From the sequence record OR529409.1: a DNA stretch of 64,000 nucleotides. One strand, given 5' to 3'. Made by a program: the position numbers and the translations under genes. Within the stretch, counting starts at the first letter, position 1, and every line of letters begins with the position of its first letter. Shown one piece after another: positions 1 through 64,000 of this stretch. The notes beneath the pieces were generated by a model. That model saw only the letters and a program-made list of their open reading frames with translations, was not told the DNA's origin and made no database searches.

Positions 1-1
1 C

Positions 2-664
2 ATGATCGAGCTCTTTCGTTATAAAGAGATTAGGAAGTCACTTATTGCCCAACACGACATTATCGTTAATCGCAATTATCGTGTGTCTTTTCCTCGGCAA
101 TACTTAATGTCCTTGGATCAATTGGAGAACCGAGAAATCGTCCGTATGACGAGCGTGATCGATCCGGATTCACACACTCGGCCTTCCCCCATGACTGTGA
201 CGTTAGAGCGAGTTATCGATATTCTCAAACGGCTTCCTGATAGTAGGATACTCGCATTTAAACACAGCAGGGACGCACTGGAGATTTACGAAACTATTCA
301 GGGGTATCTCAACAATTGGATAGAGATCATTTTAGAGGCGCCTGAATTCTCCTACCCTACGATCCAAGAGCTTTATGATTTGGAAAGTGTGGCCAAGTGG
401 GCATTCCCGGTTTATCAACATGAAAAACGAATGATGTCGTTCAGGGAAAATAGGGATTTCAATAAGCAACAGTTCGCCCATCCTTTGCTAAGCCTGATTG
501 GTGTGTTGAAGTCCGATGACGATGTTCCGTCATTTATCTCATTTTTGGATAACCGTCTTCCGCAACATCTCAAGGCTTATCGCAACGAAGAACTCTTTAC
601 GGAAGACTTAAAAGAAGTTCTTTCTTTTGACAACTCTTTATTTGGAATTAAGGGTGGGTTATGA
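2..664 (+). CDS. Conserved jumbo-phage hypothetical protein (may extend beyond the left edge)
   Basis: 220-aa ORF; its stop overlaps the next start (ATGA at 661-664). No recognisable motif. Confidence 0.6.
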   Translation: MIELFRYKEIRKSLIAQHDIIVNRNYRVSFPRQYLMSLDQLENREIVRMTSVIDPDSHTRPSPMTVTLERVIDILKRLPDSRILAFKHSRDALEIYETIQGYLNNWIEIILEAPEFSYPTIQELYDLESVAKWAFPVYQHEKRMMSFRENRDFNKQQFAHPLLSLIGVLKSDDDVPSFISFLDNRLPQHLKAYRNEELFTEDLKEVLSFDNSLFGIKGGL

Positions 665-2007
665 TACCCGTTAATATTAGTAACGTCTTAGAACAGGCGA
701 AGCAGGTTGCCGCAACCAAACGTGCTACCATCTCTACGCTCGAGCTAACTCTTATAACCCCGGAATTACATTATCCCGTTCCTAATGTTCAGAGGCTCTC
801 TAAGAGCTCTAATTTCTTGGAGGACGGGACGGATGTTTGGGCGATTAACTTCTTGATGCAGCCTGGCGTTTTCTTAAAACAGATTCTTCCGTACAAAGAT
901 AACCTGCTCGTTGACTTAGTTGAGAGCACGGGACTCAATAGAACACTTCGTCGCCTTCGCGCGACAATTCCAATGGACGTTAATCCTCAAACCAGTTCGG
1001 ATAACAGCGTCTATATTGATCCAGGCGTATTAGATCAAAACATGGTCGTTCCCGTCACACTTATCTTGATCGATACAGTATACGAACAGTTACGTAACCA
1101 ACCGCTACTTGATAATTACTTAATGGCTACAACCAAAGACGTTTTGCATAATGTCTGGAGTCAACAAGGTCACGCCATTCAGTCTAACGGTGTTAACAAG
1201 TTTAAGGGAGTTGACATTGAAGAACCCACCGATAACCCTAGAGTTTATCGGCAGATTATGGTCAAGCACGGTACACGTCTGACTCGTTTCGCGGACTATC
1301 TTCAGAATGAAGAAGGGCTGGGAATTTATACCCGTGGGTGTGGGTCTTTCTATCGAGATGGAATTTGGTACGTCTTTCCTATTTGTAAACCCGAAAGATA
1401 CGGTACGGTGAAGAAGTCCTTAGATATTTATAAGTTCCCTGAGGACGTTCTACCAGTAACGGAACAAACGTATGGGACGACGGCGAACTCCACGTTAATA
1501 CTTTCTACAGGCCCATCTAAATTGCTTGACGGGACTGATAACCTGAGACAGAATTTTGGTGCCGGTCAACAGATCATTTCTTCGGATGCGATTTCAGGAG
1601 AAGCTGGGTCACACTATAACAACGGAGCGAGTGTCACTCTACGAGCAGAGAAAGTCACTGAATACAGAACCACGCAGCGTGCTTCGGGGCAGGAACTTAT
1701 CGACATCAACCCCACTCCTACCAATAACGTTTTTAAAGAGATAACTAAAAACGCCATGAGGGACTGCAAGGTACTGGAATTGAATTGGAGTAACTCCAAT
1801 CCTTTTCTCATTACCCCAGGGGCGCCGGTTAAGTATTATTTCCTTAATGAACAAGGGACCCTCACCATCCAGGAAGGTACGGTAATATCGGAGCAGACCA
1901 CCTATTACTCTGATTCGACCAGACCCCTCACACCGTTTAGAAAGAACTCTGTTCTGACCATACTCCTGCTCCCTATTCAGAATAGCACGATAACCCCGAA
2001 CAATTAA
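661..2007 (+). CDS. Putative virion structural protein (baseplate-hub-like candidate)
   Basis: 448-aa ORF, translationally coupled to the upstream gene, beta-rich C-terminal half. Function inferred from context only. Confidence 0.45.
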   Translation: MIPVNISNVLEQAKQVAATKRATISTLELTLITPELHYPVPNVQRLSKSSNFLEDGTDVWAINFLMQPGVFLKQILPYKDNLLVDLVESTGLNRTLRRLRATIPMDVNPQTSSDNSVYIDPGVLDQNMVVPVTLILIDTVYEQLRNQPLLDNYLMATTKDVLHNVWSQQGHAIQSNGVNKFKGVDIEEPTDNPRVYRQIMVKHGTRLTRFADYLQNEEGLGIYTRGCGSFYRDGIWYVFPICKPERYGTVKKSLDIYKFPEDVLPVTEQTYGTTANSTLILSTGPSKLLDGTDNLRQNFGAGQQIISSDAISGEAGSHYNNGASVTLRAEKVTEYRTTQRASGQELIDINPTPTNNVFKEITKNAMRDCKVLELNWSNSNPFLITPGAPVKYYFLNEQGTLTIQEGTVISEQTTYYSDSTRPLTPFRKNSVLTILLLPIQNSTITPNN

Positions 2008-2094
2008 AATTTGACATGGAGTTTTTTATAACACTATATGACCACAGTGTATGAAAAACAAAATCTCATTTTTAATTGAATAGAGGAAATCATC

Positions 2095-2553
2095 ATGAAA
2101 CGTTTTATCTCTGCGGCCATTCTTTCTGTTATTGCTATGAGTGCCACCGCTACTGAAAATACCAACATCTGGGGCTGTGTCACAAATACCGGCAAGGTTG
2201 CTAGAGTCGACTTGGTCGAAGGAGCGGGCGGCGTTCAGGCAGTCTACACGTTCGGTAAGGCCGGGAGCAGTCCAGAGCTCTCCGTTGCCAAGAAACCTTC
2301 TGACGTTAAGTATACTGAGAAAGAGGCTTACGCCAACGGCATCCTGCAAACCACGTATTACCAGCTGACTTTTAATAACGGACAGTTCAGTTATATCACT
2401 GAACAGTTTAACAAGATCGGGCGTCTTTATGTGCTCAAGAACGATAAAGTTATTTCGACCATTGAGTGCGAAGACATTATCGATGCCGGTGTTCTCGACA
2501 GCGAAAACATGATCAAAATCTTTCCTTACCATGAAAAGGTAAAGGATGAATAA
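2095..2553 (+). CDS. Secreted/periplasmic protein with one likely disulfide
   Basis: RBS GAGGA; Sec signal MKRFISAAILSVIAMSATA; two Cys (GCVTNTGK and IECED); YTFGK..PEL motif. Confidence 0.75.
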   Translation: MKRFISAAILSVIAMSATATENTNIWGCVTNTGKVARVDLVEGAGGVQAVYTFGKAGSSPELSVAKKPSDVKYTEKEAYANGILQTTYYQLTFNNGQFSYITEQFNKIGRLYVLKNDKVISTIECEDIIDAGVLDSENMIKIFPYHEKVKDE

Positions 2554-2556
2554 ACC

Positions 2557-2610
2557 TCCTACCTCCACCCTTATGGGTGGAGGTAGGGTAACCTAATTTA
2601 TTTTTTTTTT
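2557..2610. terminator. Bidirectional intrinsic terminator
   Basis: CCTACCTCCACCC-TTAT-GGGTGGAGGTAGG plus T-run, between convergent genes. Confidence 0.85.
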
Positions 2611-4150
2611 ATCCTGCAAAATCAAAATCAGGAACTGATTCGCCGTTTTCGTCTAACATGTGTTTAAAGGATTTCTTACCAGCGCACTTGGTATTGATAT
2701 CGTGAACTAACCCTAACACTGGATCGAGTGGATAGACCCAGAATCTTTCCGATAGAGGAGAACCTTCCCCTCTCATTTTAGACAGGTTTACTGTCCAGTA
2801 AGCTTTGTCGTCCACTGTTTTTGCAACATGCACTGTGATAACGCCATCACATTCGTTCGTTAATTTAGTCGAGCCTTCAGTCATGGACTTCCCGCCGACT
2901 TCTTTAGCGAAAGTCAGTTCTGCGTCGTCGTCTGATTCACGTAAGAACTTTTTAGCCTCTGGAGATAACTGGTGAGGTGTACAGAAACAAATGCCGTGAT
3001 TGACGATGAACCCACGGACACGTTTGTACAGGTCTTGTAGTCGATCGGAGCGAGATTCCCCAGAAGTCCCCTTGAGGTTAGCCATCCCTAAGTAATCGTA
3101 AGCCCAGAAAATGATTTCGTGACCCTTCATCTGTAACTTACGAATACGGTCAGTCATCTCATAATAGTTATCATTAACAGGATCGACTCGGTTCATAATT
3201 AAGAACCAGCCATTCTTCCTAAAACCGTCTGCGATAACTTGAGCGATCGTTTCAGGCGACTCGTTCTTGAAGTCACCTTGGTGACCGAACTGGTTGACCA
3301 TGATGAGTTTATACATGCGTTCGATAATTATATCTAACGCATCCTCAGCGGAATCCAGTACGATGGTAGGTATTTTAGACTTATCACGCAGCAGGGGTTT
3401 GTTATAGAGACCTATCGATGATACGATGTGTCCCATGGTCAAGCTCTTACCCCTGTTTGTTAACGCCTCCCACATATAGAACTTGGAGCGGCGCAAACCA
3501 TTATCGGGATATAGCGCTTTGTTTAGTCCCTGAAGACCTGTCTTTAACACACCTTCTTCCGACGATTCGATTTTAGCACGTTCAATGATATTAACGATGC
3601 CACTCAAATCGTCTGTATTGACTTCTTCTACCAAAGCGACGTTCTTATCGGCCAATACAGCTTCCGTCAATTTGGTTTCAATCATGTCGGCTATTTTAGC
3701 CCAAGTGGTTTTATCCGTTTTACTCGGGTCGCCAAAATAAAGTTCTTTAATTTCGTTCTTAAAATCTTTATTGAACTTATCGTCACCAACTGCTTTTTTG
3801 ACTTCTTGAATATGACGATAAATAATCTGCCGCGTTCTTTCTTCGCTAGGGTAGTCTTCTAATCCTGCTTCAATAGCTTTGGCTAACTCAGGCGCGTCTT
3901 TCATAAAGTCCATTACTCGTTGAGTGAGCAATGATTTTATGATCGGCTCATCTTCGGGTTGAGCTAAAATCCAGTCGATGGTATCGCGAATAGCGGTTTC
4001 TATTTTTTTATCCTGCGTGAACAAATCGCCTTTAGAAATCGGTATCCCATTCAAAAGATCTTTCGCTTCCCCTAACAGAGTGACGTCTTTTATTTTTTTA
4101 ATTTGGTACATCGCACTGAGAATCTTAACCAGGATCAGTAACGTGCTCAT
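2609..4150 (-). CDS. dnaB: DnaB-like replicative helicase (phiKZ gp118-like)
   Basis: GLKTGLQGLN, Walker A ALTNRGKS, Walker B YDY, HQLS motif; position next to the capsid gene matches phiKZ-like synteny. Confidence 0.88.
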   Translation of the reverse strand: MSTLLILVKILSAMYQIKKIKDVTLLGEAKDLLNGIPISKGDLFTQDKKIETAIRDTIDWILAQPEDEPIIKSLLTQRVMDFMKDAPELAKAIEAGLEDYPSEERTRQIIYRHIQEVKKAVGDDKFNKDFKNEIKELYFGDPSKTDKTTWAKIADMIETKLTEAVLADKNVALVEEVNTDDLSGIVNIIERAKIESSEEGVLKTGLQGLNKALYPDNGLRRSKFYMWEALTNRGKSLTMGHIVSSIGLYNKPLLRDKSKIPTIVLDSAEDALDIIIERMYKLIMVNQFGHQGDFKNESPETIAQVIADGFRKNGWFLIMNRVDPVNDNYYEMTDRIRKLQMKGHEIIFWAYDYLGMANLKGTSGESRSDRLQDLYKRVRGFIVNHGICFCTPHQLSPEAKKFLRESDDDAELTFAKEVGGKSMTEGSTKLTNECDGVITVHVAKTVDDKAYWTVNLSKMRGEGSPLSERFWVYPLDPVLGLVHDINTKCAGKKSFKHMLDENGESVPDFDFAG

Positions 4151-4164
4151 TTAAAAACTCCAAG

Positions 4165-4722
4165 GTGATGATAATGAATTTAATTTTTCAAGAGTCTCCT
4201 GACCGCCACCAGGTATGGTTATTAACTAATGATATGGTGAAAGCGGTTGAGAGATCTCGTATAAGATTCGATCAGTTAAATCGAATCCCAGAATATCGAG
4301 ATCGTTTTGCGGAATCCGATATTATTGCTATTGCTGTTTTACAATACAGCATGAGCCTTAAATTGGGTCGTCCGCTCCAGGACGTGTTTGATCCAGACGC
4401 TTATGTGGGTGACGAAGGACTTGTCCTCAAGAGTAAGATTAGCAATGTATTAGCAGAACTCCCTCGTCTGACCGTTATAGCGGCGTTGAGCAATCCTGCT
4501 CGTTATTACATTAAGAAAGTGGGTAATGACGTTATTTTATGTCAAGGTGAGCTGGTTAAACCAGACACTAGCTGGACTGAGCTAAACGAATCTCTCTTCA
4601 CTCACGCATTATTAAAAGGGATTTATAGCCAATACGGCTACCATCAATTGCATTTCCGAGAATTGAACCGACCGCAACGAGATAGCTTTACGTTAGCCGA
4701 CGTTCTCCGCGTATTGTCTTAA
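4165..4722 (+). CDS. Conserved protein between helicase and capsid gene (phiKZ gp119-like, probable virion protein)
   Basis: 185-aa ORF in the syntenic position. Confidence 0.55.
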   Translation: MMIMNLIFQESPDRHQVWLLTNDMVKAVERSRIRFDQLNRIPEYRDRFAESDIIAIAVLQYSMSLKLGRPLQDVFDPDAYVGDEGLVLKSKISNVLAELPRLTVIAALSNPARYYIKKVGNDVILCQGELVKPDTSWTELNESLFTHALLKGIYSQYGYHQLHFRELNRPQRDSFTLADVLRVLS

Positions 4723-4743
4723 TCCCTGATGCATAAGGGGTTA

Positions 4744-4760
4744 AGTACATTTTATGTACT
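4744..4760 (+). promoter_or_regulatory. Putative late (nvRNAP) promoter, ATTTTATG inside a dyad
   Basis: AGTACAT-TTT-ATGTACT about 55 nt upstream of the capsid ATG; TATG is the known phiKZ late consensus. Confidence 0.55.
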
Positions 4761-4810
4761 AGTGCCGTAAACAAATATTTGTTTAAAGCTTTGAATAAAG
4801 GAAATTATCG

Positions 4811-6997
4811 ATGAAGCGTACAATTAACGTCCGCAAAGGCTCCACTGCTGTAAAACCCCTGAACCTCGCGATGAGCGACATGTTTAGTCAGGGCGGCTTT
4901 AAATCTTTTACTGGTGTTGAAAACCTGGATACTGCGACCGACCAGTTCAATGCCATGTTTGCTGGCACCGAGTCACTGGCTAACGGTATTAGCCCAGAGT
5001 CTTCCAAACTGCTCAGCAACCTGACCAACTCTCAGCGTTTCGCGACCATCTCCAGCATCGCGTCGATGCAAAATGCATTCCCGACCGTTGATCGTCGCCT
5101 GGCTGACTTCGCCGGTACCGAAGGTTTCTCAATGGCGCAGTTTGCCGGTGAGTCCGCTAAAGTTAAAGGCGTGAACATCACTCTGAACGCCCTGTCTCAC
5201 CGCCAGACCGACGCTGCTGAAGCTCTGTTCACCACCGTCACTATCCCGTACGCGGAAGAGTACCTGGAGTTCTCCGTGCGTACCGCCGGCCTGGGTCGTT
5301 ACATCTACGGTGCTGCTGCTGGCGAACGTGCCTCTGAGCTGGTACCGGTAATGAGCCTGATCCGCAAAGGTAAAGCTTTCATGGCTGATACCCTGCGCAT
5401 GTATCCGGTTTATCCGACCGACTCGGCTGATCCGAACCGTAAATACTTCATGGCTGAGTCTGTAGCTGCTGCTACCGAAGCCACTTACGACAGCGCTGAT
5501 CCGCTGAACCGTCAAGCTCACAAGACCCAATACCTGAAAGTTCCGGTATCCGTACCGAACCTGGTTGGTCTGTCTGAAGCCCCGGGTCAGAACCCGTTCG
5601 AAACTTCTGATGAAGTTGAATCCAACTCCATCCAGATGACCAACGTCGCACTGACCGCCAACGTCGGCGCTTCCGGCTCTGCTACCGCAGTCGTACTGCG
5701 TATGCCGACCGTGAACATGTCTCAGGCGCATTTCGGTATCGCTGCAATGGGTGCTTCTTCTGACGATCGTCAGATGGACTTCCAGGTACAGGGTCTGCCG
5801 GCGTCTGCACTGTTCAACATCGGTAGCGATACCGTTACCACCGCACTGGATGCACTGAAAGCGAATGGCGCTCAGCCGTTCTTCTCTCTGAGCATCACCG
5901 GTACTTACCAGCGTCAGACCAATACCCTGAAAATCCAGGGCGGTTCTTTCGAACTGGAGTACATCAAAGATGCGGCTGGCAACAAACATCTGCCGACCAC
6001 TTCCAGCGCAACGATCAAAGCTCTGTTCGGCCTGTTCGCTGATGGCGAAATCGCCGGTGTTGAACTGCGTTACAACCACACCAACATCAACCGCGTGAAC
6101 TTCGGTTACCGTGTTGAAGTGTTTGACGCACGTAAAACTCTGACCACTCATCGTCAGACTCCGATCTCTGTTCGCTACCCGGTCAGCAAAGAAGATACCA
6201 ATGAGGAATCTCTGAGCTACGCGATCGATCAGATGGCGATCATCCTGAACGCACAGACCACCGCAAACGCGTTTACCAAAGCTGAAGAGCACGTTGATTA
6301 CGTGACCTCCATCAACGGTTCCGCGATCGTAGGTAACGAACAGGCGTCTAACGTCCTGGCTGGTATGCACTACGCTAACGCTGCTGCGATCAACCGTACT
6401 CTGAAACTGTCTGACATCGTGTCTACTCAGGACAGCGTCGGTGTAGTTGACAACATCTCTGCGGCACTGTGCAACACCCTGAGCGAAATGGCAGCAGCGC
6501 TGGCCACTAACTCCGGTCTGGCTGCTATTGCCGAATACACCCGTGAAAAACTGAAATGGCAGGTTGTTGCCCATCAGAACATGGGTCGTTACCTGATGCG
6601 TTCTGGCGACGCTCGTACCATGGGTGCGTATACCGACTTCGCGGTTGAACTGACTAACGTCGAAACCATGATCGGTAAATTCTACCTGGTACCGCAGTCC
6701 GAAACCGACGGCAACACCATCGACCCGCTGGGTGGTATGGGCGTGTGCGTTGATAAAGAGCACGTTGTTGTACAGGGCGACGTCACTCGTACCGATCGTC
6801 AGTTCGGTATCCTGATGACCATGCCGATCTTCCAACACCACTCTGTATGTCCGATCGTCGGCGTACTGACCGTTGAAGACGCTGTACTGGCTCTGAACGA
6901 CGAAGGCCTGATCGACGCTCTGGCTAAACAGCGCGTTGTGGTTAACGGCGTTGTACAGTCTGAAGTCGACGCTGTAGACGACGGTCAGCTGCCGTAA
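4811..6997 (+). CDS. Major capsid protein (phiKZ gp120 / SPN3US gp75-like)
   Basis: 728 aa; extreme optimal-codon bias (CTG, CGT, GGT, ACC, ATC); N-terminal propeptide with S/A/G-x-E cleavage motifs (GVE, GTE, AGE); synteny helicase-x-MCP-x-RNAP. Confidence 0.9.
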   Translation: MKRTINVRKGSTAVKPLNLAMSDMFSQGGFKSFTGVENLDTATDQFNAMFAGTESLANGISPESSKLLSNLTNSQRFATISSIASMQNAFPTVDRRLADFAGTEGFSMAQFAGESAKVKGVNITLNALSHRQTDAAEALFTTVTIPYAEEYLEFSVRTAGLGRYIYGAAAGERASELVPVMSLIRKGKAFMADTLRMYPVYPTDSADPNRKYFMAESVAAATEATYDSADPLNRQAHKTQYLKVPVSVPNLVGLSEAPGQNPFETSDEVESNSIQMTNVALTANVGASGSATAVVLRMPTVNMSQAHFGIAAMGASSDDRQMDFQVQGLPASALFNIGSDTVTTALDALKANGAQPFFSLSITGTYQRQTNTLKIQGGSFELEYIKDAAGNKHLPTTSSATIKALFGLFADGEIAGVELRYNHTNINRVNFGYRVEVFDARKTLTTHRQTPISVRYPVSKEDTNEESLSYAIDQMAIILNAQTTANAFTKAEEHVDYVTSINGSAIVGNEQASNVLAGMHYANAAAINRTLKLSDIVSTQDSVGVVDNISAALCNTLSEMAAALATNSGLAAIAEYTREKLKWQVVAHQNMGRYLMRSGDARTMGAYTDFAVELTNVETMIGKFYLVPQSETDGNTIDPLGGMGVCVDKEHVVVQGDVTRTDRQFGILMTMPIFQHHSVCPIVGVLTVEDAVLALNDEGLIDALAKQRVVVNGVVQSEVDAVDDGQLP

Positions 6998-7020
6998 GCA
7001 ACATTAGTACCGTGAAATAA

Positions 7021-7052
7021 TAACCCCCTACCCTTAACGGGGTAGGGGGTTA
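7021..7052 (+). terminator. Intrinsic terminator after the capsid gene
   Basis: TAACCCCCTACCC-TTAACG-GGGTAGGGGGTTA, 13-bp stem. Confidence 0.85.
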
Positions 7053-7080
7053 TACTTCGTCTTCTTAAATTTTTTAAGGA

Positions 7081-7091
7081 CTATATTATCT
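7081..7091 (+). promoter_or_regulatory. Putative early (virion RNAP) promoter CTATATTATCT
   Basis: Resembles the phiKZ early consensus TATATTAC; the identical 11-mer recurs at 43693; lies after a terminator and an AT-rich tract. Confidence 0.55.
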
Positions 7092-7176
7092 CTGGGTAAA
7101 GGGTTGGTATAAGGGACCGCGCATCCCATACCAGATGAAGCTCTAGTCTAAAAATAAACCTTAAGGAAATTAACAA

Positions 7177-8199
7177 ATGAGTCTTTCGTCTTACGGCACG
7201 CAAAATGCCTTATCTTATCAGTTATTTAATAACACGAGCAGGGAGCTCTTGCTACGTAATAACGGCGGAATGAACAATATTATATCCGCGTGTCCTAAAA
7301 GCGGATATAATAACACTATTGTTCTGCGGGTTACGCTTACTGTACATAATGTTCACAATGTATTATTTGATTTGGAAGGCATGACCAACGCTTTGGATAG
7401 GGAGATCGCAACTGAATTCATCACTCAGTTAAATGCCCGTAAGAAGAACGACTTTGTTTATTTAGAAATTAACGATACCATTTGTATGACACACACAGTC
7501 ACCCTAGGGCAACGTCACGCGAGTGGATTAAAAAATGAAATTAAAAGTGACCTGCTCAATTTCACTTTAAGTCAAGAGGTCAATAAGTATAAAGACAGGT
7601 TCGTTGGTAAGACCGCAACCGCAATTACCCAAGAGATAAAAAATGATTTAACTGAAGAAGAATCAGAAAACCTCATTGTGTGTATGAGAGTTAATGATCC
7701 CCTTTCCATTGTGAATAATCTCTGGACCACAGCGGGCGGTGAAGCAGTTTTAATACCGAAAACTACCAATGAAGACGAACCAGCAGGACTGTATATTGTG
7801 AAAGGTCATAACGCTTATAACCGTGGAAGTGAATATCATGATATCGCTAAGTGCAGTAAGGAATTCCTTAACGCACTAGGGGTTTACCACAGTAAACACG
7901 AAGCAGATATTGGCGGTAACAGTAAATTGTTACACGACCTTACATCTAAAGTATCAGAAATGAAGAAATCCACTGAGAAAGCTCAACGGGAACTAAACAC
8001 CGCAGAAGTTAAAGCAACCACTCTAAATAATCGGTTGGAGCATGCAAAGATGGTGCAACTGTTCGATAAAGAACGGGCTAAGTTCAAGGAAGATATATCC
8101 AAAAGCGCGAATACTGGTAGTGGATGGGGGGACGCATTTAAATCTGCTGGGGGGTTCTTGTCGACGCTATTCTCGATATTTAAACTCCTTCCCATTTAA
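7177..8199 (+). CDS. Conserved hypothetical protein with coiled coil and C-terminal amphipathic helix
   Basis: RBS AAGGA; heptad-like stretch SKVSEMKK...LEHAK; ends GWGDAFKSAGGFLSTLFSIFKLLPI. Confidence 0.7.
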   Translation: MSLSSYGTQNALSYQLFNNTSRELLLRNNGGMNNIISACPKSGYNNTIVLRVTLTVHNVHNVLFDLEGMTNALDREIATEFITQLNARKKNDFVYLEINDTICMTHTVTLGQRHASGLKNEIKSDLLNFTLSQEVNKYKDRFVGKTATAITQEIKNDLTEEESENLIVCMRVNDPLSIVNNLWTTAGGEAVLIPKTTNEDEPAGLYIVKGHNAYNRGSEYHDIAKCSKEFLNALGVYHSKHEADIGGNSKLLHDLTSKVSEMKKSTEKAQRELNTAEVKATTLNNRLEHAKMVQLFDKERAKFKEDISKSANTGSGWGDAFKSAGGFLSTLFSIFKLLPI

Positions 8200-8210
8200 C
8201 AAGGTGCGAC

Positions 8211-9881
8211 ATGGATCCTAAGTTACTGAAAGCGGTATCGGCTACGATGCCTAAGTTTAATGAAACGATAGCTTCAGGTTTCCATCAACGAGAATTTGAG
8301 CAAATACATAAACGTTATGAATATCTTTTAAGAATGACGTTTGAACCCATTGAAAAGAAAGGAGTATGGTTTGTTGGCGTCAGGTCGGTACGACCTCATG
8401 AAATGTATAACGTCATCGCGAAGAACACACAGCAGAAAACCTTTGAAACAAACAAAGAAAGTCTTTATCCGGTTAAACTCGTCTTTAAATACGGGATGGA
8501 TAAAAATACTGCCAGGGAGATGGATCCTGTTTACGTACTCCTTCCGTTCTGTGATCGGTATGGGGATGTTTGGATCAGGGGAAGTCAATACAGCTTACAG
8601 ATCGTCCTCGCTGACCGAGGATTGAGCGTCACCAAAGACGATCAGATCTTCGTAAGACTCCTGGGATATAAATTCAAAGTAGGGACTGAGCAATATGAGT
8701 ATACTCAGATCCACAATGAAATAAATCCTGTCAGGGAAACCAACCTTCCTATCAACCTTCCGGCTAACCGCTTCTACGTGGCCAGTGAAGCGCGTCGTCC
8801 AAACCCAACTAAAACACCCACACCTTTATTGGCGTGGTATGTGTTCGCGGAGTATGGTTTTAGCGAAACCATGCGTAAGTTTGGGGAATGCGATTATGCG
8901 ATAGGTGATCGTGATGCGATCATTCAGCAATATAGTGAAGATAAGGGTTGGAAGCTGTTTGGCAGTAAAGGATTGGCGATTGGTAAAAGTATCACACCAT
9001 ATGTGAATTGCGGGTTAGCTATAGCGGCTAAACCATTAAACGAAAAACGAAGAGGAGAAATACCTAACGTTGCACAACAGTATATTGCGGCATTGCTTTA
9101 TCTGTGTGATGTTGGCGGAGAATTTATTGATTTGGATAAACTCGACGATAAATATTTTTGGCGTATGATGGTCGGACACGCCAGTATTAAAGCCGGAGGA
9201 AATCTCACCCATTTGGAAAAACAGATGGCGGATCACTTCGATTCCATGAACGAAGGTTTAGACCAAACAAGTATCCAACGATTCGCTGAGCAACGAATTG
9301 TGGTTAAAGATCGTTATGAATTGTTTAATTACATCATAGCGAACCGGGCTGAAATCGTTAAGACTTCCGATAAAGCCAATATGTTACATAAAGAAATTAG
9401 TTCTAGTGAGTTCACATTAGACAAACTGATTACCGCGGCTAACCGCTTTAAACACGATGTCAAAAACACAACAGAACTCAACTATGAACGTGTTAAGTCA
9501 TTCATGTCATCTCATTTCAAATTACGCGATATCGAATCGGCTGCTTGGGAATCTAACATGATCCAAGAAGCTACGCCGACAGATTGCCCTATCGCCGATT
9601 ATGGCTTTGGGGTGATGTCTCAGGCGAAAGTATTCGGTCCTCGTAATAACGGGAGAAACAGTGACTTTAACCCTAACGATCCCGCTAACTGCATACATGG
9701 CTCTGTACCTTTTGTGATGAGTTTCCAACGGGTGACTAAACCCGACCCAAACGCTTGCGGATTCTTAGCCCCCTGCGTACATTTGATCAACGACAAATAT
9801 TTGGGACTCAGACCAGAAGATGTGGAACTGTACGAAGCCACTGTGAGCAGACTTACTAAGTCTGAGGTTAAAATTAAATGA
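8211..9881 (+). CDS. Non-virion RNA polymerase beta subunit fragment (phiKZ gp123 / SPN3US gp77-like)
   Basis: 556 aa; PFCDRYGDVWIRGSQY segment, C-terminal ERVTKPDP..GFLAPC-like segment; two genes downstream of MCP as in phiKZ-like phages. Confidence 0.75.
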   Translation: MDPKLLKAVSATMPKFNETIASGFHQREFEQIHKRYEYLLRMTFEPIEKKGVWFVGVRSVRPHEMYNVIAKNTQQKTFETNKESLYPVKLVFKYGMDKNTAREMDPVYVLLPFCDRYGDVWIRGSQYSLQIVLADRGLSVTKDDQIFVRLLGYKFKVGTEQYEYTQIHNEINPVRETNLPINLPANRFYVASEARRPNPTKTPTPLLAWYVFAEYGFSETMRKFGECDYAIGDRDAIIQQYSEDKGWKLFGSKGLAIGKSITPYVNCGLAIAAKPLNEKRRGEIPNVAQQYIAALLYLCDVGGEFIDLDKLDDKYFWRMMVGHASIKAGGNLTHLEKQMADHFDSMNEGLDQTSIQRFAEQRIVVKDRYELFNYIIANRAEIVKTSDKANMLHKEISSSEFTLDKLITAANRFKHDVKNTTELNYERVKSFMSSHFKLRDIESAAWESNMIQEATPTDCPIADYGFGVMSQAKVFGPRNNGRNSDFNPNDPANCIHGSVPFVMSFQRVTKPDPNACGFLAPCVHLINDKYLGLRPEDVELYEATVSRLTKSEVKIK

Positions 9882-12271
9882 GCAGCATTCGTCCTACCAA
9901 TCGCGGTCATGGAGTGGGTATTCCTAACGATGATCCGAGCATGGGTAATGGTTTCGGTTCTTTGGCTACAGGAATGCAACAAAACAGCATGTACGGTCAA
10001 CAGCAACAAATGTTCGATCCGTCTGCGATGATGAAAATGATTTCAACGGGAGGCATGAACAGTAACCCAGCCTCCGGCGGTTGGGATTGGTCGAAAGTAG
10101 ATAGACCACAAAACCCTAATGCTGCGTTCTTGGATGAGTTTTTAGGACATCAGGAAGATGAACTCGAACACGCTTTGAAAATGGAAGCGCAGGCTTACGC
10201 AACTAAATTCGCAGCGCGTATTATCAATGACATTAAAACGAGAAACACAAGCGGATATTATAAGTTCTTCCTTAACGCGTATAATATCTTTGCACTGGTC
10301 CCTGATACGGGTCCTATGCTGTGTCCTATCAGAGGGAGGTTCATAGAGGTTATTAAGAATACTCAGGCAGCGCAATTGCGTATTGCAGGTCGTGGTGTGA
10401 CATTCGGCGCTCGTGATTTTGCTTTACAAATCATGGCTCAGAACCCACTTGACCAACGCCTGGTAGAAAACCTCTTCAGCACTGGTATCGCCAACGCCAT
10501 GTTTTTAGAAATGGTTGATTGGTTTGCTAAAACGGCTGATGGCAGAGACGCATATAGCAAACTGACTAACGAACTTAAGTTGACATTGACTAAATTACCT
10601 AAGTTCATTACTTACGCCGGGGAATGCTTCCAGTTCTTTAATATGGATAGTCCGTATAATGATCTGAGCCCAGTCCCTAAAACTTCTCCAAACCCAGATC
10701 AGAACATGAGTCAATATGTGGTCAGATCGACGTCAGGGAGTGGGATGGAGTGGTTAGGTTTCCAGCATTCTACAGAATCTCAACAGCAGAAGGAGATCCG
10801 AGAGATCAATGAATGGGTAGCGAATAATCTTCGTCACCGCCAAGAGTTCCAATATCAACAGGCTCAACAACAAACTCCCGACGCAGCGTATTGGTCTGGA
10901 CAGCAGCCACAACAACAGTATAGCTTTGGTGAGCTTCATACTAAACGTGTTGATTTCGAAAACGTCAATCCCGATAACGTGGCGGATTTCTCTTTAGAGA
11001 ACTTCAAACGCATCCCAGGGACCGATAAATACGTTGTTGATGAAACCACTTGGAGTTATTTCTCCAAGGCATTCAAACGGGCTTATCGTCCTTACGGTGA
11101 ACTTTTTGCCGGAACATACGGAATACGAGTCGTCAAGATCAATTTCGAGCTCAACGACGGTTGGGTGGACAATGTTCTGTTTATAGAAGGAGTGACTCCA
11201 GCCATGGCTTTAGCCAACCCAGCGATGCTACTTCCACATCTCGAGACTGACCAGCAAGGTAACGTGGTCATTGTCGATGAAGTGGTCCTACCAAAAGAGA
11301 AGGACGAAGAAACTGGCATTGAAATGGTTCCGTTACAGAAAGTTAAAGTAATGGAACACGCCCCGACAGCGGTTGTTGTTCCCGAGGTTGTCACAGGTGA
11401 TAGCTTTGGAAATATCGAGACCGTAATCGACACCATGTTCGATACCGTTAAACCGTCAACATCCGGATTGTTCGGTGTTGCCATCCCGGTAGAGAACTGG
11501 AAACGTTTCTTCGTAGAAGACAGCACAATCGTAGAAGAAATCTACCTTCGTTTACCTTGGCTGGTTAAAGGTAACGGCGGCGGTACTCCACCTACGTTCT
11601 TTGATTTCGTTTCAGAGATACAAAAGACGATGGATCATTATATCGGTTGTGATGAACTTCGTGGATTTGTTGAAACTCATATCACTGACACGGTTAACCG
11701 TTGGTTGGTGGATACAAGAGGTTACGGCGGCAATCGTGACGATCAATATCGCTTCAGAATTAATGGGATCTTCAGCAATCTCAAGAATCTGATTAATCAC
11801 TTAGAGAAAAACGATCCCGATACGTTCAGTGTTTTGATCGATCCTAAGCGGTTTAAGCGACTCTTTACTAAGTGTAAACTGTTTGCACCGCGTGAGACAC
11901 GTTCAGCGCTCTTGAATGGCGCTCTGCCGAGTTCTCCAACTCAGGCTGCGATAGCTAAGGAAAATGATAAGAAAGCTATGGTCGTCCTTACAGACGTCGT
12001 AGTGACCCGTATCGGCAATATCCTCGCACCTAATACACAAAAGACCGTTATCAACGTAAAACGTTCAGCGTTCCCAGAGATGTTCTCTTTAATCGAACGT
12101 TCATTTGGGAAAACCTCCGATCTGTTACCAGAAGGTGTTGAACAGGTACTGTCTTTTGTCAGTGACGACAGTCTTTGGACTTTCAACACATCAGGATTTG
12201 ATTCCAACGTCGCTGTTATGCGTAAGGTACCCAGAACCCAAGGCATGCTTAATTTTAAATTAATTGAATAA
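9878..12271 (+). CDS. Large conserved hypothetical protein with M/G/N/Q-rich low-complexity regions
   Basis: 797 aa; ATGA overlap with the RNAP gene. Confidence 0.7.
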   Translation: MSSIRPTNRGHGVGIPNDDPSMGNGFGSLATGMQQNSMYGQQQQMFDPSAMMKMISTGGMNSNPASGGWDWSKVDRPQNPNAAFLDEFLGHQEDELEHALKMEAQAYATKFAARIINDIKTRNTSGYYKFFLNAYNIFALVPDTGPMLCPIRGRFIEVIKNTQAAQLRIAGRGVTFGARDFALQIMAQNPLDQRLVENLFSTGIANAMFLEMVDWFAKTADGRDAYSKLTNELKLTLTKLPKFITYAGECFQFFNMDSPYNDLSPVPKTSPNPDQNMSQYVVRSTSGSGMEWLGFQHSTESQQQKEIREINEWVANNLRHRQEFQYQQAQQQTPDAAYWSGQQPQQQYSFGELHTKRVDFENVNPDNVADFSLENFKRIPGTDKYVVDETTWSYFSKAFKRAYRPYGELFAGTYGIRVVKINFELNDGWVDNVLFIEGVTPAMALANPAMLLPHLETDQQGNVVIVDEVVLPKEKDEETGIEMVPLQKVKVMEHAPTAVVVPEVVTGDSFGNIETVIDTMFDTVKPSTSGLFGVAIPVENWKRFFVEDSTIVEEIYLRLPWLVKGNGGGTPPTFFDFVSEIQKTMDHYIGCDELRGFVETHITDTVNRWLVDTRGYGGNRDDQYRFRINGIFSNLKNLINHLEKNDPDTFSVLIDPKRFKRLFTKCKLFAPRETRSALLNGALPSSPTQAAIAKENDKKAMVVLTDVVVTRIGNILAPNTQKTVINVKRSAFPEMFSLIERSFGKTSDLLPEGVEQVLSFVSDDSLWTFNTSGFDSNVAVMRKVPRTQGMLNFKLIE

Positions 12272-12313
12272 CCCCACCATCCTAGAACCATTTAATCGAT
12301 TAAGTAGTTCCTT

Positions 12314-12346
12314 GGGGGTAGGCGTTTAAACCAAACGCCTACCCCC
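12314..12346. terminator. GC-rich hairpin upstream of tnpB (terminator or IS left-end hairpin)
   Basis: GGGGGTAGGCGTTT-AAACC-AAACGCCTACCCCC, perfect 14-bp stem, no clear U-tract. Confidence 0.5.
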
Positions 12347-12364
12347 ATATTGTAAAGGTGATCC

Positions 12365-13501
12365 ATGTTTATTTCTAAAAAGGGTAAACTCCGCCCGCAT
12401 AAAGATGATTTAGAAACAATCGAAAAAACCTTTGGTTGCCGGAGGTTTGTATGGAATCAGTTATTAGGATTACATAAAGAGCAATATGAAAAATGGGAAA
12501 AAGGAGAGGTATCTGAAAAACCTAAGATTTCTCTTTTACGGTTTCAGAATAAGTTAATGGAATTGAAATCGGCTAATCCTTGGTTATACGAAGTTTCTAA
12601 TGTTGTTTTACAACAGTCCTTCATTGACCTTTATAATGCCTTTCATAACTTCTTTAAAGGTTTGTCAGGTTACCCTAAATTTAAATCGAAAAGAGGAATC
12701 CAATCTTTTCGATTTTCAGGCAGCCGGGATATTCACGTCGATAATTTCAAATTAAGAATACCCAAATGTAAGAATAGGTCCTCTATTTCTAAAAACGTTA
12801 TACTCAACAACCCGTCTTCTTATACTGTTACTAAAGACCTCGTAGGAGATTATTTTATTTCCTTCGTAGACCAAATTGAAGAGATCGAACAAGAACCTGA
12901 GAGCATAGGAAAGTTCGTAGGAATCGATTTGGGTATTAAATCTTTAGCGGTTATTAAACATCTTAACGGTAACGTAGAGGAAATAGAAAATCCTAAATTT
13001 TATCGTAAAGCTGAAAAACGTTTAAAAATGCTACAACGCCGTTTAAGTAAGAAACAGAAAGGGAGTAATAACCGAAATAAAGCTAGAATTAAATTAGCGA
13101 AATACTGCCGTAAAGTCGCGAATCAACGTAATGACTTTTTACATAAATTATCCACTCGATTAATTACCGAAAACCAAGGGATTAATATCGAGGATTTAAA
13201 TGTAAAAGGTATGATCAAAAACCATAACTTAGCAAAGTCGATTCAAGATGCATCTTTTGGTATGTTCAGGAACATGTTAGAATATAAAGCTAATCGTTAC
13301 ACTGTACCAAAAATCATCGGTGTTGTAAACAGGCTCTATCCCAGCACGCAGATTTGTTCTCATTGTAACACCAAAAGTGAAGTGAAAATCAAACTTCATA
13401 TCCGAGAATGGACTTGTGGTCACTGCGGAACTCATCACGATCGTGACATCAATGCTGCTACGAATATCCTTAACCAAGGATTACGTTTAACAACCTCCTA
13501 G
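12365..13501 (+). CDS. tnpB: RNA-guided endonuclease TnpB (IS200/IS605 OrfB)
   Basis: HTH FGCRRFVWN; RuvC-I GIDLGIK; RuvC-II IEDLNV; Zn ribbon CSHC/CGHC; RuvC-III HDRDINAATNI; visibly more AT-rich than its flanks. Confidence 0.95.
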   Translation: MFISKKGKLRPHKDDLETIEKTFGCRRFVWNQLLGLHKEQYEKWEKGEVSEKPKISLLRFQNKLMELKSANPWLYEVSNVVLQQSFIDLYNAFHNFFKGLSGYPKFKSKRGIQSFRFSGSRDIHVDNFKLRIPKCKNRSSISKNVILNNPSSYTVTKDLVGDYFISFVDQIEEIEQEPESIGKFVGIDLGIKSLAVIKHLNGNVEEIENPKFYRKAEKRLKMLQRRLSKKQKGSNNRNKARIKLAKYCRKVANQRNDFLHKLSTRLITENQGINIEDLNVKGMIKNHNLAKSIQDASFGMFRNMLEYKANRYTVPKIIGVVNRLYPSTQICSHCNTKSEVKIKLHIREWTCGHCGTHHDRDINAATNILNQGLRLTTS

Positions 13502-13640
13502 GTTAAGGGTATTTATTACCCTTGGTCTGAGGGGAAGTTAAGCCTGTGGAGACAAGTTGCAGTAGGGACTTTCTATGAAGCAGGAAGTTATTTATTTAAC
13601 AAGACACTAAGTAGTTACTATCGGACATCCTTCCTTAACG
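13420..13640 (+). ncRNA. Predicted TnpB omegaRNA (scaffold plus about 16-nt guide)
   Basis: After the tnpB stop: hairpin AAGGGTA-TTTAT-TACCCTT, then GCCTGTGGAG (13542), GAAGCAGGAA (13577) and AGTAGTTAC (ending 13618), motifs I recall as typical of IS605/IS1341 right ends. Boundaries approximate. Confidence 0.6.
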
Positions 13641-13686
13641 GGAGGGTATCCCTTAATAACCATTTCCCACAAAAAAGGAATACGAA

Positions 13687-14322
13687 ATGAATCGTCCAAT
13701 TTTTAAAATTAGTCAGCACGCGCAGTTGTCGATCCCGGCCCTCATCGATGTTACAGAAAATGAAGCGGAATGCTCGTCACTTGTTTACGGCCTCCATCCT
13801 TCCATGACCGGGGTATTCTCTGAACGCCAGAAGGATTCAATGGCAGAGAGTCTTTACCTAATGGGTCAGTACGCCGAAATCATTCCCAGGAATAAGCCGG
13901 AGTGTACGATTGATTATCATCCCATCACTAACGAGCATTACCTTAAATCGTTTAAACATTATTACGAAGCATGGGTTGCTTTGGGTAGAGATGAAGTGGT
14001 GATGCAGGGAGCTACTGTTAGGGTTTCGTCGTTTTTATTATTAAGGACTATGTTCAATGGGGTCATAGGAATTCTACCTTATCTCGACCCCAAAGGACAT
14101 CGGATGCAAGCAAAGGAATACGCTAAATTAGACGATTTGGTTAAACTGACCTACGGCGTGCCCGCTGGGTCATTCTCGGCGACCCCCGATTACCAGGTTG
14201 TTCCTAAAATAGAGGTGCGGGAACAGATCGTGATGAGCTTCACTGACAAATACGGTAATGTCATCACCATCACTGGAATCGATAGAGAAAAGATGATCGA
14301 ACAGATAGAAAAATTAAAGTAA
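13687..14322 (+). CDS. Hypothetical protein
   Basis: 211 aa; RBS AAGGA; followed by a terminator. Confidence 0.7.
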   Translation: MNRPIFKISQHAQLSIPALIDVTENEAECSSLVYGLHPSMTGVFSERQKDSMAESLYLMGQYAEIIPRNKPECTIDYHPITNEHYLKSFKHYYEAWVALGRDEVVMQGATVRVSSFLLLRTMFNGVIGILPYLDPKGHRMQAKEYAKLDDLVKLTYGVPAGSFSATPDYQVVPKIEVREQIVMSFTDKYGNVITITGIDREKMIEQIEKLK

Positions 14323-14328
14323 TCGTCT

Positions 14329-14360
14329 TCCCTACCACTCCTTAACTGGAGTGGTAGGGA
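14329..14360 (+). terminator. Intrinsic terminator
   Basis: TCCCTACCACTCC-TTAACT-GGAGTGGTAGGGA. Confidence 0.8.
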
Positions 14361-14401
14361 GTAAGAAAGCTTTAATTTTTTAACATGAAGATTTTTATAA
14401 G

Positions 14402-14420
14402 TCGATATCATTCAGGTGTA
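14402..14420 (+). promoter_or_regulatory. Putative early promoter TCGATATCATTCAGGTGTA
   Basis: 16/19 identical to TCGATATTATTTATGTGTA at 56890; both follow a terminator and T-tract and precede an RBS. Confidence 0.55.
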
Positions 14421-14464
14421 TAAACAACAAGTATTTTAATTCTTATTCACTAAAGAGGTCCAAA

Positions 14465-15037
14465 ATGGAAATTCGTAAAGATATGATCAATGAAATCGCC
14501 GCTCGTATCATCTCTGGTTGCAACGACGTGGAAGCCAGTGTCCGCGAAAAGCTGCTGCGTAATTTGGTTAATGGTGAGATCTGGCAGTTCGAGCTCAATG
14601 AAACTGAGCAAGCGGAACTGATCGCGATCGTAAGCAAAGAGTTCGGTATTTCCGATCTGGTCTACGTCGAACCGCAGAAAAACATTTCTGAAGAAGATGT
14701 CGCCAAAGTCGCTGCCAGTGTTAACGGGCATGTCGAACACAAATATCTGAATCTGCGAAATGCGATGGCGGTCGGCGCAGTACTCGGTGCCGGTGCGGCC
14801 ATCTTAAAAGAAGGTGCGAACGCAATTAATGCCGGTGCTGGTGTGGTCGGCGCTGCTGTTTCTTACGGCGTGGGTTATCTGGCTGACAAGAAACATATCG
14901 GTATGGGTAATCAGTACGCTGATGTCGCGGCAGGTATTGTTGCCGGTGGTGTTATCGGTGGCGGCGCTGTATTTGGCGCGGGCTTCGTCACCAAACGTTT
15001 CTTCAGCAATGAAGAAGTTGAAGTTGTTGCAGAGTAA
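14465..15037 (+). CDS. Glycine-zipper membrane protein A
   Basis: RBS GAGG; optimal codons; C-terminal GxxxG-rich helices (GAVLGAGA, GVVGAAVSYGVGYLAD, GIVAGGVIGGG). Confidence 0.8.
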   Translation: MEIRKDMINEIAARIISGCNDVEASVREKLLRNLVNGEIWQFELNETEQAELIAIVSKEFGISDLVYVEPQKNISEEDVAKVAASVNGHVEHKYLNLRNAMAVGAVLGAGAAILKEGANAINAGAGVVGAAVSYGVGYLADKKHIGMGNQYADVAAGIVAGGVIGGGAVFGAGFVTKRFFSNEEVEVVAE

Positions 15038-15100
15038 TAAACGCATCTGAAATATCCGATGCATCTTAAATTAAACTATCAATAGTAAGGAAATACGATC

Positions 15101-15493
15101 ATGAAAAAAGAAAACACTGAACTGACTGGTGCTGAACTCGACGAAGCTAAAGCAATGCTGGCTGTTGATGCAGAAACTTCTCTGTTCGACGATATCTGTG
15201 AAAAACTCGGTGGCTACGTAGCTACCGACAAACAGAAAAGCCACGTGAAAGCCGCAGTGATCGGTGGTGTTATCGGCACCGCTCTGAGCATGGCGAGCAA
15301 ACCATCTGTCGGCACGCTGATCGGTGGCGTGGTTGGTACCGCAGGCGGCGCTTATGTGGGTAGCCGTATCGCTGATGATCTGAGCAATCAGTTCATTGAC
15401 AAACTGCTCACCGCTGACATTGGCTTCCTGTGCAGCACCATCGGGGCGTCCATCGGTAGTGCATTAACCCCGAGTAAAGTCGAAGCGAACTAA
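15101..15493 (+). CDS. Glycine-zipper membrane protein B
   Basis: RBS AAGGA; GGVIGTA, KPSVGTLIGGVVGTAGGAYVGSRIAD. Confidence 0.8.
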   Translation: MKKENTELTGAELDEAKAMLAVDAETSLFDDICEKLGGYVATDKQKSHVKAAVIGGVIGTALSMASKPSVGTLIGGVVGTAGGAYVGSRIADDLSNQFIDKLLTADIGFLCSTIGASIGSALTPSKVEAN

Positions 15494-15561
15494 ATCTTCT
15501 AGTTCGTTTAAACACTGTTAAATTTTAGGCAACTCAACATCAAAACGTAAGAGGTATTATC

Positions 15562-15957
15562 ATGGATATGGCAAACAAACCTGCAGTTAACAACATCACT
15601 GTGTCAGAAGAAGAAATTCTGAAAAAGCTGGCCGGTCACAAATCCACCGATGTCAACTATCGGGTCGGTCGAATCGCTGGTGTGATGGGCGCAGTCGTCG
15701 GTGGTGCACATCGCACTATCACTCAAGGTATTAAACCGTCAACTGTCGTCGGCGCGGTAGTCGGCGGTTTAGTTGGATACAAAACTGGTAAGCTCGCGGA
15801 TAGCTTCAGCGGCCTGACGGGAACGCATTCCCCGATCGCAGATGTCGGCGCATTCACAGCAGGTTACGGTGTAACTCTGGGCATGAGCGCCCTGGCAGCC
15901 ACCTTCGATCAGTACATCACTCCGCTGTACGAATCAGAAGAAGAAACCGAAGAATAA
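15562..15957 (+). CDS. Glycine-zipper membrane protein C
   Basis: RBS GAGGT; GVMGAVVGG, KPSTVVGAVVGGLVGYKTGKLAD; acidic tail. Confidence 0.8.
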   Translation: MDMANKPAVNNITVSEEEILKKLAGHKSTDVNYRVGRIAGVMGAVVGGAHRTITQGIKPSTVVGAVVGGLVGYKTGKLADSFSGLTGTHSPIADVGAFTAGYGVTLGMSALAATFDQYITPLYESEEETEE

Positions 15958-15963
15958 GAAAGT

Positions 15964-15995
15964 TAACTCCTCTACCCTTACGGGTAGAGGAGTTA
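15964..15995. terminator. Bidirectional terminator
   Basis: TAACTCCTCTACCC-TTAC-GGGTAGAGGAGTTA between convergent genes. Confidence 0.85.
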
Positions 15996-16015
15996 CTTAA
16001 TTACTTATTTTTTTT

Positions 16016-18985
16016 TTATTCCGGGATGGAATCGTCAACTTGGAAGTCGTCTTTCTTATCGCCGTCTTCTTCTGTCTTTGTTTCTTCCTCAGTTTGGTTT
16101 TCTTCTTCTTCGGAAGTGTCTGTTCCCGTCTCTTCTTCCTCAGTCGTTCCCCCTTCCCCAGGCAAATCTTCCTCTATAGAGAAATCGTCGTCTGTCTGAG
16201 TTCCCTCTTCAGGGTTACCCTCATCAGCAGGTGGGGCGCCGAACTCATCCGCCGGAGGCTGTTCCGCAGGCATGATCTTTTCCAAACGTTTAGTCAGTCG
16301 ATCAGTCTCTTTATTCCAGGCCTTCATGAACTGTTCTAAGAACATTCCACTGTTGTCCACGTACTGAGATATGTTGTGGATTAACGAATAGACCCCGCCC
16401 TCTTTACCCTTGTTACCGATAAGATCGAACGGCATAGGGAGGTTGAATCGATCATAAAGTTCAATTAGATAAGTACTGCGAATAATGGATTTGACTTTCT
16501 CAATATCCAACCCGCCGCTACCATCAGTTTTGTTCATGATCTGTTCAATCAGACCGGAAGTCCCTGACATTTCAACCCACGAGTTTACAAACTGATTGAC
16601 CGTATCGATTTTATCTTTCAGTTTGGTTACTGATTCCTGAGTAGCCGGAGTCGGTAAGGTCACGGTGAGGTTGTTGATAAAGTCAGCCAGGATAACTTCA
16701 ACGATGTGCTCGTTAGTCCCCTCTATCTCTTCGCCGTTATCAGGTTTCCACAACGATTTGTTCTCGTTAATAGTGTCGACTAAACGATTCAACATAACCT
16801 GGTTAACCAACATATCCTTACGTTCGATCTCGGCAACAAAGTCACCCAATACCTTCTGCCAGATCAATGTTTGGTTGCGGAGCATTTCCTGCTCGGCCAA
16901 TGCTTCGACCTGGAAGTTGGTTCCTTCTTCTTTATCGTCCAACCAAGTACGTTGGAGTTTAAAAGTGGAGGCGATGTTGTTGAGGAGGTTCTGTCTGGAG
17001 GTTTCGTCGATAGCTTTGAAGTTACCGCGTTCAACCGGTTCCAAAGTTATCTTGGGTCCGACCATCCACGGGTTACCGTTACTATTAACCTCAACGATCA
17101 GGGATTGAGTCTTCATTGCTTCAACAATGTCGGGTACTGAAACAGTACCAGAGTTTACCACGTTGTGAAGCGTTGGGTTTACCCTGAAGAACTGCGCCCT
17201 GGCCGTAGCAATCGTACCATCCGGATCAACGTCGTCTTCTTCCAGATCAACCACTAAACGCTGACGGGTTTGAGCCTGATCCAAGTTAGCCAGAATGTCA
17301 GCAGTATCCAATGCTGCCAGACGACCGATATGGAGTTTAGCCTGGTTGGTTAAAGAAGAACCAATACCAAAGCTATTGTAGTCAAACGCGACGTAGGTGA
17401 AGTACTCTGCCGGAATGTAAAGAACCCGAACACCCTGTTGCTTGAAAGAACGAGCCAGGAAGATCTTCAGGTTAGCTTCAACCAATTCAACAGAAATATT
17501 TTTCCCACTCACCCCGGAAGCAATAGCCTGGATAAGGGATTTTTCTATTTGATCCTTCGATAACAGGGTGAATTCTGACATATCGAAGTCACAATCGGCA
17601 CCTTGCTGAACTTTCTTCAGGTTAGCGATAAGTGCGTTGGTTCCACCTGTTTTATTAGGTGTGTCGATCTTATCTTTCTGACCCTTAGTGGACTGATAGA
17701 AGTTAAAGTCTCTTGTGCTTTTTAAGAACTCACCGTTGGATGGATCAAGCAAGGCGAACCCACCAATGAGCTTAGTTCTATCGCCTTCCATATGGACGGG
17801 AATAAAAGCTTCACTCGGAATATGATACCGTAACGGAATTCCATAAACTGAGGTGTCGTAAACCCCTGGGCTACGAACACTGATGGTTTGACGATGCGGG
17901 TAACTGCGGTGTGGATAAAACTCATTCTGAAGAACTTCCAGTTGGCTTTCCGGCAAGATCTGAGTTTTAGTATCGGCATTAGGCGTCCCGTTCTTACGTT
18001 TGGCCTTAGTGTCGTCAGGTTCTTTATTCGACTTCTTAGGATCTTCCTTTTTCTTATCCTTGGTCGCCGTAGTCTCTTCTTCGCCTTCCTCACCTTTTTT
18101 CTCTAGACGAGATTTAATAAGGGAAGCGAGATCTTCTGTCCCGCCGATGTCGTTAACGATCTTCTTCGTTAAAACCTGATTCACGGAACGAAGAGCCAGA
18201 ACCGCCGGGTTGTCTGTCAAGGTAATCCCGAACCCTTCGCCTTCATCATTCTCGATCAATTCGAATTCAGTTGAGGCGTCTGGGGTGGAGTGGCTAAACA
18301 AAGCCTCTAGCCCGTGAACGACGTTATTGAGCTGCTTAGGGCCCCTCACCAATCCTTTGTTGATGGCGAGAAACTTACCGTCCACATTTTTAAATTGCTT
18401 CTCAATCTCTGGTTTTATCTGAGTGTTAATGTAACTTTCGTTACCCGTCACTCCGTCTTCACCAAACTGCTGACCGTTGATAAGGTGATCCAGCGCAGGT
18501 CTAGAGATGTTCAAAAGCACGTAGGACCCTGTACCGAACAACCCATCTTTGATGAACTCCGGTAATAGCTTCTCGATTTTATAGTCGCTGGTATAGTAGG
18601 TTTCCGTCTTACGGAGCAACTCTTCATGCAGCTTAGTATTTTTAAATTGAGACCGCAAAGTATCGTGAGTAAGGATCCTTTCCTGTAATCCGTTCGGGTA
18701 GAGGAGAAGCGTCTTCCAGATTAATTCCGCGCGCGAAACATAAGGTGTGATTTCCCTTAAGTCAGTTGCCGCATTGATATTGCTGGCAATGATATCGCTG
18801 ATCTTTTTTAATTTGGAAGGCTGGACTTTACGTTCTTTCTCATCCGTATTTCTGGTATGATCTCTCTCGTCCCGAACGAGGTTCCGAACGACGCTTTTTA
18901 ACGAGGGGCTGATATTGTTTAAATTACCCCTGAGTTTGGTTTGATCGAGGTAATCATATCCTCGGGTTGAACGCGTTCTATTCAT
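16016..18985 (-). CDS. Portal protein (phiKZ gp129 / SPN3US gp81-like)
   Basis: 989 aa, helical, acidic disordered C-tail, head-protease-type motifs (GNES, GLEA); reverse orientation, divergent from the gp128-like gene as in phiKZ-like synteny. Confidence 0.7.
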   Translation of the reverse strand: MNRTRSTRGYDYLDQTKLRGNLNNISPSLKSVVRNLVRDERDHTRNTDEKERKVQPSKLKKISDIIASNINAATDLREITPYVSRAELIWKTLLLYPNGLQERILTHDTLRSQFKNTKLHEELLRKTETYYTSDYKIEKLLPEFIKDGLFGTGSYVLLNISRPALDHLINGQQFGEDGVTGNESYINTQIKPEIEKQFKNVDGKFLAINKGLVRGPKQLNNVVHGLEALFSHSTPDASTEFELIENDEGEGFGITLTDNPAVLALRSVNQVLTKKIVNDIGGTEDLASLIKSRLEKKGEEGEEETTATKDKKKEDPKKSNKEPDDTKAKRKNGTPNADTKTQILPESQLEVLQNEFYPHRSYPHRQTISVRSPGVYDTSVYGIPLRYHIPSEAFIPVHMEGDRTKLIGGFALLDPSNGEFLKSTRDFNFYQSTKGQKDKIDTPNKTGGTNALIANLKKVQQGADCDFDMSEFTLLSKDQIEKSLIQAIASGVSGKNISVELVEANLKIFLARSFKQQGVRVLYIPAEYFTYVAFDYNSFGIGSSLTNQAKLHIGRLAALDTADILANLDQAQTRQRLVVDLEEDDVDPDGTIATARAQFFRVNPTLHNVVNSGTVSVPDIVEAMKTQSLIVEVNSNGNPWMVGPKITLEPVERGNFKAIDETSRQNLLNNIASTFKLQRTWLDDKEEGTNFQVEALAEQEMLRNQTLIWQKVLGDFVAEIERKDMLVNQVMLNRLVDTINENKSLWKPDNGEEIEGTNEHIVEVILADFINNLTVTLPTPATQESVTKLKDKIDTVNQFVNSWVEMSGTSGLIEQIMNKTDGSGGLDIEKVKSIIRSTYLIELYDRFNLPMPFDLIGNKGKEGGVYSLIHNISQYVDNSGMFLEQFMKAWNKETDRLTKRLEKIMPAEQPPADEFGAPPADEGNPEEGTQTDDDFSIEEDLPGEGGTTEEEETGTDTSEEEENQTEEETKTEEDGDKKDDFQVDDSIPE

Positions 18986-19010
18986 AAATGTAGACTCTTA
19001 GAGAAGACTC

Positions 19011-21098
19011 ATGGAAAATATTGATTTTAATGCGTATGTGGCGGATACGATAAGTTTGGTCAGAACCATGGTCGTCAAATGTGAAGCCATAGCGACTATA
19101 GATAACTCGTTGCTGACCTCCGCTGGTTACCCCGTCAGTGACGATAAACGCACTTGGCGGTACTACCTTAACTTAAACGGCCAATATCACGCTGCTGATG
19201 TAAAGATGTACGTGTCCTCACTGGATACGGGTGAAGAGATTCTTTTTAGTAAAGAATCGTTAGAAGAACACCTTATTACTAAAAAGGCGTATCTTTCTTC
19301 CGGTTATTGGTATAACCGATTGGTAACTGATTATCCCGCGCAACGAGAGCTAATAAATGGGATATTGGATCCTATCGCGTTAGATGACGCCATTGGAGCC
19401 AAGAACTATAAAATCCTTCGGTATAACGAAGACTTAGTTTTGTGGAATGAAGATCAGGTTATTCCGAGACTCCAGGATTGGATTGACGCGTTCTGCCATC
19501 AGCATTTCGGCACAGAATACTTCTACACAGATAACTTAATGCTCCCAGTAGTATTGGCTACGCTGTACGGATTAATGCCAGGGGCGTTAATGACGATCCG
19601 TGAAGAGGCCATAGGGACGAGATACGTCCACGACTTCCATATCTGGGGGCGGTTAAACTCCTACGGTGATTTCACTCAGTATAAAAATGTGCTAAACGGG
19701 GTCCAGACTCTTTGGCTTTATCGCAATATTGAATGGTTGGCGGATAATGCCGGGAAGAACTACACTCTTGGTTTGCTTATTCAAAATCTGCTGACCGTAA
19801 GAGGGATACCGATTGCTGAGTTCGAGGTAACTTACAATACTGAAAATCAAATTGAAGATCTATCCCCAACAGTCGCCTTCATTAAAAACAACTTGAACTT
19901 ACTCGATCGATATACCGATAAGCACAAGATTTATACTGCGGAAGAAATCATCGATAAAGAATCTCTTTTGGCTAAAGACAACCCAGCCCAACAAGAAATA
20001 TATCTGGATGATATCAAAGCCAAAGGTAAGTTCGCGTTATTCTCCAGCATCCCGTCCAAGTTACTGGAATCGGAAATGGAGGATTACACCACTCGTCATG
20101 CTATTACGCTGATGAACTCCGCATACCACCATTGGGTTTATCTTGTTAAGAACGGTTATTACAACGCCGTGATTGACGTCCCTAACCCTAAAGAGGCGAC
20201 TACCTTCAGATTGACTGTTAAAGAAGGTTTGATACTCTGGACGTATCTGACCAGAAGGATACGTGGCGAGGATCTCTCTTTAATGGAAGGTGTTTTTTAT
20301 CAGAACGTATTAAAGATCACCCCGCCCACTTATTCCGAGTTAAGGGAAAAGGGTTCAAATTCCTTTTTATACGACTACCAGATAAAAGATGCCATCGAAC
20401 TTCACGTCCCGTACGAAAAGATAATTTCTACTGATGCTTTTTATCAAAAAGCAAAAGAGAATTATTTGCTGGCTTGGAAATACCAAAAGTTCTACGCTCA
20501 GTACCACGATCAGTTCCGTCAAGCGGTAGTTAAAAACGTAACGGACTCTTTCTTTGAGCGGGGCAAATGGGATATCAAAAGTGAAGTAACCTCTTTTGAT
20601 ACCTGGCTGGCTAACAAGGAATTGGATTTCTCTAATTATACTGACGATGAGTTATTAGGGCTGGCTTGGGATACGTTCTCGTTAGCAACTGGCTGGGATA
20701 GTTCAAACGTAACGTTACGCACGCTGCAATCTAGTCTTATTAAACTGATGCTGGAACTTTCTAGTTACACCATCCACGTTTACACGACTATTGACGACGG
20801 TAATAATACTATTGAAGCAGGTTCCCGTATAGATTTGGGGATCCGTAAAGATTCCTTCACTTCTACTATGGACAGTAGAGCGGTTCTGCTTCCGGCTATG
20901 CTGCATGTCGTCCCTAATATCGATATGAAAGGGAAAACAACATCTATCGTTGATTTTAATACTTACGGTGGTGTTGACACAGGGTCTGTTGGCGAAGCCA
21001 CGTTACCTCTCGATCCCGAGTTAGTAGAGAATACAACAAGGAAATCCTCTTCCTACGGATTACTCCCCATGTTCTTTACACTCACTAACTCGGAATGA
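19011..21098 (+). CDS. Virion structural protein (phiKZ gp128-like, baseplate wedge candidate)
   Basis: 695 aa; TWRYYLNLNGQYH motif; synteny. Confidence 0.6.
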   Translation: MENIDFNAYVADTISLVRTMVVKCEAIATIDNSLLTSAGYPVSDDKRTWRYYLNLNGQYHAADVKMYVSSLDTGEEILFSKESLEEHLITKKAYLSSGYWYNRLVTDYPAQRELINGILDPIALDDAIGAKNYKILRYNEDLVLWNEDQVIPRLQDWIDAFCHQHFGTEYFYTDNLMLPVVLATLYGLMPGALMTIREEAIGTRYVHDFHIWGRLNSYGDFTQYKNVLNGVQTLWLYRNIEWLADNAGKNYTLGLLIQNLLTVRGIPIAEFEVTYNTENQIEDLSPTVAFIKNNLNLLDRYTDKHKIYTAEEIIDKESLLAKDNPAQQEIYLDDIKAKGKFALFSSIPSKLLESEMEDYTTRHAITLMNSAYHHWVYLVKNGYYNAVIDVPNPKEATTFRLTVKEGLILWTYLTRRIRGEDLSLMEGVFYQNVLKITPPTYSELREKGSNSFLYDYQIKDAIELHVPYEKIISTDAFYQKAKENYLLAWKYQKFYAQYHDQFRQAVVKNVTDSFFERGKWDIKSEVTSFDTWLANKELDFSNYTDDELLGLAWDTFSLATGWDSSNVTLRTLQSSLIKLMLELSSYTIHVYTTIDDGNNTIEAGSRIDLGIRKDSFTSTMDSRAVLLPAMLHVVPNIDMKGKTTSIVDFNTYGGVDTGSVGEATLPLDPELVENTTRKSSSYGLLPMFFTLTNSE

Positions 21099-21511
21099 TA
21101 AAAATGACTAATACACAGCAATGGCCTATCAATCTCGTTAAAAACGAATACTTCAAAGACAACGGAATACGTGGAGAAAGATTACAGCAACTCATCTCCT
21201 TTATTCCGTTAGGCAGGACAGAAGAAGGCAATTATCTTTATGAGGTCACCAAATCAGGAAGCTGTCCGAATACTGAACAGTGGGAATTAGAACGATACGA
21301 TCTTTCTTTTATCTCAAGAAAACATCTGATAAGTGATAGCGAAACCGTAAATCATTTGAACATGCTAATCCCTTTTATTAGTAAGGCGACGGGTTATCAC
21401 TTATTACCGGGTGACATCGGTGGCGTGACCTTTCATAAAACATACTGGATTATCGACGTAGCGAAAGACTCGTTGAGATTCACCGGCTCTTTCTCAATCA
21501 TGAAGAAATAA
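21095..21511 (+). CDS. Small virion/baseplate-associated protein
   Basis: 138 aa, coupled to the upstream gene; DSLRFTGS C-terminus. Confidence 0.5.
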   Translation: MIKMTNTQQWPINLVKNEYFKDNGIRGERLQQLISFIPLGRTEEGNYLYEVTKSGSCPNTEQWELERYDLSFISRKHLISDSETVNHLNMLIPFISKATGYHLLPGDIGGVTFHKTYWIIDVAKDSLRFTGSFSIMKK

Positions 21512-21522
21512 GGATTTATTCA

Positions 21523-22428
21523 ATGGCAACTGACACTCAACAATCTTCCAACTCCAGACTGCCCAGTCAGATTGTTACCGCAACAGCATTTGGTGTGAAG
21601 ATCGCGATCGCCGCTATTACCAAACAAAACGTGGAAGTCGAACAATACACCACGCTCAACGAAATACATTCCGTCCTGGCCGATGAAAGTTTGGGTGTAA
21701 AAGCCGGTTCTGACTTTACCCTGAAGTATTATGGGTTAGGCGTTAAGGGCTCTCAATTCATTGGTAACGACGCCAACGGCATCGCCCGTATGTTGGTTAA
21801 CCAACATCAGCCGATCGACTGTAACGCGTTCTATCCCATTCCGCTTGTCGTAAGAGAGCTCTCCGACGACCTCACCGCGGATCAACGTGCTAACTACCGT
21901 ATGCGTGTTGTTTTTACTAAAGATAATGTGACTTACGTCGCTTACTATCTGCGGGTTATCAGTTTTGCGGCGTTCAGTCCGTCGATTGTAAAAATCACGA
22001 AGGATCCTACAACGGGCAACGAAGATCCTGATGTTTACGTTCCGACCTCTGACTATCAGCACCCGACTCCGATCACGCCTAATAGCGACGGTACCGTTCC
22101 GCTTTCCAATCAGTATGTTTCGGCAACGGGTAAGCTGGATCTCAGTATCGATGCTTCAGGTCTGGCTGAACTTCGCAACGCCTGTTCAATTATGTTCGGC
22201 GATGAGTCTTACGCCGCTCCAAACGAATATTACGTTTGCACCGGTATCGATACCCCGAGCTCTGGTCAGACGTCCGGTTCCATTAATGTTTCCTATACAG
22301 AAGCTGTCAGCGCAATCATCGCTTACTTCATTACGGAAACTCATCCTCGCGATGCTAATGCGAACGGCGCAATTGAAATGTTCTTTGATATCGGAGCAAG
22401 TGCCCCGTTGTTGCTGGCTTCTAGCTAA
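21523..22428 (+). CDS. Virion structural protein
   Basis: 301 aa; RBS AAGGA; late structural context. Confidence 0.6.
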   Translation: MATDTQQSSNSRLPSQIVTATAFGVKIAIAAITKQNVEVEQYTTLNEIHSVLADESLGVKAGSDFTLKYYGLGVKGSQFIGNDANGIARMLVNQHQPIDCNAFYPIPLVVRELSDDLTADQRANYRMRVVFTKDNVTYVAYYLRVISFAAFSPSIVKITKDPTTGNEDPDVYVPTSDYQHPTPITPNSDGTVPLSNQYVSATGKLDLSIDASGLAELRNACSIMFGDESYAAPNEYYVCTGIDTPSSGQTSGSINVSYTEAVSAIIAYFITETHPRDANANGAIEMFFDIGASAPLLLASS

Positions 22429-22439
22429 GGAGAAACATC

Positions 22440-23087
22440 ATGCTCTTTAAAGAGTTATCTCCTACTGGGGGCGTTCTTCAACTCCCTAAGCTAGTCGTTG
22501 GTAAGTTATCCACGGATTACTTTGAGACGATTACCGATTTCTATGAAGTCGTTCTGGATCAAAGTGTTTACAAAGTTTCCCAGGTTTATCTCGGCAGTGA
22601 TGGCAAGCCCAAACTCGAACTCGTTCCTAATGAAATTAATGTGTTTAACGACATACTTTATTTCACTGGTAAAGGGGTGACGGGATTAACTTCTCAGGAT
22701 GTCGTTACCACTATCGCTAACCCCATGCAGACCGTTGCTGATGCGTTCTTGGATCAGTCTCCTGTTTGGGTTCCCGCTATAGAAGAGCTGAGTTTCCTTT
22801 CTAATCTCGAACTCAATACCCCACGTGACATCTTTACCGTGACCGATCAATATCCCCGTAAACTCGCTAATTTGTTGAGCGGGGGAAGGAATCACGTGAA
22901 GTGGGGCGTGGGGTCTTTGAACGAGTATTCCACCGCGGGATTCTCTTTACTGTATTACGGTGATGTGAGTAACGCACCATCGTCTTACGCTTATCCGCCT
23001 GCTGCTAAAACAATCGCTATTGTTTCGCTTAACTCAGGTAATAACAAAGGAATGGTAATGCTGTGCTCGGACAAAAAGATCGAATAA
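22440..23087 (+). CDS. Hypothetical (probable virion) protein
   Basis: 215 aa; RBS AAGGAG. Confidence 0.6.
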   Translation: MLFKELSPTGGVLQLPKLVVGKLSTDYFETITDFYEVVLDQSVYKVSQVYLGSDGKPKLELVPNEINVFNDILYFTGKGVTGLTSQDVVTTIANPMQTVADAFLDQSPVWVPAIEELSFLSNLELNTPRDIFTVTDQYPRKLANLLSGGRNHVKWGVGSLNEYSTAGFSLLYYGDVSNAPSSYAYPPAAKTIAIVSLNSGNNKGMVMLCSDKKIE

Positions 23088-23662
23088 GAGAAAAAACGAT
23101 TATTCGGATTATCGGGACCGACCCCAGTACAACGCACATGGGTAATGCCGTTATTGACGTCAACATTACGGAAACACAAAAATTCCAATTACGTTACGTC
23201 AATACGGTTATCGGCGACAAGGTCGATTTTTACGAGAAGCTGAACTACGCTGAGAGACCTGTTACCAAACGCACATTGGGGATGTCAAGATCGTATAAGG
23301 ATCTCTTAGAGATCTTTGAGCCTGACATCGCCATTTGCGAGGATAACTTCTTAGGGGCTTCTGCGGATACGTATAAACGATTAGTTGAAACCGTCTCTAT
23401 GTTGCGCGATACTGTTAAAGAGCACAGTAAATCGCTGTTCTTTATGAGCGTTCTCCCTAATCTTGCTAAGGCCATTGTTGGAGCCAATTTTAAAGGTACT
23501 CAAAAAGAAGACGTGCTGAAGGGTTTAAAGAACTATCCGCACCTAGATCTTAACGGTATCGATCTTGACACCCTCGATGACCACAGCGTTGACAGTATCG
23601 TTATCGCATTGTATCTTTGTGAAATGGTCGCAAAAGACTATAAGGTATTTCCTCATGACTGA
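23063..23662 (+). CDS. ruvC: RuvC-like Holliday junction resolvase
   Basis: IIGTDPS (D), AICEDNF (E), DDHSVDSIVIA (D/D) catalytic pattern. Confidence 0.85.
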   Translation: MLGQKDRIREKTIIRIIGTDPSTTHMGNAVIDVNITETQKFQLRYVNTVIGDKVDFYEKLNYAERPVTKRTLGMSRSYKDLLEIFEPDIAICEDNFLGASADTYKRLVETVSMLRDTVKEHSKSLFFMSVLPNLAKAIVGANFKGTQKEDVLKGLKNYPHLDLNGIDLDTLDDHSVDSIVIALYLCEMVAKDYKVFPHD

Positions 23663-24059
23663 ACAAAAAGCACAGGGGGAAGAGGCCGCAGAAGAAGATC
23701 CGCTGCTCGAAGTTGAGCATCCTCAGGGATTAGAGGGAAAGGTATTCGGTAAATGGACCGTAAGGCTGCGCAATATCTGTGGTGTTGTCGCTTGCCTTTC
23801 GGTTTGTTATAACGCCATTAATTATACCGATACCATAAAGAAAGCGGTTCTAGCAGGATATGGTTATCCTGACAGGACCAGCTTGGGGATCGTTTTTATC
23901 GGGCCGATCGTCATCGCTCTCGTTTTCATGAACGCCAGCAAAATTTTGCAGGTCATCATGAAGATCCCTAGCGTAGCCGAAAAACTACGAAAAGGGACGA
24001 TCGGGATCCTGACTCGTCCTGGAGATAATCCTCCGCCTCCACCACCTCCACAAAACTAA
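23655..24059 (+). CDS. Holin candidate (two TM segments, Pro-rich basic tail)
   Basis: ATG at 23655 with AAGGT RBS; hydrophobic ICGVVACLSVCY and LGIVFIGPIVIALVF; next to the spanins. Confidence 0.45.
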   Translation: MTEQKAQGEEAAEEDPLLEVEHPQGLEGKVFGKWTVRLRNICGVVACLSVCYNAINYTDTIKKAVLAGYGYPDRTSLGIVFIGPIVIALVFMNASKILQVIMKIPSVAEKLRKGTIGILTRPGDNPPPPPPPQN

Positions 24060-24065
24060 GAAAGT

Positions 24066-24099
24066 TATACTCCTCCTACCCTAGGGTAGGAGGAGTATA
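24066..24099. terminator. Bidirectional terminator, perfect 34-bp palindrome
   Basis: TATACTCCTCCTACCCTAGGGTAGGAGGAGTATA between convergent genes. Confidence 0.85.
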
Positions 24100-24111
24100 T
24101 TTATTTTATTA

Positions 24112-24645
24112 TTATTTTTGCTCGGTAGTCGTCGAGGAAGTGACTTTTGTTACAACAGATTTAGTTGCTGCTTTGGCTTTGGTCATTAGGAATTTAGGAT
24201 CAAAGACATTGACCGTTCCTGAAGCCTGATCGACAATTTGATCAATGTTGCCGAGTAGGCCTTTGATGGCAACTTGCGAAGCATAAACCAAATCGTTGGC
24301 GTTATCTAAATCCCTCGTAGTCGTAATAAGTTTTAAACGAGTGAGCTTGTAGCATCTAACATAGTCAGTATTCTGATCCAAGCAATCATTCGCCTTAAGC
24401 CATTCATCGAGTACGATGAGTTGACTAATTGGCTCTACCGGATTATCAGAAACGAGTTCCTTTGGGACGGTATGGGCGGCTTCTTTCAATTGCTGAAGAT
24501 TGATTCCCATGCTACTGACTTGAGCGGCTTGAGCCTCCACCTGAAGTTTGGTGTTGGCTTCGCTGACTGTGGTCTTGTGACTGCACCCCGTCACTAAGAT
24601 CATCAGCGCCGTAACGGCTAAGCATTTCATTATACGTTTTTTCAC
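24112..24645 (-). CDS. Outer-membrane lipoprotein spanin (o-spanin)
   Basis: Lipobox LVTG-C after a basic/hydrophobic leader; overlaps the 3' end of the i-spanin gene. Confidence 0.75.
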   Translation of the reverse strand: MKKRIMKCLAVTALMILVTGCSHKTTVSEANTKLQVEAQAAQVSSMGINLQQLKEAAHTVPKELVSDNPVEPISQLIVLDEWLKANDCLDQNTDYVRCYKLTRLKLITTTRDLDNANDLVYASQVAIKGLLGNIDQIVDQASGTVNVFDPKFLMTKAKAATKSVVTKVTSSTTTEQK

Positions 24646-24904
24646 GATCTTGACCTCGACGATCTAACATAAGAGCAAGTTGAGCGTTAAGTTTAGTTTG
24701 GCTGGCTGTGGAGATCTCGATAGCCTCCCGTAAACTCTTCATTTGGTCAGTGATTTTTGCCATCTGACCCACGGTTTCTTGATCGACTGAATCCTTAGGG
24801 AAAAACCGATTAACCCCAAGAATGATCATGATGACCAATAATAATAAAATAACGATCCCATCTTTAACTACACTTCCGACATTATCTTTAGTAATAACCG
24901 ACAT
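24512..24904 (-). CDS. Inner-membrane spanin (i-spanin)
   Basis: N-terminal TM IVILLLLVIMIILGV followed by a periplasmic coiled coil; overlapped Rz/Rz1-type architecture. Confidence 0.75.
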   Translation of the reverse strand: MSVITKDNVGSVVKDGIVILLLLVIMIILGVNRFFPKDSVDQETVGQMAKITDQMKSLREAIEISTASQTKLNAQLALMLDRRGQDREKTYNEMLSRYGADDLSDGVQSQDHSQRSQHQTSGGGSSRSSQ

Positions 24905-24915
24905 GACGAATACCT

Positions 24916-26148
24916 CTAAACTAGAGCATGGATTTTGAACACAAAGCCAGTCACAAGGTCGTCGCTAAAGTAACGGTTACGGAAAGCATGATAGAGATCC
25001 CCCCCGTTATCGACGCCTGTGAGGCCATTAACGTAATCCGGGGTTAACCGGATATCAGTACTCCACAGCATTTGATTACCTCCTCTTTTGGAAATATAAG
25101 AGGGGAACAGGCCGTTGCTCAACATAAGAGGATGAGCGTAGGTGTCGTTAACCAAGAAGACTGTAGGGTAGCGATAGGTGATCAGTGGGGTTATCGTAAT
25201 TCCAAAATCTGGATTATCAAACACCACAAAGAAACTGTTTTGATTTAAAAGAAGCGCTTTAAACGTTTCCGCAGTATAAAGCTTATCTTTAGCAATGACT
25301 TTACGTTCCTTAGGATAAAGGTTACTTAAGTCAACGTAATTAAGAGATTCGAAAATTCGCTCGGGCCATTTATAATGACGGTAGTCGATGCGTAGTCTTT
25401 TCTCACCCGTTCTTGTAACCAGGGGAGAACCTGTGACTAATCTTCCAGCGATAACTAACCAAACCTTCTTATCTTTGATAGGAACGTCTAGTTCGACTTC
25501 TAAACCAGTGAATCCATCTTCGTCAATGAACTTTATCATGTCTTCGGTAAATGGACGTGTCTCTAAAGCAGACACTTTGGAGAAGTCATAGATGTCGACG
25601 TGACTACTATCATTAATGCGGTAGTTCTTCCCACCGTTTAAAAGATAGATTCCGTCGTCTCTACTTATTCCTCTAATGAAATGCCCGTTGAGATTAAAAA
25701 GACATTTCGTGATAAGGTCGTCGTATTTGCGGGTCGTCACAATGGTAGTTAGTAACAGATCCGGCGCTTCACTAACACTAACCAGCGCTTGACGGTCAGC
25801 AGACAACAGATGATTAGCCGGAGCGATACGATACCCGCTTAATTGGGCGTCACCACGTTGAACATAAACCAACTTCTCTCCCGGGAGTTCCGAAGAGAGA
25901 GTAAGCGGATCATTCTCTTTTGTCAACAGCCAGGCTTCAATGGTCCCATCGAAAGTTTGAAACTCATATTGATAATCGAAGGCGTTTAAACAAAGCTGCT
26001 TACCCACTAGTTCGTCGAGAATAACTATTCGTAATTTACTGTAGGTTTTAAAGTACTGGTTGGTCTTTAAAGTGCTTAAATCTACAACGGCTTCTCCAGC
26101 GTGCCCTGTGAGAGCAACGCCTACGGCTCGTACATACTGATAAGACAT
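24916..26148 (-). CDS. Virion structural protein
   Basis: About 410 aa; start reassigned to MSYQYVRAVG (GAGGG RBS); context only. Confidence 0.55.
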   Translation of the reverse strand: MSYQYVRAVGVALTGHAGEAVVDLSTLKTNQYFKTYSKLRIVILDELVGKQLCLNAFDYQYEFQTFDGTIEAWLLTKENDPLTLSSELPGEKLVYVQRGDAQLSGYRIAPANHLLSADRQALVSVSEAPDLLLTTIVTTRKYDDLITKCLFNLNGHFIRGISRDDGIYLLNGGKNYRINDSSHVDIYDFSKVSALETRPFTEDMIKFIDEDGFTGLEVELDVPIKDKKVWLVIAGRLVTGSPLVTRTGEKRLRIDYRHYKWPERIFESLNYVDLSNLYPKERKVIAKDKLYTAETFKALLLNQNSFFVVFDNPDFGITITPLITYRYPTVFLVNDTYAHPLMLSNGLFPSYISKRGGNQMLWSTDIRLTPDYVNGLTGVDNGGDLYHAFRNRYFSDDLVTGFVFKIHALV

Positions 26149-26249
26149 AGCGCCCTCTTCCGGAATTCTATGGTTCATTATTTAAATTCATTCATAGGAT
26201 CGGGCCGCTTAGCGTGGCGAGGTCTTCTAACCGCCAAACAGGATTCGAT

Positions 26250-29021
26250 ATGTCAGAATATTTATATCCTTGGAATCCCTTCCAAGATGATGATGACGCC
26301 CGTATCACTGGAGAGCTCGCGAGTGTACCCGGGGGAACCCGTGTGCTGGTCGTTCCTAGAGCCGCTCCTTTCTTTTCCGAAAACTTAACTATTGTCAATT
26401 CGGATACTAATGCCCCGTTGGTATTAGGTGAAGACTACGTCTTCAGTTATCCGTTTATGGATTTTATCAAGAATTATTCCAAAAACGTTTATGGTGGGAT
26501 AATTCTTCTCAAAGCAACCACTGCTTTGAACATTTCAATAAGTTATGACACCGTCGGCGGGCCGTTCGTTTTAGATGACGTTGCGTACGCTGAAGCTGTG
26601 GCCAACATCATCTCATCCGGGAGATTGGCAGATTGGAGTCAGGTCGTTAATCTCCCTTCTGGTTTCCCAGCCGATCCCCACGACCATCCAGAAAGTCAGA
26701 CTTATAACTACAACGAGTTCATGGCTAACCTCACTCTGATGATTGAGGCGATGAACAATGAAACGAATAACCCAACCGTCCAGACACAGCTGACACAGCA
26801 CAGTGCCGATAACTTAAGAATCGCGCATCCCAACGGCGAGCCAGAGGATGTGGGATTAAGCAATCTTCACGATTACCCGGTGGCTCAAGAAAGTGATTTC
26901 GACGGTAATTCCAACCAGCTGTATATGGTTCTGGGTATTACGAAGAAACTCATCGATAAAATGCTGGCTGAGTTCTTGAACGGATCGTTACCCGCTGACT
27001 TCGAAGAAACGGTTCAAGAAATCTACGATCAAATGAACTCTTACTTGCAGCAAACGGCTACGCTCGCTGGGCAAGTTGATAACAAACTGTCGAACACCAT
27101 CAACGGTTTGGAAACTTTCGATAATGGTGCGACACTGAAGTCAACCAAGGATATGTTATTCCATACCCCAACTAACAGTTGGTACTATTGGGGTGGGACT
27201 TATCCTGCCGACGGTTACGTTGTCAGCGGCGGGGCTTCTCCTTACGATGCTTCGGGCAATCTGATAGCCGGTTGGAAAGTAGCGGGTGCAGTTGAGCTTG
27301 AAACCAGACTCTCTTCGCAAACCATCGGCCTGGGTGGGGATATCGTAGGTTATACAGCAGTGGCTGGAGCGATAGCCCGTACTGTGAATGACCGACTCCG
27401 GGATGCGATTAGCGTAAGAGACTATTATCAAAGTAGCGATAGCGGTAACTGGGCTTTAGCTTATAATCGAGCCAAAGCAGTCAACCCTAAGGTGTTTTTT
27501 CCACGTCAATCCAGCGTATACATGGTTAGCACCACTCTTGTGGTCGACTCCGGTGGTGCGATTCTTTCGGACGGCGCAATCATAGGGTCTCCTGTTTCGG
27601 CTAACGCTGGGGCTACGGCGATCATTACGGTAATCTCGGCAACATCCGCGACAGACATAGAGTTAGCCGGATTTACTATCAATGGTGGTGTTAACGATAC
27701 CCAAACCACGGCTAATGTAAAATCAGCGATCTCCTTAAACTCTTGTGTTGGGGTGAGGGTTGGTAACATTAAGGTGGTCAACTGTTCTGGACGAGGTATT
27801 CATTTCGATACCTGCACCGACATTACGGTTAGTGATTATCGTTTCCGTAAATTTAATTACGCCACTGCGTCCCTCAACACCTCTCTCGCCACCAATAGGA
27901 ACGGAATTAAATTTGTCGATTGTTCCGATGTTTATGTTTCTGGGACGGATATTGATTCCGATGACACCTGTATACGAATCAGCGCTAAATCTGCCGCAGT
28001 TAACAACGTGAATGTGAATGGTGTTAAAGGGTCCTCCACTACGAGTTCTTTGGTTGGGTTCGCCGAAGAACTTAATTCGGGATCCACTTATTATTCGCAG
28101 AACGTAACGGGCATCAGAATAAAGGACGTTCGTTTATTATACGGTAAAACCGCAAACGGCGTGGTTAGCGTTACTAAATTAGGATCGACCTCCGTCCTAA
28201 AAGATTTTTCAATCGTTGGTGTGTCTGGGAAACCGACCACAGGAAACGGAGTGACCGTTAACGGAGTGACGGGGGTTGAATTTGACGATATCAATGTGGA
28301 ATCAGTAAACGGCCACGGAGTTCATATCGCGTCTTCGACGCTCGTCAAAGGGACTGTCAAGGGAAGAACCGACGCCTCTGCCAGCTATGGTGTTAACCTC
28401 AACGCTGTAAGTTTTTCTGAGCTAATTGCTAATTCAGCCAATAGTTCGGGATACGGCATTAACTTAGATGGGGTAACTTATTCGGTTATCAAGCCATCGG
28501 CTTATAACTGCGGGGCGGGATTGTTCTCTACCTCGGCAGGTGGTGGATGTAGGATGGTGAACTGCACCAACGTGAACATGCCGGAAGGTAATCTCTACGG
28601 TACAACCACAGTATCCTATTATGGCTTGAACTACTCCACGGGCAATACCGGATGTACGTTTGGCTTGGATCTGATGTTCTATGGTCTGGTTCCGTCTACC
28701 CGTCTCCCTACGGCGTATTACCTTAAGACCCCAGCGGTCAGCCTTAAGTTTAAGGAAGATTCTGCGGGAACATTGAGTACGTATTCCAATATCGGATGTA
28801 CGTTAACCAGAAACGCCGCAGGCAACTACACTGTTGCTTTTTCAAGTAACATGAACTCAACTGGGTTCCAATGGGTTCTAGAAGCCTATCACAACGGCGC
28901 ACGTAGGACGGTCCAATTGTCCTCAGCGGTAACTGTCGGTGGATTTAGCTTCTTAACTCAGGACGCCGCCGGAACAACGACTTACGCCGATCACGTCAGT
29001 CTGGTAGCCTGGAACACCTAA
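26250..29021 (+). CDS. Tailspike/depolymerase with a jumbo-phage fibre anchor domain
   Basis: N-terminus shares VVPRAAPFFS...GEDY with neighbouring fibres; tailspike-type FDNGATL...WYYWGGTYP; ARTVNDRLRDAISVRDY entry into a pectate-lyase-like beta-helix. Confidence 0.8.
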   Translation: MSEYLYPWNPFQDDDDARITGELASVPGGTRVLVVPRAAPFFSENLTIVNSDTNAPLVLGEDYVFSYPFMDFIKNYSKNVYGGIILLKATTALNISISYDTVGGPFVLDDVAYAEAVANIISSGRLADWSQVVNLPSGFPADPHDHPESQTYNYNEFMANLTLMIEAMNNETNNPTVQTQLTQHSADNLRIAHPNGEPEDVGLSNLHDYPVAQESDFDGNSNQLYMVLGITKKLIDKMLAEFLNGSLPADFEETVQEIYDQMNSYLQQTATLAGQVDNKLSNTINGLETFDNGATLKSTKDMLFHTPTNSWYYWGGTYPADGYVVSGGASPYDASGNLIAGWKVAGAVELETRLSSQTIGLGGDIVGYTAVAGAIARTVNDRLRDAISVRDYYQSSDSGNWALAYNRAKAVNPKVFFPRQSSVYMVSTTLVVDSGGAILSDGAIIGSPVSANAGATAIITVISATSATDIELAGFTINGGVNDTQTTANVKSAISLNSCVGVRVGNIKVVNCSGRGIHFDTCTDITVSDYRFRKFNYATASLNTSLATNRNGIKFVDCSDVYVSGTDIDSDDTCIRISAKSAAVNNVNVNGVKGSSTTSSLVGFAEELNSGSTYYSQNVTGIRIKDVRLLYGKTANGVVSVTKLGSTSVLKDFSIVGVSGKPTTGNGVTVNGVTGVEFDDINVESVNGHGVHIASSTLVKGTVKGRTDASASYGVNLNAVSFSELIANSANSSGYGINLDGVTYSVIKPSAYNCGAGLFSTSAGGGCRMVNCTNVNMPEGNLYGTTTVSYYGLNYSTGNTGCTFGLDLMFYGLVPSTRLPTAYYLKTPAVSLKFKEDSAGTLSTYSNIGCTLTRNAAGNYTVAFSSNMNSTGFQWVLEAYHNGARRTVQLSSAVTVGGFSFLTQDAAGTTTYADHVSLVAWNT

Positions 29022-29031
29022 GGAAAGAAAT

Positions 29032-29286
29032 ATGTCTGTTACAGCCGTACTTGCCGCCACTGTTAATCTCACTACTCTGAAAGATAAGAGCTTGGAAAAT
29101 GAGGTTCTCCAAACCATTAAAGAAAGAATGGCTTACGAGAAACCAGACATTGAACTGACCTTATCTAAAGATGACAGTGTTGTTAACAGTTACACCTTTG
29201 TTAGTGGTGACGCCCTAACCGTTTCCGATGATTTCAGTTTTGTTTTTAACGGGATCGTCACGGACGTAATCAGCAACGTTAACTGA
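29032..29286 (+). CDS. Small putative virion protein
   Basis: 84 aa; RBS AAGGA; followed by a terminator. Confidence 0.6.
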   Translation: MSVTAVLAATVNLTTLKDKSLENEVLQTIKERMAYEKPDIELTLSKDDSVVNSYTFVSGDALTVSDDFSFVFNGIVTDVISNVN

Positions 29287-29297
29287 GTAACCTAATA

Positions 29298-29342
29298 AGG
29301 TAGGGGAGGGCTGATGCCCTCCCCTACCTAGTCGATTTTATG
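29298..29342 (+). promoter_or_regulatory. Terminator hairpin followed by late-promoter motif ATTTTATG
   Basis: AGGTAGGGGAGGGC-TGAT-GCCCTCCCCTACCT, then ATTTTATG at 29335-29342. Confidence 0.65.
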
Positions 29343-29397
29343 ATTCAGGCTTAATATTCGTGGAGTGTGATACTCACTCCATCACGAGGTGAGATCA

Positions 29398-32300
29398 ATG
29401 AACTATCCTAATATTCCCGAATACCGTTTGGATATCACGGGGAAGAACCCAGAAAACTTGATTCCTTTCGAGCATCTTCAAAGGGAAGATAATGATCGAA
29501 AAATGATCGTCGTCCCACGTCACGCTCCCTTCTTTATCGACAGCGTGATTTTGAGCTTCCCTGATGGCACCCCAATGGTTTACGGAACCCATTATGAATT
29601 CTTCAACATCATGGGTGAGCTTTCCAGAAGAACCGGTAAAGCGGTCGGTTGTTTTATTCGCATTTTGGATAAAACCATAACTCGGTTTAACGCCCGCTAT
29701 CAAACAGTAGGTTCGGTATCTCTCTTTGATAAGAGTTTCCTGGATCTCTATAATACCGTCATAGACGATGAGCGAGCTGTTTGGTTCGACGATATCGCCA
29801 ACAAGCCTATATTGTTTGATCCAGAGCAGCATGGTCATGACGTCAGGTACGGCGTATACGCATTTAAAGACCTCGCAGATGCTTTCGAGCAGATGGTCGC
29901 TAACACCGTAGGTGGGGAAGGCTATCACGCCCCGTACGAAGAATTCTTTGTTCAGCGTATCAACAACGCTATCAGTTACCTTTCACAAGTACAGAGTCGT
30001 TGCATCGCACTCATTAACGAACACGCCAGTAACAAGATCAACGTGCATGGGATCGATAATGTTAAAGTGGGATTGGGTAACGTTGATAACATCGGGACTT
30101 ATACTTCCGATAATTGGGGAGATCCTATCGATGATAAACATCGTATAACCCCAGGGTATCTGAAAAAGTTAGCTGAAAACACCACTGTGGATCTCAGTAA
30201 CTTGGTCCAACCCGGCGTTCTCCCAATTGCACGCTACGGTGAAAACTTTTACATCCCTCCGGTCATAGATGGATCTTTTAAAGGCGTCGGGACCAGACAA
30301 CCTTGGCGAGTCGCCTGTTTAGAAAGAAACGGTTATCTCGTTGGCATAGGTAATTACAAGGATGTCAATACTGACGTGTTGATGTACATGTATAACAAAA
30401 CTCCGTTCGTTTCCCCGACTAATTCCAGCAACTGGATAAACACGCGTTATGAGTATAAACCTACCCGCGTCGTCGAAGATGACGTTAAACTCACTACCGT
30501 CATTAAAGGCGGGGATTACCGCTGGATGATCGTGGGGAATGACCAAACTAACAAGTGGTACGTGGTTAACTGTAATGGGACGTTTAATCCCAACAGTCAT
30601 GTTTTGGTTCCCATCAGTAATACCGAATTCTTTACCAACGTCGCGCACCTTCGCATGTGCGTTTGTGGGAATTACATTTATCTTTTTAATGTGAGTGATA
30701 CACAAAGCGATGGTCGAAAATTTGTGACAATAAGAAAGATCGATATCAGCAACTTCGATATCAACTTAGAAAGCGTTCAGCTAACTACACCTTCGCTGAT
30801 TTACACTGATTCTTCTAACGTCAGTAAATCTTCCCTCACTGGTACGTTTGACCCGATCTCCTTTACAAAAAATTCGGGCGGAAAGGTCAGTAGAGTATTG
30901 GGTAATTTTAACCCTGTTCTTGACGGCGTGGGGATAGAGCGCGACATCCACATTGAGATGATCGCCGATCCTAGTAATCCGACCGTGTCTTATATGCGGT
31001 GGTGGGCGCCAGCGGTACATGTATTGGGGACGTTGACTGTGACATTGACTTACTCACCAGCTTGGAAACTACAGGAGAGTAACGGCGTCACTACAATGAC
31101 TTGGGCGAGGGGAAATAGTACTTCGACATTCAATATTAGTGCCTGGAACTCTAATTACGCGCCTTGGGCCGGTGGGCAGAACACGGGGAACTCCGATTTT
31201 GTTTCACAGGTCGTTTCTTGGCATCATCAAACTGCGATGGGGAATGGGTTCACGGGCGGGTCTTCGATCCTTTCTAATAACGCGAGATTTTCTTGCGCGT
31301 CGTCACACTGGAACTTCTTCCCACTCCAGACCGCGACAAGCATGTCTGATTTCTTCACCACCTCGGACCCTACTACGTTTGTTGGTGCTAATCCGGCTAT
31401 CACTAATCTTGATCCGAATGCCGCCGGGGAATATAACTTAAGAACGTTAAGCTGTGGGATTTCCAACACCACGGTTTATGGTTCGGCCCCAGCGTCAAGT
31501 TGTCACAGCACCCTTCCTTTTACAGAGAGTGGGGGGGGGGTGATTCATTATGAGATTACTAAGTCAGAAGTCAACGACGATGAATTTGTTCATACCGCCA
31601 AACTAAGAACAGGCGAGCGAACAATCGCTTCAGTCTATGATAACAGTGTTTATAACCACATGCCGTACACCAACGACATTTATAAAACCAATATCCATCC
31701 CCGTGGTGTGAGGATCTCTTATGTCGATGAACTGACGACCACCAACAAAGGCGAGACTCTTTTTGGCGTCACCGGAGGGACTGTCTTTACATTGGGTACG
31801 AATAAACAAGACGGCATGTTAACTTATTCGTATACCACGGTAAGGGACACGGCGACCAGAACCCTGTCATTTAATCCAACACTATATGTGCGAATAACTG
31901 ACGCCCTGGTCAAATCTCTGGTAACAGCCAACTTCCCAGATGCAGTGGCGTATTACCAGAAAGCGTGGACTTTAGTTTGGTGCCCAGGAAAGGGAAGTGT
32001 CATTCAACCTATGCTGTTCGTAGAATGGATGGGAGTTAATGGGGATAACAGGGCGTATGTTGGAGTGATGACGTTAAACATCGTTAAAAATCCAACCCTG
32101 GCGGCCAATCAGACCGAGACGGTGAACGGCGTTAAAACTTGTGTGATGAATGTTGGAGATATTACCGTCGCCAATAAGTACACTGTTAACAACGGAACCT
32201 ATTTAGGTGATCGCTCCTGGTTTGATACTGTTGGGAATCATTACGTCAATACGGGTTATATGACCGTTTACCGTAATGCTTCAGGGGAAGTCTCCTTTTA

Positions 32301-33012
32301 CTGGGGATCGACCAACTCTAAAAACTTTGCCGGGCCGACGGTTTATGGTGTGGCTAAAGCAGCATATCTCTCAGGTAAAATGTCGGGGCCGACAGTTATT
32401 TCTGCCATTAATAACTACCCTGGCGGAAGAGATATGTTGGGATCCGTAGTCTACGCGTTAAAAGGGGTCGGTCTATTGCTGATTTCTGATACGATGGCTA
32501 CCGATATCTTTGTGGGCGGTGGTATAACACCGGCTAAGCTGGCAGGTAACACCTACCAGTCGGTTCTGGACGGTTTTGCCAACCCGGCGCTGTTAGGATC
32601 GTTCTACATCATCGCTGACATCATTCCGGTCAATCAATGGACGTTGTTCTTCTCAGCGAGCAAGATCGTTTTGAAAGGAACCTATTTCGAACTGCCCGTG
32701 GGTACTCTGACATTAACAGATTACTTCACCAATGTTCAAAATAAAACGTTCTATCTGTTTTTAAAACTCACTGAAGGTAGCCCGGTATATGAGTTGTCAT
32801 CAACTATGTTGTCGGAAACCTCGACGTGTATGTTGATAGCGACGGTTACTACCGATAACTTCAGCATTGTTTCTGTAGATACACAAAAGGTCTTTTCAAT
32901 GACCGGCTATCGCGTGTCGTCTCAAGCTATCGGTTCGATCATACCTGGGTCGACCGGGGGGATCAACGAATTGGGCGAGACACCGTGGCTGTCGTCTACC
33001 TTGGTTGATTAA
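29398..33012 (+). CDS. Tail fibre/baseplate paralog 1 (phiKZ gp131-like family)
   Basis: ATG at 29398 after GAGGTG; shared N-domain, GLGNVDN linker, PPVIDGSFKG motif and C-terminal LPVGTL...NKTFYL...SSQAIGSIIP domain. Confidence 0.8.
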   Translation: MNYPNIPEYRLDITGKNPENLIPFEHLQREDNDRKMIVVPRHAPFFIDSVILSFPDGTPMVYGTHYEFFNIMGELSRRTGKAVGCFIRILDKTITRFNARYQTVGSVSLFDKSFLDLYNTVIDDERAVWFDDIANKPILFDPEQHGHDVRYGVYAFKDLADAFEQMVANTVGGEGYHAPYEEFFVQRINNAISYLSQVQSRCIALINEHASNKINVHGIDNVKVGLGNVDNIGTYTSDNWGDPIDDKHRITPGYLKKLAENTTVDLSNLVQPGVLPIARYGENFYIPPVIDGSFKGVGTRQPWRVACLERNGYLVGIGNYKDVNTDVLMYMYNKTPFVSPTNSSNWINTRYEYKPTRVVEDDVKLTTVIKGGDYRWMIVGNDQTNKWYVVNCNGTFNPNSHVLVPISNTEFFTNVAHLRMCVCGNYIYLFNVSDTQSDGRKFVTIRKIDISNFDINLESVQLTTPSLIYTDSSNVSKSSLTGTFDPISFTKNSGGKVSRVLGNFNPVLDGVGIERDIHIEMIADPSNPTVSYMRWWAPAVHVLGTLTVTLTYSPAWKLQESNGVTTMTWARGNSTSTFNISAWNSNYAPWAGGQNTGNSDFVSQVVSWHHQTAMGNGFTGGSSILSNNARFSCASSHWNFFPLQTATSMSDFFTTSDPTTFVGANPAITNLDPNAAGEYNLRTLSCGISNTTVYGSAPASSCHSTLPFTESGGGVIHYEITKSEVNDDEFVHTAKLRTGERTIASVYDNSVYNHMPYTNDIYKTNIHPRGVRISYVDELTTTNKGETLFGVTGGTVFTLGTNKQDGMLTYSYTTVRDTATRTLSFNPTLYVRITDALVKSLVTANFPDAVAYYQKAWTLVWCPGKGSVIQPMLFVEWMGVNGDNRAYVGVMTLNIVKNPTLAANQTETVNGVKTCVMNVGDITVANKYTVNNGTYLGDRSWFDTVGNHYVNTGYMTVYRNASGEVSFYWGSTNSKNFAGPTVYGVAKAAYLSGKMSGPTVISAINNYPGGRDMLGSVVYALKGVGLLLISDTMATDIFVGGGITPAKLAGNTYQSVLDGFANPALLGSFYIIADIIPVNQWTLFFSASKIVLKGTYFELPVGTLTLTDYFTNVQNKTFYLFLKLTEGSPVYELSSTMLSETSTCMLIATVTTDNFSIVSVDTQKVFSMTGYRVSSQAIGSIIPGSTGGINELGETPWLSSTLVD
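31531..31540 (+). repeat. G10 homopolymer inside the fibre gene
   Basis: AGT GGGGGGGGGG TGATTC, read directly. Confidence 0.95.
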
Positions 33013-33018
33013 CCCTTT

Positions 33019-33041
33019 AAAAGGAGGGGCCCCCTCCTTTT
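33019..33041 (+). terminator. Hairpin between fibre paralogs
   Basis: AAAAGGAGGGG-C-CCCCTCCTTTT plus T-tract; supports ATG 33059 as the next start. Confidence 0.7.
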
Positions 33042-33058
33042 ATTTTTATAGGTGTAAT

Positions 33059-36000
33059 ATGTCTGACTTTAAAATCCTATCTTTCGATCCCAGAGGGGAT
33101 AAAACAGATAATCTGTTAACCGAGCAGGTGACGTTGGATAACACCACCCTCGATTACATTAAACCGGATTACAGCCCATTTTATTCTAGCACCGTGGTTA
33201 TCACTGATAAAGACGGTCAAGTGAGGAATGAAGGGACGGATTATGTTCTGGAAGGGTTGGTGATCCCACTGGTAAAAACTTCCGGTAAGGATGTAAAGGC
33301 TTACATCAGAATCGTCAATACAGAACTCTATGCTAAGTCTCCACTAAGCATTCAGTATCACTCTTGCGGGATTAACCACTTTCCGAGAGATATGGTTAAG
33401 AACACCCCAACTGGGTCAGAAGGCAACAGCCTCCCTATCGATTGGAATACACAAGTTTTAGGCAAACCTGATTCTTACCCTTTTAAACCTCATATTCATA
33501 ACGTCGAAACTGAAATAGCGGCGTGGACTGATCTGGCCGATGAAATAGAAGAAATTTATCAGTACAGAAAAAATCACATCCTCAGCAAATACCAAGAGTT
33601 AAAAGGTCTGAGCGATGCGGTTTGGACTGCGACCGATCTTACTGCCAAGCAGCTCCGCGATAATGTGATGAATCACGATCGTGATCTTGATAACCCTCAT
33701 GACGTTGATGCGGCTGACGTTTTACTTGGTAACGTAGATAACTTTGCTACAGCAACCGCCAATGACGAACTCCTGGGTTCGGCTGATAAGTTCTCTACCC
33801 CCCTGGGCGCACAGTCTATACTTAATAATTCATTACAAAGTACGGACAGTTATCATCACATTGGTCGTCTTCCCCTTTCTTATTACGGAACTGATTTTTA
33901 CATCCCCCCTCCGATAGAGGGAGACTTTAAAGGGATGTGGACGAACTGTGAAACGGCCGGATTCTGTTTGGAAGATAACGGAACGTTAATGATGCTCGCC
34001 AATGCGTCTGACGGAAAGCACAACGGTCTGTTTTACACCACCATTGAAAATTGGGACAGCCCTAATCCAAAAGTCAGGTATACTGGTTATCCTTACCAAT
34101 GGGGGAGTTTGGATTACCGTAAGCTCAACGCCATTGTTGAAGGCTCCGGTAAAGACGTGATGATCGTAGGGAACCGGGCATCTCAGGATTGGTATATTAC
34201 CCTGACCAAAGGTACTTTCGATCCAGCGAAACACAATCTTCACAAGATCACTTTCGATACCACCCCTCCTGGGATGTGGGATAACTACGTCGTTAACGAA
34301 AGATTCCCTTGGTTCGATATCAGTAAAGTTTTTGTAGCCGGGGGGTACGTCTGGCTGATGTATCTTAATCATCAGAATTTTAGCAATGAGCTGAGAATAG
34401 CAAAAGATCTTTACTTCTACCGCATTCCGTTGTCGGCCTTTGATGCCGACGGACCTCTGGTATTCCAAGCCATTACCTTGACGAGCGCGCAGAACGTTTT
34501 CGGTACGACGTTTACTAATGTTAAGCCGCTTCGTATCAGCGATCCCGTCAAGAAAAGCTCAGGGTGGTATAACAACAGTTGGTGTCGAACTTCCCTGGAT
34601 CTCGTCGCGTCTTATCAGTGGATAAAATCGGTAATTATTCCTACTGATTACGATTCGACGTCTAATAAGAAACTGATCTATTTAGAAACCAGGATGCATA
34701 ACTACTATTATAATGGTTCGGTGTATAATTTCTATGATCCGGCTCTTCAATTCATTTATATCTTTGATCCGGATAACAATACCTTCTTACTACACCCAGA
34801 TAGCGGAAGGAACTACCTCATTGACGTGGTAACTACTTCCAATAACCCACAGAGGGTAGGGGGAAGGATGGCTAATGGTGATAATTGGGTTAACATCGGC
34901 AGGAACCAAAGGCCGTCTATAACCCACCTCAATGGTTATATCCTAAAATCGGAAATAAATCAGGTCTACACCACCTTTAAATTAAAAACTGATTTACTCA
35001 GTTGGTTTAAAGACCCCTATTCGGGAGCAACGGGCGGAACCAACGCACTAACAGCCATTAAAAAGTCTTATCCAATGGTAGAACCTCCTGGGGCGGTTCA
35101 ATCAAGCTATTTCGATGGAGCCGAAATATATGGGGTTTATGGACCCCACCCATCCAGCGCCTTCAACGTCGCGACCAAAATGGGGCTGTATCTCAGAACC
35201 GGATTGGGTGACTACGCCGACCATCCTGAGATGAGATGGGACAATACTAATCTCATGATACGTCTTCCCAGCAACCAGGATTTCAAAATTGCGGGTGGTG
35301 GGAACTACGCGAGATGTAGCGTAACCGGTGACGCGGCTGCTTTAACTGCTGCCGGCACCACAATAGGGTGGACCGGATTTAGTGTTTATGAAGACAGGGG
35401 TGTTTTCGATAAATTCACCAACTGGCCCGCTCAGCCCAGTAATCAGGTTGCTTTACCCGGGAATATCACCTGGGATACCAGCGTTCCTGGGGTCGCGACA
35501 GCCCAGGTGAATTCTACAGTGAATTACCCAACCACCATTATCAACCAGATTAAGGCGGTGTTGACTAATGGTATCGGAGCGACGAAATATTCGTCATTCA
35601 CACTCTACGACTTTACCTATTCCCCATTTGCGGACGTCTATTCGGTAGCTACACTTTTCTATACGAAGCCCGGATCCGCTGGATTGTGGACAAGGTTTAT
35701 TTTGTTTAAACCTACGGTAACAACGTCCGGTACCGTAAAAACTGTGACGGCTTATTCTGTTCTGTACAACTCCGGGGAAGTGGTTAACGATGGCCCGAGG
35801 TTCTTCGCGAACATTGACATGAGTTATTTTAGGGGAAGTAATACTTATCCCATAGTAGAAGTCTATGTCAATCGAACCACCGGGATCCATTATTACAACA
35901 TTTATCCGGGTGTTTGCTTCTATCCGTCAGGAAACACGACAGCGTACGCGGTCGCTTATATCGTACAGCCCCGTATACAGTTGCAGAGAGCGACCTCTAA

Positions 36001-36571
36001 CAATGTTATTACTGTTACCGAAAACACAACAAGACCTACTTGGTATAACGATGAATATTACGTCACCGTTGTTCCTAAAGTGGGGAGGGTTACCGTTTAC
36101 GGCATTGACGTGTTAACTGAGATGGCGAATACTGGATCGATTACAACAGTAAACGGGACGCGATATGTGACCGCTCACACTTATCCGGCGGATAACTGGT
36201 ATGTGTATTTTACCAATGCGATCAGCGTAACGATAGAAGGCGGTAGTTATCTCATGCCGACGGGCAGTATATCACTTTACGACATTGTAAGTAATCCTGT
36301 TGATAAGACGTTCTACGTTTATATCAGGTTGAACGGAACCAAAGCAGAATATTTCGTTACTACCAAAAAGCTTTACGTTTCTAGCAAAATGTTGTTTGTT
36401 GCAACGATAACGACGAACGATAAAGGGATCAGTAACATCGATCTTCTCCAACCGATGATGGTGGGAGATTTGGTACTCTCTAACGTTCGTCGCGGTCAAG
36501 CAATTCCTGTTGTGGACGGGTCGCTGGGTCAAGAAGCAACTGTGGTATGGAAACGCAGCCAAGATAATTAA
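33059..36571 (+). CDS. Tail fibre/baseplate paralog 2 (gp131-like family)
   Basis: Same N-domain, LGNVDNF linker, PPPIEGDFKG motif and conserved C-domain as paralog 1. Confidence 0.8.
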   Translation: MSDFKILSFDPRGDKTDNLLTEQVTLDNTTLDYIKPDYSPFYSSTVVITDKDGQVRNEGTDYVLEGLVIPLVKTSGKDVKAYIRIVNTELYAKSPLSIQYHSCGINHFPRDMVKNTPTGSEGNSLPIDWNTQVLGKPDSYPFKPHIHNVETEIAAWTDLADEIEEIYQYRKNHILSKYQELKGLSDAVWTATDLTAKQLRDNVMNHDRDLDNPHDVDAADVLLGNVDNFATATANDELLGSADKFSTPLGAQSILNNSLQSTDSYHHIGRLPLSYYGTDFYIPPPIEGDFKGMWTNCETAGFCLEDNGTLMMLANASDGKHNGLFYTTIENWDSPNPKVRYTGYPYQWGSLDYRKLNAIVEGSGKDVMIVGNRASQDWYITLTKGTFDPAKHNLHKITFDTTPPGMWDNYVVNERFPWFDISKVFVAGGYVWLMYLNHQNFSNELRIAKDLYFYRIPLSAFDADGPLVFQAITLTSAQNVFGTTFTNVKPLRISDPVKKSSGWYNNSWCRTSLDLVASYQWIKSVIIPTDYDSTSNKKLIYLETRMHNYYYNGSVYNFYDPALQFIYIFDPDNNTFLLHPDSGRNYLIDVVTTSNNPQRVGGRMANGDNWVNIGRNQRPSITHLNGYILKSEINQVYTTFKLKTDLLSWFKDPYSGATGGTNALTAIKKSYPMVEPPGAVQSSYFDGAEIYGVYGPHPSSAFNVATKMGLYLRTGLGDYADHPEMRWDNTNLMIRLPSNQDFKIAGGGNYARCSVTGDAAALTAAGTTIGWTGFSVYEDRGVFDKFTNWPAQPSNQVALPGNITWDTSVPGVATAQVNSTVNYPTTIINQIKAVLTNGIGATKYSSFTLYDFTYSPFADVYSVATLFYTKPGSAGLWTRFILFKPTVTTSGTVKTVTAYSVLYNSGEVVNDGPRFFANIDMSYFRGSNTYPIVEVYVNRTTGIHYYNIYPGVCFYPSGNTTAYAVAYIVQPRIQLQRATSNNVITVTENTTRPTWYNDEYYVTVVPKVGRVTVYGIDVLTEMANTGSITTVNGTRYVTAHTYPADNWYVYFTNAISVTIEGGSYLMPTGSISLYDIVSNPVDKTFYVYIRLNGTKAEYFVTTKKLYVSSKMLFVATITTNDKGISNIDLLQPMMVGDLVLSNVRRGQAIPVVDGSLGQEATVVWKRSQDN

Positions 36572-36616
36572 TCGTTTTCACACGGGGGAGTAACCCTCCC
36601 CCTAAGAGGTCAGATA

Positions 36617-39600
36617 ATGATCATTTTAGATGAAACCATTCCTCCTAATGGTCAAGAGGATGAGCGCTTCGGTCTTTTACTTTACGCGTTAACTGACTAC
36701 GGGATTAAAAGGGAGTTACAGCACGTCGCCAGTGTGGCTGTGTTGACCGATAAAGTTGCCGAAGCGAATGCTAAGATGACATCGGTCAGCTCAGCGGTAA
36801 ACGATGCTCTTGACGCCCACATTGCGACAAAAGGACCTATCCATGGGGAGACCAAGGAAACGATAGGTCTGGGTCTTGTTGACAATTTACGGACAGCTAC
36901 GTTAGAAGAACATGTTGACGGTAGCGACGATCTGTTCTGTACTCCAGCCGGGGTAAAATACGCGGCACAGTTTTTGGTTGAACCGGACTATACCGGATTC
37001 ATCCCGCAGACCGTACTCCCTATTGCTTATTTCAAAAGACTGACTGGGGATCTGAGTATTAACTCAACCTCGTTTAGTCCATGGACTCAGAGTAACAAGA
37101 AAGGTAACCTGTACATCACAGACGGCGCTTATTACGTCAGCCTGTTAAGTAAGAATGGCGGTGGAGTCAACTACCTGAGTGATCTTTTAACATCAAGGGA
37201 TTTGATGTACTTCACACCTAGTGGTGGGACGACGGTACCTAAACTGGCATACGGCTGGAACGCTAAGACGGGATGCCAAATCCTGAGTGATGGTTCGAAA
37301 CAGTTTACCTTTTTCGATTACACTCATAATGGCACTGGTGGGGAGTTCGCTCTTAATTTTTCGGGGTCTGTGACAGGCGACTATCTGTCGACCTTATTCG
37401 ATCCTTTACTCGACACGTCTTCTTTAATAGGCGGACTACGCTTAACTCAGGCTGGATTAAATGTCACTTTGACGAAAGTATCCCAGCCAGATGAGTCGGT
37501 CGCAGCTCTACTGGTGGACAACACTACCGGTTTCAGTTTTAACGCCACAGGACCGAAGGGAACGGTTAGAACAGGGACGATCAATAACCTCATTCCTTTA
37601 GCCGACTTCATCACGGTAACGGACGCTACGGCGGTTACAATTGACCCGACCTACACAGCCATTGACCAAACCCATGGTTATGGGAATATGGAATGGGAGG
37701 TTAAGGGGAAATCCGCGATCCTTTACACCGATGCCATCCTGAGGACAACATTCCAGGGAGTCGTTAAGAAGATCGTCGCCAGAATAGCGTTAAGGTTGAC
37801 GATAAGTGGGTCCACTTACACGATCACTCCCTTGTCTCAAGTGAGTATGGCGACGATAACTGCTGGCGCTATTGCTGTATCTGGGAACATCCTTTTTGAA
37901 GAAGAAATTGATAGCGCTTTACACCCCGTTTACGGAAAAGGTCCGTTCTTAAGCGAGGGTGGACACGCCACATCAATGGCTTCTAACCAAAGCTTCTTCT
38001 TAAGGGCGTTTACGCACAACCTGACTAACCTCGTGGACTTGGCTAAAAACTACCATGAAACCCTTTCTCTCTCCGGAGAGTACACAAAGGAATATCCGGG
38101 TAGTTTTGCTGCACCGATAGGGGTGAACATTAAACGCTTCATACCGTTTAATAGCACTGCTTCGGGGTTAAAGGTTTTGACCTATCCGATGGCCAATACC
38201 TCAGAAGATTACTACGGAGTATTAAGTTGGGATAGCCCTCAGATTCTCCAATCGTCTAAAAACAAACCGCTTTATTATCGGTTCAAGCAGGCGAGCTCTT
38301 TAACCAACTTTACATTAAGCTCTACCATACCGTCCAGATTGATTGTTAACTCTGGTGCAGATGGCAGCGTTACCGTGAGGGGGTTGAGTTTCTTACGCAG
38401 TGACTATACTCCCGGTACGGGTAAACTGGTCATTACGGAGAATGAGGTTAAAGCGTCGGAAACGTGGGCGTTGGATGCAGATTCCATAACCACGATGGAA
38501 TCTATCTTGTCAACCTTCTCCACCAGAAGCCACACAGCGTACACTTCTGCCGGCGTGGCGTACGACGCAACCAAACAGTCAATGAGTTGGTCTGTTGGGA
38601 TTTTGACGACCTCTGACGATATTACCGCAGTAACAAGATGTGTTGTGTTATTATCGGATGGTTGCGGGTATCTGGGGTGTCAAATCGTTCCCACAACGCC
38701 TAATAGCGGAACAAGAACGTTTACCATCAACAGAGCGTCATTGGGTACGCTGGCATCCATGACTTTTGGGATGGCTGCTGTTCCTGATTTTAGTGCGGCC
38801 GAATATCTGACCCCGCCGGCGTACAACGACATAATGGTGTTAACTCGTTCCGATAATTCGTTAGAGATCGCATTTAATAACGCGTTTAAAACGAAGTACG
38901 GGATGGCCTCATTCTTATATTCCGGAACAACGCTGAGACTGGATAAAATAGAAAATCCAAGAGTCAATGTAGGGAATTTCCCCATCGTAGGGAAACGCGG
39001 GTGCTGTCCCATCAGCATTCCTTACTACGGTATTTTCAGGGTGACGGATGACGAAGAGGAGTTTTTCAACGCCAACCTCAATCGTTATCTTAACCAGTAT
39101 GGTGATTTAACGGACGACGTAGTCACTATGGGGAGTTCGGATTATCACCTAATCAGAATTCCTGCCGGGACCAAAGTGTTCTTGGATGGTCGAGAATTCC
39201 AAATGATCTCCGGTTTAGTCGTCTATGCTCAGGTAGGAGTAACGTCGTATATTTATCTTACAGCGGCGGCTGATAACGTGATGGCCGAGGCCAGAACCGT
39301 AAAATCAGAACCTGCTGTTGATGAAATCATTTACGCAGTAATGGATGAAGCAGGGAATCTCGTTATCAACGACACGTACACTGTCATTGATGGGTTCGCG
39401 GTATCCTACACTCGTCAGGGTAGTTCTATCCCGTACACGACGGGTTACCCTATGGATCTTGGCGAAACACTCTTCTTTAAAACAACCTTTGGGGATCCTG
39501 ATCTTGATGTAATCATGAACTCTACCATGCCAGAGTTTGGCGGGATGGAGTACATACCTGACCTTGATGAGGAGATCAACGACATTATTCCTTCTTGGGA

Positions 39601-39832
39601 TAATCTCGAAGATCAAGCCATGGACCTCATGATGAACCAGATTCTCCCAGAGGATATTGGAACATTGGAGGAAAATATCGATGAGTGCATCAACGAAATT
39701 CAACCTGAGTACGTCGAAGACTACAGAGATTCCAACGACATCATTGTTAACCAACTGATGCCGGAAATCGGCATGTCTCGATTTGTATTGACGGATTATA
39801 TCGTTAACCAGATCTTACCTGATTCGGAATAA
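36617..39832 (+). CDS. Tail fibre/baseplate paralog 3 with acidic repeat tail
   Basis: GLGLVDNL linker; family C-domain (IPAGTKVFLDG...SYTRQGSSIP) followed by about 110 extra acidic residues. Confidence 0.8.
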   Translation: MIILDETIPPNGQEDERFGLLLYALTDYGIKRELQHVASVAVLTDKVAEANAKMTSVSSAVNDALDAHIATKGPIHGETKETIGLGLVDNLRTATLEEHVDGSDDLFCTPAGVKYAAQFLVEPDYTGFIPQTVLPIAYFKRLTGDLSINSTSFSPWTQSNKKGNLYITDGAYYVSLLSKNGGGVNYLSDLLTSRDLMYFTPSGGTTVPKLAYGWNAKTGCQILSDGSKQFTFFDYTHNGTGGEFALNFSGSVTGDYLSTLFDPLLDTSSLIGGLRLTQAGLNVTLTKVSQPDESVAALLVDNTTGFSFNATGPKGTVRTGTINNLIPLADFITVTDATAVTIDPTYTAIDQTHGYGNMEWEVKGKSAILYTDAILRTTFQGVVKKIVARIALRLTISGSTYTITPLSQVSMATITAGAIAVSGNILFEEEIDSALHPVYGKGPFLSEGGHATSMASNQSFFLRAFTHNLTNLVDLAKNYHETLSLSGEYTKEYPGSFAAPIGVNIKRFIPFNSTASGLKVLTYPMANTSEDYYGVLSWDSPQILQSSKNKPLYYRFKQASSLTNFTLSSTIPSRLIVNSGADGSVTVRGLSFLRSDYTPGTGKLVITENEVKASETWALDADSITTMESILSTFSTRSHTAYTSAGVAYDATKQSMSWSVGILTTSDDITAVTRCVVLLSDGCGYLGCQIVPTTPNSGTRTFTINRASLGTLASMTFGMAAVPDFSAAEYLTPPAYNDIMVLTRSDNSLEIAFNNAFKTKYGMASFLYSGTTLRLDKIENPRVNVGNFPIVGKRGCCPISIPYYGIFRVTDDEEEFFNANLNRYLNQYGDLTDDVVTMGSSDYHLIRIPAGTKVFLDGREFQMISGLVVYAQVGVTSYIYLTAAADNVMAEARTVKSEPAVDEIIYAVMDEAGNLVINDTYTVIDGFAVSYTRQGSSIPYTTGYPMDLGETLFFKTTFGDPDLDVIMNSTMPEFGGMEYIPDLDEEINDIIPSWDNLEDQAMDLMMNQILPEDIGTLEENIDECINEIQPEYVEDYRDSNDIIVNQLMPEIGMSRFVLTDYIVNQILPDSE
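39506..39823 (+). repeat. Six 19-aa protein repeats, DxxhNxhhP[ED]
   Basis: DVIMNSTMPE, DEEINDIIPS, DLMMNQILPE, DECINEIQPE, DIIVNQLMPE, DYIVNQILPD starting at 39506, 39566, 39623, 39680, 39737, 39794. Confidence 0.85.
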
Positions 39833-39837
39833 CGTTT

Positions 39838-39871
39838 ATAGCGGAGAGGGGCGTGAGCCCCTCTCCGCTAT
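39838..39871. terminator. Bidirectional terminator
   Basis: ATAGCGGAGAGGGGC-GTGA-GCCCCTCTCCGCTAT between convergent genes. Confidence 0.85.
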
Positions 39872-39879
39872 ATTTATTG

Positions 39880-40866
39880 TCAGCCTCCGCCAACCGGCAT
39901 GCCACCTGTACCGCTGCCACCTGAATTGCTATGACGATGTTTCAATAGGGATACTGCGCCACCCCCTGCTGTAACATCACCTTTGGCATTTATAGATTCT
40001 TCTGCGTTAATGGTTCCTGAACACTGCATGGTTCCATCACCGCCTTCACCCGCAATTGTGGTAATGTTACCCGCCACACCCAGGTTACCAATAACTGATG
40101 TGTTAGCCTTTATATTCACCCCTTCTGGAGCAACGACGTTGACATCTTGCGCACTAACCAGCATTTGTTTGCAGATTATGCTTAACAGTTTATCGGCACT
40201 AATCCCAAATGTGTCTGCGCACTTAATTAAGATGTTCATCTTAGCCAGTGTAATTTCTGACCCATCCTGATTTCGTACGCTCGTGGTGTGTGACATCGAA
40301 TCAGTAGCGATAATGTTGCCTTCGCCATCCCCTAGGAGAACAGTGCCTGCCTGAGCGTCTACCTGGAACTGGTATTTGGTCTTCTCGCCATTAGCTTGGG
40401 ATGTCATAAACCCAACCTTACCCGTATGAGTAGAGATCTCAAACGTGTAATAGTTATCCAGAGAGAATTCAGCATTCTCGTCTAAATTAGGATTGGCGGA
40501 AAATCCCCAAACTACTGTCTCCAATCGTTTAGTCTTCGTATCGACCCCATGGAGTGTCCAGAGTAATTGATCTGAATCCCCATACCGATATATGGCAACT
40601 GGTGTCCCTTCTCTGACATCCGGAGCTGTCATTCGGTTACCGCCGTCACCCATCCACTTAGCCGTCACTGAGTTAGATCCCAAAACCTGAGAAGTTTTGT
40701 TAGTTCCGTCGGCTGTTTGCGATGTTTGAACAGAGGTTTGGGCTGTGGCTACTTCCCTACCATCAGCCATCATGTTATACGATGGAAGGGAAACGGTAAT
40801 TTCTTTTGAGTCAGTTTGTTTAGTCGATGTTACCGTTCCGACACCTAAACAATTCAGTAAATTCAT
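39880..40866 (-). CDS. Baseplate central spike (gpV/gp5-like; phiKZ gp164-like)
   Basis: OB-fold-like N-terminus, beta-helix repeats, C-terminal metal-binding HxH motif (LKHRHS). Confidence 0.8.
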   Translation of the reverse strand: MNLLNCLGVGTVTSTKQTDSKEITVSLPSYNMMADGREVATAQTSVQTSQTADGTNKTSQVLGSNSVTAKWMGDGGNRMTAPDVREGTPVAIYRYGDSDQLLWTLHGVDTKTKRLETVVWGFSANPNLDENAEFSLDNYYTFEISTHTGKVGFMTSQANGEKTKYQFQVDAQAGTVLLGDGEGNIIATDSMSHTTSVRNQDGSEITLAKMNILIKCADTFGISADKLLSIICKQMLVSAQDVNVVAPEGVNIKANTSVIGNLGVAGNITTIAGEGGDGTMQCSGTINAEESINAKGDVTAGGGAVSLLKHRHSNSGGSGTGGMPVGGG

Positions 40867-40916
40867 ACCCTGTCCCTTTATTTATAAGACTTTGTCATTT
40901 AAAAAATGGTTACTAT

Positions 40917-43391
40917 ATGATCGTTAAGCTGATATTAAAAGGTTACATTCCTTTGAACACCAAAGGAGTAGAATATTTTGAGACGGATCAATTGGGCTTA
41001 ATGAATATCCTGATTGGACGCAACGGGCATGGGAAGAGCTCCATACTCAACGAGGCTTCACCGATGCCTCCTGAAAACGCCGACTATGTAGAAGACGGTT
41101 ATAAATACGTAGAAATAATTAATAAGGGAAAACGGTATTATTTGGAATCTTTCACGGGATCAAAAAGCAAACACTCGTTTAAAGATTCAGAAGGTAACGA
41201 ACTCAACTCAGGCGGGACTCAAGCGGTACAAAAAGAACTGGTCAAACAGTATTTTGACCTTACTCCGTTGTACTTTAAAGTTCTTACCGCAATCAATGAG
41301 AACTATCGTTTCACAGCATTAGGGGTGGCAGAAAGAAAGTTCCTTTTAATGGACCTCTACCCTAACGATACCAAATACGCGCTGATTGTCTATAACAAAA
41401 TCAAATCAGCGTATAGCGATACCGTAGGGGCGTTAAAGAACCAAAGTCAGAGATTGATAGAGGAACAGCAACGCGTAAGCGCCTTAGGAGGAAAAACCAA
41501 AGAAGAACTCCTCCACGATATTTCTCAGCTCGATAAACGCATTAACGAAATCGTTTACCTGCAAGGCGAACTCAACGGAACACCTAACGTTAGCGGGGAT
41601 CTTCGTTTAGAAATTGAGGATTTCAACAGTAAAGTAAAATCCTTGCTCGTGATGGGGATGACCACAGGGACGCTGTCACGTCAACAGTTAATAGCGAGCA
41701 TTGAGAGTTTAAAAGCTTCGTTGGTTTATCACGAAACCCAGCAGAAGATGTATCAGACGCAACTGAATGATATTTCCTCTGCGATGAGCGGACTAGAGTT
41801 GAAAGACCACGACCCTAAACAATTTGAAACGCAACTGTTGGATCTCGAGTATCGTCATGCCGTACTCGAAACGGTATTGAACGACTCGGAAGAACTCATC
41901 AAACGAGAACCGTTTATATCTGAACACCGGGAACGGCTGATTAACCTTGCTCCTGGTTTTAGAACCTTGATAGATCGGATAAACTTGATCCCCCTTTGTT
42001 CTAATCCAGAGTTAACCACGAGTCAGTACCAAAACTGGTTAGATAAGTCCGAACAGATTTTTAACGAAGGTAAACAATCCAGAGTTGAGTTGGAACACGT
42101 CCAACATCAACTCAAACATTATCGTGATGCTTCGGAAGTCCAGTGTCCTGAATGCTCTTCTCAGTTTAAACCTGGGTTCGATAAGACCTACGAATCTAAA
42201 TTGATTAAACAGGAAGATGGATTAAAATCGACCATCGCTCATCTAACGAGTAAGTATAAGCGATACAAACAAACCCTCGCTTTGGATCAAGAATGGTTCA
42301 GTCAAATGAGGGCTTTGGAACAGTACGTAGAAAGCAGTCATGAAGCGAAATTCTTGCTTCATCTGTTAAGCGAATATAAGGTCGGTTATGAGCCAGCCGA
42401 TAGACTCATAAACGTCATTAAAACGCTCGCTACGACGCTGGATTATAAGAAACAACAGGATGCCTTGACCGAAGAAATAAACGTCTTAAAAACCCGTATA
42501 AACGTGTTTAAAACGAATAATATGGAAGAGGCTCTGGCCGCGTACTCACTCAGCGAAGAAAGGCTGGGTGATAGTAATCGTGCAATTCGTCGTTGTATGA
42601 CGTTGATGAGGGAGCATCAGAAGACCTTAAAGGATTATGACGCTTACGAAATAACGATTGACGCGATCAGAGAAGGGCAAGCAAGAATCCTCGACCTATT
42701 ACGGGATGAGGGTAAGGTAAGTTTACATAGAAGACTCAACGAAGTAATGTCAAGTCTTCTCCCTCAGAAAGATGAAGTCATGTCTCTGATGATCAGACAG
42801 GAGTCGTTAAAGACTCTGGTCGAGTCTATCGAAGATAACATTGCGGGTCTTAAGAAAAGACAATCTGATCTTAAGATCTTGATGGACGGACTCTGCCCTA
42901 AGAAAGGATACATCGGGGAATTGATGAAGGACTTTATTACCGCGATTTGTGCGAACATGAATGCGGTAATACGGGACATATGGAGCACGCCTCTCTTTGT
43001 TAAACCGTGTGTTAATAAGAAAGGTGAAATGGATTATAACTTCCCAGTTATTAATGGCGACTCTAGCAGAACAGCTTCTGACGTGGCTAAATGTAGCGGG
43101 GGAGAAAAGGAGATTATTAACTTCGCATTTCGGTTAGTTGTCTCTCGGTACGTGAAATACGACAGTCCTCTTTTCTTGGACGAGGTTGGCGTTAACATGG
43201 ACGAATACCACCGTGGTCGCTTCTTTGATTATGTCAAACGACTGATGGCGACGGGTAAGATTGATCAATGTTTTATGATCAGTCATTACTCTTCACAATA
43301 CGGGCTCATGGACAACGCTAACATTATTGCTTTAAATACAGAAGGTTTAACGGTTCCCCCTAACGTCAATCTCAGCACAACGATAAGGTAA
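40917..43391 (+). CDS. sbcC: SbcC/Rad50-like SMC ATPase
   Basis: Walker A GRNGHGKS; coiled coils; Zn hook CPEC; signature CSGGEK; Walker B LFLDE. Start reassigned to ATG 40917. Confidence 0.92.
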   Translation: MIVKLILKGYIPLNTKGVEYFETDQLGLMNILIGRNGHGKSSILNEASPMPPENADYVEDGYKYVEIINKGKRYYLESFTGSKSKHSFKDSEGNELNSGGTQAVQKELVKQYFDLTPLYFKVLTAINENYRFTALGVAERKFLLMDLYPNDTKYALIVYNKIKSAYSDTVGALKNQSQRLIEEQQRVSALGGKTKEELLHDISQLDKRINEIVYLQGELNGTPNVSGDLRLEIEDFNSKVKSLLVMGMTTGTLSRQQLIASIESLKASLVYHETQQKMYQTQLNDISSAMSGLELKDHDPKQFETQLLDLEYRHAVLETVLNDSEELIKREPFISEHRERLINLAPGFRTLIDRINLIPLCSNPELTTSQYQNWLDKSEQIFNEGKQSRVELEHVQHQLKHYRDASEVQCPECSSQFKPGFDKTYESKLIKQEDGLKSTIAHLTSKYKRYKQTLALDQEWFSQMRALEQYVESSHEAKFLLHLLSEYKVGYEPADRLINVIKTLATTLDYKKQQDALTEEINVLKTRINVFKTNNMEEALAAYSLSEERLGDSNRAIRRCMTLMREHQKTLKDYDAYEITIDAIREGQARILDLLRDEGKVSLHRRLNEVMSSLLPQKDEVMSLMIRQESLKTLVESIEDNIAGLKKRQSDLKILMDGLCPKKGYIGELMKDFITAICANMNAVIRDIWSTPLFVKPCVNKKGEMDYNFPVINGDSSRTASDVAKCSGGEKEIINFAFRLVVSRYVKYDSPLFLDEVGVNMDEYHRGRFFDYVKRLMATGKIDQCFMISHYSSQYGLMDNANIIALNTEGLTVPPNVNLSTTIR

Positions 43392-43395
43392 TACC

Positions 43396-43680
43396 ATGTT
43401 GACCTTTACTACCACGGTGCGTAATAAAGCCGACAAGCTCGCAGCGGAACTCGATAAGGTTATCGGTAACTCATCGATAAACACCCGTAAAGCGACTTGG
43501 TTATTGCGTTACGCCAATGTCATTAACTACGCAAACGTCAATGGATTAACATTAGTTGAATTCAATACCAGGGCCGAAACTATTCGCAAATGGATAGCGA
43601 CGGGGCATGTTTTCTTTGAGGGCAACAAAGCCATCTCTCTTGAAGAAATCGGTATGGATTTCAATACCGGTCGCCGGTAA
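43396..43680 (+). CDS. Hypothetical protein
   Basis: 94 aa; RBS AAGGT. Confidence 0.65.
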   Translation: MLTFTTTVRNKADKLAAELDKVIGNSSINTRKATWLLRYANVINYANVNGLTLVEFNTRAETIRKWIATGHVFFEGNKAISLEEIGMDFNTGRR

Positions 43681-43692
43681 AATAAGACAGAT

Positions 43693-43703
43693 CTATATTA
43701 TCT
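43693..43703 (+). promoter_or_regulatory. Putative early promoter CTATATTATCT
   Basis: Identical to the 11-mer at 7081. Confidence 0.5.
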
Positions 43704-43712
43704 TAGAGAACC

Positions 43713-43752
43713 GTGAAGGGTGTCTCATTTTCTCTTACACCCTTCACTTTTT
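43713..43752 (+). terminator. Intrinsic terminator in the leader of the transglycosylase gene
   Basis: GTGAAGGGTGT-(13 nt)-ACACCCTTCAC-TTTTT, ending 18 nt before the ATG. Confidence 0.75.
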
Positions 43753-43770
43753 ACTACGAGGAAATAAAAA

Positions 43771-44439
43771 ATGAAGACCGCATTTGGTTTAATGTTCATT
43801 CTTATCATGGGGATAAGTAGCGCATTCGCATCAGTGAGTACATCTCAGTCGGATTACCACTATTTTAATAAGCAGAAAACTTATATTTTCGAAGCATCCA
43901 AACTTACAGGGATCTCCCCTGAATTAGTTACCGCAATAGGTTCCATTGAAAGTGGCCTGGGGCGCAATAAAGTTAATCGGTATTCTAAAGTCAAAGGTGT
44001 GATGCAAACCACCAAGCGGACTTATAACTCTAACCTCAAGAAACATCACGAAAGACTTGGGTTATCTCCTAACGCTTCTATCAAAAACGATAGAGCAAAT
44101 ATCCTAGTTGCTACCGCAGCATTAGCAGATAACAAACGTTACTTAGAGAAAGTCACGAATAAAAAAATCACAGATGGGGATGTGTTCATTTCCCATCTGG
44201 TAGGTTTAGGTGGCGCAGCTAAAATAATCAAAGGTAAACCTAACGCCCCTATAAGCCGTTATATCACGCTTCATAAAGGGAACATGCGACTCTATACTGA
44301 CAAAGGACGGGTATTGACTGTGGCGCAGTTTAGGAGGAGTATGGATCGGTTGGTAAAGAGAGAAAGCGCGAAGTATGCCGTGGTTATCAATCAGAACAAG
44401 TTGGATCGTTTGATAACAGCTGTCGCGTATAATCAATAA
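43771..44439 (+). CDS. Lytic transglycosylase (phiKZ gp144-type SLT domain) with a Sec signal peptide
   Basis: SIESG (catalytic Glu), GVMQ, DGDVFISHLVGLGGAAK, matching my recollection of the gp144 catalytic domain; N-terminus MKTAFGLMFILIMGISSAFA. Confidence 0.85.
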   Translation: MKTAFGLMFILIMGISSAFASVSTSQSDYHYFNKQKTYIFEASKLTGISPELVTAIGSIESGLGRNKVNRYSKVKGVMQTTKRTYNSNLKKHHERLGLSPNASIKNDRANILVATAALADNKRYLEKVTNKKITDGDVFISHLVGLGGAAKIIKGKPNAPISRYITLHKGNMRLYTDKGRVLTVAQFRRSMDRLVKRESAKYAVVINQNKLDRLITAVAYNQ

Positions 44440-44529
44440 ATTTCCACCGATCGAATCCTTTATATAGGAGGATGTTTACTGTGGGTTGAGCGTGGTAACT
44501 TAACCCACTCTTTTTAAAGAGGCAGTATT

Positions 44530-44787
44530 GTGAACAAGACAATGCAATTTTCCCTTAACGACAAAGGGGTTTTAGTACAAGACGACAACGGTAACATTCC
44601 CGTTCAAATTATTGAAAATCAGACTGAGGACGGGCGTAAAACAGCCGCTATCGTATTCGGTGGAGAAACCCAAGGTTTCGCTTGTTTCGATTCTAATCAG
44701 AATAAACCGATAAGCGTAATCCCCTCCAAACCGTTTCAAGATCCAAATCTCGATGAATCGCTGTACAATATTTGTAAAGCCATCTGA
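44530..44787 (+). CDS. Hypothetical protein
   Basis: 85 aa; GTG start with GAGG RBS; followed by hairpin 44792-44816. Confidence 0.55.
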   Translation: MNKTMQFSLNDKGVLVQDDNGNIPVQIIENQTEDGRKTAAIVFGGETQGFACFDSNQNKPISVIPSKPFQDPNLDESLYNICKAI

Positions 44788-44846
44788 TTTAATAGGGGAG
44801 GTTCTTCCTCCCCTATCCCTTATACCGCATTTTCGGAATTCTAAGA

Positions 44847-45257
44847 ATGAATAAAAATGAAATTATTGACCTCCGTTTTGGTCGCAGCGAATTCAAAGTC
44901 AATGGGTATTTCGTAGCCTTTACCGCCGGGATGACTAAACAATTCGGCAGGGTTGTTAAAATCGAATTTAAAATTAAAAACTCTGCCTCTCGTTTTAGGC
45001 TGATCGCTCACGCATTGACGGTTATTGAAGAAACCGATCTCATTCTTTTGCATGGCGGAGATTCAAATATTATGGAATTTGTGCTCGACGCTTGTGAGCA
45101 AAGCAAGAGTATTGTTGAATACGGCGGTGAACAGTTCGAAGCCTTTAATGTTTTGGAACGTGCCATCAAAGAAGACCCCGTTAATTGGGAACGGATGTTA
45201 AGTAAAGTGCAGTCGTCCTTGTTAACTAATAGTCCTTTGAGACAACATTATCACTGA
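44847..45257 (+). CDS. Hypothetical protein
   Basis: 136-aa ORF in a co-directional run. Confidence 0.6.
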   Translation: MNKNEIIDLRFGRSEFKVNGYFVAFTAGMTKQFGRVVKIEFKIKNSASRFRLIAHALTVIEETDLILLHGGDSNIMEFVLDACEQSKSIVEYGGEQFEAFNVLERAIKEDPVNWERMLSKVQSSLLTNSPLRQHYH

Positions 45258-45276
45258 CTTTAGATGGGAGTGTGCT

Positions 45277-45747
45277 ATGGATACGACGGTTGCTTCAGAG
45301 ATACCATTAGATCAGACCCCTCAGTACGCAGACGATGTAGAGTGCACGGATGCGTATATTTTTGAAACCGACGAAGACGGAGTAGGTTTAGAACTCGCTT
45401 TGTTCTCTCCCCTGCCCGATAGCTTTACTCCCGTATTAAGAATGGCTTTGGTTAAATTGGATACCGCTATGCCTATTGACGGTATAGAGGGTTTATACCG
45501 GGATCTTGACCAGACATTTGTAAACAATTACATGACCGGGTATCTGGAAGATGATTTTGAACGCTTCTTTATCCATTTAGCAGAGCATCTAGAAAGATAT
45601 GGCGGGGATACTCACCCGGCGATGATTGCGACGATTGAACAGATAGCCTGCATGACTGAGATCTACGAGCTAAAGGATTTCAGAGAGTTCATTTACGGCG
45701 TGACCGTTATGGTCAAACTCTTTAATCCAGAACCCACCATCCACTAA
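45277..45747 (+). CDS. Acidic hypothetical protein
   Basis: 156 aa; RBS GGGAG. Confidence 0.65.
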   Translation: MDTTVASEIPLDQTPQYADDVECTDAYIFETDEDGVGLELALFSPLPDSFTPVLRMALVKLDTAMPIDGIEGLYRDLDQTFVNNYMTGYLEDDFERFFIHLAEHLERYGGDTHPAMIATIEQIACMTEIYELKDFREFIYGVTVMVKLFNPEPTIH

Positions 45748-45755
45748 AGGTTTTT

Positions 45756-46382
45756 ATGGACACCAAATCCCCGGATTTTTATTTTGATTTAGACGACACC
45801 CTGACCGGCACCAACCCTTATTTATATCGCCGCGCTAAAACGTTTACTAAGCTGAATGGAGAACATGACGTTCACGACGTTCTCGTTCAATCAGAAAAGA
45901 ATGGATTAACGACCCTACAACTACCTAAACCAATAGGTGATTACATTTTTACCCACTTCCTGGAAGACGGTAACTTTATGTTATCGGTTAACCGGTCTCC
46001 GTTATTAGAAGGGAATCTGGACGCTTTTATTTGCTTGCTTAAAACGATAAGAGCCAAAGGTGGGAAGGTAGGTGTTTGTACTCATCGCGGGTTTCATCCC
46101 AAAGCCAAGTCTTACTCCGAATATTGGTTAGATACCAATATTGGAATGAAACATTTTGACGAAGTCCATGTCCTCGACCCCAAGGTTCATCCTGATAAGT
46201 TGAAGTACCTCGAGACCCAGTCAGAATCCTTTAAGTTGGTTGACGATAACCCGCTACATGATCTGAATAAGGTTCATGCTAGAGATAGTCGAATTCTGCA
46301 TTATAACGGTATTTCCGATTACTCCGGTTATCGCCTTCAGCGCAAGGTTAAATCCGTTTCTGATATCATGCAACTGCTTTAA
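45756..46382 (+). CDS. HAD-superfamily phosphatase (5'(3')-deoxyribonucleotidase-like)
   Basis: Motif I FDLDDTL; motif II CTHRG; motif IV LVDDNP. Confidence 0.8.
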   Translation: MDTKSPDFYFDLDDTLTGTNPYLYRRAKTFTKLNGEHDVHDVLVQSEKNGLTTLQLPKPIGDYIFTHFLEDGNFMLSVNRSPLLEGNLDAFICLLKTIRAKGGKVGVCTHRGFHPKAKSYSEYWLDTNIGMKHFDEVHVLDPKVHPDKLKYLETQSESFKLVDDNPLHDLNKVHARDSRILHYNGISDYSGYRLQRKVKSVSDIMQLL

Positions 46383-46396
46383 ATTTAAACGATACC

Positions 46397-46426
46397 TACT
46401 ATCTCTTGGGAAACCAAGAGATAGTA
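46397..46426 (+). terminator. Hairpin with GAAA tetraloop
   Basis: TACTATCTCTTGG-GAAA-CCAAGAGATAGTA. Confidence 0.75.
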
Positions 46427-46460
46427 AAACCACTATTTTTGCATTTAGGAAATTTTTACC

Positions 46461-48365
46461 ATGAGAGAGCAACTAGCTGAACAAATCAGGTATCATAATA
46501 AACGTTATTTTTTAGATAACGATCCGGAAATATCCGACGATCAATACGACGAATTAAAACGGCAATACGACGCGTTGGGTGGTAATAAAAGTACTTCCCC
46601 CATCTTGTTAGACATGGAGGGGAGTGCTCTACACAAGGTAGGGTTAGACATCCCCATGCTATCTTTATCTAAGAAATTAAACTTATCGGAATACGAAGCC
46701 TGGGAATCCGATTACGAAGATAAGGATAAATATCATTCTTACAAACTGGACGGTCTGGCGATTGAAGCCTGTTACGAGTTTGGTTTGTTAACTAAACTCC
46801 GTACGCGCGGGGATGGATTGACCGGGGAAGATATTTTAGATAATGCCGGGGTTTTCTCACCAGATCAGCTCCCTTTAGAAAATCCGGCTTTAAAGGACTT
46901 CCACCGAGTTTGGTTACGAGGGGAAGGGTACGTCAGACTCGACGATCTGGTTGTTATCAATGAGATCAACGCCAAGAGTTATCCCAATTGTCGTAGTGCG
47001 GCATCGGGTCTTATTCGTAGAAATCCAAAAGACAATGTGGATCTGGCAGGTAAGATCTCTTATAACGTTTATTGGTGTAGTGAACGTTTCGGTTTAGGGA
47101 CTTACTCCGCCGTTATGGATAAACTCCGTGACTTCGGTTTCAGTACTGCGCCGGAATGTCAGTATGAAGACATTGTCAATAATAACCGTCCGCCCCTTCT
47201 TCCTACTGATGGGATCGTTTCCGTTATTGATAGTTTTTCTGATCAAGACGAATTGGGTTCGACTAACGAATACCCTCGCTGGGGCGTTGCTTATAAGTTC
47301 CCTCCAGAGCAAGCGGAAACCATCGCCGAAAACGTTTCATGGGAAACGGGTAGAACCGGTCGGGTCACTCCTGTTCTCACCTATAAGGCGGTCACATTAG
47401 GTGGCAACACAAATACGGAATGTTCTTTGTTTAACTATCGTCACTTTATCAAAACGGGTGTACGTAAAGGAAGCCGGATTATCATTGCACGTAACGGTGA
47501 CGTCATTCCTTATTTCGTTAAGGTTGTGGAAGCCGGATTAGGGGATGAGTTTAAAACCCCTAAAGTCTGTCCGTCGTGTTCGTCCATCCTGATGTATGAA
47601 GGGAAAGACGAGAAGAACATCTTCTTAACCTGTAAAAATACGGCGGATTGTCCAGCACAACACATCCAACGATTCATTAATTTTGTCAGTCGTAAGGGAT
47701 TGGATGTCAAAGGTTACGGCGATAAGATGATGGAGAAACATGTCGGGGAAGGGAAAGTCAGCACGCTTTCTGACATTCTTAACTTAGGAGAAATCCTTTC
47801 AGGGGAGGGTTTGGATAGGAATACGGAAAAGGTTATTGAGAAACTTAATAACTTAGGAAGTTACCCGGCGTATAAAGTGCTGGGCGCTTTAGGGATTCCT
47901 GGTGTCGCCGAAGGAACCGCCAAACTCATCACCGCTCAAGTCGGCAGTGTGGAAGATCTAATCGCTCTGCTTAAAGACGTTAAACGTTTGCTGGAGATTG
48001 AAGGTGTTGGAGTGAGTACCGTGAATGAGATCCAATCGTTTTTAAGTAACCCGGCTCTTTTTACGGATGTCGAAAACGTACTGAATAAACTCACGTTAAC
48101 ATTTGAAAAAGGGCAAGAACACGATATCAAAGTTTGCGTTACCGGGGGGTTATCCATTCCGAGAAAAGCAGCAGAAGAGAAGTTCAATCTTTCTGGGATT
48201 GAGTTACTGGACGGCGTAACTAAAAAGATGGATGTTCTCGTTTTTGCGCCTGGCGGAAGTCAGGGTAAGAAAGATAAAGCTATCGCCATGAATAAAGTGG
48301 TTATAGAAGCAACCGACGTTCACACTGTAGAACAAATTATCGATCAAATATTAACAGCCATTTAG
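46461..48365 (+). CDS. ligA: NAD-dependent DNA ligase
   Basis: YFLDNDPEISDDQYD; MLSLSK; KLDG; TDGIV; AYKFP; GRTGRVTP; C4 Zn finger; HhH; BRCT-like C-terminus. Confidence 0.95.
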   Translation: MREQLAEQIRYHNKRYFLDNDPEISDDQYDELKRQYDALGGNKSTSPILLDMEGSALHKVGLDIPMLSLSKKLNLSEYEAWESDYEDKDKYHSYKLDGLAIEACYEFGLLTKLRTRGDGLTGEDILDNAGVFSPDQLPLENPALKDFHRVWLRGEGYVRLDDLVVINEINAKSYPNCRSAASGLIRRNPKDNVDLAGKISYNVYWCSERFGLGTYSAVMDKLRDFGFSTAPECQYEDIVNNNRPPLLPTDGIVSVIDSFSDQDELGSTNEYPRWGVAYKFPPEQAETIAENVSWETGRTGRVTPVLTYKAVTLGGNTNTECSLFNYRHFIKTGVRKGSRIIIARNGDVIPYFVKVVEAGLGDEFKTPKVCPSCSSILMYEGKDEKNIFLTCKNTADCPAQHIQRFINFVSRKGLDVKGYGDKMMEKHVGEGKVSTLSDILNLGEILSGEGLDRNTEKVIEKLNNLGSYPAYKVLGALGIPGVAEGTAKLITAQVGSVEDLIALLKDVKRLLEIEGVGVSTVNEIQSFLSNPALFTDVENVLNKLTLTFEKGQEHDIKVCVTGGLSIPRKAAEEKFNLSGIELLDGVTKKMDVLVFAPGGSQGKKDKAIAMNKVVIEATDVHTVEQIIDQILTAI

Positions 48366-48375
48366 GAGAAAGGCA

Positions 48376-48702
48376 ATGCGAATTATTAAAATTGTAACTG
48401 TTCTTGTAGACGCAACTATGGAAGAGATCAAAACGATCGTGAAGCAACACGTCGACCGTAATTTATACGAAGAGCATATCCTCGAATTCAAAGAAGGGTC
48501 GGCTGTTTTCTTGGTTGCTGAAAACCAAGCTGGAATGATCGCTACGTCTTTGCAGATTGCTTTCGACGATTCGGGATGCGTAGAGCGTTCTACGTTAACG
48601 GATACCGACAAGGGATTGATCGTATTGCGTTACATCAAACCAACTGGGGACCTGCGCGCTTCTAACGGTACTCGTAATCAAGCCAAAGCCATGTTCAACT
48701 AA
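48376..48702 (+). CDS. Hypothetical protein
   Basis: 108 aa; RBS AGGAG. Confidence 0.6.
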   Translation: MRIIKIVTVLVDATMEEIKTIVKQHVDRNLYEEHILEFKEGSAVFLVAENQAGMIATSLQIAFDDSGCVERSTLTDTDKGLIVLRYIKPTGDLRASNGTRNQAKAMFN

Positions 48703-48717
48703 TCGGATATCGACAAA

Positions 48718-49965
48718 ATGACCAAAGAAACCAAAGTAGAGAAAAAAGAAGCAGGCGTTTTTAAACTTAAAGAGAAACAGATACAGGTTGCTAATCCTAA
48801 ACGCGACTATCATCTGATGATCGACGGAGAGGATAAAACTTCCGAATTAGTTGACGTGGATAAAGCGGGCATGGACGATTTCCAATTTCGGTTCGGATTC
48901 TTTATGTATATCCGAGATAAAAACAAGAAGCTAAAAAGACTCTTTGAATACGGGTCTGCTGAGGGTTTGAAAGAGTTTACGTTTAAGCAATCTGATAAAG
49001 AATATCGGATCGTTTTAAGCAAGGGCTCCTCCGTGACACTTCAGACTAAATCTGGTGGCGGGATGTTCGATGAGGACTTCATGCCCATGGGAGAGGACGT
49101 CTCAGTGAACGATTACCGATTACGTGACGCGTTCCACCCCTCTTTTAACCTTAAACCTGAAACAGGAAACAAAACTACTCTGGTAGTTCTTAACTCCACT
49201 GTTTCACTCAAATATGCTTACGGGATTAATCTCGTTATCAATCAGGATATCACAGAAGGAACGCTGATATCTTCCTATGTTTACAATTCTCGGTATTCGG
49301 ATTACCATAAGCTCGTTAACCCGACCATTGTACGGTCAGAGATAGATGAAGGGTCGTTATCCGAATCACCTTATATTGTAAAAAGCGTTCTTCGTGACTC
49401 TGCACTGAGAGGGAAGAGAGTTTCCGTCGTCAACTCTGTGTTTCTTAAAACCAGAATTAATGCCGAAGGTGGGATTACAGCAAGTAAAGTTAGTTTAGAA
49501 AACTCCAACATCAGCTCCAGAAGTTCTAACGTAGATTTCGACGGGAGCTCTTTCAACGTTTACTCAGGCGTACAGCTTAATACGGTCGCCGGCGTTCTAA
49601 TCAAACGTAAAGTAGATTTTTTAGAGTACTCCATCGGTGATGTCACTCTGATAGCGGTACGTAAAGGCGGGCTTTATCCTCGCACCTATGAATCCGACAA
49701 GGGTGTTGAAATGATTATCTCGACGCCTTATCGTTACGTCGATATTAGGGATGAAATTGTTGTTAGAGAGAAAGATTCCCGCAGTGAAATCACGGCTAAA
49801 GTAGCTAAGCTCATTTTCAATAGGGATACTGAACAGACTATTTATCAGGGTCCGTTCCAGAGTAACACTGTGGAGTCGACTATCGTTGAATCTTTCTCTG
49901 ACGCCATTATGTCCCGTCTTCGTCTGTTGGGGATGATTGATACAGCTTTAAGTGTGGGGATTTAA
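48718..49965 (+). CDS. Hypothetical protein with an S/V/I/N-rich beta-solenoid-like middle region
   Basis: 415 aa; short periodic Ser/hydrophobic pattern (IVRSEIDEGSLS, IVKSVLRDSAL, VVNSVFLKTRI, LENSNISS). Confidence 0.6.
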   Translation: MTKETKVEKKEAGVFKLKEKQIQVANPKRDYHLMIDGEDKTSELVDVDKAGMDDFQFRFGFFMYIRDKNKKLKRLFEYGSAEGLKEFTFKQSDKEYRIVLSKGSSVTLQTKSGGGMFDEDFMPMGEDVSVNDYRLRDAFHPSFNLKPETGNKTTLVVLNSTVSLKYAYGINLVINQDITEGTLISSYVYNSRYSDYHKLVNPTIVRSEIDEGSLSESPYIVKSVLRDSALRGKRVSVVNSVFLKTRINAEGGITASKVSLENSNISSRSSNVDFDGSSFNVYSGVQLNTVAGVLIKRKVDFLEYSIGDVTLIAVRKGGLYPRTYESDKGVEMIISTPYRYVDIRDEIVVREKDSRSEITAKVAKLIFNRDTEQTIYQGPFQSNTVESTIVESFSDAIMSRLRLLGMIDTALSVGI

Positions 49966-49968
49966 ACC

Positions 49969-50574
49969 ATGTTAAAAATTCGTTTCGAAGAATTAAAGAC
50001 CTTTAACAAACTCATTGTTAATGACTTTACCATTAAGGTCGATAAAGGCCACGAGAACCTTCCTGCTGAGCTTTACGAAGGTAAGACGCTCATTGCCACC
50101 ATACCGACAACAAAATCGTCCTCAGGCGTTCCTATTAAGCCTATGAACTTACTACCATTTGTTACTGTGATGGCTATGGGTGGGGCGATTATTAGTCAAC
50201 AGAAAGAAGGCGTCTTTGATAAACTCCAGGGTTTATCTGAAGAGATCTTTTCTCACGCGGTTCATCGTCAAACGATGGGAGAGCAGTTCTGCGATGATCC
50301 TAAGAATCACAAGTACCTTCGTGTGTGCTTGGATAATGGGGCGTGGTCAACTGAGAAGGAAATCCAACCCGGTATTTTTGTGAATAACGAGTTTTACGTG
50401 TCGTCCAACGTTAATTCGAAAAATCAGCGTTTTATGAAGGTTATTTCTATAACCGACGTCGCCTCCCCTAATCGTAAAAATATCGTTAGGCAGGAACTCC
50501 GTCAGGTTTACGTCTTCACTGTACCGTTTGGGGAATTCGGATTTAAACACGAATTGGTCCAGTCGATTAAATAA
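49969..50574 (+). CDS. Hypothetical protein
   Basis: 201 aa; followed by hairpin 50582-50603. Confidence 0.6.
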   Translation: MLKIRFEELKTFNKLIVNDFTIKVDKGHENLPAELYEGKTLIATIPTTKSSSGVPIKPMNLLPFVTVMAMGGAIISQQKEGVFDKLQGLSEEIFSHAVHRQTMGEQFCDDPKNHKYLRVCLDNGAWSTEKEIQPGIFVNNEFYVSSNVNSKNQRFMKVISITDVASPNRKNIVRQELRQVYVFTVPFGEFGFKHELVQSIK

Positions 50575-50626
50575 CGTTGAGAGGGGAGATTAAGTTCTCC
50601 CCTATTTAACCAACGAGGATAAGATT

Positions 50627-51148
50627 TTGGATCAAATTATTATCTACACCGACGGCAGTTGTCTTGAGAATAGCGCGGCCGGAGGACCGGGAGGATGGGC
50701 GTACATTATCGTAGGCAAGGATGAAAAATATTCGATAGAGCAAAACAAAGGTTATTTTAAAACCACAAATAACCGAATGGAAATGATGGCGTGTTTAGAA
50801 GCGTTATTGGAGTTCGATTACCCGAAAAGAATTATCATTCATACCGATAGCCAATATCTCATCGACGGGATGACTAAATGGATTTACGGTTGGAGAAAAA
50901 GGAATTGGGTGACGGGTTACGGAGAAGCAGTTAAAAACAAAGACCTTTGGCAGGCGTTGATTGACGCAAGCAAATTTCATAAGGTCACCTACGTGAAAGT
51001 TAAAGCACACAACGGCGATAAGTATAATGAACGTTGCGATGTTCTCGCTAAAGAAGCGGCGAGAAATCCAGAACTCGACGACGTAGGTTTCGTCCCCGTA
51101 CACAACCCACCCAAAATTAAATATCCTTATTACTTTAGGAAAAGATAA
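50627..51148 (+). CDS. rnhA: Ribonuclease HI
   Basis: YTDGSC; GPGGW; TTNNRMEM; TDSQY; KAHNGDKYNERCDVLA; TTG start with GAGG RBS. Confidence 0.95.
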   Translation: MDQIIIYTDGSCLENSAAGGPGGWAYIIVGKDEKYSIEQNKGYFKTTNNRMEMMACLEALLEFDYPKRIIIHTDSQYLIDGMTKWIYGWRKRNWVTGYGEAVKNKDLWQALIDASKFHKVTYVKVKAHNGDKYNERCDVLAKEAARNPELDDVGFVPVHNPPKIKYPYYFRKR

Positions 51149-51150
51149 TC

Positions 51151-52491
51151 ATGGTTTCAATTGATGATGTGCAGAAAAAACTCACTGCTTATTTTGACGA
51201 CCGTTTAATCGGACAACCTGAATTAGTAGAGGGTATTGTAACCAATATCAAACTACGAGAAATCTACCATAACAATTTAGCCTTTGCTAAAGAAACTGGG
51301 ATTTATATCCCCCCTTTAAATATGCTGGTTAGGGGAAAATCTGGCAACGGTAAAAGTCATTCGATTAACTTTATTTGTCGGTCTTTGGGATTACCTTTCG
51401 TCAGCGTCAACGCCACGGATTTTACTTCTTCCGGTTACGTTGGCGCTTCGTTGTCAGATATTCCTAAAATGCTGATCGATGAAGCAGAAAGGATTCTTAA
51501 AGAAAACGATCAAAATAAAGTAGGGTTCGACGTTCCCCCTCCTACACAGGACGATAAAGATATTGAGGAAGCCGACAATCGTTTTAAAGCGATAGAAAAA
51601 GAATTAATCGACTTGGGTGTTCGTATGGATAAAATGGGTCCTAAGCGACCTGCCTTCGCCCACTCTATACGTTTGTATGAAAAGGGGATACCGTACAGAA
51701 TCAAACTTTGTTTCCGTAACAAAACACCTAAGAAACTTTATGCCGAATTAACCGAAGGGAAGGAATTTACCGATAAAGAGAGGACTAAGATTAATAGTCT
51801 GTTAAACAAGCTATCAACCCCATATAAACCCTACTCGTTTAAATTCGATACAAGTCTCATTGATAAGTTCAGGTTAGGTGGAATAAAAGATTCTAATCCT
51901 GGAGTCAAAGAGTACGCCCAAAATAAGGGCATCGTCATGATCGATGAGATCGATAAAATCCTTATGGGTAAGAACGGACAATACAACGTTGGGACTCACG
52001 GAATCATCAGGGAGATTCTAGCCTATCTGTCCGGATCAAACATCATGAGCGGAGGTGATATGTTTGACACCTCTAACGTGATCTTTATCTGCGCTGGAGC
52101 TTTTGACATGGTAGACTTTAAAGATATCCCCACCGAACTCTTAGGTCGGCTCCCTACACGTTTAACCGTTAAGGACCCGTCCGAGGAAAGTCTTTATCGG
52201 ATGCCGACTTCCCAGGTAGTCGACCCGTGGGGTATGGTCAAACTCATTCTTCGTAACAAAGGATGTGAGAATTTTATCATTAGCGATGAAATTTCTAGGC
52301 ATATCGCCAAACGTGTTATTGAGGACGAAAAGATCAAACCCATTGGGGTCAGACGTTTAATGGCCGTGATTAGCGAAATCGCTAAAATTTATTATCTCAT
52401 GGACGAGATAGATAAAGAGATAACTTTATCAGAGTTCGTAGCGGATAAAGCACTTAAAACGATTAGAGACGGTTTATTAGAATCGGTTTAA
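51151..52491 (+). CDS. hslU: HslU/ClpX-like AAA+ ATPase
   Basis: Walker A GKSGNGKS; pore loop ATDFTSSGYVG; Walker B MIDEIDK; FICAGAF; ELLGRLP; GVRRL. Confidence 0.85.
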   Translation: MVSIDDVQKKLTAYFDDRLIGQPELVEGIVTNIKLREIYHNNLAFAKETGIYIPPLNMLVRGKSGNGKSHSINFICRSLGLPFVSVNATDFTSSGYVGASLSDIPKMLIDEAERILKENDQNKVGFDVPPPTQDDKDIEEADNRFKAIEKELIDLGVRMDKMGPKRPAFAHSIRLYEKGIPYRIKLCFRNKTPKKLYAELTEGKEFTDKERTKINSLLNKLSTPYKPYSFKFDTSLIDKFRLGGIKDSNPGVKEYAQNKGIVMIDEIDKILMGKNGQYNVGTHGIIREILAYLSGSNIMSGGDMFDTSNVIFICAGAFDMVDFKDIPTELLGRLPTRLTVKDPSEESLYRMPTSQVVDPWGMVKLILRNKGCENFIISDEISRHIAKRVIEDEKIKPIGVRRLMAVISEIAKIYYLMDEIDKEITLSEFVADKALKTIRDGLLESV

Positions 52492-52493
52492 AC

Positions 52494-52525
52494 TTATATC
52501 CTGGGCTGATCAGCCCAGGATATAA
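52494..52525. terminator. Perfect 32-bp palindrome (terminator)
   Basis: TTATATCCTGGGCTGATCAGCCCAGGATATAA. Confidence 0.75.
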
Positions 52526-52554
52526 TTCGTCAATTTAACTTTTGGAAACGAATC

Positions 52555-53049
52555 ATGCTTTTAGACGAATGGGTCGGTGTTTTTAACTCGCTATCCTCGG
52601 ATTTGAAAGGAAGGGATGTAGAGGGTTACATTTACTTGTTTGGAGATATCATTAACGGTTTGTTGTGGGCTGGATTAGTGGGTTGGTCGATATCGTTAGT
52701 GAAGCGACGTAAGAAAAACAAACGAAGAGAAGAGAATGATTATAAGTTAGCGGAATTAATTGAGTCATTCCTTGTCTTTGAAGGCATTACGCCGGATAAG
52801 TATTCCATCCCCAAGTTCCTAATAAAGAATGAGAAAGAACTCCTTATCGCACTAGACTACTTTTTAAGGAAGGACCCGTTGCTGCGTAAGAAGCTGAGAT
52901 TCAAGCGATTAGAAGTTAAATTATCGGAGGATAAGATCAAGATAAGATTTAAGACTATCTTTAGAGCTGGCGTATACGGCGTATCGGCCGATTCCTCAAG
53001 GTTACTAATCTTCTTAGGCCTGTTACTGGAGAAAAATAAAAATGGTTGA
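52555..53049 (+). CDS. Membrane-anchored hypothetical protein
   Basis: TM segment INGLLWAGLVGWSISLV followed by a basic cluster. Confidence 0.65.
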   Translation: MLLDEWVGVFNSLSSDLKGRDVEGYIYLFGDIINGLLWAGLVGWSISLVKRRKKNKRREENDYKLAELIESFLVFEGITPDKYSIPKFLIKNEKELLIALDYFLRKDPLLRKKLRFKRLEVKLSEDKIKIRFKTIFRAGVYGVSADSSRLLIFLGLLLEKNKNG

Positions 53050-53428
53050 ATTATCGTTACCTTCTATCGTTTTTGGAATTGGGTTAGGTGCAGCGTTAAC
53101 TCTTTTTTGGATCAAATTCTTAAAGGGAGTGTTGGAGAAGAAAGAAGCTGAAAGGAAACTTAAAGAGGAAATAGATGAAAAATCTAAGGAGTTGGATTTA
53201 CTGGTGTCTAAATTAAGAAAAGAGGTTCGTAGTCTTGATGAGTTACTTAACCATCCGGACTTCGCCGAACTGTACAGTTTTCTTAAATGTTCGATAATAG
53301 TAAGGTCCGACGCCCTTTTCATTATTTCGCCGTATTGGAGTAATACCAAAGAATGCTTTGAACATATTCCGATTCATTTAAAGCGGGTTGACCGGATCTC
53401 CTCGCGCATTTTAGGCGAACTTATCTAA
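53042..53428 (+). CDS. Membrane-anchored coiled-coil protein
   Basis: N-terminal TM SIVFGIGLGAALTLFWI, then a coiled coil. Confidence 0.65.
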   Translation: MVELSLPSIVFGIGLGAALTLFWIKFLKGVLEKKEAERKLKEEIDEKSKELDLLVSKLRKEVRSLDELLNHPDFAELYSFLKCSIIVRSDALFIISPYWSNTKECFEHIPIHLKRVDRISSRILGELI

Positions 53429-53464
53429 GTTCGATTTCTAAAACATACACTCATTAGGCAAATT

Positions 53465-53704
53465 ATGAAACTCAAAGACTATCAGCATCACGTTTCCATC
53501 GTCCAACACGAAGATGGAAAAGAACTCCCCTATTTCAAACAAAAGACTTACTGTGGTGCTAAACCTGAACCTTGGATGTTCCAAGGAGCTGGGCACGCTA
53601 TACTGGCGATTTCTAATCAAAGCTACACACAACCCTGCCCAGAATGTGTTAAAGCCATACAGACGATTACAGAGGGTTATTTAAAGGAAAATTCCAATGA
53701 CTAA
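53465..53704 (+). CDS. Small Zn-binding protein
   Basis: YCG...GHA...CPEC (C/H/C/C ligand set). Confidence 0.65.
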   Translation: MKLKDYQHHVSIVQHEDGKELPYFKQKTYCGAKPEPWMFQGAGHAILAISNQSYTQPCPECVKAIQTITEGYLKENSND

Positions 53705-54590
53705 AAGTTGCGGTAAAAACATTCTTTCAGCAAAACAGGTCAAGAAAAATCTCGAACATTTACACGACACCCACCTAGTCAAATTAGGGGCGGTGTCCGA
53801 CCAACTATTCAGCGTGCAATCTTTAAAAGCCTCATTATCTCGATTATTTGAAGCGGGTGAGTTGGGTGAAGTTATTGCCGACCCGGATTATTTTAATGAC
53901 GGGGTTTGTTTGGATCGTGATACCATTGAGTTTAAGAACCTCTGCGGGTTTATGGTGTCTGATTGCTTTTTCGATCTTGACGATGGCTTTTTCCATATCG
54001 GGTGTAAAGTAAGGTTTTTAAATAGTTTTAATGTCAGAACTGAAGACGAAATAGAATTCATTCCTAGGGTTTTATTCGATGACCAGGGAAGACCTAAGAT
54101 CGTTGCATTCGATGTTAAGATTCATCCATTTATCGACGCTATAACCGAAGCGGTTAAAAGCCATTCTTACGGTTACACCCATGTCAAGAACTTCCTGTCC
54201 CAAACCGATTCCAACACACATACTTTAATACTAGGTTATTTTGATAAAAATAAAATCGCCCCTATCGAGATCGAGAGAGCGTTGTCTCTCCTTTCCTTAA
54301 GTGGGGCGCCTATAGGGGAAGGTTCTAGACCGCCTACCGGAAGATCTAAGAAGAGATGGAGGACAGTAGATCATAATAATTCGCTTGGGCGAGTTATTTC
54401 ATATGCGATAAATGACCATAGCGAAGACGCTTATTTTGTGGCGGGCGTTATTGAATTGAACTTGAATAATCCTCTAGTACTAGAGACCTTTAAACAAGGG
54501 GCATTAACTATCGCCCCCAGAGTTTCTATGAATGTGGATATCTTTTCTTCCTGCACGGAACTTATCTGCTTTGATCTCATTCAGGAATAA
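53697..54590 (+). CDS. Protein with two tandem degenerate prohead-protease-like domains
   Basis: Halves align: TH.v.LG...LS.L..G..GE, R.Tv...N, PRV, FD[VL]. Catalytic His and Ser are absent. Confidence 0.6.
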   Translation: MTKSCGKNILSAKQVKKNLEHLHDTHLVKLGAVSDQLFSVQSLKASLSRLFEAGELGEVIADPDYFNDGVCLDRDTIEFKNLCGFMVSDCFFDLDDGFFHIGCKVRFLNSFNVRTEDEIEFIPRVLFDDQGRPKIVAFDVKIHPFIDAITEAVKSHSYGYTHVKNFLSQTDSNTHTLILGYFDKNKIAPIEIERALSLLSLSGAPIGEGSRPPTGRSKKRWRTVDHNNSLGRVISYAINDHSEDAYFVAGVIELNLNNPLVLETFKQGALTIAPRVSMNVDIFSSCTELICFDLIQE

Positions 54591-54593
54591 GTT

Positions 54594-54698
54594 ATGGCTA
54601 AATCCAAAATGTCCGACTTTATTGATATTGCCGTGCTGTTCCTGGTAATATCTCTCGTCTTAACCTTTTTCTTTTACGCTATTATTAAATATGGATAA
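54594..54698 (+). CDS. 34-aa single-TM miniprotein (not in the ORF track)
   Basis: MAKSKMSDFIDIAVLFLVISLVLTFFFYAIIKYG; fills the gap and overlaps the next start. Confidence 0.55.
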   Translation: MAKSKMSDFIDIAVLFLVISLVLTFFFYAIIKYG

Positions 54699-55041
54699 AA
54701 CTACTATGTTTGACCTTATTAAGCTTCTCGAGATCTTCCTGGGATTCTTTATTTGTATTCTGCTGATCGTTCTGCTTGTCATAACGACACGTAAGAATAA
54801 ACGACCCCAACTCCCTCCTACGCATGAAACCCTTCGGTACATCATCTCTGGCGCCCTACAGACGGGAGTTTATAATACTCCCGATCTTTATGTCGAACTC
54901 GCCTTAAAACTCTCTAAGGACTACGGAGAGCTCTTAAACGTTAAAATAGAGTACGATCATTTATCGTCGTCTAGTCATAAAACGTTTTATATAAAGGATT
55001 ATACACTTAAACGAGTTTACCCGTTAACCTTTAACGCATAA
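54691..55041 (+). CDS. Membrane-anchored hypothetical protein
   Basis: N-terminal TM IFLGFFICILLIVLLVI followed by RKNKRP. Confidence 0.65.
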   Translation: MDKTTMFDLIKLLEIFLGFFICILLIVLLVITTRKNKRPQLPPTHETLRYIISGALQTGVYNTPDLYVELALKLSKDYGELLNVKIEYDHLSSSSHKTFYIKDYTLKRVYPLTFNA

Positions 55042-55051
55042 AACGTTGATC

Positions 55052-55083
55052 TACTCCTACTCCCGTAATAGGGAGTAGGAGTA
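55052..55083 (+). terminator. Intrinsic terminator
   Basis: TACTCCTACTCCC-GTAATA-GGGAGTAGGAGTA. Confidence 0.8.
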
Positions 55084-55417
55084 CTCTTATGAATTTATTT
55101 TTAGTTAATTAATGTTAAACCTAGGATAGTATAGTATAAATAGCTCTAGCGTAATATATTAGGCCTTCGGCCTAAAGGGCTAGGGTAAGTCAATTCGTTC
55201 GTTTCAGCATCAATCAAGGTATTCGCTACGCTCATACTTTCTTATGCTTACACTCACCCATGCAACCTGGAGAGAAACCCCGACTGAACAAAGTTGTTTA
55301 TTCCTTCTCAGGGGAATAAACAGTTCGTCGGCTAAAGACATAGGATGTTTTATGATCAGTAAAGAAATACGATAATCTAAACTTATTAGTTCAAACACTG
55401 TAATCTAGGAGATAACC

Positions 55418-55534
55418 ATGAATATCATAATACCATTAAAGCTACTCGGAGGGTTACTTATCCTGGGAGTGGGTTTTGGATTACTGGTTTATCTCATTGT
55501 TAAACTCTCCGTTAAAATGGCGTATAAAAAATGA
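55418..55534 (+). CDS. 38-aa single-TM miniprotein (not in the ORF track)
   Basis: RBS AGGAG; MNIIIPLKLLGGLLILGVGFGLLVYLIVKLSVKMAYKK; ATGA overlap with acb1. Confidence 0.7.
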   Translation: MNIIIPLKLLGGLLILGVGFGLLVYLIVKLSVKMAYKK

Positions 55535-55998
55535 GTGAAGAAGAGTTGTCATTAGGTTATATTTCGGTTAAAGTCATTCCCACTCAGGAAGGGATTCTTA
55601 AAGATAAGGTGTTGGATGCAGGTTGTCTTCCGTTAGATGAAGGGACGTACCACGCTACGCTTATTTTTGATATTCATCAAGATGGGGTGATCCCTAACGT
55701 ACCTATGATCCCTGAAAAGATCTTCGAGGGAAAGGTTATTGGAATCAAGGAACTCGGAGAGCGTAAAGGTGATATTATCTCAGCCGTTGTACTCGAACTG
55801 GATTCTCCTGAATTGACAGAAGAACATGATCGGTTAAAACAATGTGGGTATGGACATTCCTATCCGGATTACACCCCCCATATTTCGCTGGCTTACAAGG
55901 TCACAGAAGAGCAAATGGAAGACCTCAAACGACAGTGTGAGTCGCTTATCGGTAAAACGTTCTACTTATCCGGAGAGAGCATCGACTGGATAGATTAA
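55531..55998 (+). CDS. acb1: Anti-CBASS nuclease Acb1 (2H phosphoesterase, T4 gp57B-like)
   Basis: Two HxT/S motifs (YHATL, YTPHISLAY); VVLELDSPEL..EH; HSYPDY; C-terminal Trp lid (DWID). Confidence 0.85.
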   Translation: MSEEELSLGYISVKVIPTQEGILKDKVLDAGCLPLDEGTYHATLIFDIHQDGVIPNVPMIPEKIFEGKVIGIKELGERKGDIISAVVLELDSPELTEEHDRLKQCGYGHSYPDYTPHISLAYKVTEEQMEDLKRQCESLIGKTFYLSGESIDWID

Positions 55999-56011
55999 GA
56001 GGCAAAGGGGT

Positions 56012-56440
56012 ATGTCTGATAAACTTACTATATCGCTTTTTAAGCTTATAAAAAACCATACTGGGATGACGTTAAAGGAAGGTGAATTCTCTTTAACGGG
56101 AGAAAGACCCTTTTGGTTCAGAATACCTCCTTTCTCCCTTAACCCCAGTTCAAGAGAGAGATTGAGAGATCTCTTTCAAGATAACTTTGATGTGACTGTA
56201 GTTGATTATGTTGACGATTACCAGATCATATTCAGCCAAATTGAACCAACAACTTCTCGTCGTATAAAACGCGTCAGGAACATCCTAGATGTGCTAGAAA
56301 GAGAGTACGGTAGAAACTGCCTCAGACCAGAAACCGGTAGAATCTTGAGCGGATATCACTCTACTCATAAAGACAGAATAGAACAGGAAGAACTTGCTTA
56401 TAATAAAAAGATTTTAAATGAAGCGTTACGAAGACGTTAA
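56012..56440 (+). CDS. Hypothetical protein between acb1 and tad2-like
   Basis: 142 aa; RBS GAGG/GGGG. Confidence 0.65.
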   Translation: MSDKLTISLFKLIKNHTGMTLKEGEFSLTGERPFWFRIPPFSLNPSSRERLRDLFQDNFDVTVVDYVDDYQIIFSQIEPTTSRRIKRVRNILDVLEREYGRNCLRPETGRILSGYHSTHKDRIEQEELAYNKKILNEALRRR

Positions 56441-56481
56441 TCTTATGCAATATTTTTAAACTTAAAACGTGGGGTGGGTAA

Positions 56482-56805
56482 ATGACGTACGATGAAGTCG
56501 AGAAATATCTGGAAATGGGAGAAGCTATCTCTAAGGGTAGTTGGAAAGCTAACGAAGCGGTTTATTTAGAGCCGACGACGTTACTTAATCCAGCGCACTA
56601 TCCTGAGTGTTTAAAGGCCGCAGGTATTAACTCCCTTTTGAGAGTCGATCGACATTTAGTGCGTGTTACCGCGAGTAACACTGTTGAGCGTTTTATTCCC
56701 AACATTGTAGAAAGAAAAGAAAACGATTGGTACGTTAAGAGTTATACTTTCGAACAAAATAAAGCATTGCCAGAACACAATCAAACCCAAGAAGAAGCTG
56801 CATAA
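56482..56805 (+). CDS. tad2: Tad2-like (DUF2829) immune-signal sponge
   Basis: MTYDEVEKYLEMGEAISKGSW (M.f.eal..l..G..v.r.gW pattern) and TASNTVERFIPNIVERKENDWYV (ta.n....w.ps..d..a.DW pattern); divergent. Confidence 0.6.
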   Translation: MTYDEVEKYLEMGEAISKGSWKANEAVYLEPTTLLNPAHYPECLKAAGINSLLRVDRHLVRVTASNTVERFIPNIVERKENDWYVKSYTFEQNKALPEHNQTQEEAA

Positions 56806-56824
56806 TAACACCCCCCCCCCTACA

Positions 56825-56943
56825 CTTAGATTTTAACCAGGAGAGGCTTACGCCTCTCCTGGTTTATTTTACTTGTATTCTTTTTTGGATCGATATTATT
56901 TATGTGTAAACCTCAATAACTTTTAGGAATCAACATCATGAAT
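56825..56943 (+). repeat. Terminator-promoter-RBS cassette, copy 1
   Basis: CTTAGATTTTAA, hairpin AACCAGGAGAGGC-TTAC-GCCTCTCCTGGTT, TATTTTACTTGTATTCTTTTT, then TTTAGGA...CATCATGAAT. Confidence 0.85.
56890..56908 (+). promoter_or_regulatory. Putative early promoter TCGATATTATTTATGTGTA
   Basis: 16/19 match to 14402-14420. Confidence 0.55.
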
Positions 56944-57153
56944 GGTCTTTTTGGAACAGGTTGTTTGCTGTTAGGTGCTGCAGTGTATTTCTTCCTGAAG
57001 TACCTAGAACTACGTAAAGATTTTAAAGAGAATAAGATTAAAGATAAGGGCCGGGCGTCTGGGTATAAAAATACCTATTTCTCTTTAACCATTTGTGTTT
57101 TGGGTCTGGGCGTCTTTTTAATGGTTAATGGAACTTTGTTGGAGATCAGATAA
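56938..57153 (+). CDS. Small two-TM membrane protein
   Basis: 71 aa; two hydrophobic segments around a basic loop. Confidence 0.65.
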   Translation: MNGLFGTGCLLLGAAVYFFLKYLELRKDFKENKIKDKGRASGYKNTYFSLTICVLGLGVFLMVNGTLLEIR

Positions 57154-57620
57154 TGGATATCGTTATGTTGACCGACGCAGAAACAGTTTTGGGTGTCGTC
57201 GATGCAGAGGAATACTATCTTCCTACGGGAATTATGCGGCATTGGATACAGATGGCTATCCGAAGAGGGCCGGGGCATTGTAGGGCATTTTGGTTTGAAG
57301 GTGGGATCCTTGTTTTGACCAAAATACCCTTAACGGATAGCAATACCTGGAACGCTTCGATTTGGATTTCTGAAGATTACAGGCGAAAGGGATTGGCTAA
57401 ACGAATAACCGTTTTGGCTTTGGATATGTTCAGACTGGCTAACGCGACTCTACGTTTCCATCCTTGGGATGACCGTAGCGTCGCATTCTTTTCTAATTTG
57501 GTTAACGAGGGATTGTTGACCGGAAAGAATTTTGGGGATATGGGGTCCAGACGTCTTTTATCTTCTGAACTCCTTAAAGACCCTGAGGCTTTTACATCCC
57601 AGCGCACTGAGCGCATTTAA
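57153..57620 (+). CDS. GNAT-family acetyltransferase
   Basis: Motif A IWISEDYRRKGLA; SVAFFSNL-like motif B. Confidence 0.7.
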   Translation: MDIVMLTDAETVLGVVDAEEYYLPTGIMRHWIQMAIRRGPGHCRAFWFEGGILVLTKIPLTDSNTWNASIWISEDYRRKGLAKRITVLALDMFRLANATLRFHPWDDRSVAFFSNLVNEGLLTGKNFGDMGSRRLLSSELLKDPEAFTSQRTERI

Positions 57621-57644
57621 TCTTTCATAGTAAGAGGTAATATA

Positions 57645-58025
57645 ATGGACCGTAACGAATTAGCGATTATTCTTATCGATCAACTTAACAGATTCCTTTA
57701 CCCTAAACTTGATAAAACCAATATGACCAAGTTTAGTTTATTGGGAACGTTAAATCCTGAAGTAGTAGCTACTGAATTCTACAATAAGGAAACCTGTGTG
57801 GGGTCGTCGTACGTGTCCCTGATGCTTAAAGAACACGGTATTGCCGATGACGCTTTCATAAGGGTCAACAAGCAATTGTCGGACTACGGCGACATCTTAA
57901 TATCACACTCCTATAAAGTGCTAGGGGATGGTTTCAATGGTTTCTTTGTGACCGTGACGTTTAATCTGGATTTAACCAAGCTTAACATGCTTAAGTTCGC
58001 TAATGAGCTTGCGCGCTACGAATAA
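57645..58025 (+). CDS. Hypothetical protein
   Basis: 126 aa; RBS GAGGT. Confidence 0.65.
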   Translation: MDRNELAIILIDQLNRFLYPKLDKTNMTKFSLLGTLNPEVVATEFYNKETCVGSSYVSLMLKEHGIADDAFIRVNKQLSDYGDILISHSYKVLGDGFNGFFVTVTFNLDLTKLNMLKFANELARYE

Positions 58026-58040
58026 ATCGTAGGGTCCGCG

Positions 58041-58161
58041 CTTAGATTTTAATCAGGAGAGGTGTCCCTCTCCTGGTTTATTTTACTTGTATTCTTTTTG
58101 GGGCAGGATTATCACGAAGAAACCCGCAAATAAACCTTTAGGAGTTAACGCCATCATGAAT
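58041..58161 (+). repeat. Terminator-promoter-RBS cassette, copy 2
   Basis: Same as copy 1; 33 nt perfectly identical (56853-56885 vs 58067-58099); ends TTTAGGA...CATCATGAAT. Confidence 0.85.
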
Positions 58162-58881
58162 ATCAATAAGCTGCCAGAGAATCATCACGTCATTTCTTCT
58201 ATGGTCAATCCGTTTGACCCTAACGAAGAATTGTTCTTCGTTACCCATCCTCGTGTAAATACTTACTTGGATCTCGATGTTTGGTTCTGTGATATGGGTA
58301 CCGGGGATATGAGAGTTGTCGAGCTCTACGGCAAAGTGTCCGACGCTCGGTTATTTCCCCATATGGAAAAACACGTGTCCGACAACTCGGTTCAGTTTCT
58401 TTATCCGGCCGTCATTCTTCCCATCTCCATGAAAGCACGGGGGTTTAAAAATGACATCTCTTTGGAACTTTTACCCGAATCCCCAGACGATCTCCGTTTA
58501 AATCCATTCTCGGTCAATAGCGATGACCGAACGTATATGATGGGAGACAGTATTCAGGAACGAGCTAACGCCAGTAAAGCTCTTCATCACCCTTCCCCAG
58601 AGGAAATATCTGATGGGGCTAATAAGGAGTACGAGGCGAGGAGAGCAGCTTTGAAAGAACTGCTGGAAAGCGGAGATGAAATTAAAGCCATTCCGAAAAC
58701 CGCTTATCATACTAAAGAGTTTTCAGATGCTTTGGGTACCGCGCTTGTATCAGATCCGCATTTCAGTATTCCTGCCAGTTATAAACATCACCCGGCTTTT
58801 CAAAAACCTAACCCGAAGAAACCTAAACCTAATCGTAACCTGGACACGATCATGGGGTTGTTAGTGAGGACCAAGAAGTGA
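58156..58881 (+). CDS. Hypothetical protein
   Basis: Start reassigned to ATG 58156 using the cassette's RBS. Confidence 0.65.
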   Translation: MNINKLPENHHVISSMVNPFDPNEELFFVTHPRVNTYLDLDVWFCDMGTGDMRVVELYGKVSDARLFPHMEKHVSDNSVQFLYPAVILPISMKARGFKNDISLELLPESPDDLRLNPFSVNSDDRTYMMGDSIQERANASKALHHPSPEEISDGANKEYEARRAALKELLESGDEIKAIPKTAYHTKEFSDALGTALVSDPHFSIPASYKHHPAFQKPNPKKPKPNRNLDTIMGLLVRTKK

Positions 58882-59252
58882 CAGAAACTTATCAGAGTTG
58901 GGTCGCTGAGTTTAAAAAATCCGTCAGCGAGCTCAAAGAAGTCGAATCGGCCGGCTACGGCAAATATCGTTTAGGTGTGCAGGATCCGCCAGGAAAGCCC
59001 TACGTCCTGGTAGAAGTAAAAACTTCTGATTGTGCGTACACGCCCAACTATTCGTTGGATCTTGTGAAAACGATTAAGATTCCAAAACCTAAAGGGTTGA
59101 GGTTATCGGTAGAACGTCGCATTCGATTAGTGGGGTATCTTTTACAAATCGGGGTGTTCGATCTACTCACCCAGGCAGAATGGGGGGTGATCTTTAATGT
59201 CTCTCGTGGATCCATTTGGCATTATAAGAAACAGAACGAGGAATCGCTATGA
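58878..59252 (+). CDS. Hypothetical protein with C-terminal HTH-like motif
   Basis: LTQAEWGVIFNVSRGSIWHY. Confidence 0.6.
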   Translation: MTETYQSWVAEFKKSVSELKEVESAGYGKYRLGVQDPPGKPYVLVEVKTSDCAYTPNYSLDLVKTIKIPKPKGLRLSVERRIRLVGYLLQIGVFDLLTQAEWGVIFNVSRGSIWHYKKQNEESL

Positions 59253-59563
59253 AGATTTATGCGGTCGTTAGTAAGGAAACCGATAATGTGATCGCTCAGT
59301 TTCTCGATCACGGGACGGAGAAAGTCAAGTTCAATGGGATCAAATTGGGGATCTTGGATCAACAGGTTCATCCAGATGAAAGAGAGCTGCTGAAAGTCGT
59401 AGAGGTTTATCTTTCATCTTCAAAGGGAAAGATGGATCAGACGAAACAACTCGATTCCGACACGTTTATTGTTGAGAGCCTCAGTTATTATGAGGAGGTT
59501 GATTTTGTCTATCTATCTCGTAACCCTGAGCGTGACATCGCTCTGTGCACACCAAAGGAATAA
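59249..59563 (+). CDS. Hypothetical protein
   Basis: 104 aa; ATGA-coupled. Confidence 0.6.
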   Translation: MKIYAVVSKETDNVIAQFLDHGTEKVKFNGIKLGILDQQVHPDERELLKVVEVYLSSSKGKMDQTKQLDSDTFIVESLSYYEEVDFVYLSRNPERDIALCTPKE

Positions 59564-59565
59564 CG

Positions 59566-59931
59566 ATGCCCGAGATTGTAACCGCTTTTAGTGCTTGGGA
59601 ATCGAAGTTCGTTTCCAGTTTAAATGAAATGGAAAATTTTCTGAAGACTCCACCCGAACACACCAAAATCGAATCGACGATCAAAGGGACCAAACACGGT
59701 GTTTGGATTACGTTACTTTATTTCAAAGACCGGGACGTCGTTCTAGGGAGAAGTTTCTCTATCACCAAGTGCCCTATCTACGTTGCGAATAACGTCGTGA
59801 GAACCAAACTGATTCGTCATATCGCCGACCGTGGATTAGAGTCAATTGTTTCGATGACTCGGTGGGGCGGTATCTTAGGAATGAGTTCCGCCACCACCAT
59901 TCGATGTTTTAAAGAAACTAAAGCACAATAA
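59566..59931 (+). CDS. Hypothetical protein with C-terminal HTH-like motif (paralog of 58878-59252)
   Basis: VSMTRWGGILGMSSATTIRCF; ATG 59566 with AAGGA RBS. Confidence 0.6.
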   Translation: MPEIVTAFSAWESKFVSSLNEMENFLKTPPEHTKIESTIKGTKHGVWITLLYFKDRDVVLGRSFSITKCPIYVANNVVRTKLIRHIADRGLESIVSMTRWGGILGMSSATTIRCFKETKAQ

Positions 59932-59962
59932 CCTTTCAATACCTTTATTTAGGAAAAATATC

Positions 59963-60490
59963 ATGGCCAAACATTTTGCAGAAGATTTTAAATTAATGCT
60001 AGATCTTCACCAGCGCGTACCAGTTGAAGTACTCAGGGCCTCAGACCAGGTTAAAGCCGCAGTTAAGGTTATCGTAGACACTGTGTCTAAAATCAACGAA
60101 GCTCACCCTAGCAAACTCTTACAATCAGGGTTTGTTATCACGGGATCTCATATTGCAAAAAATACTGATTTTGTTATTGAGCAAACCGAACTTAAGTTGG
60201 CATTATCAGAAATAGTGAGTTCTTCTTGTTACCGTGTAAAGATTGATCTGGTGAACACGAAAAATGACCGTCCTTCCTCGGCGGACCACCACATCTTATC
60301 CGAAGCTATTTTACTAGCTTTGGATATTTATGCGGTCTCCCCCTCTGGGGTTAGAGTGAATGATAAACCTAAACCCAGCCTGTGTTTAGCAAATCATTTA
60401 CAAGAAAGTTTTAAAATGTATTCTTGCGAAGCTTTCGTTAATATCAACCCCTACGCGATAGACATCCTCTTCCCTATCGTTTCATTATAA
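59963..60490 (+). CDS. Hypothetical protein
   Basis: 175 aa; RBS AGGA. Confidence 0.65.
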   Translation: MAKHFAEDFKLMLDLHQRVPVEVLRASDQVKAAVKVIVDTVSKINEAHPSKLLQSGFVITGSHIAKNTDFVIEQTELKLALSEIVSSSCYRVKIDLVNTKNDRPSSADHHILSEAILLALDIYAVSPSGVRVNDKPKPSLCLANHLQESFKMYSCEAFVNINPYAIDILFPIVSL

Positions 60491-60521
60491 TCAAAAATCT
60501 CCGTACCCTACCTAAATAAGG

Positions 60522-60875
60522 ATGAAGAAAATGAGTACATTTCTGTTAGTTGTATCTGGCTGGTTCGCTCTGTCTGTTATCTGCGTCGCCGGCTACTCCT
60601 TCGTAAGAGAGGGGTGGAAAAAAGAAGATCTCTCTTGGTCGGAGTTTATTAAACAAAGCACGATCTGCGCTAACGTCATTAAAGACAAAGCGGCGCATAA
60701 ACCTCACGATGTGACGTTGGCGGATTTCTTAAACTCCGAAGAAGTTAAACTTTGGTTAAAGGGTTTTGACTACGATGTTGAAGAGAAAACCAATTCTTAC
60801 GTTATTACGTTGAGAACGCCGTCTCACGCAAGAGACTTTTTGTTGCCGCGACAGTTGTTCCCTAATGCCGCATAA
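60522..60875 (+). CDS. Membrane-anchored or exported hypothetical protein
   Basis: N-terminal hydrophobic segment FLLVVSGWFALSVICVAG. Confidence 0.6.
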   Translation: MKKMSTFLLVVSGWFALSVICVAGYSFVREGWKKEDLSWSEFIKQSTICANVIKDKAAHKPHDVTLADFLNSEEVKLWLKGFDYDVEEKTNSYVITLRTPSHARDFLLPRQLFPNAA

Positions 60876-60878
60876 AAC

Positions 60879-60912
60879 AGTATAGTCCATCCCCTAGGGG
60901 ATGGACTATACT
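60879..60912 (+). terminator. Terminator, perfect 34-bp palindrome plus T-run
   Basis: AGTATAGTCCATCCCCTAGGGGATGGACTATACT. Confidence 0.85.
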
Positions 60913-60942
60913 CAACATTTCATTTTTTTTTTTCACTAACGA

Positions 60943-60950
60943 ATTTTATG
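60943..60950 (+). promoter_or_regulatory. Putative late promoter ATTTTATG
   Basis: Same 8-mer as upstream of the capsid gene and fibre genes. Confidence 0.55.
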
Positions 60951-61025
60951 CTTTGAAGACCGAGTATGTGGGACGCCGCATAAACGTAATCATACATGTA
61001 TGCTTATTGGTGAAAAGAGGACTCT

Positions 61026-63413
61026 ATGACCACACCAACACAACTGCCGATACCCAGCAGTAATTTGCTGGATTCGAGATTTAACTTTGAGAAATTAGAT
61101 CAGATAGTTAACAGTGACTCTAACTATTATACCGATCGTTTCGGTAAACAGAGGTTGACTGTCAAGGGATTGGAAAATCTTGCCAATCAGATTTCTATTG
61201 ATCTGGAGAATAATCTCACTACTCCAGATGGATACAGAATGATAGGTAAAGTCGCTTCTTTCAATGATCTTAGATCGATTCCCCCGCTTATCGATGGCCA
61301 AAAAATTATACTTAACGAATGGGAAATAGGTTACAATGCTGGCGGCGGTGAATTTGTCGGAAGAATGGGGGATAACATTGACGACGGGGGGCATATTGCC
61401 GCTGGCGATGGGTTTTACTGGGAACGAGTAACTGATGCCGTTAATCTTGATCATTACGGTATTAAAATATCATCCCGGGTAACCAGCACTTTTTACGATT
61501 GCACCGATGCTTTACAACAAGCAACTAATCGAGCTATAGCTACAGGACTTCCTTTAGTTTCAACTTATACCTACCAAAACGATCCCGGAACGGATTCCTA
61601 CCCAAGATTTGGTATTTACATTAGCAAAACTTGGGAAATCACCGGATTAAAACAGTTAATTGGTCAGTTTAATATTTTTGTCAAGGCTTCTGAATTATCT
61701 GTATCGGGCACCATTCCTATCGGCGCCACAGTACCTTACGCCATTATTGACGCAAACTGCAAATGGGGAGAAAATGGTAAAATTTTCTCTACTTCGGCAG
61801 GGAACCAGATGATTGATAAGATTGTGCTTTTTAACATGGATGGTTACAAGGCAGACGTTTTCTTAAACGGTATGTTGATTATCGCCAACGGATCAAGATT
61901 TAACTATCTCTCGGCTACTTCTTTTAACGGAAGAGGAGTGAATTTTGCTGATGCTTACGATAATTACATTCAGGACGTCAGGGTTCAGTGGTCTGGTAAC
62001 CAAAATAACTATGCTTTAACCGTAGGCTCGTGGAAAGCCGATTCGACGTCTAAAGGCGACGAATCTAACGCCAATACCTTCGCCAACATCATGACGCACA
62101 ATAGTATTGAAAAATCATGGATGATCGTTGGGTCCAAACAGACGGTTGTTAGGATTCATGATGAAGCGATACTGGCTAAAACTTCAGCACCCACTTCACC
62201 GTACGGATTTGAGTCTCGTAACGGGTACGGTTATGCTTCGTGTTATTTTAGTAGTCAGGCCGGCTCACTATTGGAAGTGTCGTTTAGTACTTTTGATTCC
62301 GCAAGCACGGTAGAACCGGTACTCTGCATCGGCGGCGGGGTAGGGATATCAGTAGGGACTATATATCTAAATCAAGATAAAGGTATCGTCTCCGTTATAA
62401 ACGGCGACCCTGGATATGTGGGAGCGAGCCATATTCAATCGATTACATCGAGGGAATTAAGAACCGTGGCTAACGCAAACACGACAATAGGTAACGTTAA
62501 GGTAGAGACCCTAATACTTAACGATCCTAAGTCGGCTATTACCGGAGGGGTCGTTTCAAAAGATTTAACGGTCAATAGTTCATCAGTAGGAATTTCTATC
62601 GGCGATTTGACAGTTTCCGGAGTAGCTACGTTTAACACAGCATCTTTAGTTCGGAATGTTTTGTTCAATTCTGACGTCGTAATAAACTACGATTGGTATT
62701 CTACCGTTTCGCTTAGAATGACACACGTTTTCGCACATTGCAGATTTTTGGGTAACTTCTCATCGGAAGCTTCCCGGGTAGTTATTAGTGATTCGTCCAT
62801 AGGCGCCGCCAATAAAACCTTTAACGTACTCGGAGCAGGTGAAACAGTGACCGTTAAGGGTGGGAGATTATACTCTCCGATAACTCTTTCCAATAAAGGT
62901 GGTTTGTTCTTAGACGAAGTCTCTTATAGTGGCGGAACGATTACATCATCCTCAACCGGTGACGTCGCAATAAGGAATGGCTTAGGTATGTCTACGACGT
63001 CTTTTACTTCTTCGGTTTCCGGTAAACTGTCTATAGACGGAACTCTTTTTGGACAGGTTACAGGAACTGGATCAATTTACTTAAATAACTCCACCATAAC
63101 CGGAGCGTATACCGTGGGGGACAACGGCATAGCCTATTTTACCAATTCCGTTGTTGGGGATTTTTTAATAAGCGGGACCGGTGTAAAAGTAGACGCCATT
63201 AAGTCATTCTTCAATAAGTTCAATTTTGATACCGGTAAAACTAATACAGGTATATGGAGAATTTCTCCTGATTGTATTACCTGGACTAGTGCAAACTGGG
63301 TCACCCCCACGGTATCGTCAGGGTACGGTTTGCGCACCTACGACATGAGCACGGGTTCACTTTATAAAACAGTGAGTAACGTCTGGAAAAAAGTTACAGA
63401 AACTACCGCGTAA
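61026..63413 (+). CDS. Tailspike/depolymerase 2 (beta-helix)
   Basis: Anchor TPTQLPIPS...YYTDRFGKQRLT; DDGGHIAAG..FYWER segment; DCTDALQQA beta-helix entry; long beta-solenoid. Confidence 0.8.
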   Translation: MTTPTQLPIPSSNLLDSRFNFEKLDQIVNSDSNYYTDRFGKQRLTVKGLENLANQISIDLENNLTTPDGYRMIGKVASFNDLRSIPPLIDGQKIILNEWEIGYNAGGGEFVGRMGDNIDDGGHIAAGDGFYWERVTDAVNLDHYGIKISSRVTSTFYDCTDALQQATNRAIATGLPLVSTYTYQNDPGTDSYPRFGIYISKTWEITGLKQLIGQFNIFVKASELSVSGTIPIGATVPYAIIDANCKWGENGKIFSTSAGNQMIDKIVLFNMDGYKADVFLNGMLIIANGSRFNYLSATSFNGRGVNFADAYDNYIQDVRVQWSGNQNNYALTVGSWKADSTSKGDESNANTFANIMTHNSIEKSWMIVGSKQTVVRIHDEAILAKTSAPTSPYGFESRNGYGYASCYFSSQAGSLLEVSFSTFDSASTVEPVLCIGGGVGISVGTIYLNQDKGIVSVINGDPGYVGASHIQSITSRELRTVANANTTIGNVKVETLILNDPKSAITGGVVSKDLTVNSSSVGISIGDLTVSGVATFNTASLVRNVLFNSDVVINYDWYSTVSLRMTHVFAHCRFLGNFSSEASRVVISDSSIGAANKTFNVLGAGETVTVKGGRLYSPITLSNKGGLFLDEVSYSGGTITSSSTGDVAIRNGLGMSTTSFTSSVSGKLSIDGTLFGQVTGTGSIYLNNSTITGAYTVGDNGIAYFTNSVVGDFLISGTGVKVDAIKSFFNKFNFDTGKTNTGIWRISPDCITWTSANWVTPTVSSGYGLRTYDMSTGSLYKTVSNVWKKVTETTA

Positions 63414-63617
63414 CCTAGACCGAGTTTCGGGACTGGAGAAATTTCTGTTCAGCTTATGATCTTCGAAGGCGGCAGGCGTAAAACACCCGTATTCCTGTTT
63501 ACGGTTACGCCGCCGATTAGACCTGAAGAAAACCAAGAAATTGTGGGACTTCGTGTTTACGAAGAAGCGACTAATAACGTTTGTCATAGCTTTACTTAGG
63601 CTCAATAGAACATAATT

Positions 63618-63655
63618 AAATCCGACTACTCCGTTAGGAGTAGTCGGATTTTATG
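63618..63655 (+). promoter_or_regulatory. Terminator hairpin fused to late-promoter motif
   Basis: AAATCCGACTACTCC-GTTA-GGAGTAGTCGGATTT, running into ATTTTATG (63648-63655). Confidence 0.65.
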
Positions 63656-63692
63656 TCGAACCATATTTAACTTTCGAATCCGGGGAATAACG

Positions 63693-64000
63693 ATGACGTT
63701 ACCTACTCAAAACCCTATTCCGAGCTCATCTATAACCGATCAGCTCTTTAATGCTGAAAAAATAGATCAGGTCGTTAACTCAGATGATTTACAGTACACC
63801 GACAGGTTTGGTAGAACCAGATTTACCTTTGCTGGACTTTACAACATCATTCAAACATGGTTAGGATCGCTAGCCAATCCAGACGGTGCCGCTAATATAG
63901 GACTCCGACAAGGAGGAACCGTCCAGTCTGAAATTAGAACTGTTTCTCTTGAATCCTGCGGCGCGGTTGGTGATGGTGTAACTGACGATACTTTAGCTTT
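63693..64000 (+). CDS. Tailspike/depolymerase 3, 3'-truncated by the window edge (not in the ORF track)
   Basis: MTLPTQNPIPSSSITDQLFNAEKIDQVVNSDDLQYTDRFGRTRFT...CGAVGDGVTDDTLA; same anchor as 61026 plus a pectate-lyase-3 GAVGDGVTDDT motif. Confidence 0.85.
   Translation, partial: MTLPTQNPIPSSSITDQLFNAEKIDQVVNSDDLQYTDRFGRTRFTFAGLYNIIQTWLGSLANPDGAANIGLRQGGTVQSEIRTVSLESCGAVGDGVTDDTLA

Follow-up and report, generated by a model that had tools for sequence, protein, structure and literature searches.

What keeps a tnpB gene in a lytic phage when no tnpA accompanies it? TnpB is thought to survive by restoring IS200/IS605 copies after excision by TnpA, and the gene studied here belongs to a lineage that as a whole appears to live without TnpA in lytic phages. 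The window that we analysed, 64,000 nucleotides in length, corresponds, at 100% identity, to bases 1-64000 of Stenotrophomonas phage BUCTxx100 (OR529409.1, 252,190 bp).

Over positions 9000-17000, identity to BUCTxx100 is 96-97% for the Klebsiella phages Miami, YC1, KPN8 and phiKp_32 and 91% for Raoultella phage VB_ZK_P1. The chimallin-encoding phages with a shared nucleus-forming core genome include Miami and Pseudomonas phage EL (PMC10299810, supplement). Upstream of tnpB we detected the following genes.

4811-6997: major head protein
8211-9881: homolog of the phiKZ non-virion RNA polymerase (nvRNAP) subunit gp123 (PHIKZ123; PDB 7OGP chain E, E 4e-10)

The putative assignment of BUCTxx100 to the chimallin-family, nucleus-forming phages rests on the Miami/EL literature (PMC10299810) together with the gp123-like nvRNAP subunit. 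The preliminary description placed tnpB directly behind the nvRNAP-beta operon, which is roughly right in view of the gp123-like frame, but a 797-aa gene, overlapping the gp123-like gene and located just upstream of tnpB, comes between, and no known homolog was found for it.

The gene itself has the following position.

12365-13501, + strand: tnpB, 378 aa, with a class-1 TAM module (Q83, Q84, G119)

The Pfam domains HTH_OrfB_IS605 (E 4e-8), OrfB_IS605 (1e-31) and Cas12f1-like_TNB (6e-20) pass the cut-offs and cover the protein over its full length, and the alignment with ISDra2 TnpB (8EXA/8H1J) runs end to end (residues 8-373, E 3.7e-57). The RuvC residues D188, E276 and D361 and the zinc-ribbon cysteines C331, C334, C351 and C354 are present, aligned to ISDra2 and invariant in seven paralogs of related phages, confirming the earlier observation of an intact D-E-D triad and zinc ribbon. 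The TldR-type loss of the RuvC catalytic residues is absent. BUCTxx100 TnpB is a real and intact predicted RNA-guided nuclease; to judge from its sequence, the gene is also selectively maintained, under purifying selection (dN/dS 0.11-0.30 in all pairs).

We detected no tnpA in the whole 252-kb BUCTxx100 genome by tblastn with 18 TnpA proteins from distant TnpB loci (best E 0.038) or by an HMM built from those 18 (no match). The gene had been described as lacking a tnpA partner in the window, which this search supports; a cognate tnpA elsewhere in the genome, named previously as the sign of an ordinary IS passenger, was not found either. The TnpA search of 50,697 phage records gave 123 positive records, with no Miami-like or EL-like phage listed.

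The region following tnpB contains the RNA component.

13466-13607, + strand: omegaRNA scaffold (5' limit approximate), overlapping the last tnpB codons
13587-13600, + strand: AT-rich linker in place of the right-end hairpin, including GTTATTTATTTAAC at 13587
13600-13607, + strand: terminal scaffold motif CAAGACAC, in register with all other copies

The motifs GCCTGTGGAG (13542) and GAAGCAGGAA (13577) are conserved in the scaffold and common to 99 distant TnpB loci. About 100 distant TnpB loci (36-46% identity), 18 of them with a Y1 tnpA just upstream, have AAGCCTGYGGAG and GAAGCAGGAAG; one or two GC-rich hairpins follow GAAGCAGGAAG, then the terminal ...GTTCAC or ...GTCAA, and then unrelated flank. 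The phage AAGACAN sits where the distant relatives have this terminal sequence, and 20 AT-rich nt separate the motif from the terminal motif in the window copy, compared to a median of 44 nt in the distant relatives. The replacement of a GC-rich subterminal hairpin by AT-rich GTTATTTATTTAAC, noticed in the preliminary description, is thereby supported, and it extends beyond this copy: the GC-rich right-end hairpin is missing from every copy in the phage clade, where 10-14 AT-rich nt are found. The ends had also been called degraded. The TnpA-binding hairpins are lost, but the architecture is stable throughout the clade (at least 15 sites and Pseudomonas phage EL) and does not represent recent decay.

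In the alignment of eight copies, every scaffold stops at (C)AAGACA plus one base, with unrelated sequence beyond. This alignment and the terminal-motif position in the distant relatives place the element end at 13607 and the guide start at 13608. An element end after ATTAT, with TAM = TEM = ATTAT, was rejected, since copies with identical scaffolds (B, E and F) part right after CAAGACAN; the terminal-motif position in the distant relatives contradicts it as well. The guide, previously expected from about 13619, thus starts 11 nt upstream of that position. Two of the three scaffold-like motifs that had been proposed, GCCTGTGGAG and GAAGCAGGAA, belong to the scaffold, but AGTAGTTAC (13610-13618), which the empty Miami, KPN8 and YC1 alleles also contain, is target DNA. 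The AGTAGTTAC resemblance to the canonical terminal motif is due to chance.

The predicted fold of the 3' region has a conserved hairpin in the last tnpB codons, a long nested stem spanning the stop codon and a short stem following GCCUGUGGAG. Covariation in the omegaRNA fold is weak, with only 3 compensatory pairs, because the copies are too similar. The Rfam search matched no omegaRNA family and returned a chance Yfr10 hit only, below threshold.

With the element end fixed, the junctions and the target can be read as follows.

12296-12300, + strand: TCGAT, putative TAM (class 1, N-C-G/T-A-T/C), kept at the left junction
12301-12309, + strand: left copy of the 9-bp direct duplication TAAGTAGTT, equal to protospacer positions 1-9
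13608-13616, + strand: right copy of TAAGTAGTT; the pair brackets the 1307-bp insert
13608-13625, + strand: guide; its first 18 nt, TAAGTAGTTACTATCGGA, are the same as in the Miami, KPN8 and YC1 empty alleles
13623-13651, + strand: pre-existing phage hairpin, also in the empty alleles; its start falls on guide position 16

The 1307-bp cassette (12310-13616) is absent from Miami, KPN8, YC1 and phiKp_32, whose intergenic region is uninterrupted and reads ...ATCGAT TAAGTAGTT ACTATCGG.... In the empty alleles, TCGAT immediately precedes the protospacer. Alignment with the tnpB-less relatives, suggested previously as a way to reconstruct the empty site, indeed gave a TAM-like TCGAT and a guide match in Miami, KPN8 and YC1, with 18/18 matching bases and the first mismatch at position 19. 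The phiKp_32 protospacer has 3 substitutions in its first 16 bases (positions 6, 11 and 12), with the 30 nt upstream unchanged, and the VB_ZK_P1 protospacer is interrupted exactly behind position 9 by 15 inserted nt; both have the look of candidate resistance or escape alleles. The empty alleles could in principle represent precise deletions across the 9-bp repeat instead of ancestral states. From -1.2 kb to +0.6 kb, the flanks of the window copy hardly differ from Miami, and no foreign-flank tract of the kind left by co-conversion is visible there.

In the carrier the target is split after 9 nt. Only two near-matches to the guide were detected within BUCTxx100, the left junction (4 mismatches in 16) and the guide-encoding DNA, which is preceded by GACAC, not a TAM; the genome has no other target. 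Since the left TAAGTAGTT copy equals protospacer positions 1-9, the self allele has only the TAM and a 9-nt seed.

The hairpin at 13623-13651, taken before for a phage-type terminator that could define the RNA 3' end, is present, but it is the phage's own hairpin, found also in the empty alleles, and the T-tract scan found no terminator. It is likely the 3' boundary of the tnpB/omegaRNA transcript. The consensus scan for sigma-70 promoters and T-tract terminators gave nothing above shuffles. We also rejected the idea that ATATTAT or AGTAGTT marks a promoter used throughout the phage: the 64 kb contain only 2 TATATTAT and show no enrichment.

The left end of the window copy differs in its features from the other copies.

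12310-12364, + strand: 55-nt leader, only in this copy, which includes the ribosome-binding region after ATATTGT
12314-12346, + strand: perfect 14-bp hairpin in the leader, unique to the window copy
12347-12353, + strand: ATATTGT in the leader, resembling the C-N-A-Y/ATTAT junction motif of other copies

Neither the 50,697 phage records nor the fetched loci yielded a match for the leader. In most copies the left end consists of about 20-25 nt, ATTAT...GTCGGAGGAA, before the ATG, with no conserved hairpin. At site L only CATT (4 nt) precedes tnpB, and the ribosome-binding site used by tnpB is a duplicate of the one belonging to the downstream gene. A DDE-type transposon was considered and rejected, the cassette ends having no terminal inverted repeats by eye.

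Close TnpB relatives (62-81% identity) were detected in VB_ZK_P1 (3 places), phiKp_32 (2), Miami (1), a 252.8-kb metagenomic contig and about 16 further assemblies, while YC1 and KPN8 have no tnpB copy, so that the copy number per genome ranges from 0 to 3. EL-like phages have a relative of 51% identity. Relatives outside jumbo phages reach at most 46% identity in two locus scans; a larger protein search added a few members at 47-53% identity whose context was not fetched, and an IMG/VR scan gave distant relatives only (37-39% identity).

The close relatives occupy at least 15 distinct insertion sites (A to O), each filled in only some of the phages. The sites were mapped onto BUCTxx100; with its single copy, this genome provides an empty allele for most other sites. 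The mapping covers two of the three VB_ZK_P1 copies, the left junction of site H and, on BUCTxx100, all sites but K and the complex site M. Sites D, F, G and L were each seen in more than one independent sample. All copies have an exact right junction, at the boundary between scaffold and guide, and colinearity of flank and empty allele holds for at least 12 sites. The left side is variable.

Sites A, B, C, G, I, K, L: direct duplication of 7-9 bp (9 bp at A)
Site E: 1-bp overlap
Sites D, F, N: target loss of 19-215 bp
Sites J (123 nt), O: diverged duplicate of the interrupted region, with the gene kept intact
Sites A, E, G, I: 40-151 nt of foreign 5' DNA with a fossil C-N-A-Y/ATTAT junction

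The site J copy brings a diverged replacement of the 3' end of the interrupted gene. A ragged left end may carry along 40-150 nt of DNA from a previous site.

Simple homing does not explain the 7-9-bp duplications and the variable left ends, and two causes of new-site colonisation can be considered. One is TnpA-independent, one-sided and TnpB-dependent copying, primed at the protospacer and anchored at the omegaRNA/guide end, which is suggested by the exact right junction, the 7-9-bp duplication from guide position 1 beside the TAM and the ragged left ends; we regard it as a tentative possibility, perhaps one chance among several. If so, either DNA-templated copying (synthesis-dependent strand annealing and end joining) or RNA-templated copying from the tnpB-omegaRNA transcript would fit. 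Alternatively, illegitimate recombination could insert the cassette at random, with selection keeping those insertions that have a working guide and TAM. The duplication was rejected as the fill-in of a staggered TnpB cut, since TnpB cleaves at a point far removed from the TAM, whereas the duplications begin at guide position 1.

The TAM, taken here as the pentamer just upstream of the guide match in each empty allele, falls into two putative classes.

Class 1, sites A, B, C, H, J, K, O: -4 C 7/7, -3 G/T 7/7, -2 A 7/7, -1 T/C 7/7
Class 2, sites D, E, F, G, I, L, N: -4 variable, -3 A 6/7, -2 T/C 7/7, -1 G 7/7

The window TAM, TCGAT, belongs to class 1 and is one position off the ISDra2 TAM, TTGAT (PMC10097598). 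In a comparison of 12 proteins (6 per class), 16 alignment columns separate the two classes without exception; they cluster at residues 57-66, 83-87 and 118-122. ISDra2 Q80 hydrogen-bonds the -2 A, and T123/N124 read positions -4 and -5 (PMC10097598); residue 83 aligns to Q80 and residues 119-120 to T123/N124. Residue 83 is Gln in class 1, together with A at -2, and Tyr in class 2. The classes were recognised post hoc, with two independent test sites only, N and O, which were fetched after the rule was set and both obey it. The co-variation independently confirms the guide register, and its persistence despite heavy recombination is the strongest indication that selection sees cleavage of the empty allele.

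This recombination is visible in the cassette itself. The best-matching paralog changes at least 7 times along the window cassette, which is 99% identical to the VB_ZK_P1 copy at about 12936-13025 and 100% identical to phiKp_32 tnpB_1 at 13476-13565, although the window protein and that of phiKp_32 tnpB_1 are only 63% identical overall. The mosaic of other phages' paralogs, with patches up to 99-100% identical, implies exchange during co-infection. Two contigs differ at site G: the cassette of the first is D-type, while the second has a B-type cassette, followed by the last 28 nt of the D-type right end, and a frameshifted tnpB, which points to replacement and decay.

Taken together, the comparative data make it probable that the cassette is a TnpA-independent, RNA-guided homing or competition element. 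The 1307-bp block would be a streamlined TnpB-omegaRNA cassette, freed of TnpA and of its DNA hairpins. Transcription may come by read-through from the upstream operon or from the cassette's own leader, and the omegaRNA may end at the phage hairpin. In co-infection, TnpB-omegaRNA would cut cassette-free genomes, and repair by recombination from the carrier genome would copy the cassette in (homing), or the cut would merely handicap the competitor. Jumps to new sites would be rare, right-end anchored and independent of TnpA. As in homing genes, the cassette is present or absent among relatives, its target lies in the gene-less allele and the target is disrupted in the carrier. Of the two readings offered in the preliminary description, selfish homing is favoured: empty alleles exist and match the guide beside a pentamer resembling a TAM, the carrier's own allele is interrupted, and TAM class and TAM-reading residues co-vary. 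If the genome replicates inside a chimallin shell, TnpB made in the cytoplasm would have to be imported to meet its target.

The cassette could instead be an ordinary non-autonomous IS200/IS605 passenger, inserted and still moved in trans by a TnpA of the host or of another element, with TnpB restoring the copies after excision. TnpB-only (IS1341-type) elements are common, and the protein and omegaRNA are clearly homologous to TnpA-associated elements. Canonical IS200/IS605 peel-and-paste transposition makes no target duplication, whereas the phage cassettes have 7-9-bp duplications or deletions and variable left ends; the subterminal hairpins needed for TnpA binding are missing at both ends of every copy, and the phage has no tnpA. 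The identity of at most 46% to relatives outside jumbo phages in the locus scans (the 47-53% members being of unfetched context) suggests a long evolution in jumbo phages. The cassette lacks these features of IS200/IS605 transposons mobilised by TnpA, and we consider the passenger explanation very unlikely. A role as a domesticated regulator, binding without cutting like TldR, or as a recently stranded and functionless relic, seems less probable still. The carrier retains the TAM and 9-nt seed upstream of its own gene, where binding without cleavage is possible, and the frameshift in one copy would suit a relic; against this stand the invariant triad and zinc ribbon, the dN/dS values and the co-variation of the TAM-reading residues with the empty-site TAM. 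The regulator reading put forward earlier is further disfavoured because the guide is simply flanking DNA, with no conserved regulatory target.

A primary role as an inter-phage weapon, where the cut destroys or delays a cassette-free competitor and copying of the cassette is incidental, would require the same molecular activity as homing, and the variant protospacers of phiKp_32 and VB_ZK_P1 look like escape alleles. The intron-encoded nuclease gp210 of PhiPA3 reportedly acts in competition between nucleus-forming phages, which we count in favour of this role. The recurrence of cassette sites in independent samples (D, F, G and L) argues for spread of the cassette instead, and the mosaic exchange between copies shows that the DNA itself spreads. 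We therefore hold the weapon role to be unlikely as the primary one. The weapon and homing roles are not mutually exclusive, and homing and competitor killing can coexist (review PMC13565253).

For a TnpB lineage living in this way, no benefit is plausible other than RNA-guided homing or competition among genomes in co-infection, a scenario still theoretical in a 2026 review (PMC13565253). The lineage is suitable for experiments, offering natural donor and recipient phages, candidate escape alleles and two TAM specificities swappable as a small protein module. If replication does take place in a protein shell, the question arises how an RNA-guided nuclease or RNP enters it. Tool developers may also find these nucleases of interest, given their compact size (378 aa), short scaffolds and two TAMs.

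Among the known systems, the TnpB-omegaRNA of ISDra2 (IS200/IS605, Deinococcus radiodurans) shares with the phage cassette the domain order, the RuvC D-E-D triad, the zinc ribbon, a guide equal to the flank and a 5-nt TAM that differs at one position, with the Gln reading the -2 A conserved. In contrast to ISDra2, the phage cassette has no TnpA and no left- or right-end hairpins, its left end is 4-150 nt long and of variable origin, the insertions show 7-9-bp duplications or deletions, the hosts are lytic jumbo phages, and a second TAM class exists within one recombining clade. TldR proteins are likewise derived from TnpB, without TnpA and stably kept outside a transposon, but they have lost the catalytic residues and have promoter-directed guides, whereas BUCTxx100 TnpB retains all of these residues and its guide is its own flank.

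The free-standing homing genes of T-even phages (SegF, SegB, Mob) are also intergenic, polymorphic nuclease genes whose target is the gene-less allele and whose spread is expected in co-infection, and the phage cassette can be likened to the framing of "transposon non-restorative homing" (PMC13565253). Unlike SegF, SegB and Mob, the cassette recognises its target by RNA, so that a new flank is automatically a new target, while a protein homing endonuclease has to evolve its specificity anew. PhiPA3 gp210 is likewise said to be a nuclease of a chimallin-family phage directed against the homologous locus of a co-infecting relative; it is reportedly a protein-guided, HNH-type enzyme in a group I intron of an RNA polymerase gene, whereas the cassette described here is intergenic and encodes a predicted RNA-guided RuvC nuclease.

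The target DNA at site A, where the window cassette (tnpB with its omegaRNA and no TnpA) is inserted, was changed in two relatives, and further irregular copies were detected at other insertion sites (lettered, and mapped onto the BUCTxx100 genome; L-numbers are loci fetched from relatives, with their own coordinates):

L002, 6931-7049: site A of Raoultella phage VB_ZK_P1, 15-nt insertion carrying a second AGTAGTT
L193: site A of Klebsiella phage phiKp_32, three substitutions, all confined to the protospacer
L178, 2290-2500 and 3744-3870: site J, cassette 123 nt short of the end of a gene
L190, 1-47: site O, diverged duplicate of about 25 nt, similar to the one at site J
L016, 3001-4130: site G tnpB, frameshifted after about residue 93
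L016, 4215-4270: tandem right end, a B-type end (as at site B) with 28 nt from a D-type end (as at site D) directly after it

The VB_ZK_P1 insertion lies exactly at the left junction of the window cassette, and, on sequence comparison, this insertion and the phiKp_32 substitutions are candidate footprints or escape alleles. At site J, the left side of the cassette bears a diverged replacement of the 3' end of the interrupted gene, so that the gene is intact. The tandem end and the frameshifted tnpB of L016 suggest either that a cassette was replaced and has decayed or that the assembly is in error.

Three of the insertion sites in relatives, E (55247), M (about 55336) and I (56448), fall within 1.3 kb at a block of the window that holds these two genes:

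55531-55998: Acb1 anti-CBASS gene (Pfam, E 9e-14)
56482-56805: borderline Tad2-like gene (23.4 bits, below the cut-off of 25)

The block with its three sites is possibly a hot spot for accessory genes. Site M in L183 is a complex rearrangement; its right flank (1754-1775) opens with the left flank in inverted copy (GTCTTTAGCCGACGAA versus TTCGTCGGCTAAAGAC at about 55325-55340 in the window).

Two adjacent paralogous genes of the window match the same PHROGs, tail and virion-protein, and appear to have arisen when a tail-fibre-like gene was duplicated in tandem:

29389-33012: first paralog, about 1200 aa
33005-36571: second paralog, about 1200 aa

These phages repeat a hairpin-like element, roughly 30-36 nt long, in several of their intergenic regions (L011 4921-4960, matching L012 at about 24283, L013 at about 19901, and L014 at about 7018 and about 35619); its copies are 100% identical across 29-36 nt, and it is probably a shared terminator-type repeat. 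OR529409.1 is named as a Stenotrophomonas maltophilia phage, yet across the 8 kb compared it is 96-97% identical to four Klebsiella pneumoniae phages, which leaves its host label or host range in some doubt.

The site A target DNA of the window (13610-13618, GTAGTTAC) is similar to GTAGTTCAC, the canonical right-end terminal motif in distant TnpA-associated relatives; the likeness could be chance or the remnant of a far older element.

Follow-up and report, generated by a model that had tools for sequence, protein, structure and literature searches.

An Acb1-family gene and a borderline Tad2-like gene share an operon in a nucleus-forming jumbo phage

Do seven adjacent genes that GenBank labels without exception as 'hypothetical protein' make up an anti-defence island, and which of them would act against host immunity? 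The genes (A to G, all on the + strand at 55418-58025) lie in the window, the 64,000-nucleotide stretch analysed here, which is the first 64 kb of OR529409.1, the genome of the 252-kb Miamivirus BUCTxx100 (Chimalliviridae). BUCTxx100 is a nucleus-forming jumbo phage with Klebsiella-type hosts, and its family membership bears out an earlier reading of this DNA, made from the letters alone, that had assumed a phage nucleus. That sequence-only reading described an island in which an Acb1 and a Tad2-like sponge flank uncharacterized genes and a GNAT. The locus lies directly downstream of a conserved DNA ligase/RNase H/AAA-ATPase block and has the following features:

55052..55083, + strand: hairpin closing the upstream transcription unit (sequence, inverted self-match, terminator annotated in phage Miami)
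55084..55417, + strand: long conserved non-coding leader before operon 1 (89-99.7% identity among relatives)
55418..55534, + strand: gene A, a 38-aa basic protein with one membrane-spanning segment (ORF, hydrophobicity)
55531..55998, + strand: gene B, a 155-aa protein assigned to the Acb1-family 2H phosphoesterases by its Pfam, PDB and PHROG matches
56012..56440, + strand: gene C, a 142-aa basic (pI 9.3), hydrophilic protein (ORF, genus-only matches)
56482..56805, + strand: gene D, a 107-aa borderline, divergent DUF2829/Tad2-like protein with its domain at about residues 1-86 and an acidic C-terminal tail (Pfam PF11195, hhalign)
56835..56874, + strand: intrinsic terminator of operon 1, after D, with a 13-bp stem (56835-56864) and a T-rich tail
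56938..57153, + strand: gene E, a 71-aa protein with two hydrophobic segments (ORF, hydrophobicity)
57153..57620, + strand: gene F, a 155-aa candidate for a divergent GNAT-type acetyltransferase (sub-threshold Pfam match, homologue above the cut-off)
57645..58025, + strand: gene G, a 126-aa accessory protein with conserved ends and a variable middle (ORF, alignment)
58051..58088, + strand: second terminator, after G, near-identical to the one after D (terminator scan; hairpin 58051-58078)

All seven ORFs coincide with GenBank coding sequences of OR529409.1, as the sequence-only reading had delimited them. Their dN/dS values of 0.02-0.17 among four or five related genomes indicate purifying selection throughout, and A to G are therefore real genes rather than chance ORFs. 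They form two co-directional operons, A-B-C-D (operon 1) and E-F-G (operon 2), each of which is closed by a strong terminator and headed by a gene for a small membrane protein that overlaps the gene behind it. The coupling proposed for the leading miniprotein is seen as an ATGA overlap between the A stop and the B start, and the transmembrane protein proposed ahead of the GNAT is E, whose stop overlaps the F start as TAATG. The terminator expected behind the Tad2-like gene is also in place, its stem being followed by a T-run. A is 87-97% identical at the amino acid level across all relatives, including those in which it is not annotated (dN/dS 0.17), and no gene of the locus is more conserved than E (dN/dS 0.02). 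More small membrane proteins are encoded just upstream, at 54594-54698 and 54706-55041. There are no paralogues among 21 local proteins.

Protein B scores 51.8 bits against the Pfam Acb1 model (PF23474), for which the cut-off is 27 (E = 9.2e-14), and its metagenomic orthologues also carry the PF23474 mark. The only PDB entries matched by its sequence are Acb1 structures (7t26, E = 2.8e-6; 9q2g; 9q2y). B also matches phrog_755 over residues 8-155 (E = 4.7e-25), and this is the one assignment that PHROGs provide at the locus, the other matches being weak and of unknown function. The catalytic HxT/HxT tetrad of Acb1 has been defined previously (PMC9117128). Its counterparts in B are H41-A-T43 and H117-I-S119, which match the motifs of both 9q2g and 7t26 in alignment and are invariant in seven orthologues, and the gene evolves with a dN/dS of 0.03. 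By these comparisons of sequence we firmly assign B to the Acb1 family of 2H phosphoesterases, its tetrad being intact. This upholds the Acb1 label first given to it and places a bona fide acb1 among genes that GenBank lists as hypothetical. The fold typical of Acb1 is a compact 2H one, in which the pocket is U-shaped and the C terminus forms a lid.

B resembles the Acb1 proteins T4 gp57B and Erwinia phage FBB1 Acb1 (PDB 7T26/7T27) in passing the Pfam model, in its likeness to solved Acb1 structures, in the alignment of both tetrad halves (H41/T43 and H117/S119), in its size and in being encoded by a large myophage. It differs in its low identity to FBB1 Acb1 (a local match of 41 residues), in a second motif that is HxS rather than HxT, in the translational coupling of its gene to that of a 38-aa membrane protein, and in the conserved site of the gene beside RNase H in nucleus-forming phages. 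Because B belongs to the Acb1 family and has an intact HxT/HxS tetrad, it would most likely act in the cytoplasm on the cyclic di- and trinucleotides that signal in CBASS, cutting their 3'-5' bonds, with the consequence that the CBASS effector would never be activated. An anti-defence role is a reasonable reading for B.

Acb1 homologues occur in 191 phage records, jumbo phages for the most part, and the B homologues of PDCC-1, RisingSun and EL likewise score above the Pfam Acb1 cut-off. In these three phages and in the Miamivirus relative L010 an acb1-like gene lies a few genes 3' of RNase H, and BUCTxx100 and EL have in common the gene order DNA ligase, RNase H, 2H enzyme. Thus acb1 is an old gene whose position beside the ligase and RNase H genes is fixed across the Chimalliviridae, and not a recent island gene.

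This same placement is a point in favour of a different explanation, namely that B serves in the replication-repair block as an end-healing enzyme or a LigT-like RNA 2',3'-cyclic phosphodiesterase, that the genes downstream are ordinary jumbo-phage ORFans, specific to the lineage and sharing no purpose, and that the DUF2829 protein D has a role of another kind. The weaker matches of B to 2_5_RNA_ligase2 and LigT_PEase and its database annotation as 'RNA ligase' point in the same direction, as does the gene content around acb1 in other chimalliviruses: HMMs for the five genes C to G, compared with six-frame translations, detect no homologues near acb1 in PDCC-1, RisingSun or EL. However, the score of B against the Acb1 model is far above those against 2_5_RNA_ligase2 (22.2 bits, below the cut-off of 27) and LigT_PEase (14.6 bits), and the NCBIfam model for RNA 2',3'-cyclic phosphodiesterase (TIGR02258) gives 11.4 against a cut-off of 65.7. 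The exclusive PDB matches to Acb1 proteins also speak against end-healing, and an anti-CBASS role is compatible with the conserved position of a conserved gene. We consider the housekeeping explanation distinctly improbable. For the preferred anti-CBASS role, the fixation of acb1 across the Chimalliviridae would mean that a dedicated gene against signal-based immunity in the cytoplasm is retained even by nucleus-forming phages, in which nucleases are kept from the DNA.

The second gene with a link to a known anti-defence family is D. It scores 23.4 bits against Pfam PF11195 (DUF2829), just under the cut-off of 25 (E = 8.5e-5), with model positions 1-72 of 73 covered; SPO1 Tad2 (gp34.65, located by Pfam), taken as a positive control, scores 85.8. 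All five proteins of the D cluster match PF11195 (best E = 8.5e-7), and the domain is precomputed on three of four close relatives. Five of seven phage records have exactly the same D sequence (100% identity). When the D family alignment is compared by hhalign with SPO1 Tad2 alone, P is 0.032; against an alignment of nine Tad2 sequences the match is collinear over 81 columns, with P = 0.0018 and a probability of only 14.8%.

D keeps three (W21, D82 and W83) of the 11 columns that are invariant in the nine-sequence Tad2 sample. The SPO1 Tad2 residues compared were W25, N26, W73 and D79, together with the invariant W-N-G and D-W motifs. W21 aligns with W25, and there are conservative replacements at F71 (aligned with W73) and E77 (aligned with D79). 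Other SPO1 residues are exchanged in D (N26 for K, G24 for S, G27 for A and S76 for N, the mid-protein alignment being of low confidence), and the ligand-contact motif W-N-G of Tad2 reads W-K-A. D is therefore like Tad2 (PDB 8SME-8SMG) in its end-to-end, collinear match, in its N-terminal M-x-aromatic-x-E...G...W segment and C-terminal D-W motif, and in being small and acidic. It is unlike Tad2 in falling below the Pfam cut-off, in the few invariant residues retained, in the W-K-A motif, and in the addition of an internal segment and of a tail of 21 residues.

A PDB sequence search with D gave no match. Tad2 consists of an N-terminal helix and an antiparallel sheet and assembles into a homotetramer that has two pockets at its interfaces. 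The AlphaFold2 (AF2) model built from a five-sequence alignment has a mean pLDDT of 46.9 and is unusable, and a Foldseek comparison of this model with the PDB returned noise only. The D-family HMM has no significant match in the initial 50 kb of SPO1, a part of that genome outside which tad2 lies.

We classify D as a borderline, divergent DUF2829/Tad2-like protein. The earlier Tad2-like label holds as regards the DUF2829 signal and its recurrence throughout the cluster, and falls short as regards the Pfam cut-off and the invariant residues. The sponge function that accompanied the label was overstated, because D is missing most of the residues invariant in verified Tad2 relatives, so that neither sponge function nor ligand can be assumed; with no more than part of the SPO1 Tad2 pocket residues conserved in D, the ligand is not predictable. 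The most likely role of D would be to bind and sequester a nucleotide-derived immune signal, and an anti-defence reading is plausible for it. D would also widen the sequence range of the Tad2 family, members of which are already known to bind varied signals (10.1101/2025.08.24.671296).

The explanation that best accommodates these results, and which we hold to be slightly better than an even prospect, is that two short operons place an Acb1-family anti-CBASS enzyme and a divergent Tad2-like signal binder in a variable accessory stretch. This stretch differs between near-identical genomes. G is present in some relatives and absent from others, among them the metagenomic relative L011, and the genes downstream of the locus (H, I and J) are hypervariable among relatives. 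The leader that matches 55084..55417 is interrupted in phiKp_32 by an IS200/IS605 TnpB element. The variable, accessory character of the region is thereby supported. The term 'island', however, suggests recent clustering, which does not suit acb1, given the conserved position of that gene in distant chimalliviruses. The locus is like other anti-defence clusters (for example the anti-Gabija locus of SPbeta-like phages) in joining two counter-defence families in one operon within a variable region. It is unlike them in that its anchor, acb1, is ancestral and fixed across the phage family rather than mobile, and in that only two of seven genes are linked to a known anti-defence family.

The clustering of anti-defence genes, as discussed in 10.1101/2023.05.01.538930, favours a further proposal, that C, F and G include at least one new counter-defence protein working alongside Acb1 and the Tad2-like protein. 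C might then be a new sponge or inhibitor, F an AcrVA5-like acetylator and G an allele-variable inhibitor engaged in an arms race. The argument for an anti-defence role of C, E, F and G is in every case one of gene position. C lies in the operon between B and D, is under strong purifying selection (dN/dS 0.08) and keeps its place in the order C-D-E-F in L012, the most divergent relative found (~82% amino acid identity). A word-index protein search finds its homologues in Miamivirus-like phages only. An exhaustive search of 1.84e9 representative proteins retrieved its own cluster and a single 24-residue match in a 2522-aa protein, which we treat as spurious, and C has no Pfam, NCBIfam, PADLOC or PDB match. 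It is doubtful that C founds a new counter-defence family. If it did, C might target a step in nucleotide-signalling immunity that is covered by neither an Acb1 nuclease nor a Tad2-type sponge, and the membrane miniproteins A and E, instead of being bystanders, might take part in its function.

F scores 19.6 against Acetyltransf_1 (PF00583; cut-off 20.7), and three more GNAT families of Pfam match the same stretch below threshold. A 28%-identical homologue (tblastn E = 7e-9), encoded by Klebsiella jumbo phages of 300 kb, scores 27.5 and so exceeds the cut-off that F itself narrowly misses. Motif A of GNAT enzymes, which binds acetyl-CoA, has the pattern R/Q-x-x-G-x-G/A. The corresponding region of F reads R77-R-K-G80-L-A82, in which R77, G80, L81 and A82 are invariant in the F-family alignment, the distant homologue included. 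A PDB profile search with the family retrieved NAA30 (E = 0.74), an XisI-like protein (E = 0.027) and nothing else, and no anti-CRISPR acetyltransferase appeared in PDB searches with F or its family profile. The acetyltransferase gp125 of RisingSun is unrelated to F by HMM comparison.

The anti-CRISPR AcrVA5 disables a host immune protein by acetylation. F is like AcrVA5-type enzymes in being small, phage-encoded and GNAT-like and in adjoining counter-defence genes, but no sequence relationship to them was found. The inactivation of Cas12a by acetylation, as mentioned in PMC13728456, provides a precedent for such a role of F, and a Macro-domain protein is encoded two genes away from the distant homologue in vB_kp_MJ359. 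On the other hand, the only distant F homologues adjoin an RNA polymerase subunit and a helicase, not Acb1 or Tad2, and the C to G HMMs detect nothing around the vB_kp_MJ359 gene other than F's own homologue.

G combines conserved ends and a variable core with presence in some relatives and absence from others, features that would suit an arms-race inhibitor. Its dN/dS is 0.13 overall with a high dS; as dN and dS are both high, we rejected positive selection, and the pattern points instead to old alleles or recombination. The AF2 model of G has a pLDDT of 64.6 overall and about 80 over residues 50-125. Foldseek searches with it against the PDB and BFVD gave no match (best E = 0.2; TM at most 0.35 save for one match), and a scan of IMG/VR gave no relatives of G.

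Apart from the distant homologues of F, the genes of the locus other than acb1 are restricted to the genus. PDB sequence and profile searches with C, D, F and G returned nothing meaningful, the NCBIfam and PADLOC libraries gave no useful match for the locus proteins, and C, E and G show no informative similarity in family-library, sequence, profile or fold comparisons. In these comparisons no known anti-defence family, PDB entry or viral fold resembles C, F or G. Since most jumbo-phage genes are unknowns, an unknown beside acb1 is the default expectation. The sequence-only reading had called C, F and G strong candidates and had looked to neighbouring anti-defence genes and to predicted structures for confirmation. 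The homologue surveys and the fold comparison of G do not bear this out, and what remains in favour of the three is adjacency. A counter-defence function for at least one of them is possible but on balance unlikely. C and G at present remain unknowns rather than independently supported candidates, and they constitute a short, defined list of genus-specific genes beside two recognizable counter-defence genes.

Operon 2 may instead be a separate module with no link to nucleotide-signal immunity, either a membrane-associated acetyltransferase system that modifies a target in metabolism or in the envelope of phage or host, or a module for superinfection exclusion. E-F-G is its own transcription unit between two terminators, E with its two hydrophobic segments is coupled to F and is the most conserved protein of the locus, and small membrane proteins are also encoded just ahead of the locus. 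None of this is specific to such a module, which is on a par with the counter-defence proposal for these genes and which we rate as rather unlikely.

The two-operon arrangement in which B and D are the proposed counter-defence components is framed by non-coding features. The hairpin at 55052..55083 was missed by the terminator scan because it has no T-run immediately 3' of it. The leader has no Rfam match at gathering or E-value thresholds, and its folding z-score of -1.24 is not notable. Sigma-70-like promoter sites occur at chance-level frequency, and a motif 3' of both terminators was dropped as a candidate promoter as it shows no enrichment in the window. The operon 1 terminator is annotated in Miami too and is 92-99% conserved in relatives. 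The terminator after G is part of a duplicate of the D-E intergenic region, present in BUCTxx100 only; in relatives, its sequence matches the D-E spacer only.

The stretch 54600-58900 of the window matches Stenotrophomonas phage BUCTxx100 (OR529409.1, 252,190 bp) at equal positions with 100% identity and shows 92-97% nucleotide identity to Klebsiella phages Miami, KPN8, phiKp_32 and YC1 and to Raoultella phage VB_ZK_P1. Miamivirus is assigned to the Chimalliviridae, the nucleus-forming jumbo phages (NCBI taxonomy), and Miami has been described as distantly related to RAY, another nucleus-forming phage (10.1101/2023.02.24.529968). BUCTxx100 was deposited as a Stenotrophomonas maltophilia phage, yet this identity is to Miamivirus isolates from Klebsiella and Raoultella, so either this single phage genus infects an unusually broad set of hosts or the host label needs checking. 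Seven ORFs, A-G, lie exactly where the sequence-only reading had placed them:

Features of the locus (window coordinates)
55052-55083, hairpin closing the upstream unit, annotated as a terminator in Miami
55418-55534, + strand, A, small membrane protein, 38 aa
55531-55998, + strand, B, Acb1-family 2H phosphoesterase, 155 aa
56012-56440, + strand, C, no assigned function, 142 aa
56482-56805, + strand, D, DUF2829/Tad2-like (borderline), 107 aa
56835-56864, terminator, 13-bp stem and T-run
56938-57153, + strand, E, small membrane protein, 71 aa
57153-57620, + strand, F, GNAT candidate, 155 aa
57645-58025, + strand, G, no assigned function, 126 aa
58051-58078, terminator, near-identical to that at 56835-56864

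The terminators, the hairpin and the stop/start overlaps (ATGA at A/B, TAATG at E/F) define two operons, A-B-C-D and E-F-G. Both are headed by the gene for a small membrane protein (one hydrophobic segment in A, two in E) that is translationally coupled to the next gene. The coupled miniprotein before acb1 and the terminator after the Tad2-like gene, both proposed earlier, are thus borne out by the ATGA overlap and the terminator at 56835-56864. Values of dN/dS (Nei-Gojobori, four or five genomes) are 0.17 for A, 0.03 for B, 0.08 for C, 0.12 for D, 0.02 for E, 0.17 for F and 0.13 for G, indicating that all seven are real and evolve under purifying selection. The locus contains no broken gene, and A is found in every relative, including those whose annotation omits it. 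BUCTxx100 has all genes of the locus annotated as 'hypothetical protein'; Miami and KPN8 have B as 'RNA ligase' and F as 'putative acyl-CoA N-acyltransferase'.

The assignment of B to Acb1 holds: it scores 51.8 bits against Pfam Acb1 (PF23474; cut-off 27), generic 2H families score under their own Pfam cut-offs, and a PDB sequence search matches only Acb1 proteins (7t26, E 2.8e-6; 9q2g; 9q2y). Alignment to these places the HxT/HxT catalytic tetrad of Acb1 (PMC9117128) at H41-A-T43 and H117-I-S119 of B, where it is invariant across seven orthologues. In Miami (locus L002, 4010-4399) acb1 is annotated to start 26 codons later than in BUCTxx100 and KPN8 (55531-55998); we favour the longer form because the PHROG alignment spans residues 8-155 and the earlier ATG shares bases with the stop codon of A.

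Homologues of B occur in 191 phage records, mostly from jumbo phages of Vibrio, Erwinia, Pseudomonas and Aeromonas, and those of PDCC-1, RisingSun and EL are likewise above the Pfam Acb1 cut-off. RNase H lies a few genes upstream of acb1 in these three phages and in one Miamivirus metagenomic relative, and the order DNA ligase, RNase H, Acb1 is common to BUCTxx100 and EL. This RNase H-proximal site in distant phages shows that acb1 is ancestral and its position fixed in this phage family, rather than part of an island gained recently. The main rival explanation, that B serves RNA-end metabolism within this conserved ligase/RNase H block, draws on the same neighbourhood; set beside the Acb1-specific matches of B, we consider it improbable. 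In EL a gene located between those for RNase H and the Acb1 homologue (L015, 2500-3738) encodes a DHH/DHHA1 phosphoesterase (32.2 bits on Pfam DHHA1). This class includes enzymes that break down (cyclic) dinucleotides, and two nucleotide-degrading enzymes may therefore be adjacent in EL. No homologues of C, D, E, F or G were found near acb1 in PDCC-1, RisingSun or EL.

The Tad2-like label of D stands as a domain signal, the match to PF11195 extending across the whole model (E 8.5e-5), but membership is only borderline (23.4 bits, cut-off 25). PF11195 matches all five proteins of the D cluster (best E 8.5e-7) and is precomputed for three of four relatives. By comparison, SPO1 Tad2 (gp34.65; genome accession from 10.1101/2023.05.01.538930) scores 85.8 bits on this model. 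In hhalign the D family aligns to SPO1 Tad2 with P 0.032 and to nine diverse Tad2 relatives with P 0.0018 (probability 14.8%, collinear over 81 columns). Searching the PDB with D as a single sequence and as a profile found no Tad2, and the AF2 model failed (pLDDT 46.9). D retains three of the 11 columns invariant in the nine-sequence sample (W21, D82 and W83), has conservative changes at the W73 and D79 positions (F71 and E77), and carries W-K-A in place of W-N-G; the main ligand contacts of SPO1 Tad2 are W25, N26, W73 and D79. Tad2 relatives are reported to bind ligands as varied as gcADPR, His-ADPR, cyclic pyrimidines and N7-cADPR (10.1101/2025.08.24.671296), so the altered pocket is no argument against sponge function. 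We therefore file D as putatively Tad2-like, with borderline membership. In five of seven phage records the D sequence is the same (100% identity).

On balance we lean towards operon 1 (A-B-C-D) being a counter-defence unit against nucleotide-signalling immunity, pairing an Acb1 nuclease with a putative Tad2-type binder. The Acb1 part is backed by tested family features, and the Tad2 part is inferred from the borderline domain match. For C, E, F and G the evidence for such a role is purely positional, and calling the interleaved genes strong candidates for new counter-defence proteins was an overstatement, as most jumbo phage genes are unknowns.

C is a hydrophilic protein with a basic pI of 9.3, and its relatives are confined to Miamivirus-like sequences; an exhaustive search of 1.84 billion representatives returned nothing beyond its own cluster. 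The order C-D-E-F is retained in the most divergent relative found (~82% amino-acid identity). The 13 relatives of G are 66-100% identical to it; both ends of the protein are invariant, whereas its middle varies. The gene is missing from the metagenomic relative L011, where F directly precedes the next gene. Foldseek with its predicted structure (pLDDT 64.6) gave no match in the PDB or BFVD. The high dN of G is accompanied by high dS (0.88) and so points to old alleles or recombination, not to positive selection overall.

The GNAT label of F is partly upheld: four GNAT Pfam families fall on one stretch, all under their cut-offs. By tblastn, 300-kb Klebsiella jumbo phages carry homologues of F with 26-28% identity, one of which clears Acetyltransf_1 (27.5, cut-off 20.7), and R77, G80, L81 and A82 are invariant across the alignment, in what we take from the general GNAT motif pattern to be the acetyl-CoA motif region. 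A PDB profile search with the family was uninformative. F is probably a divergent GNAT. In vB_kp_MJ359 the homologue follows an RNA polymerase subunit and a helicase and lies two genes before a Macro-domain protein (L009, 4879-6105; E 1.1e-7) annotated 'phosphatase'; the protein between them weakly matches a predicted nucleotide synthetase family (E 0.0067).

The spacer after G (58026-58155) duplicates the one between D and E (56806-56937), comprising the terminator and downstream sequence with 22 nt identical. This copy occurs in BUCTxx100 only, so that direct repeats flank E-F-G there; in relatives the spacer after G is ~45 nt, and the copied BUCTxx100 sequence matches only their D-E spacer. 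The next three genes, H, I and J (58156-59563), are hypervariable among genomes otherwise 93-97% identical, with minimum amino-acid identities of 33-65%, saturated synonymous sites and H ranging from 199 to 336 aa; this stretch is a recombination or diversification hotspot. Upstream of A, the conserved non-coding leader (55084-55417) is interrupted in phiKp_32 by an IS200/IS605 TnpB element (L003, 2305-3441), and the phiKp_32 annotation lacks the 297-aa upstream gene of BUCTxx100. A 43-aa minus-strand CDS annotated within the BUCTxx100 leader (55210-55341) is absent from the Miami and KPN8 annotations. Just upstream, 54594-55041 and 53042-53428 encode several further small proteins (34, 111 and 128 aa) whose N-terminal segments are hydrophobic, and with A and E they make the 53-57 kb stretch rich in membrane miniproteins.
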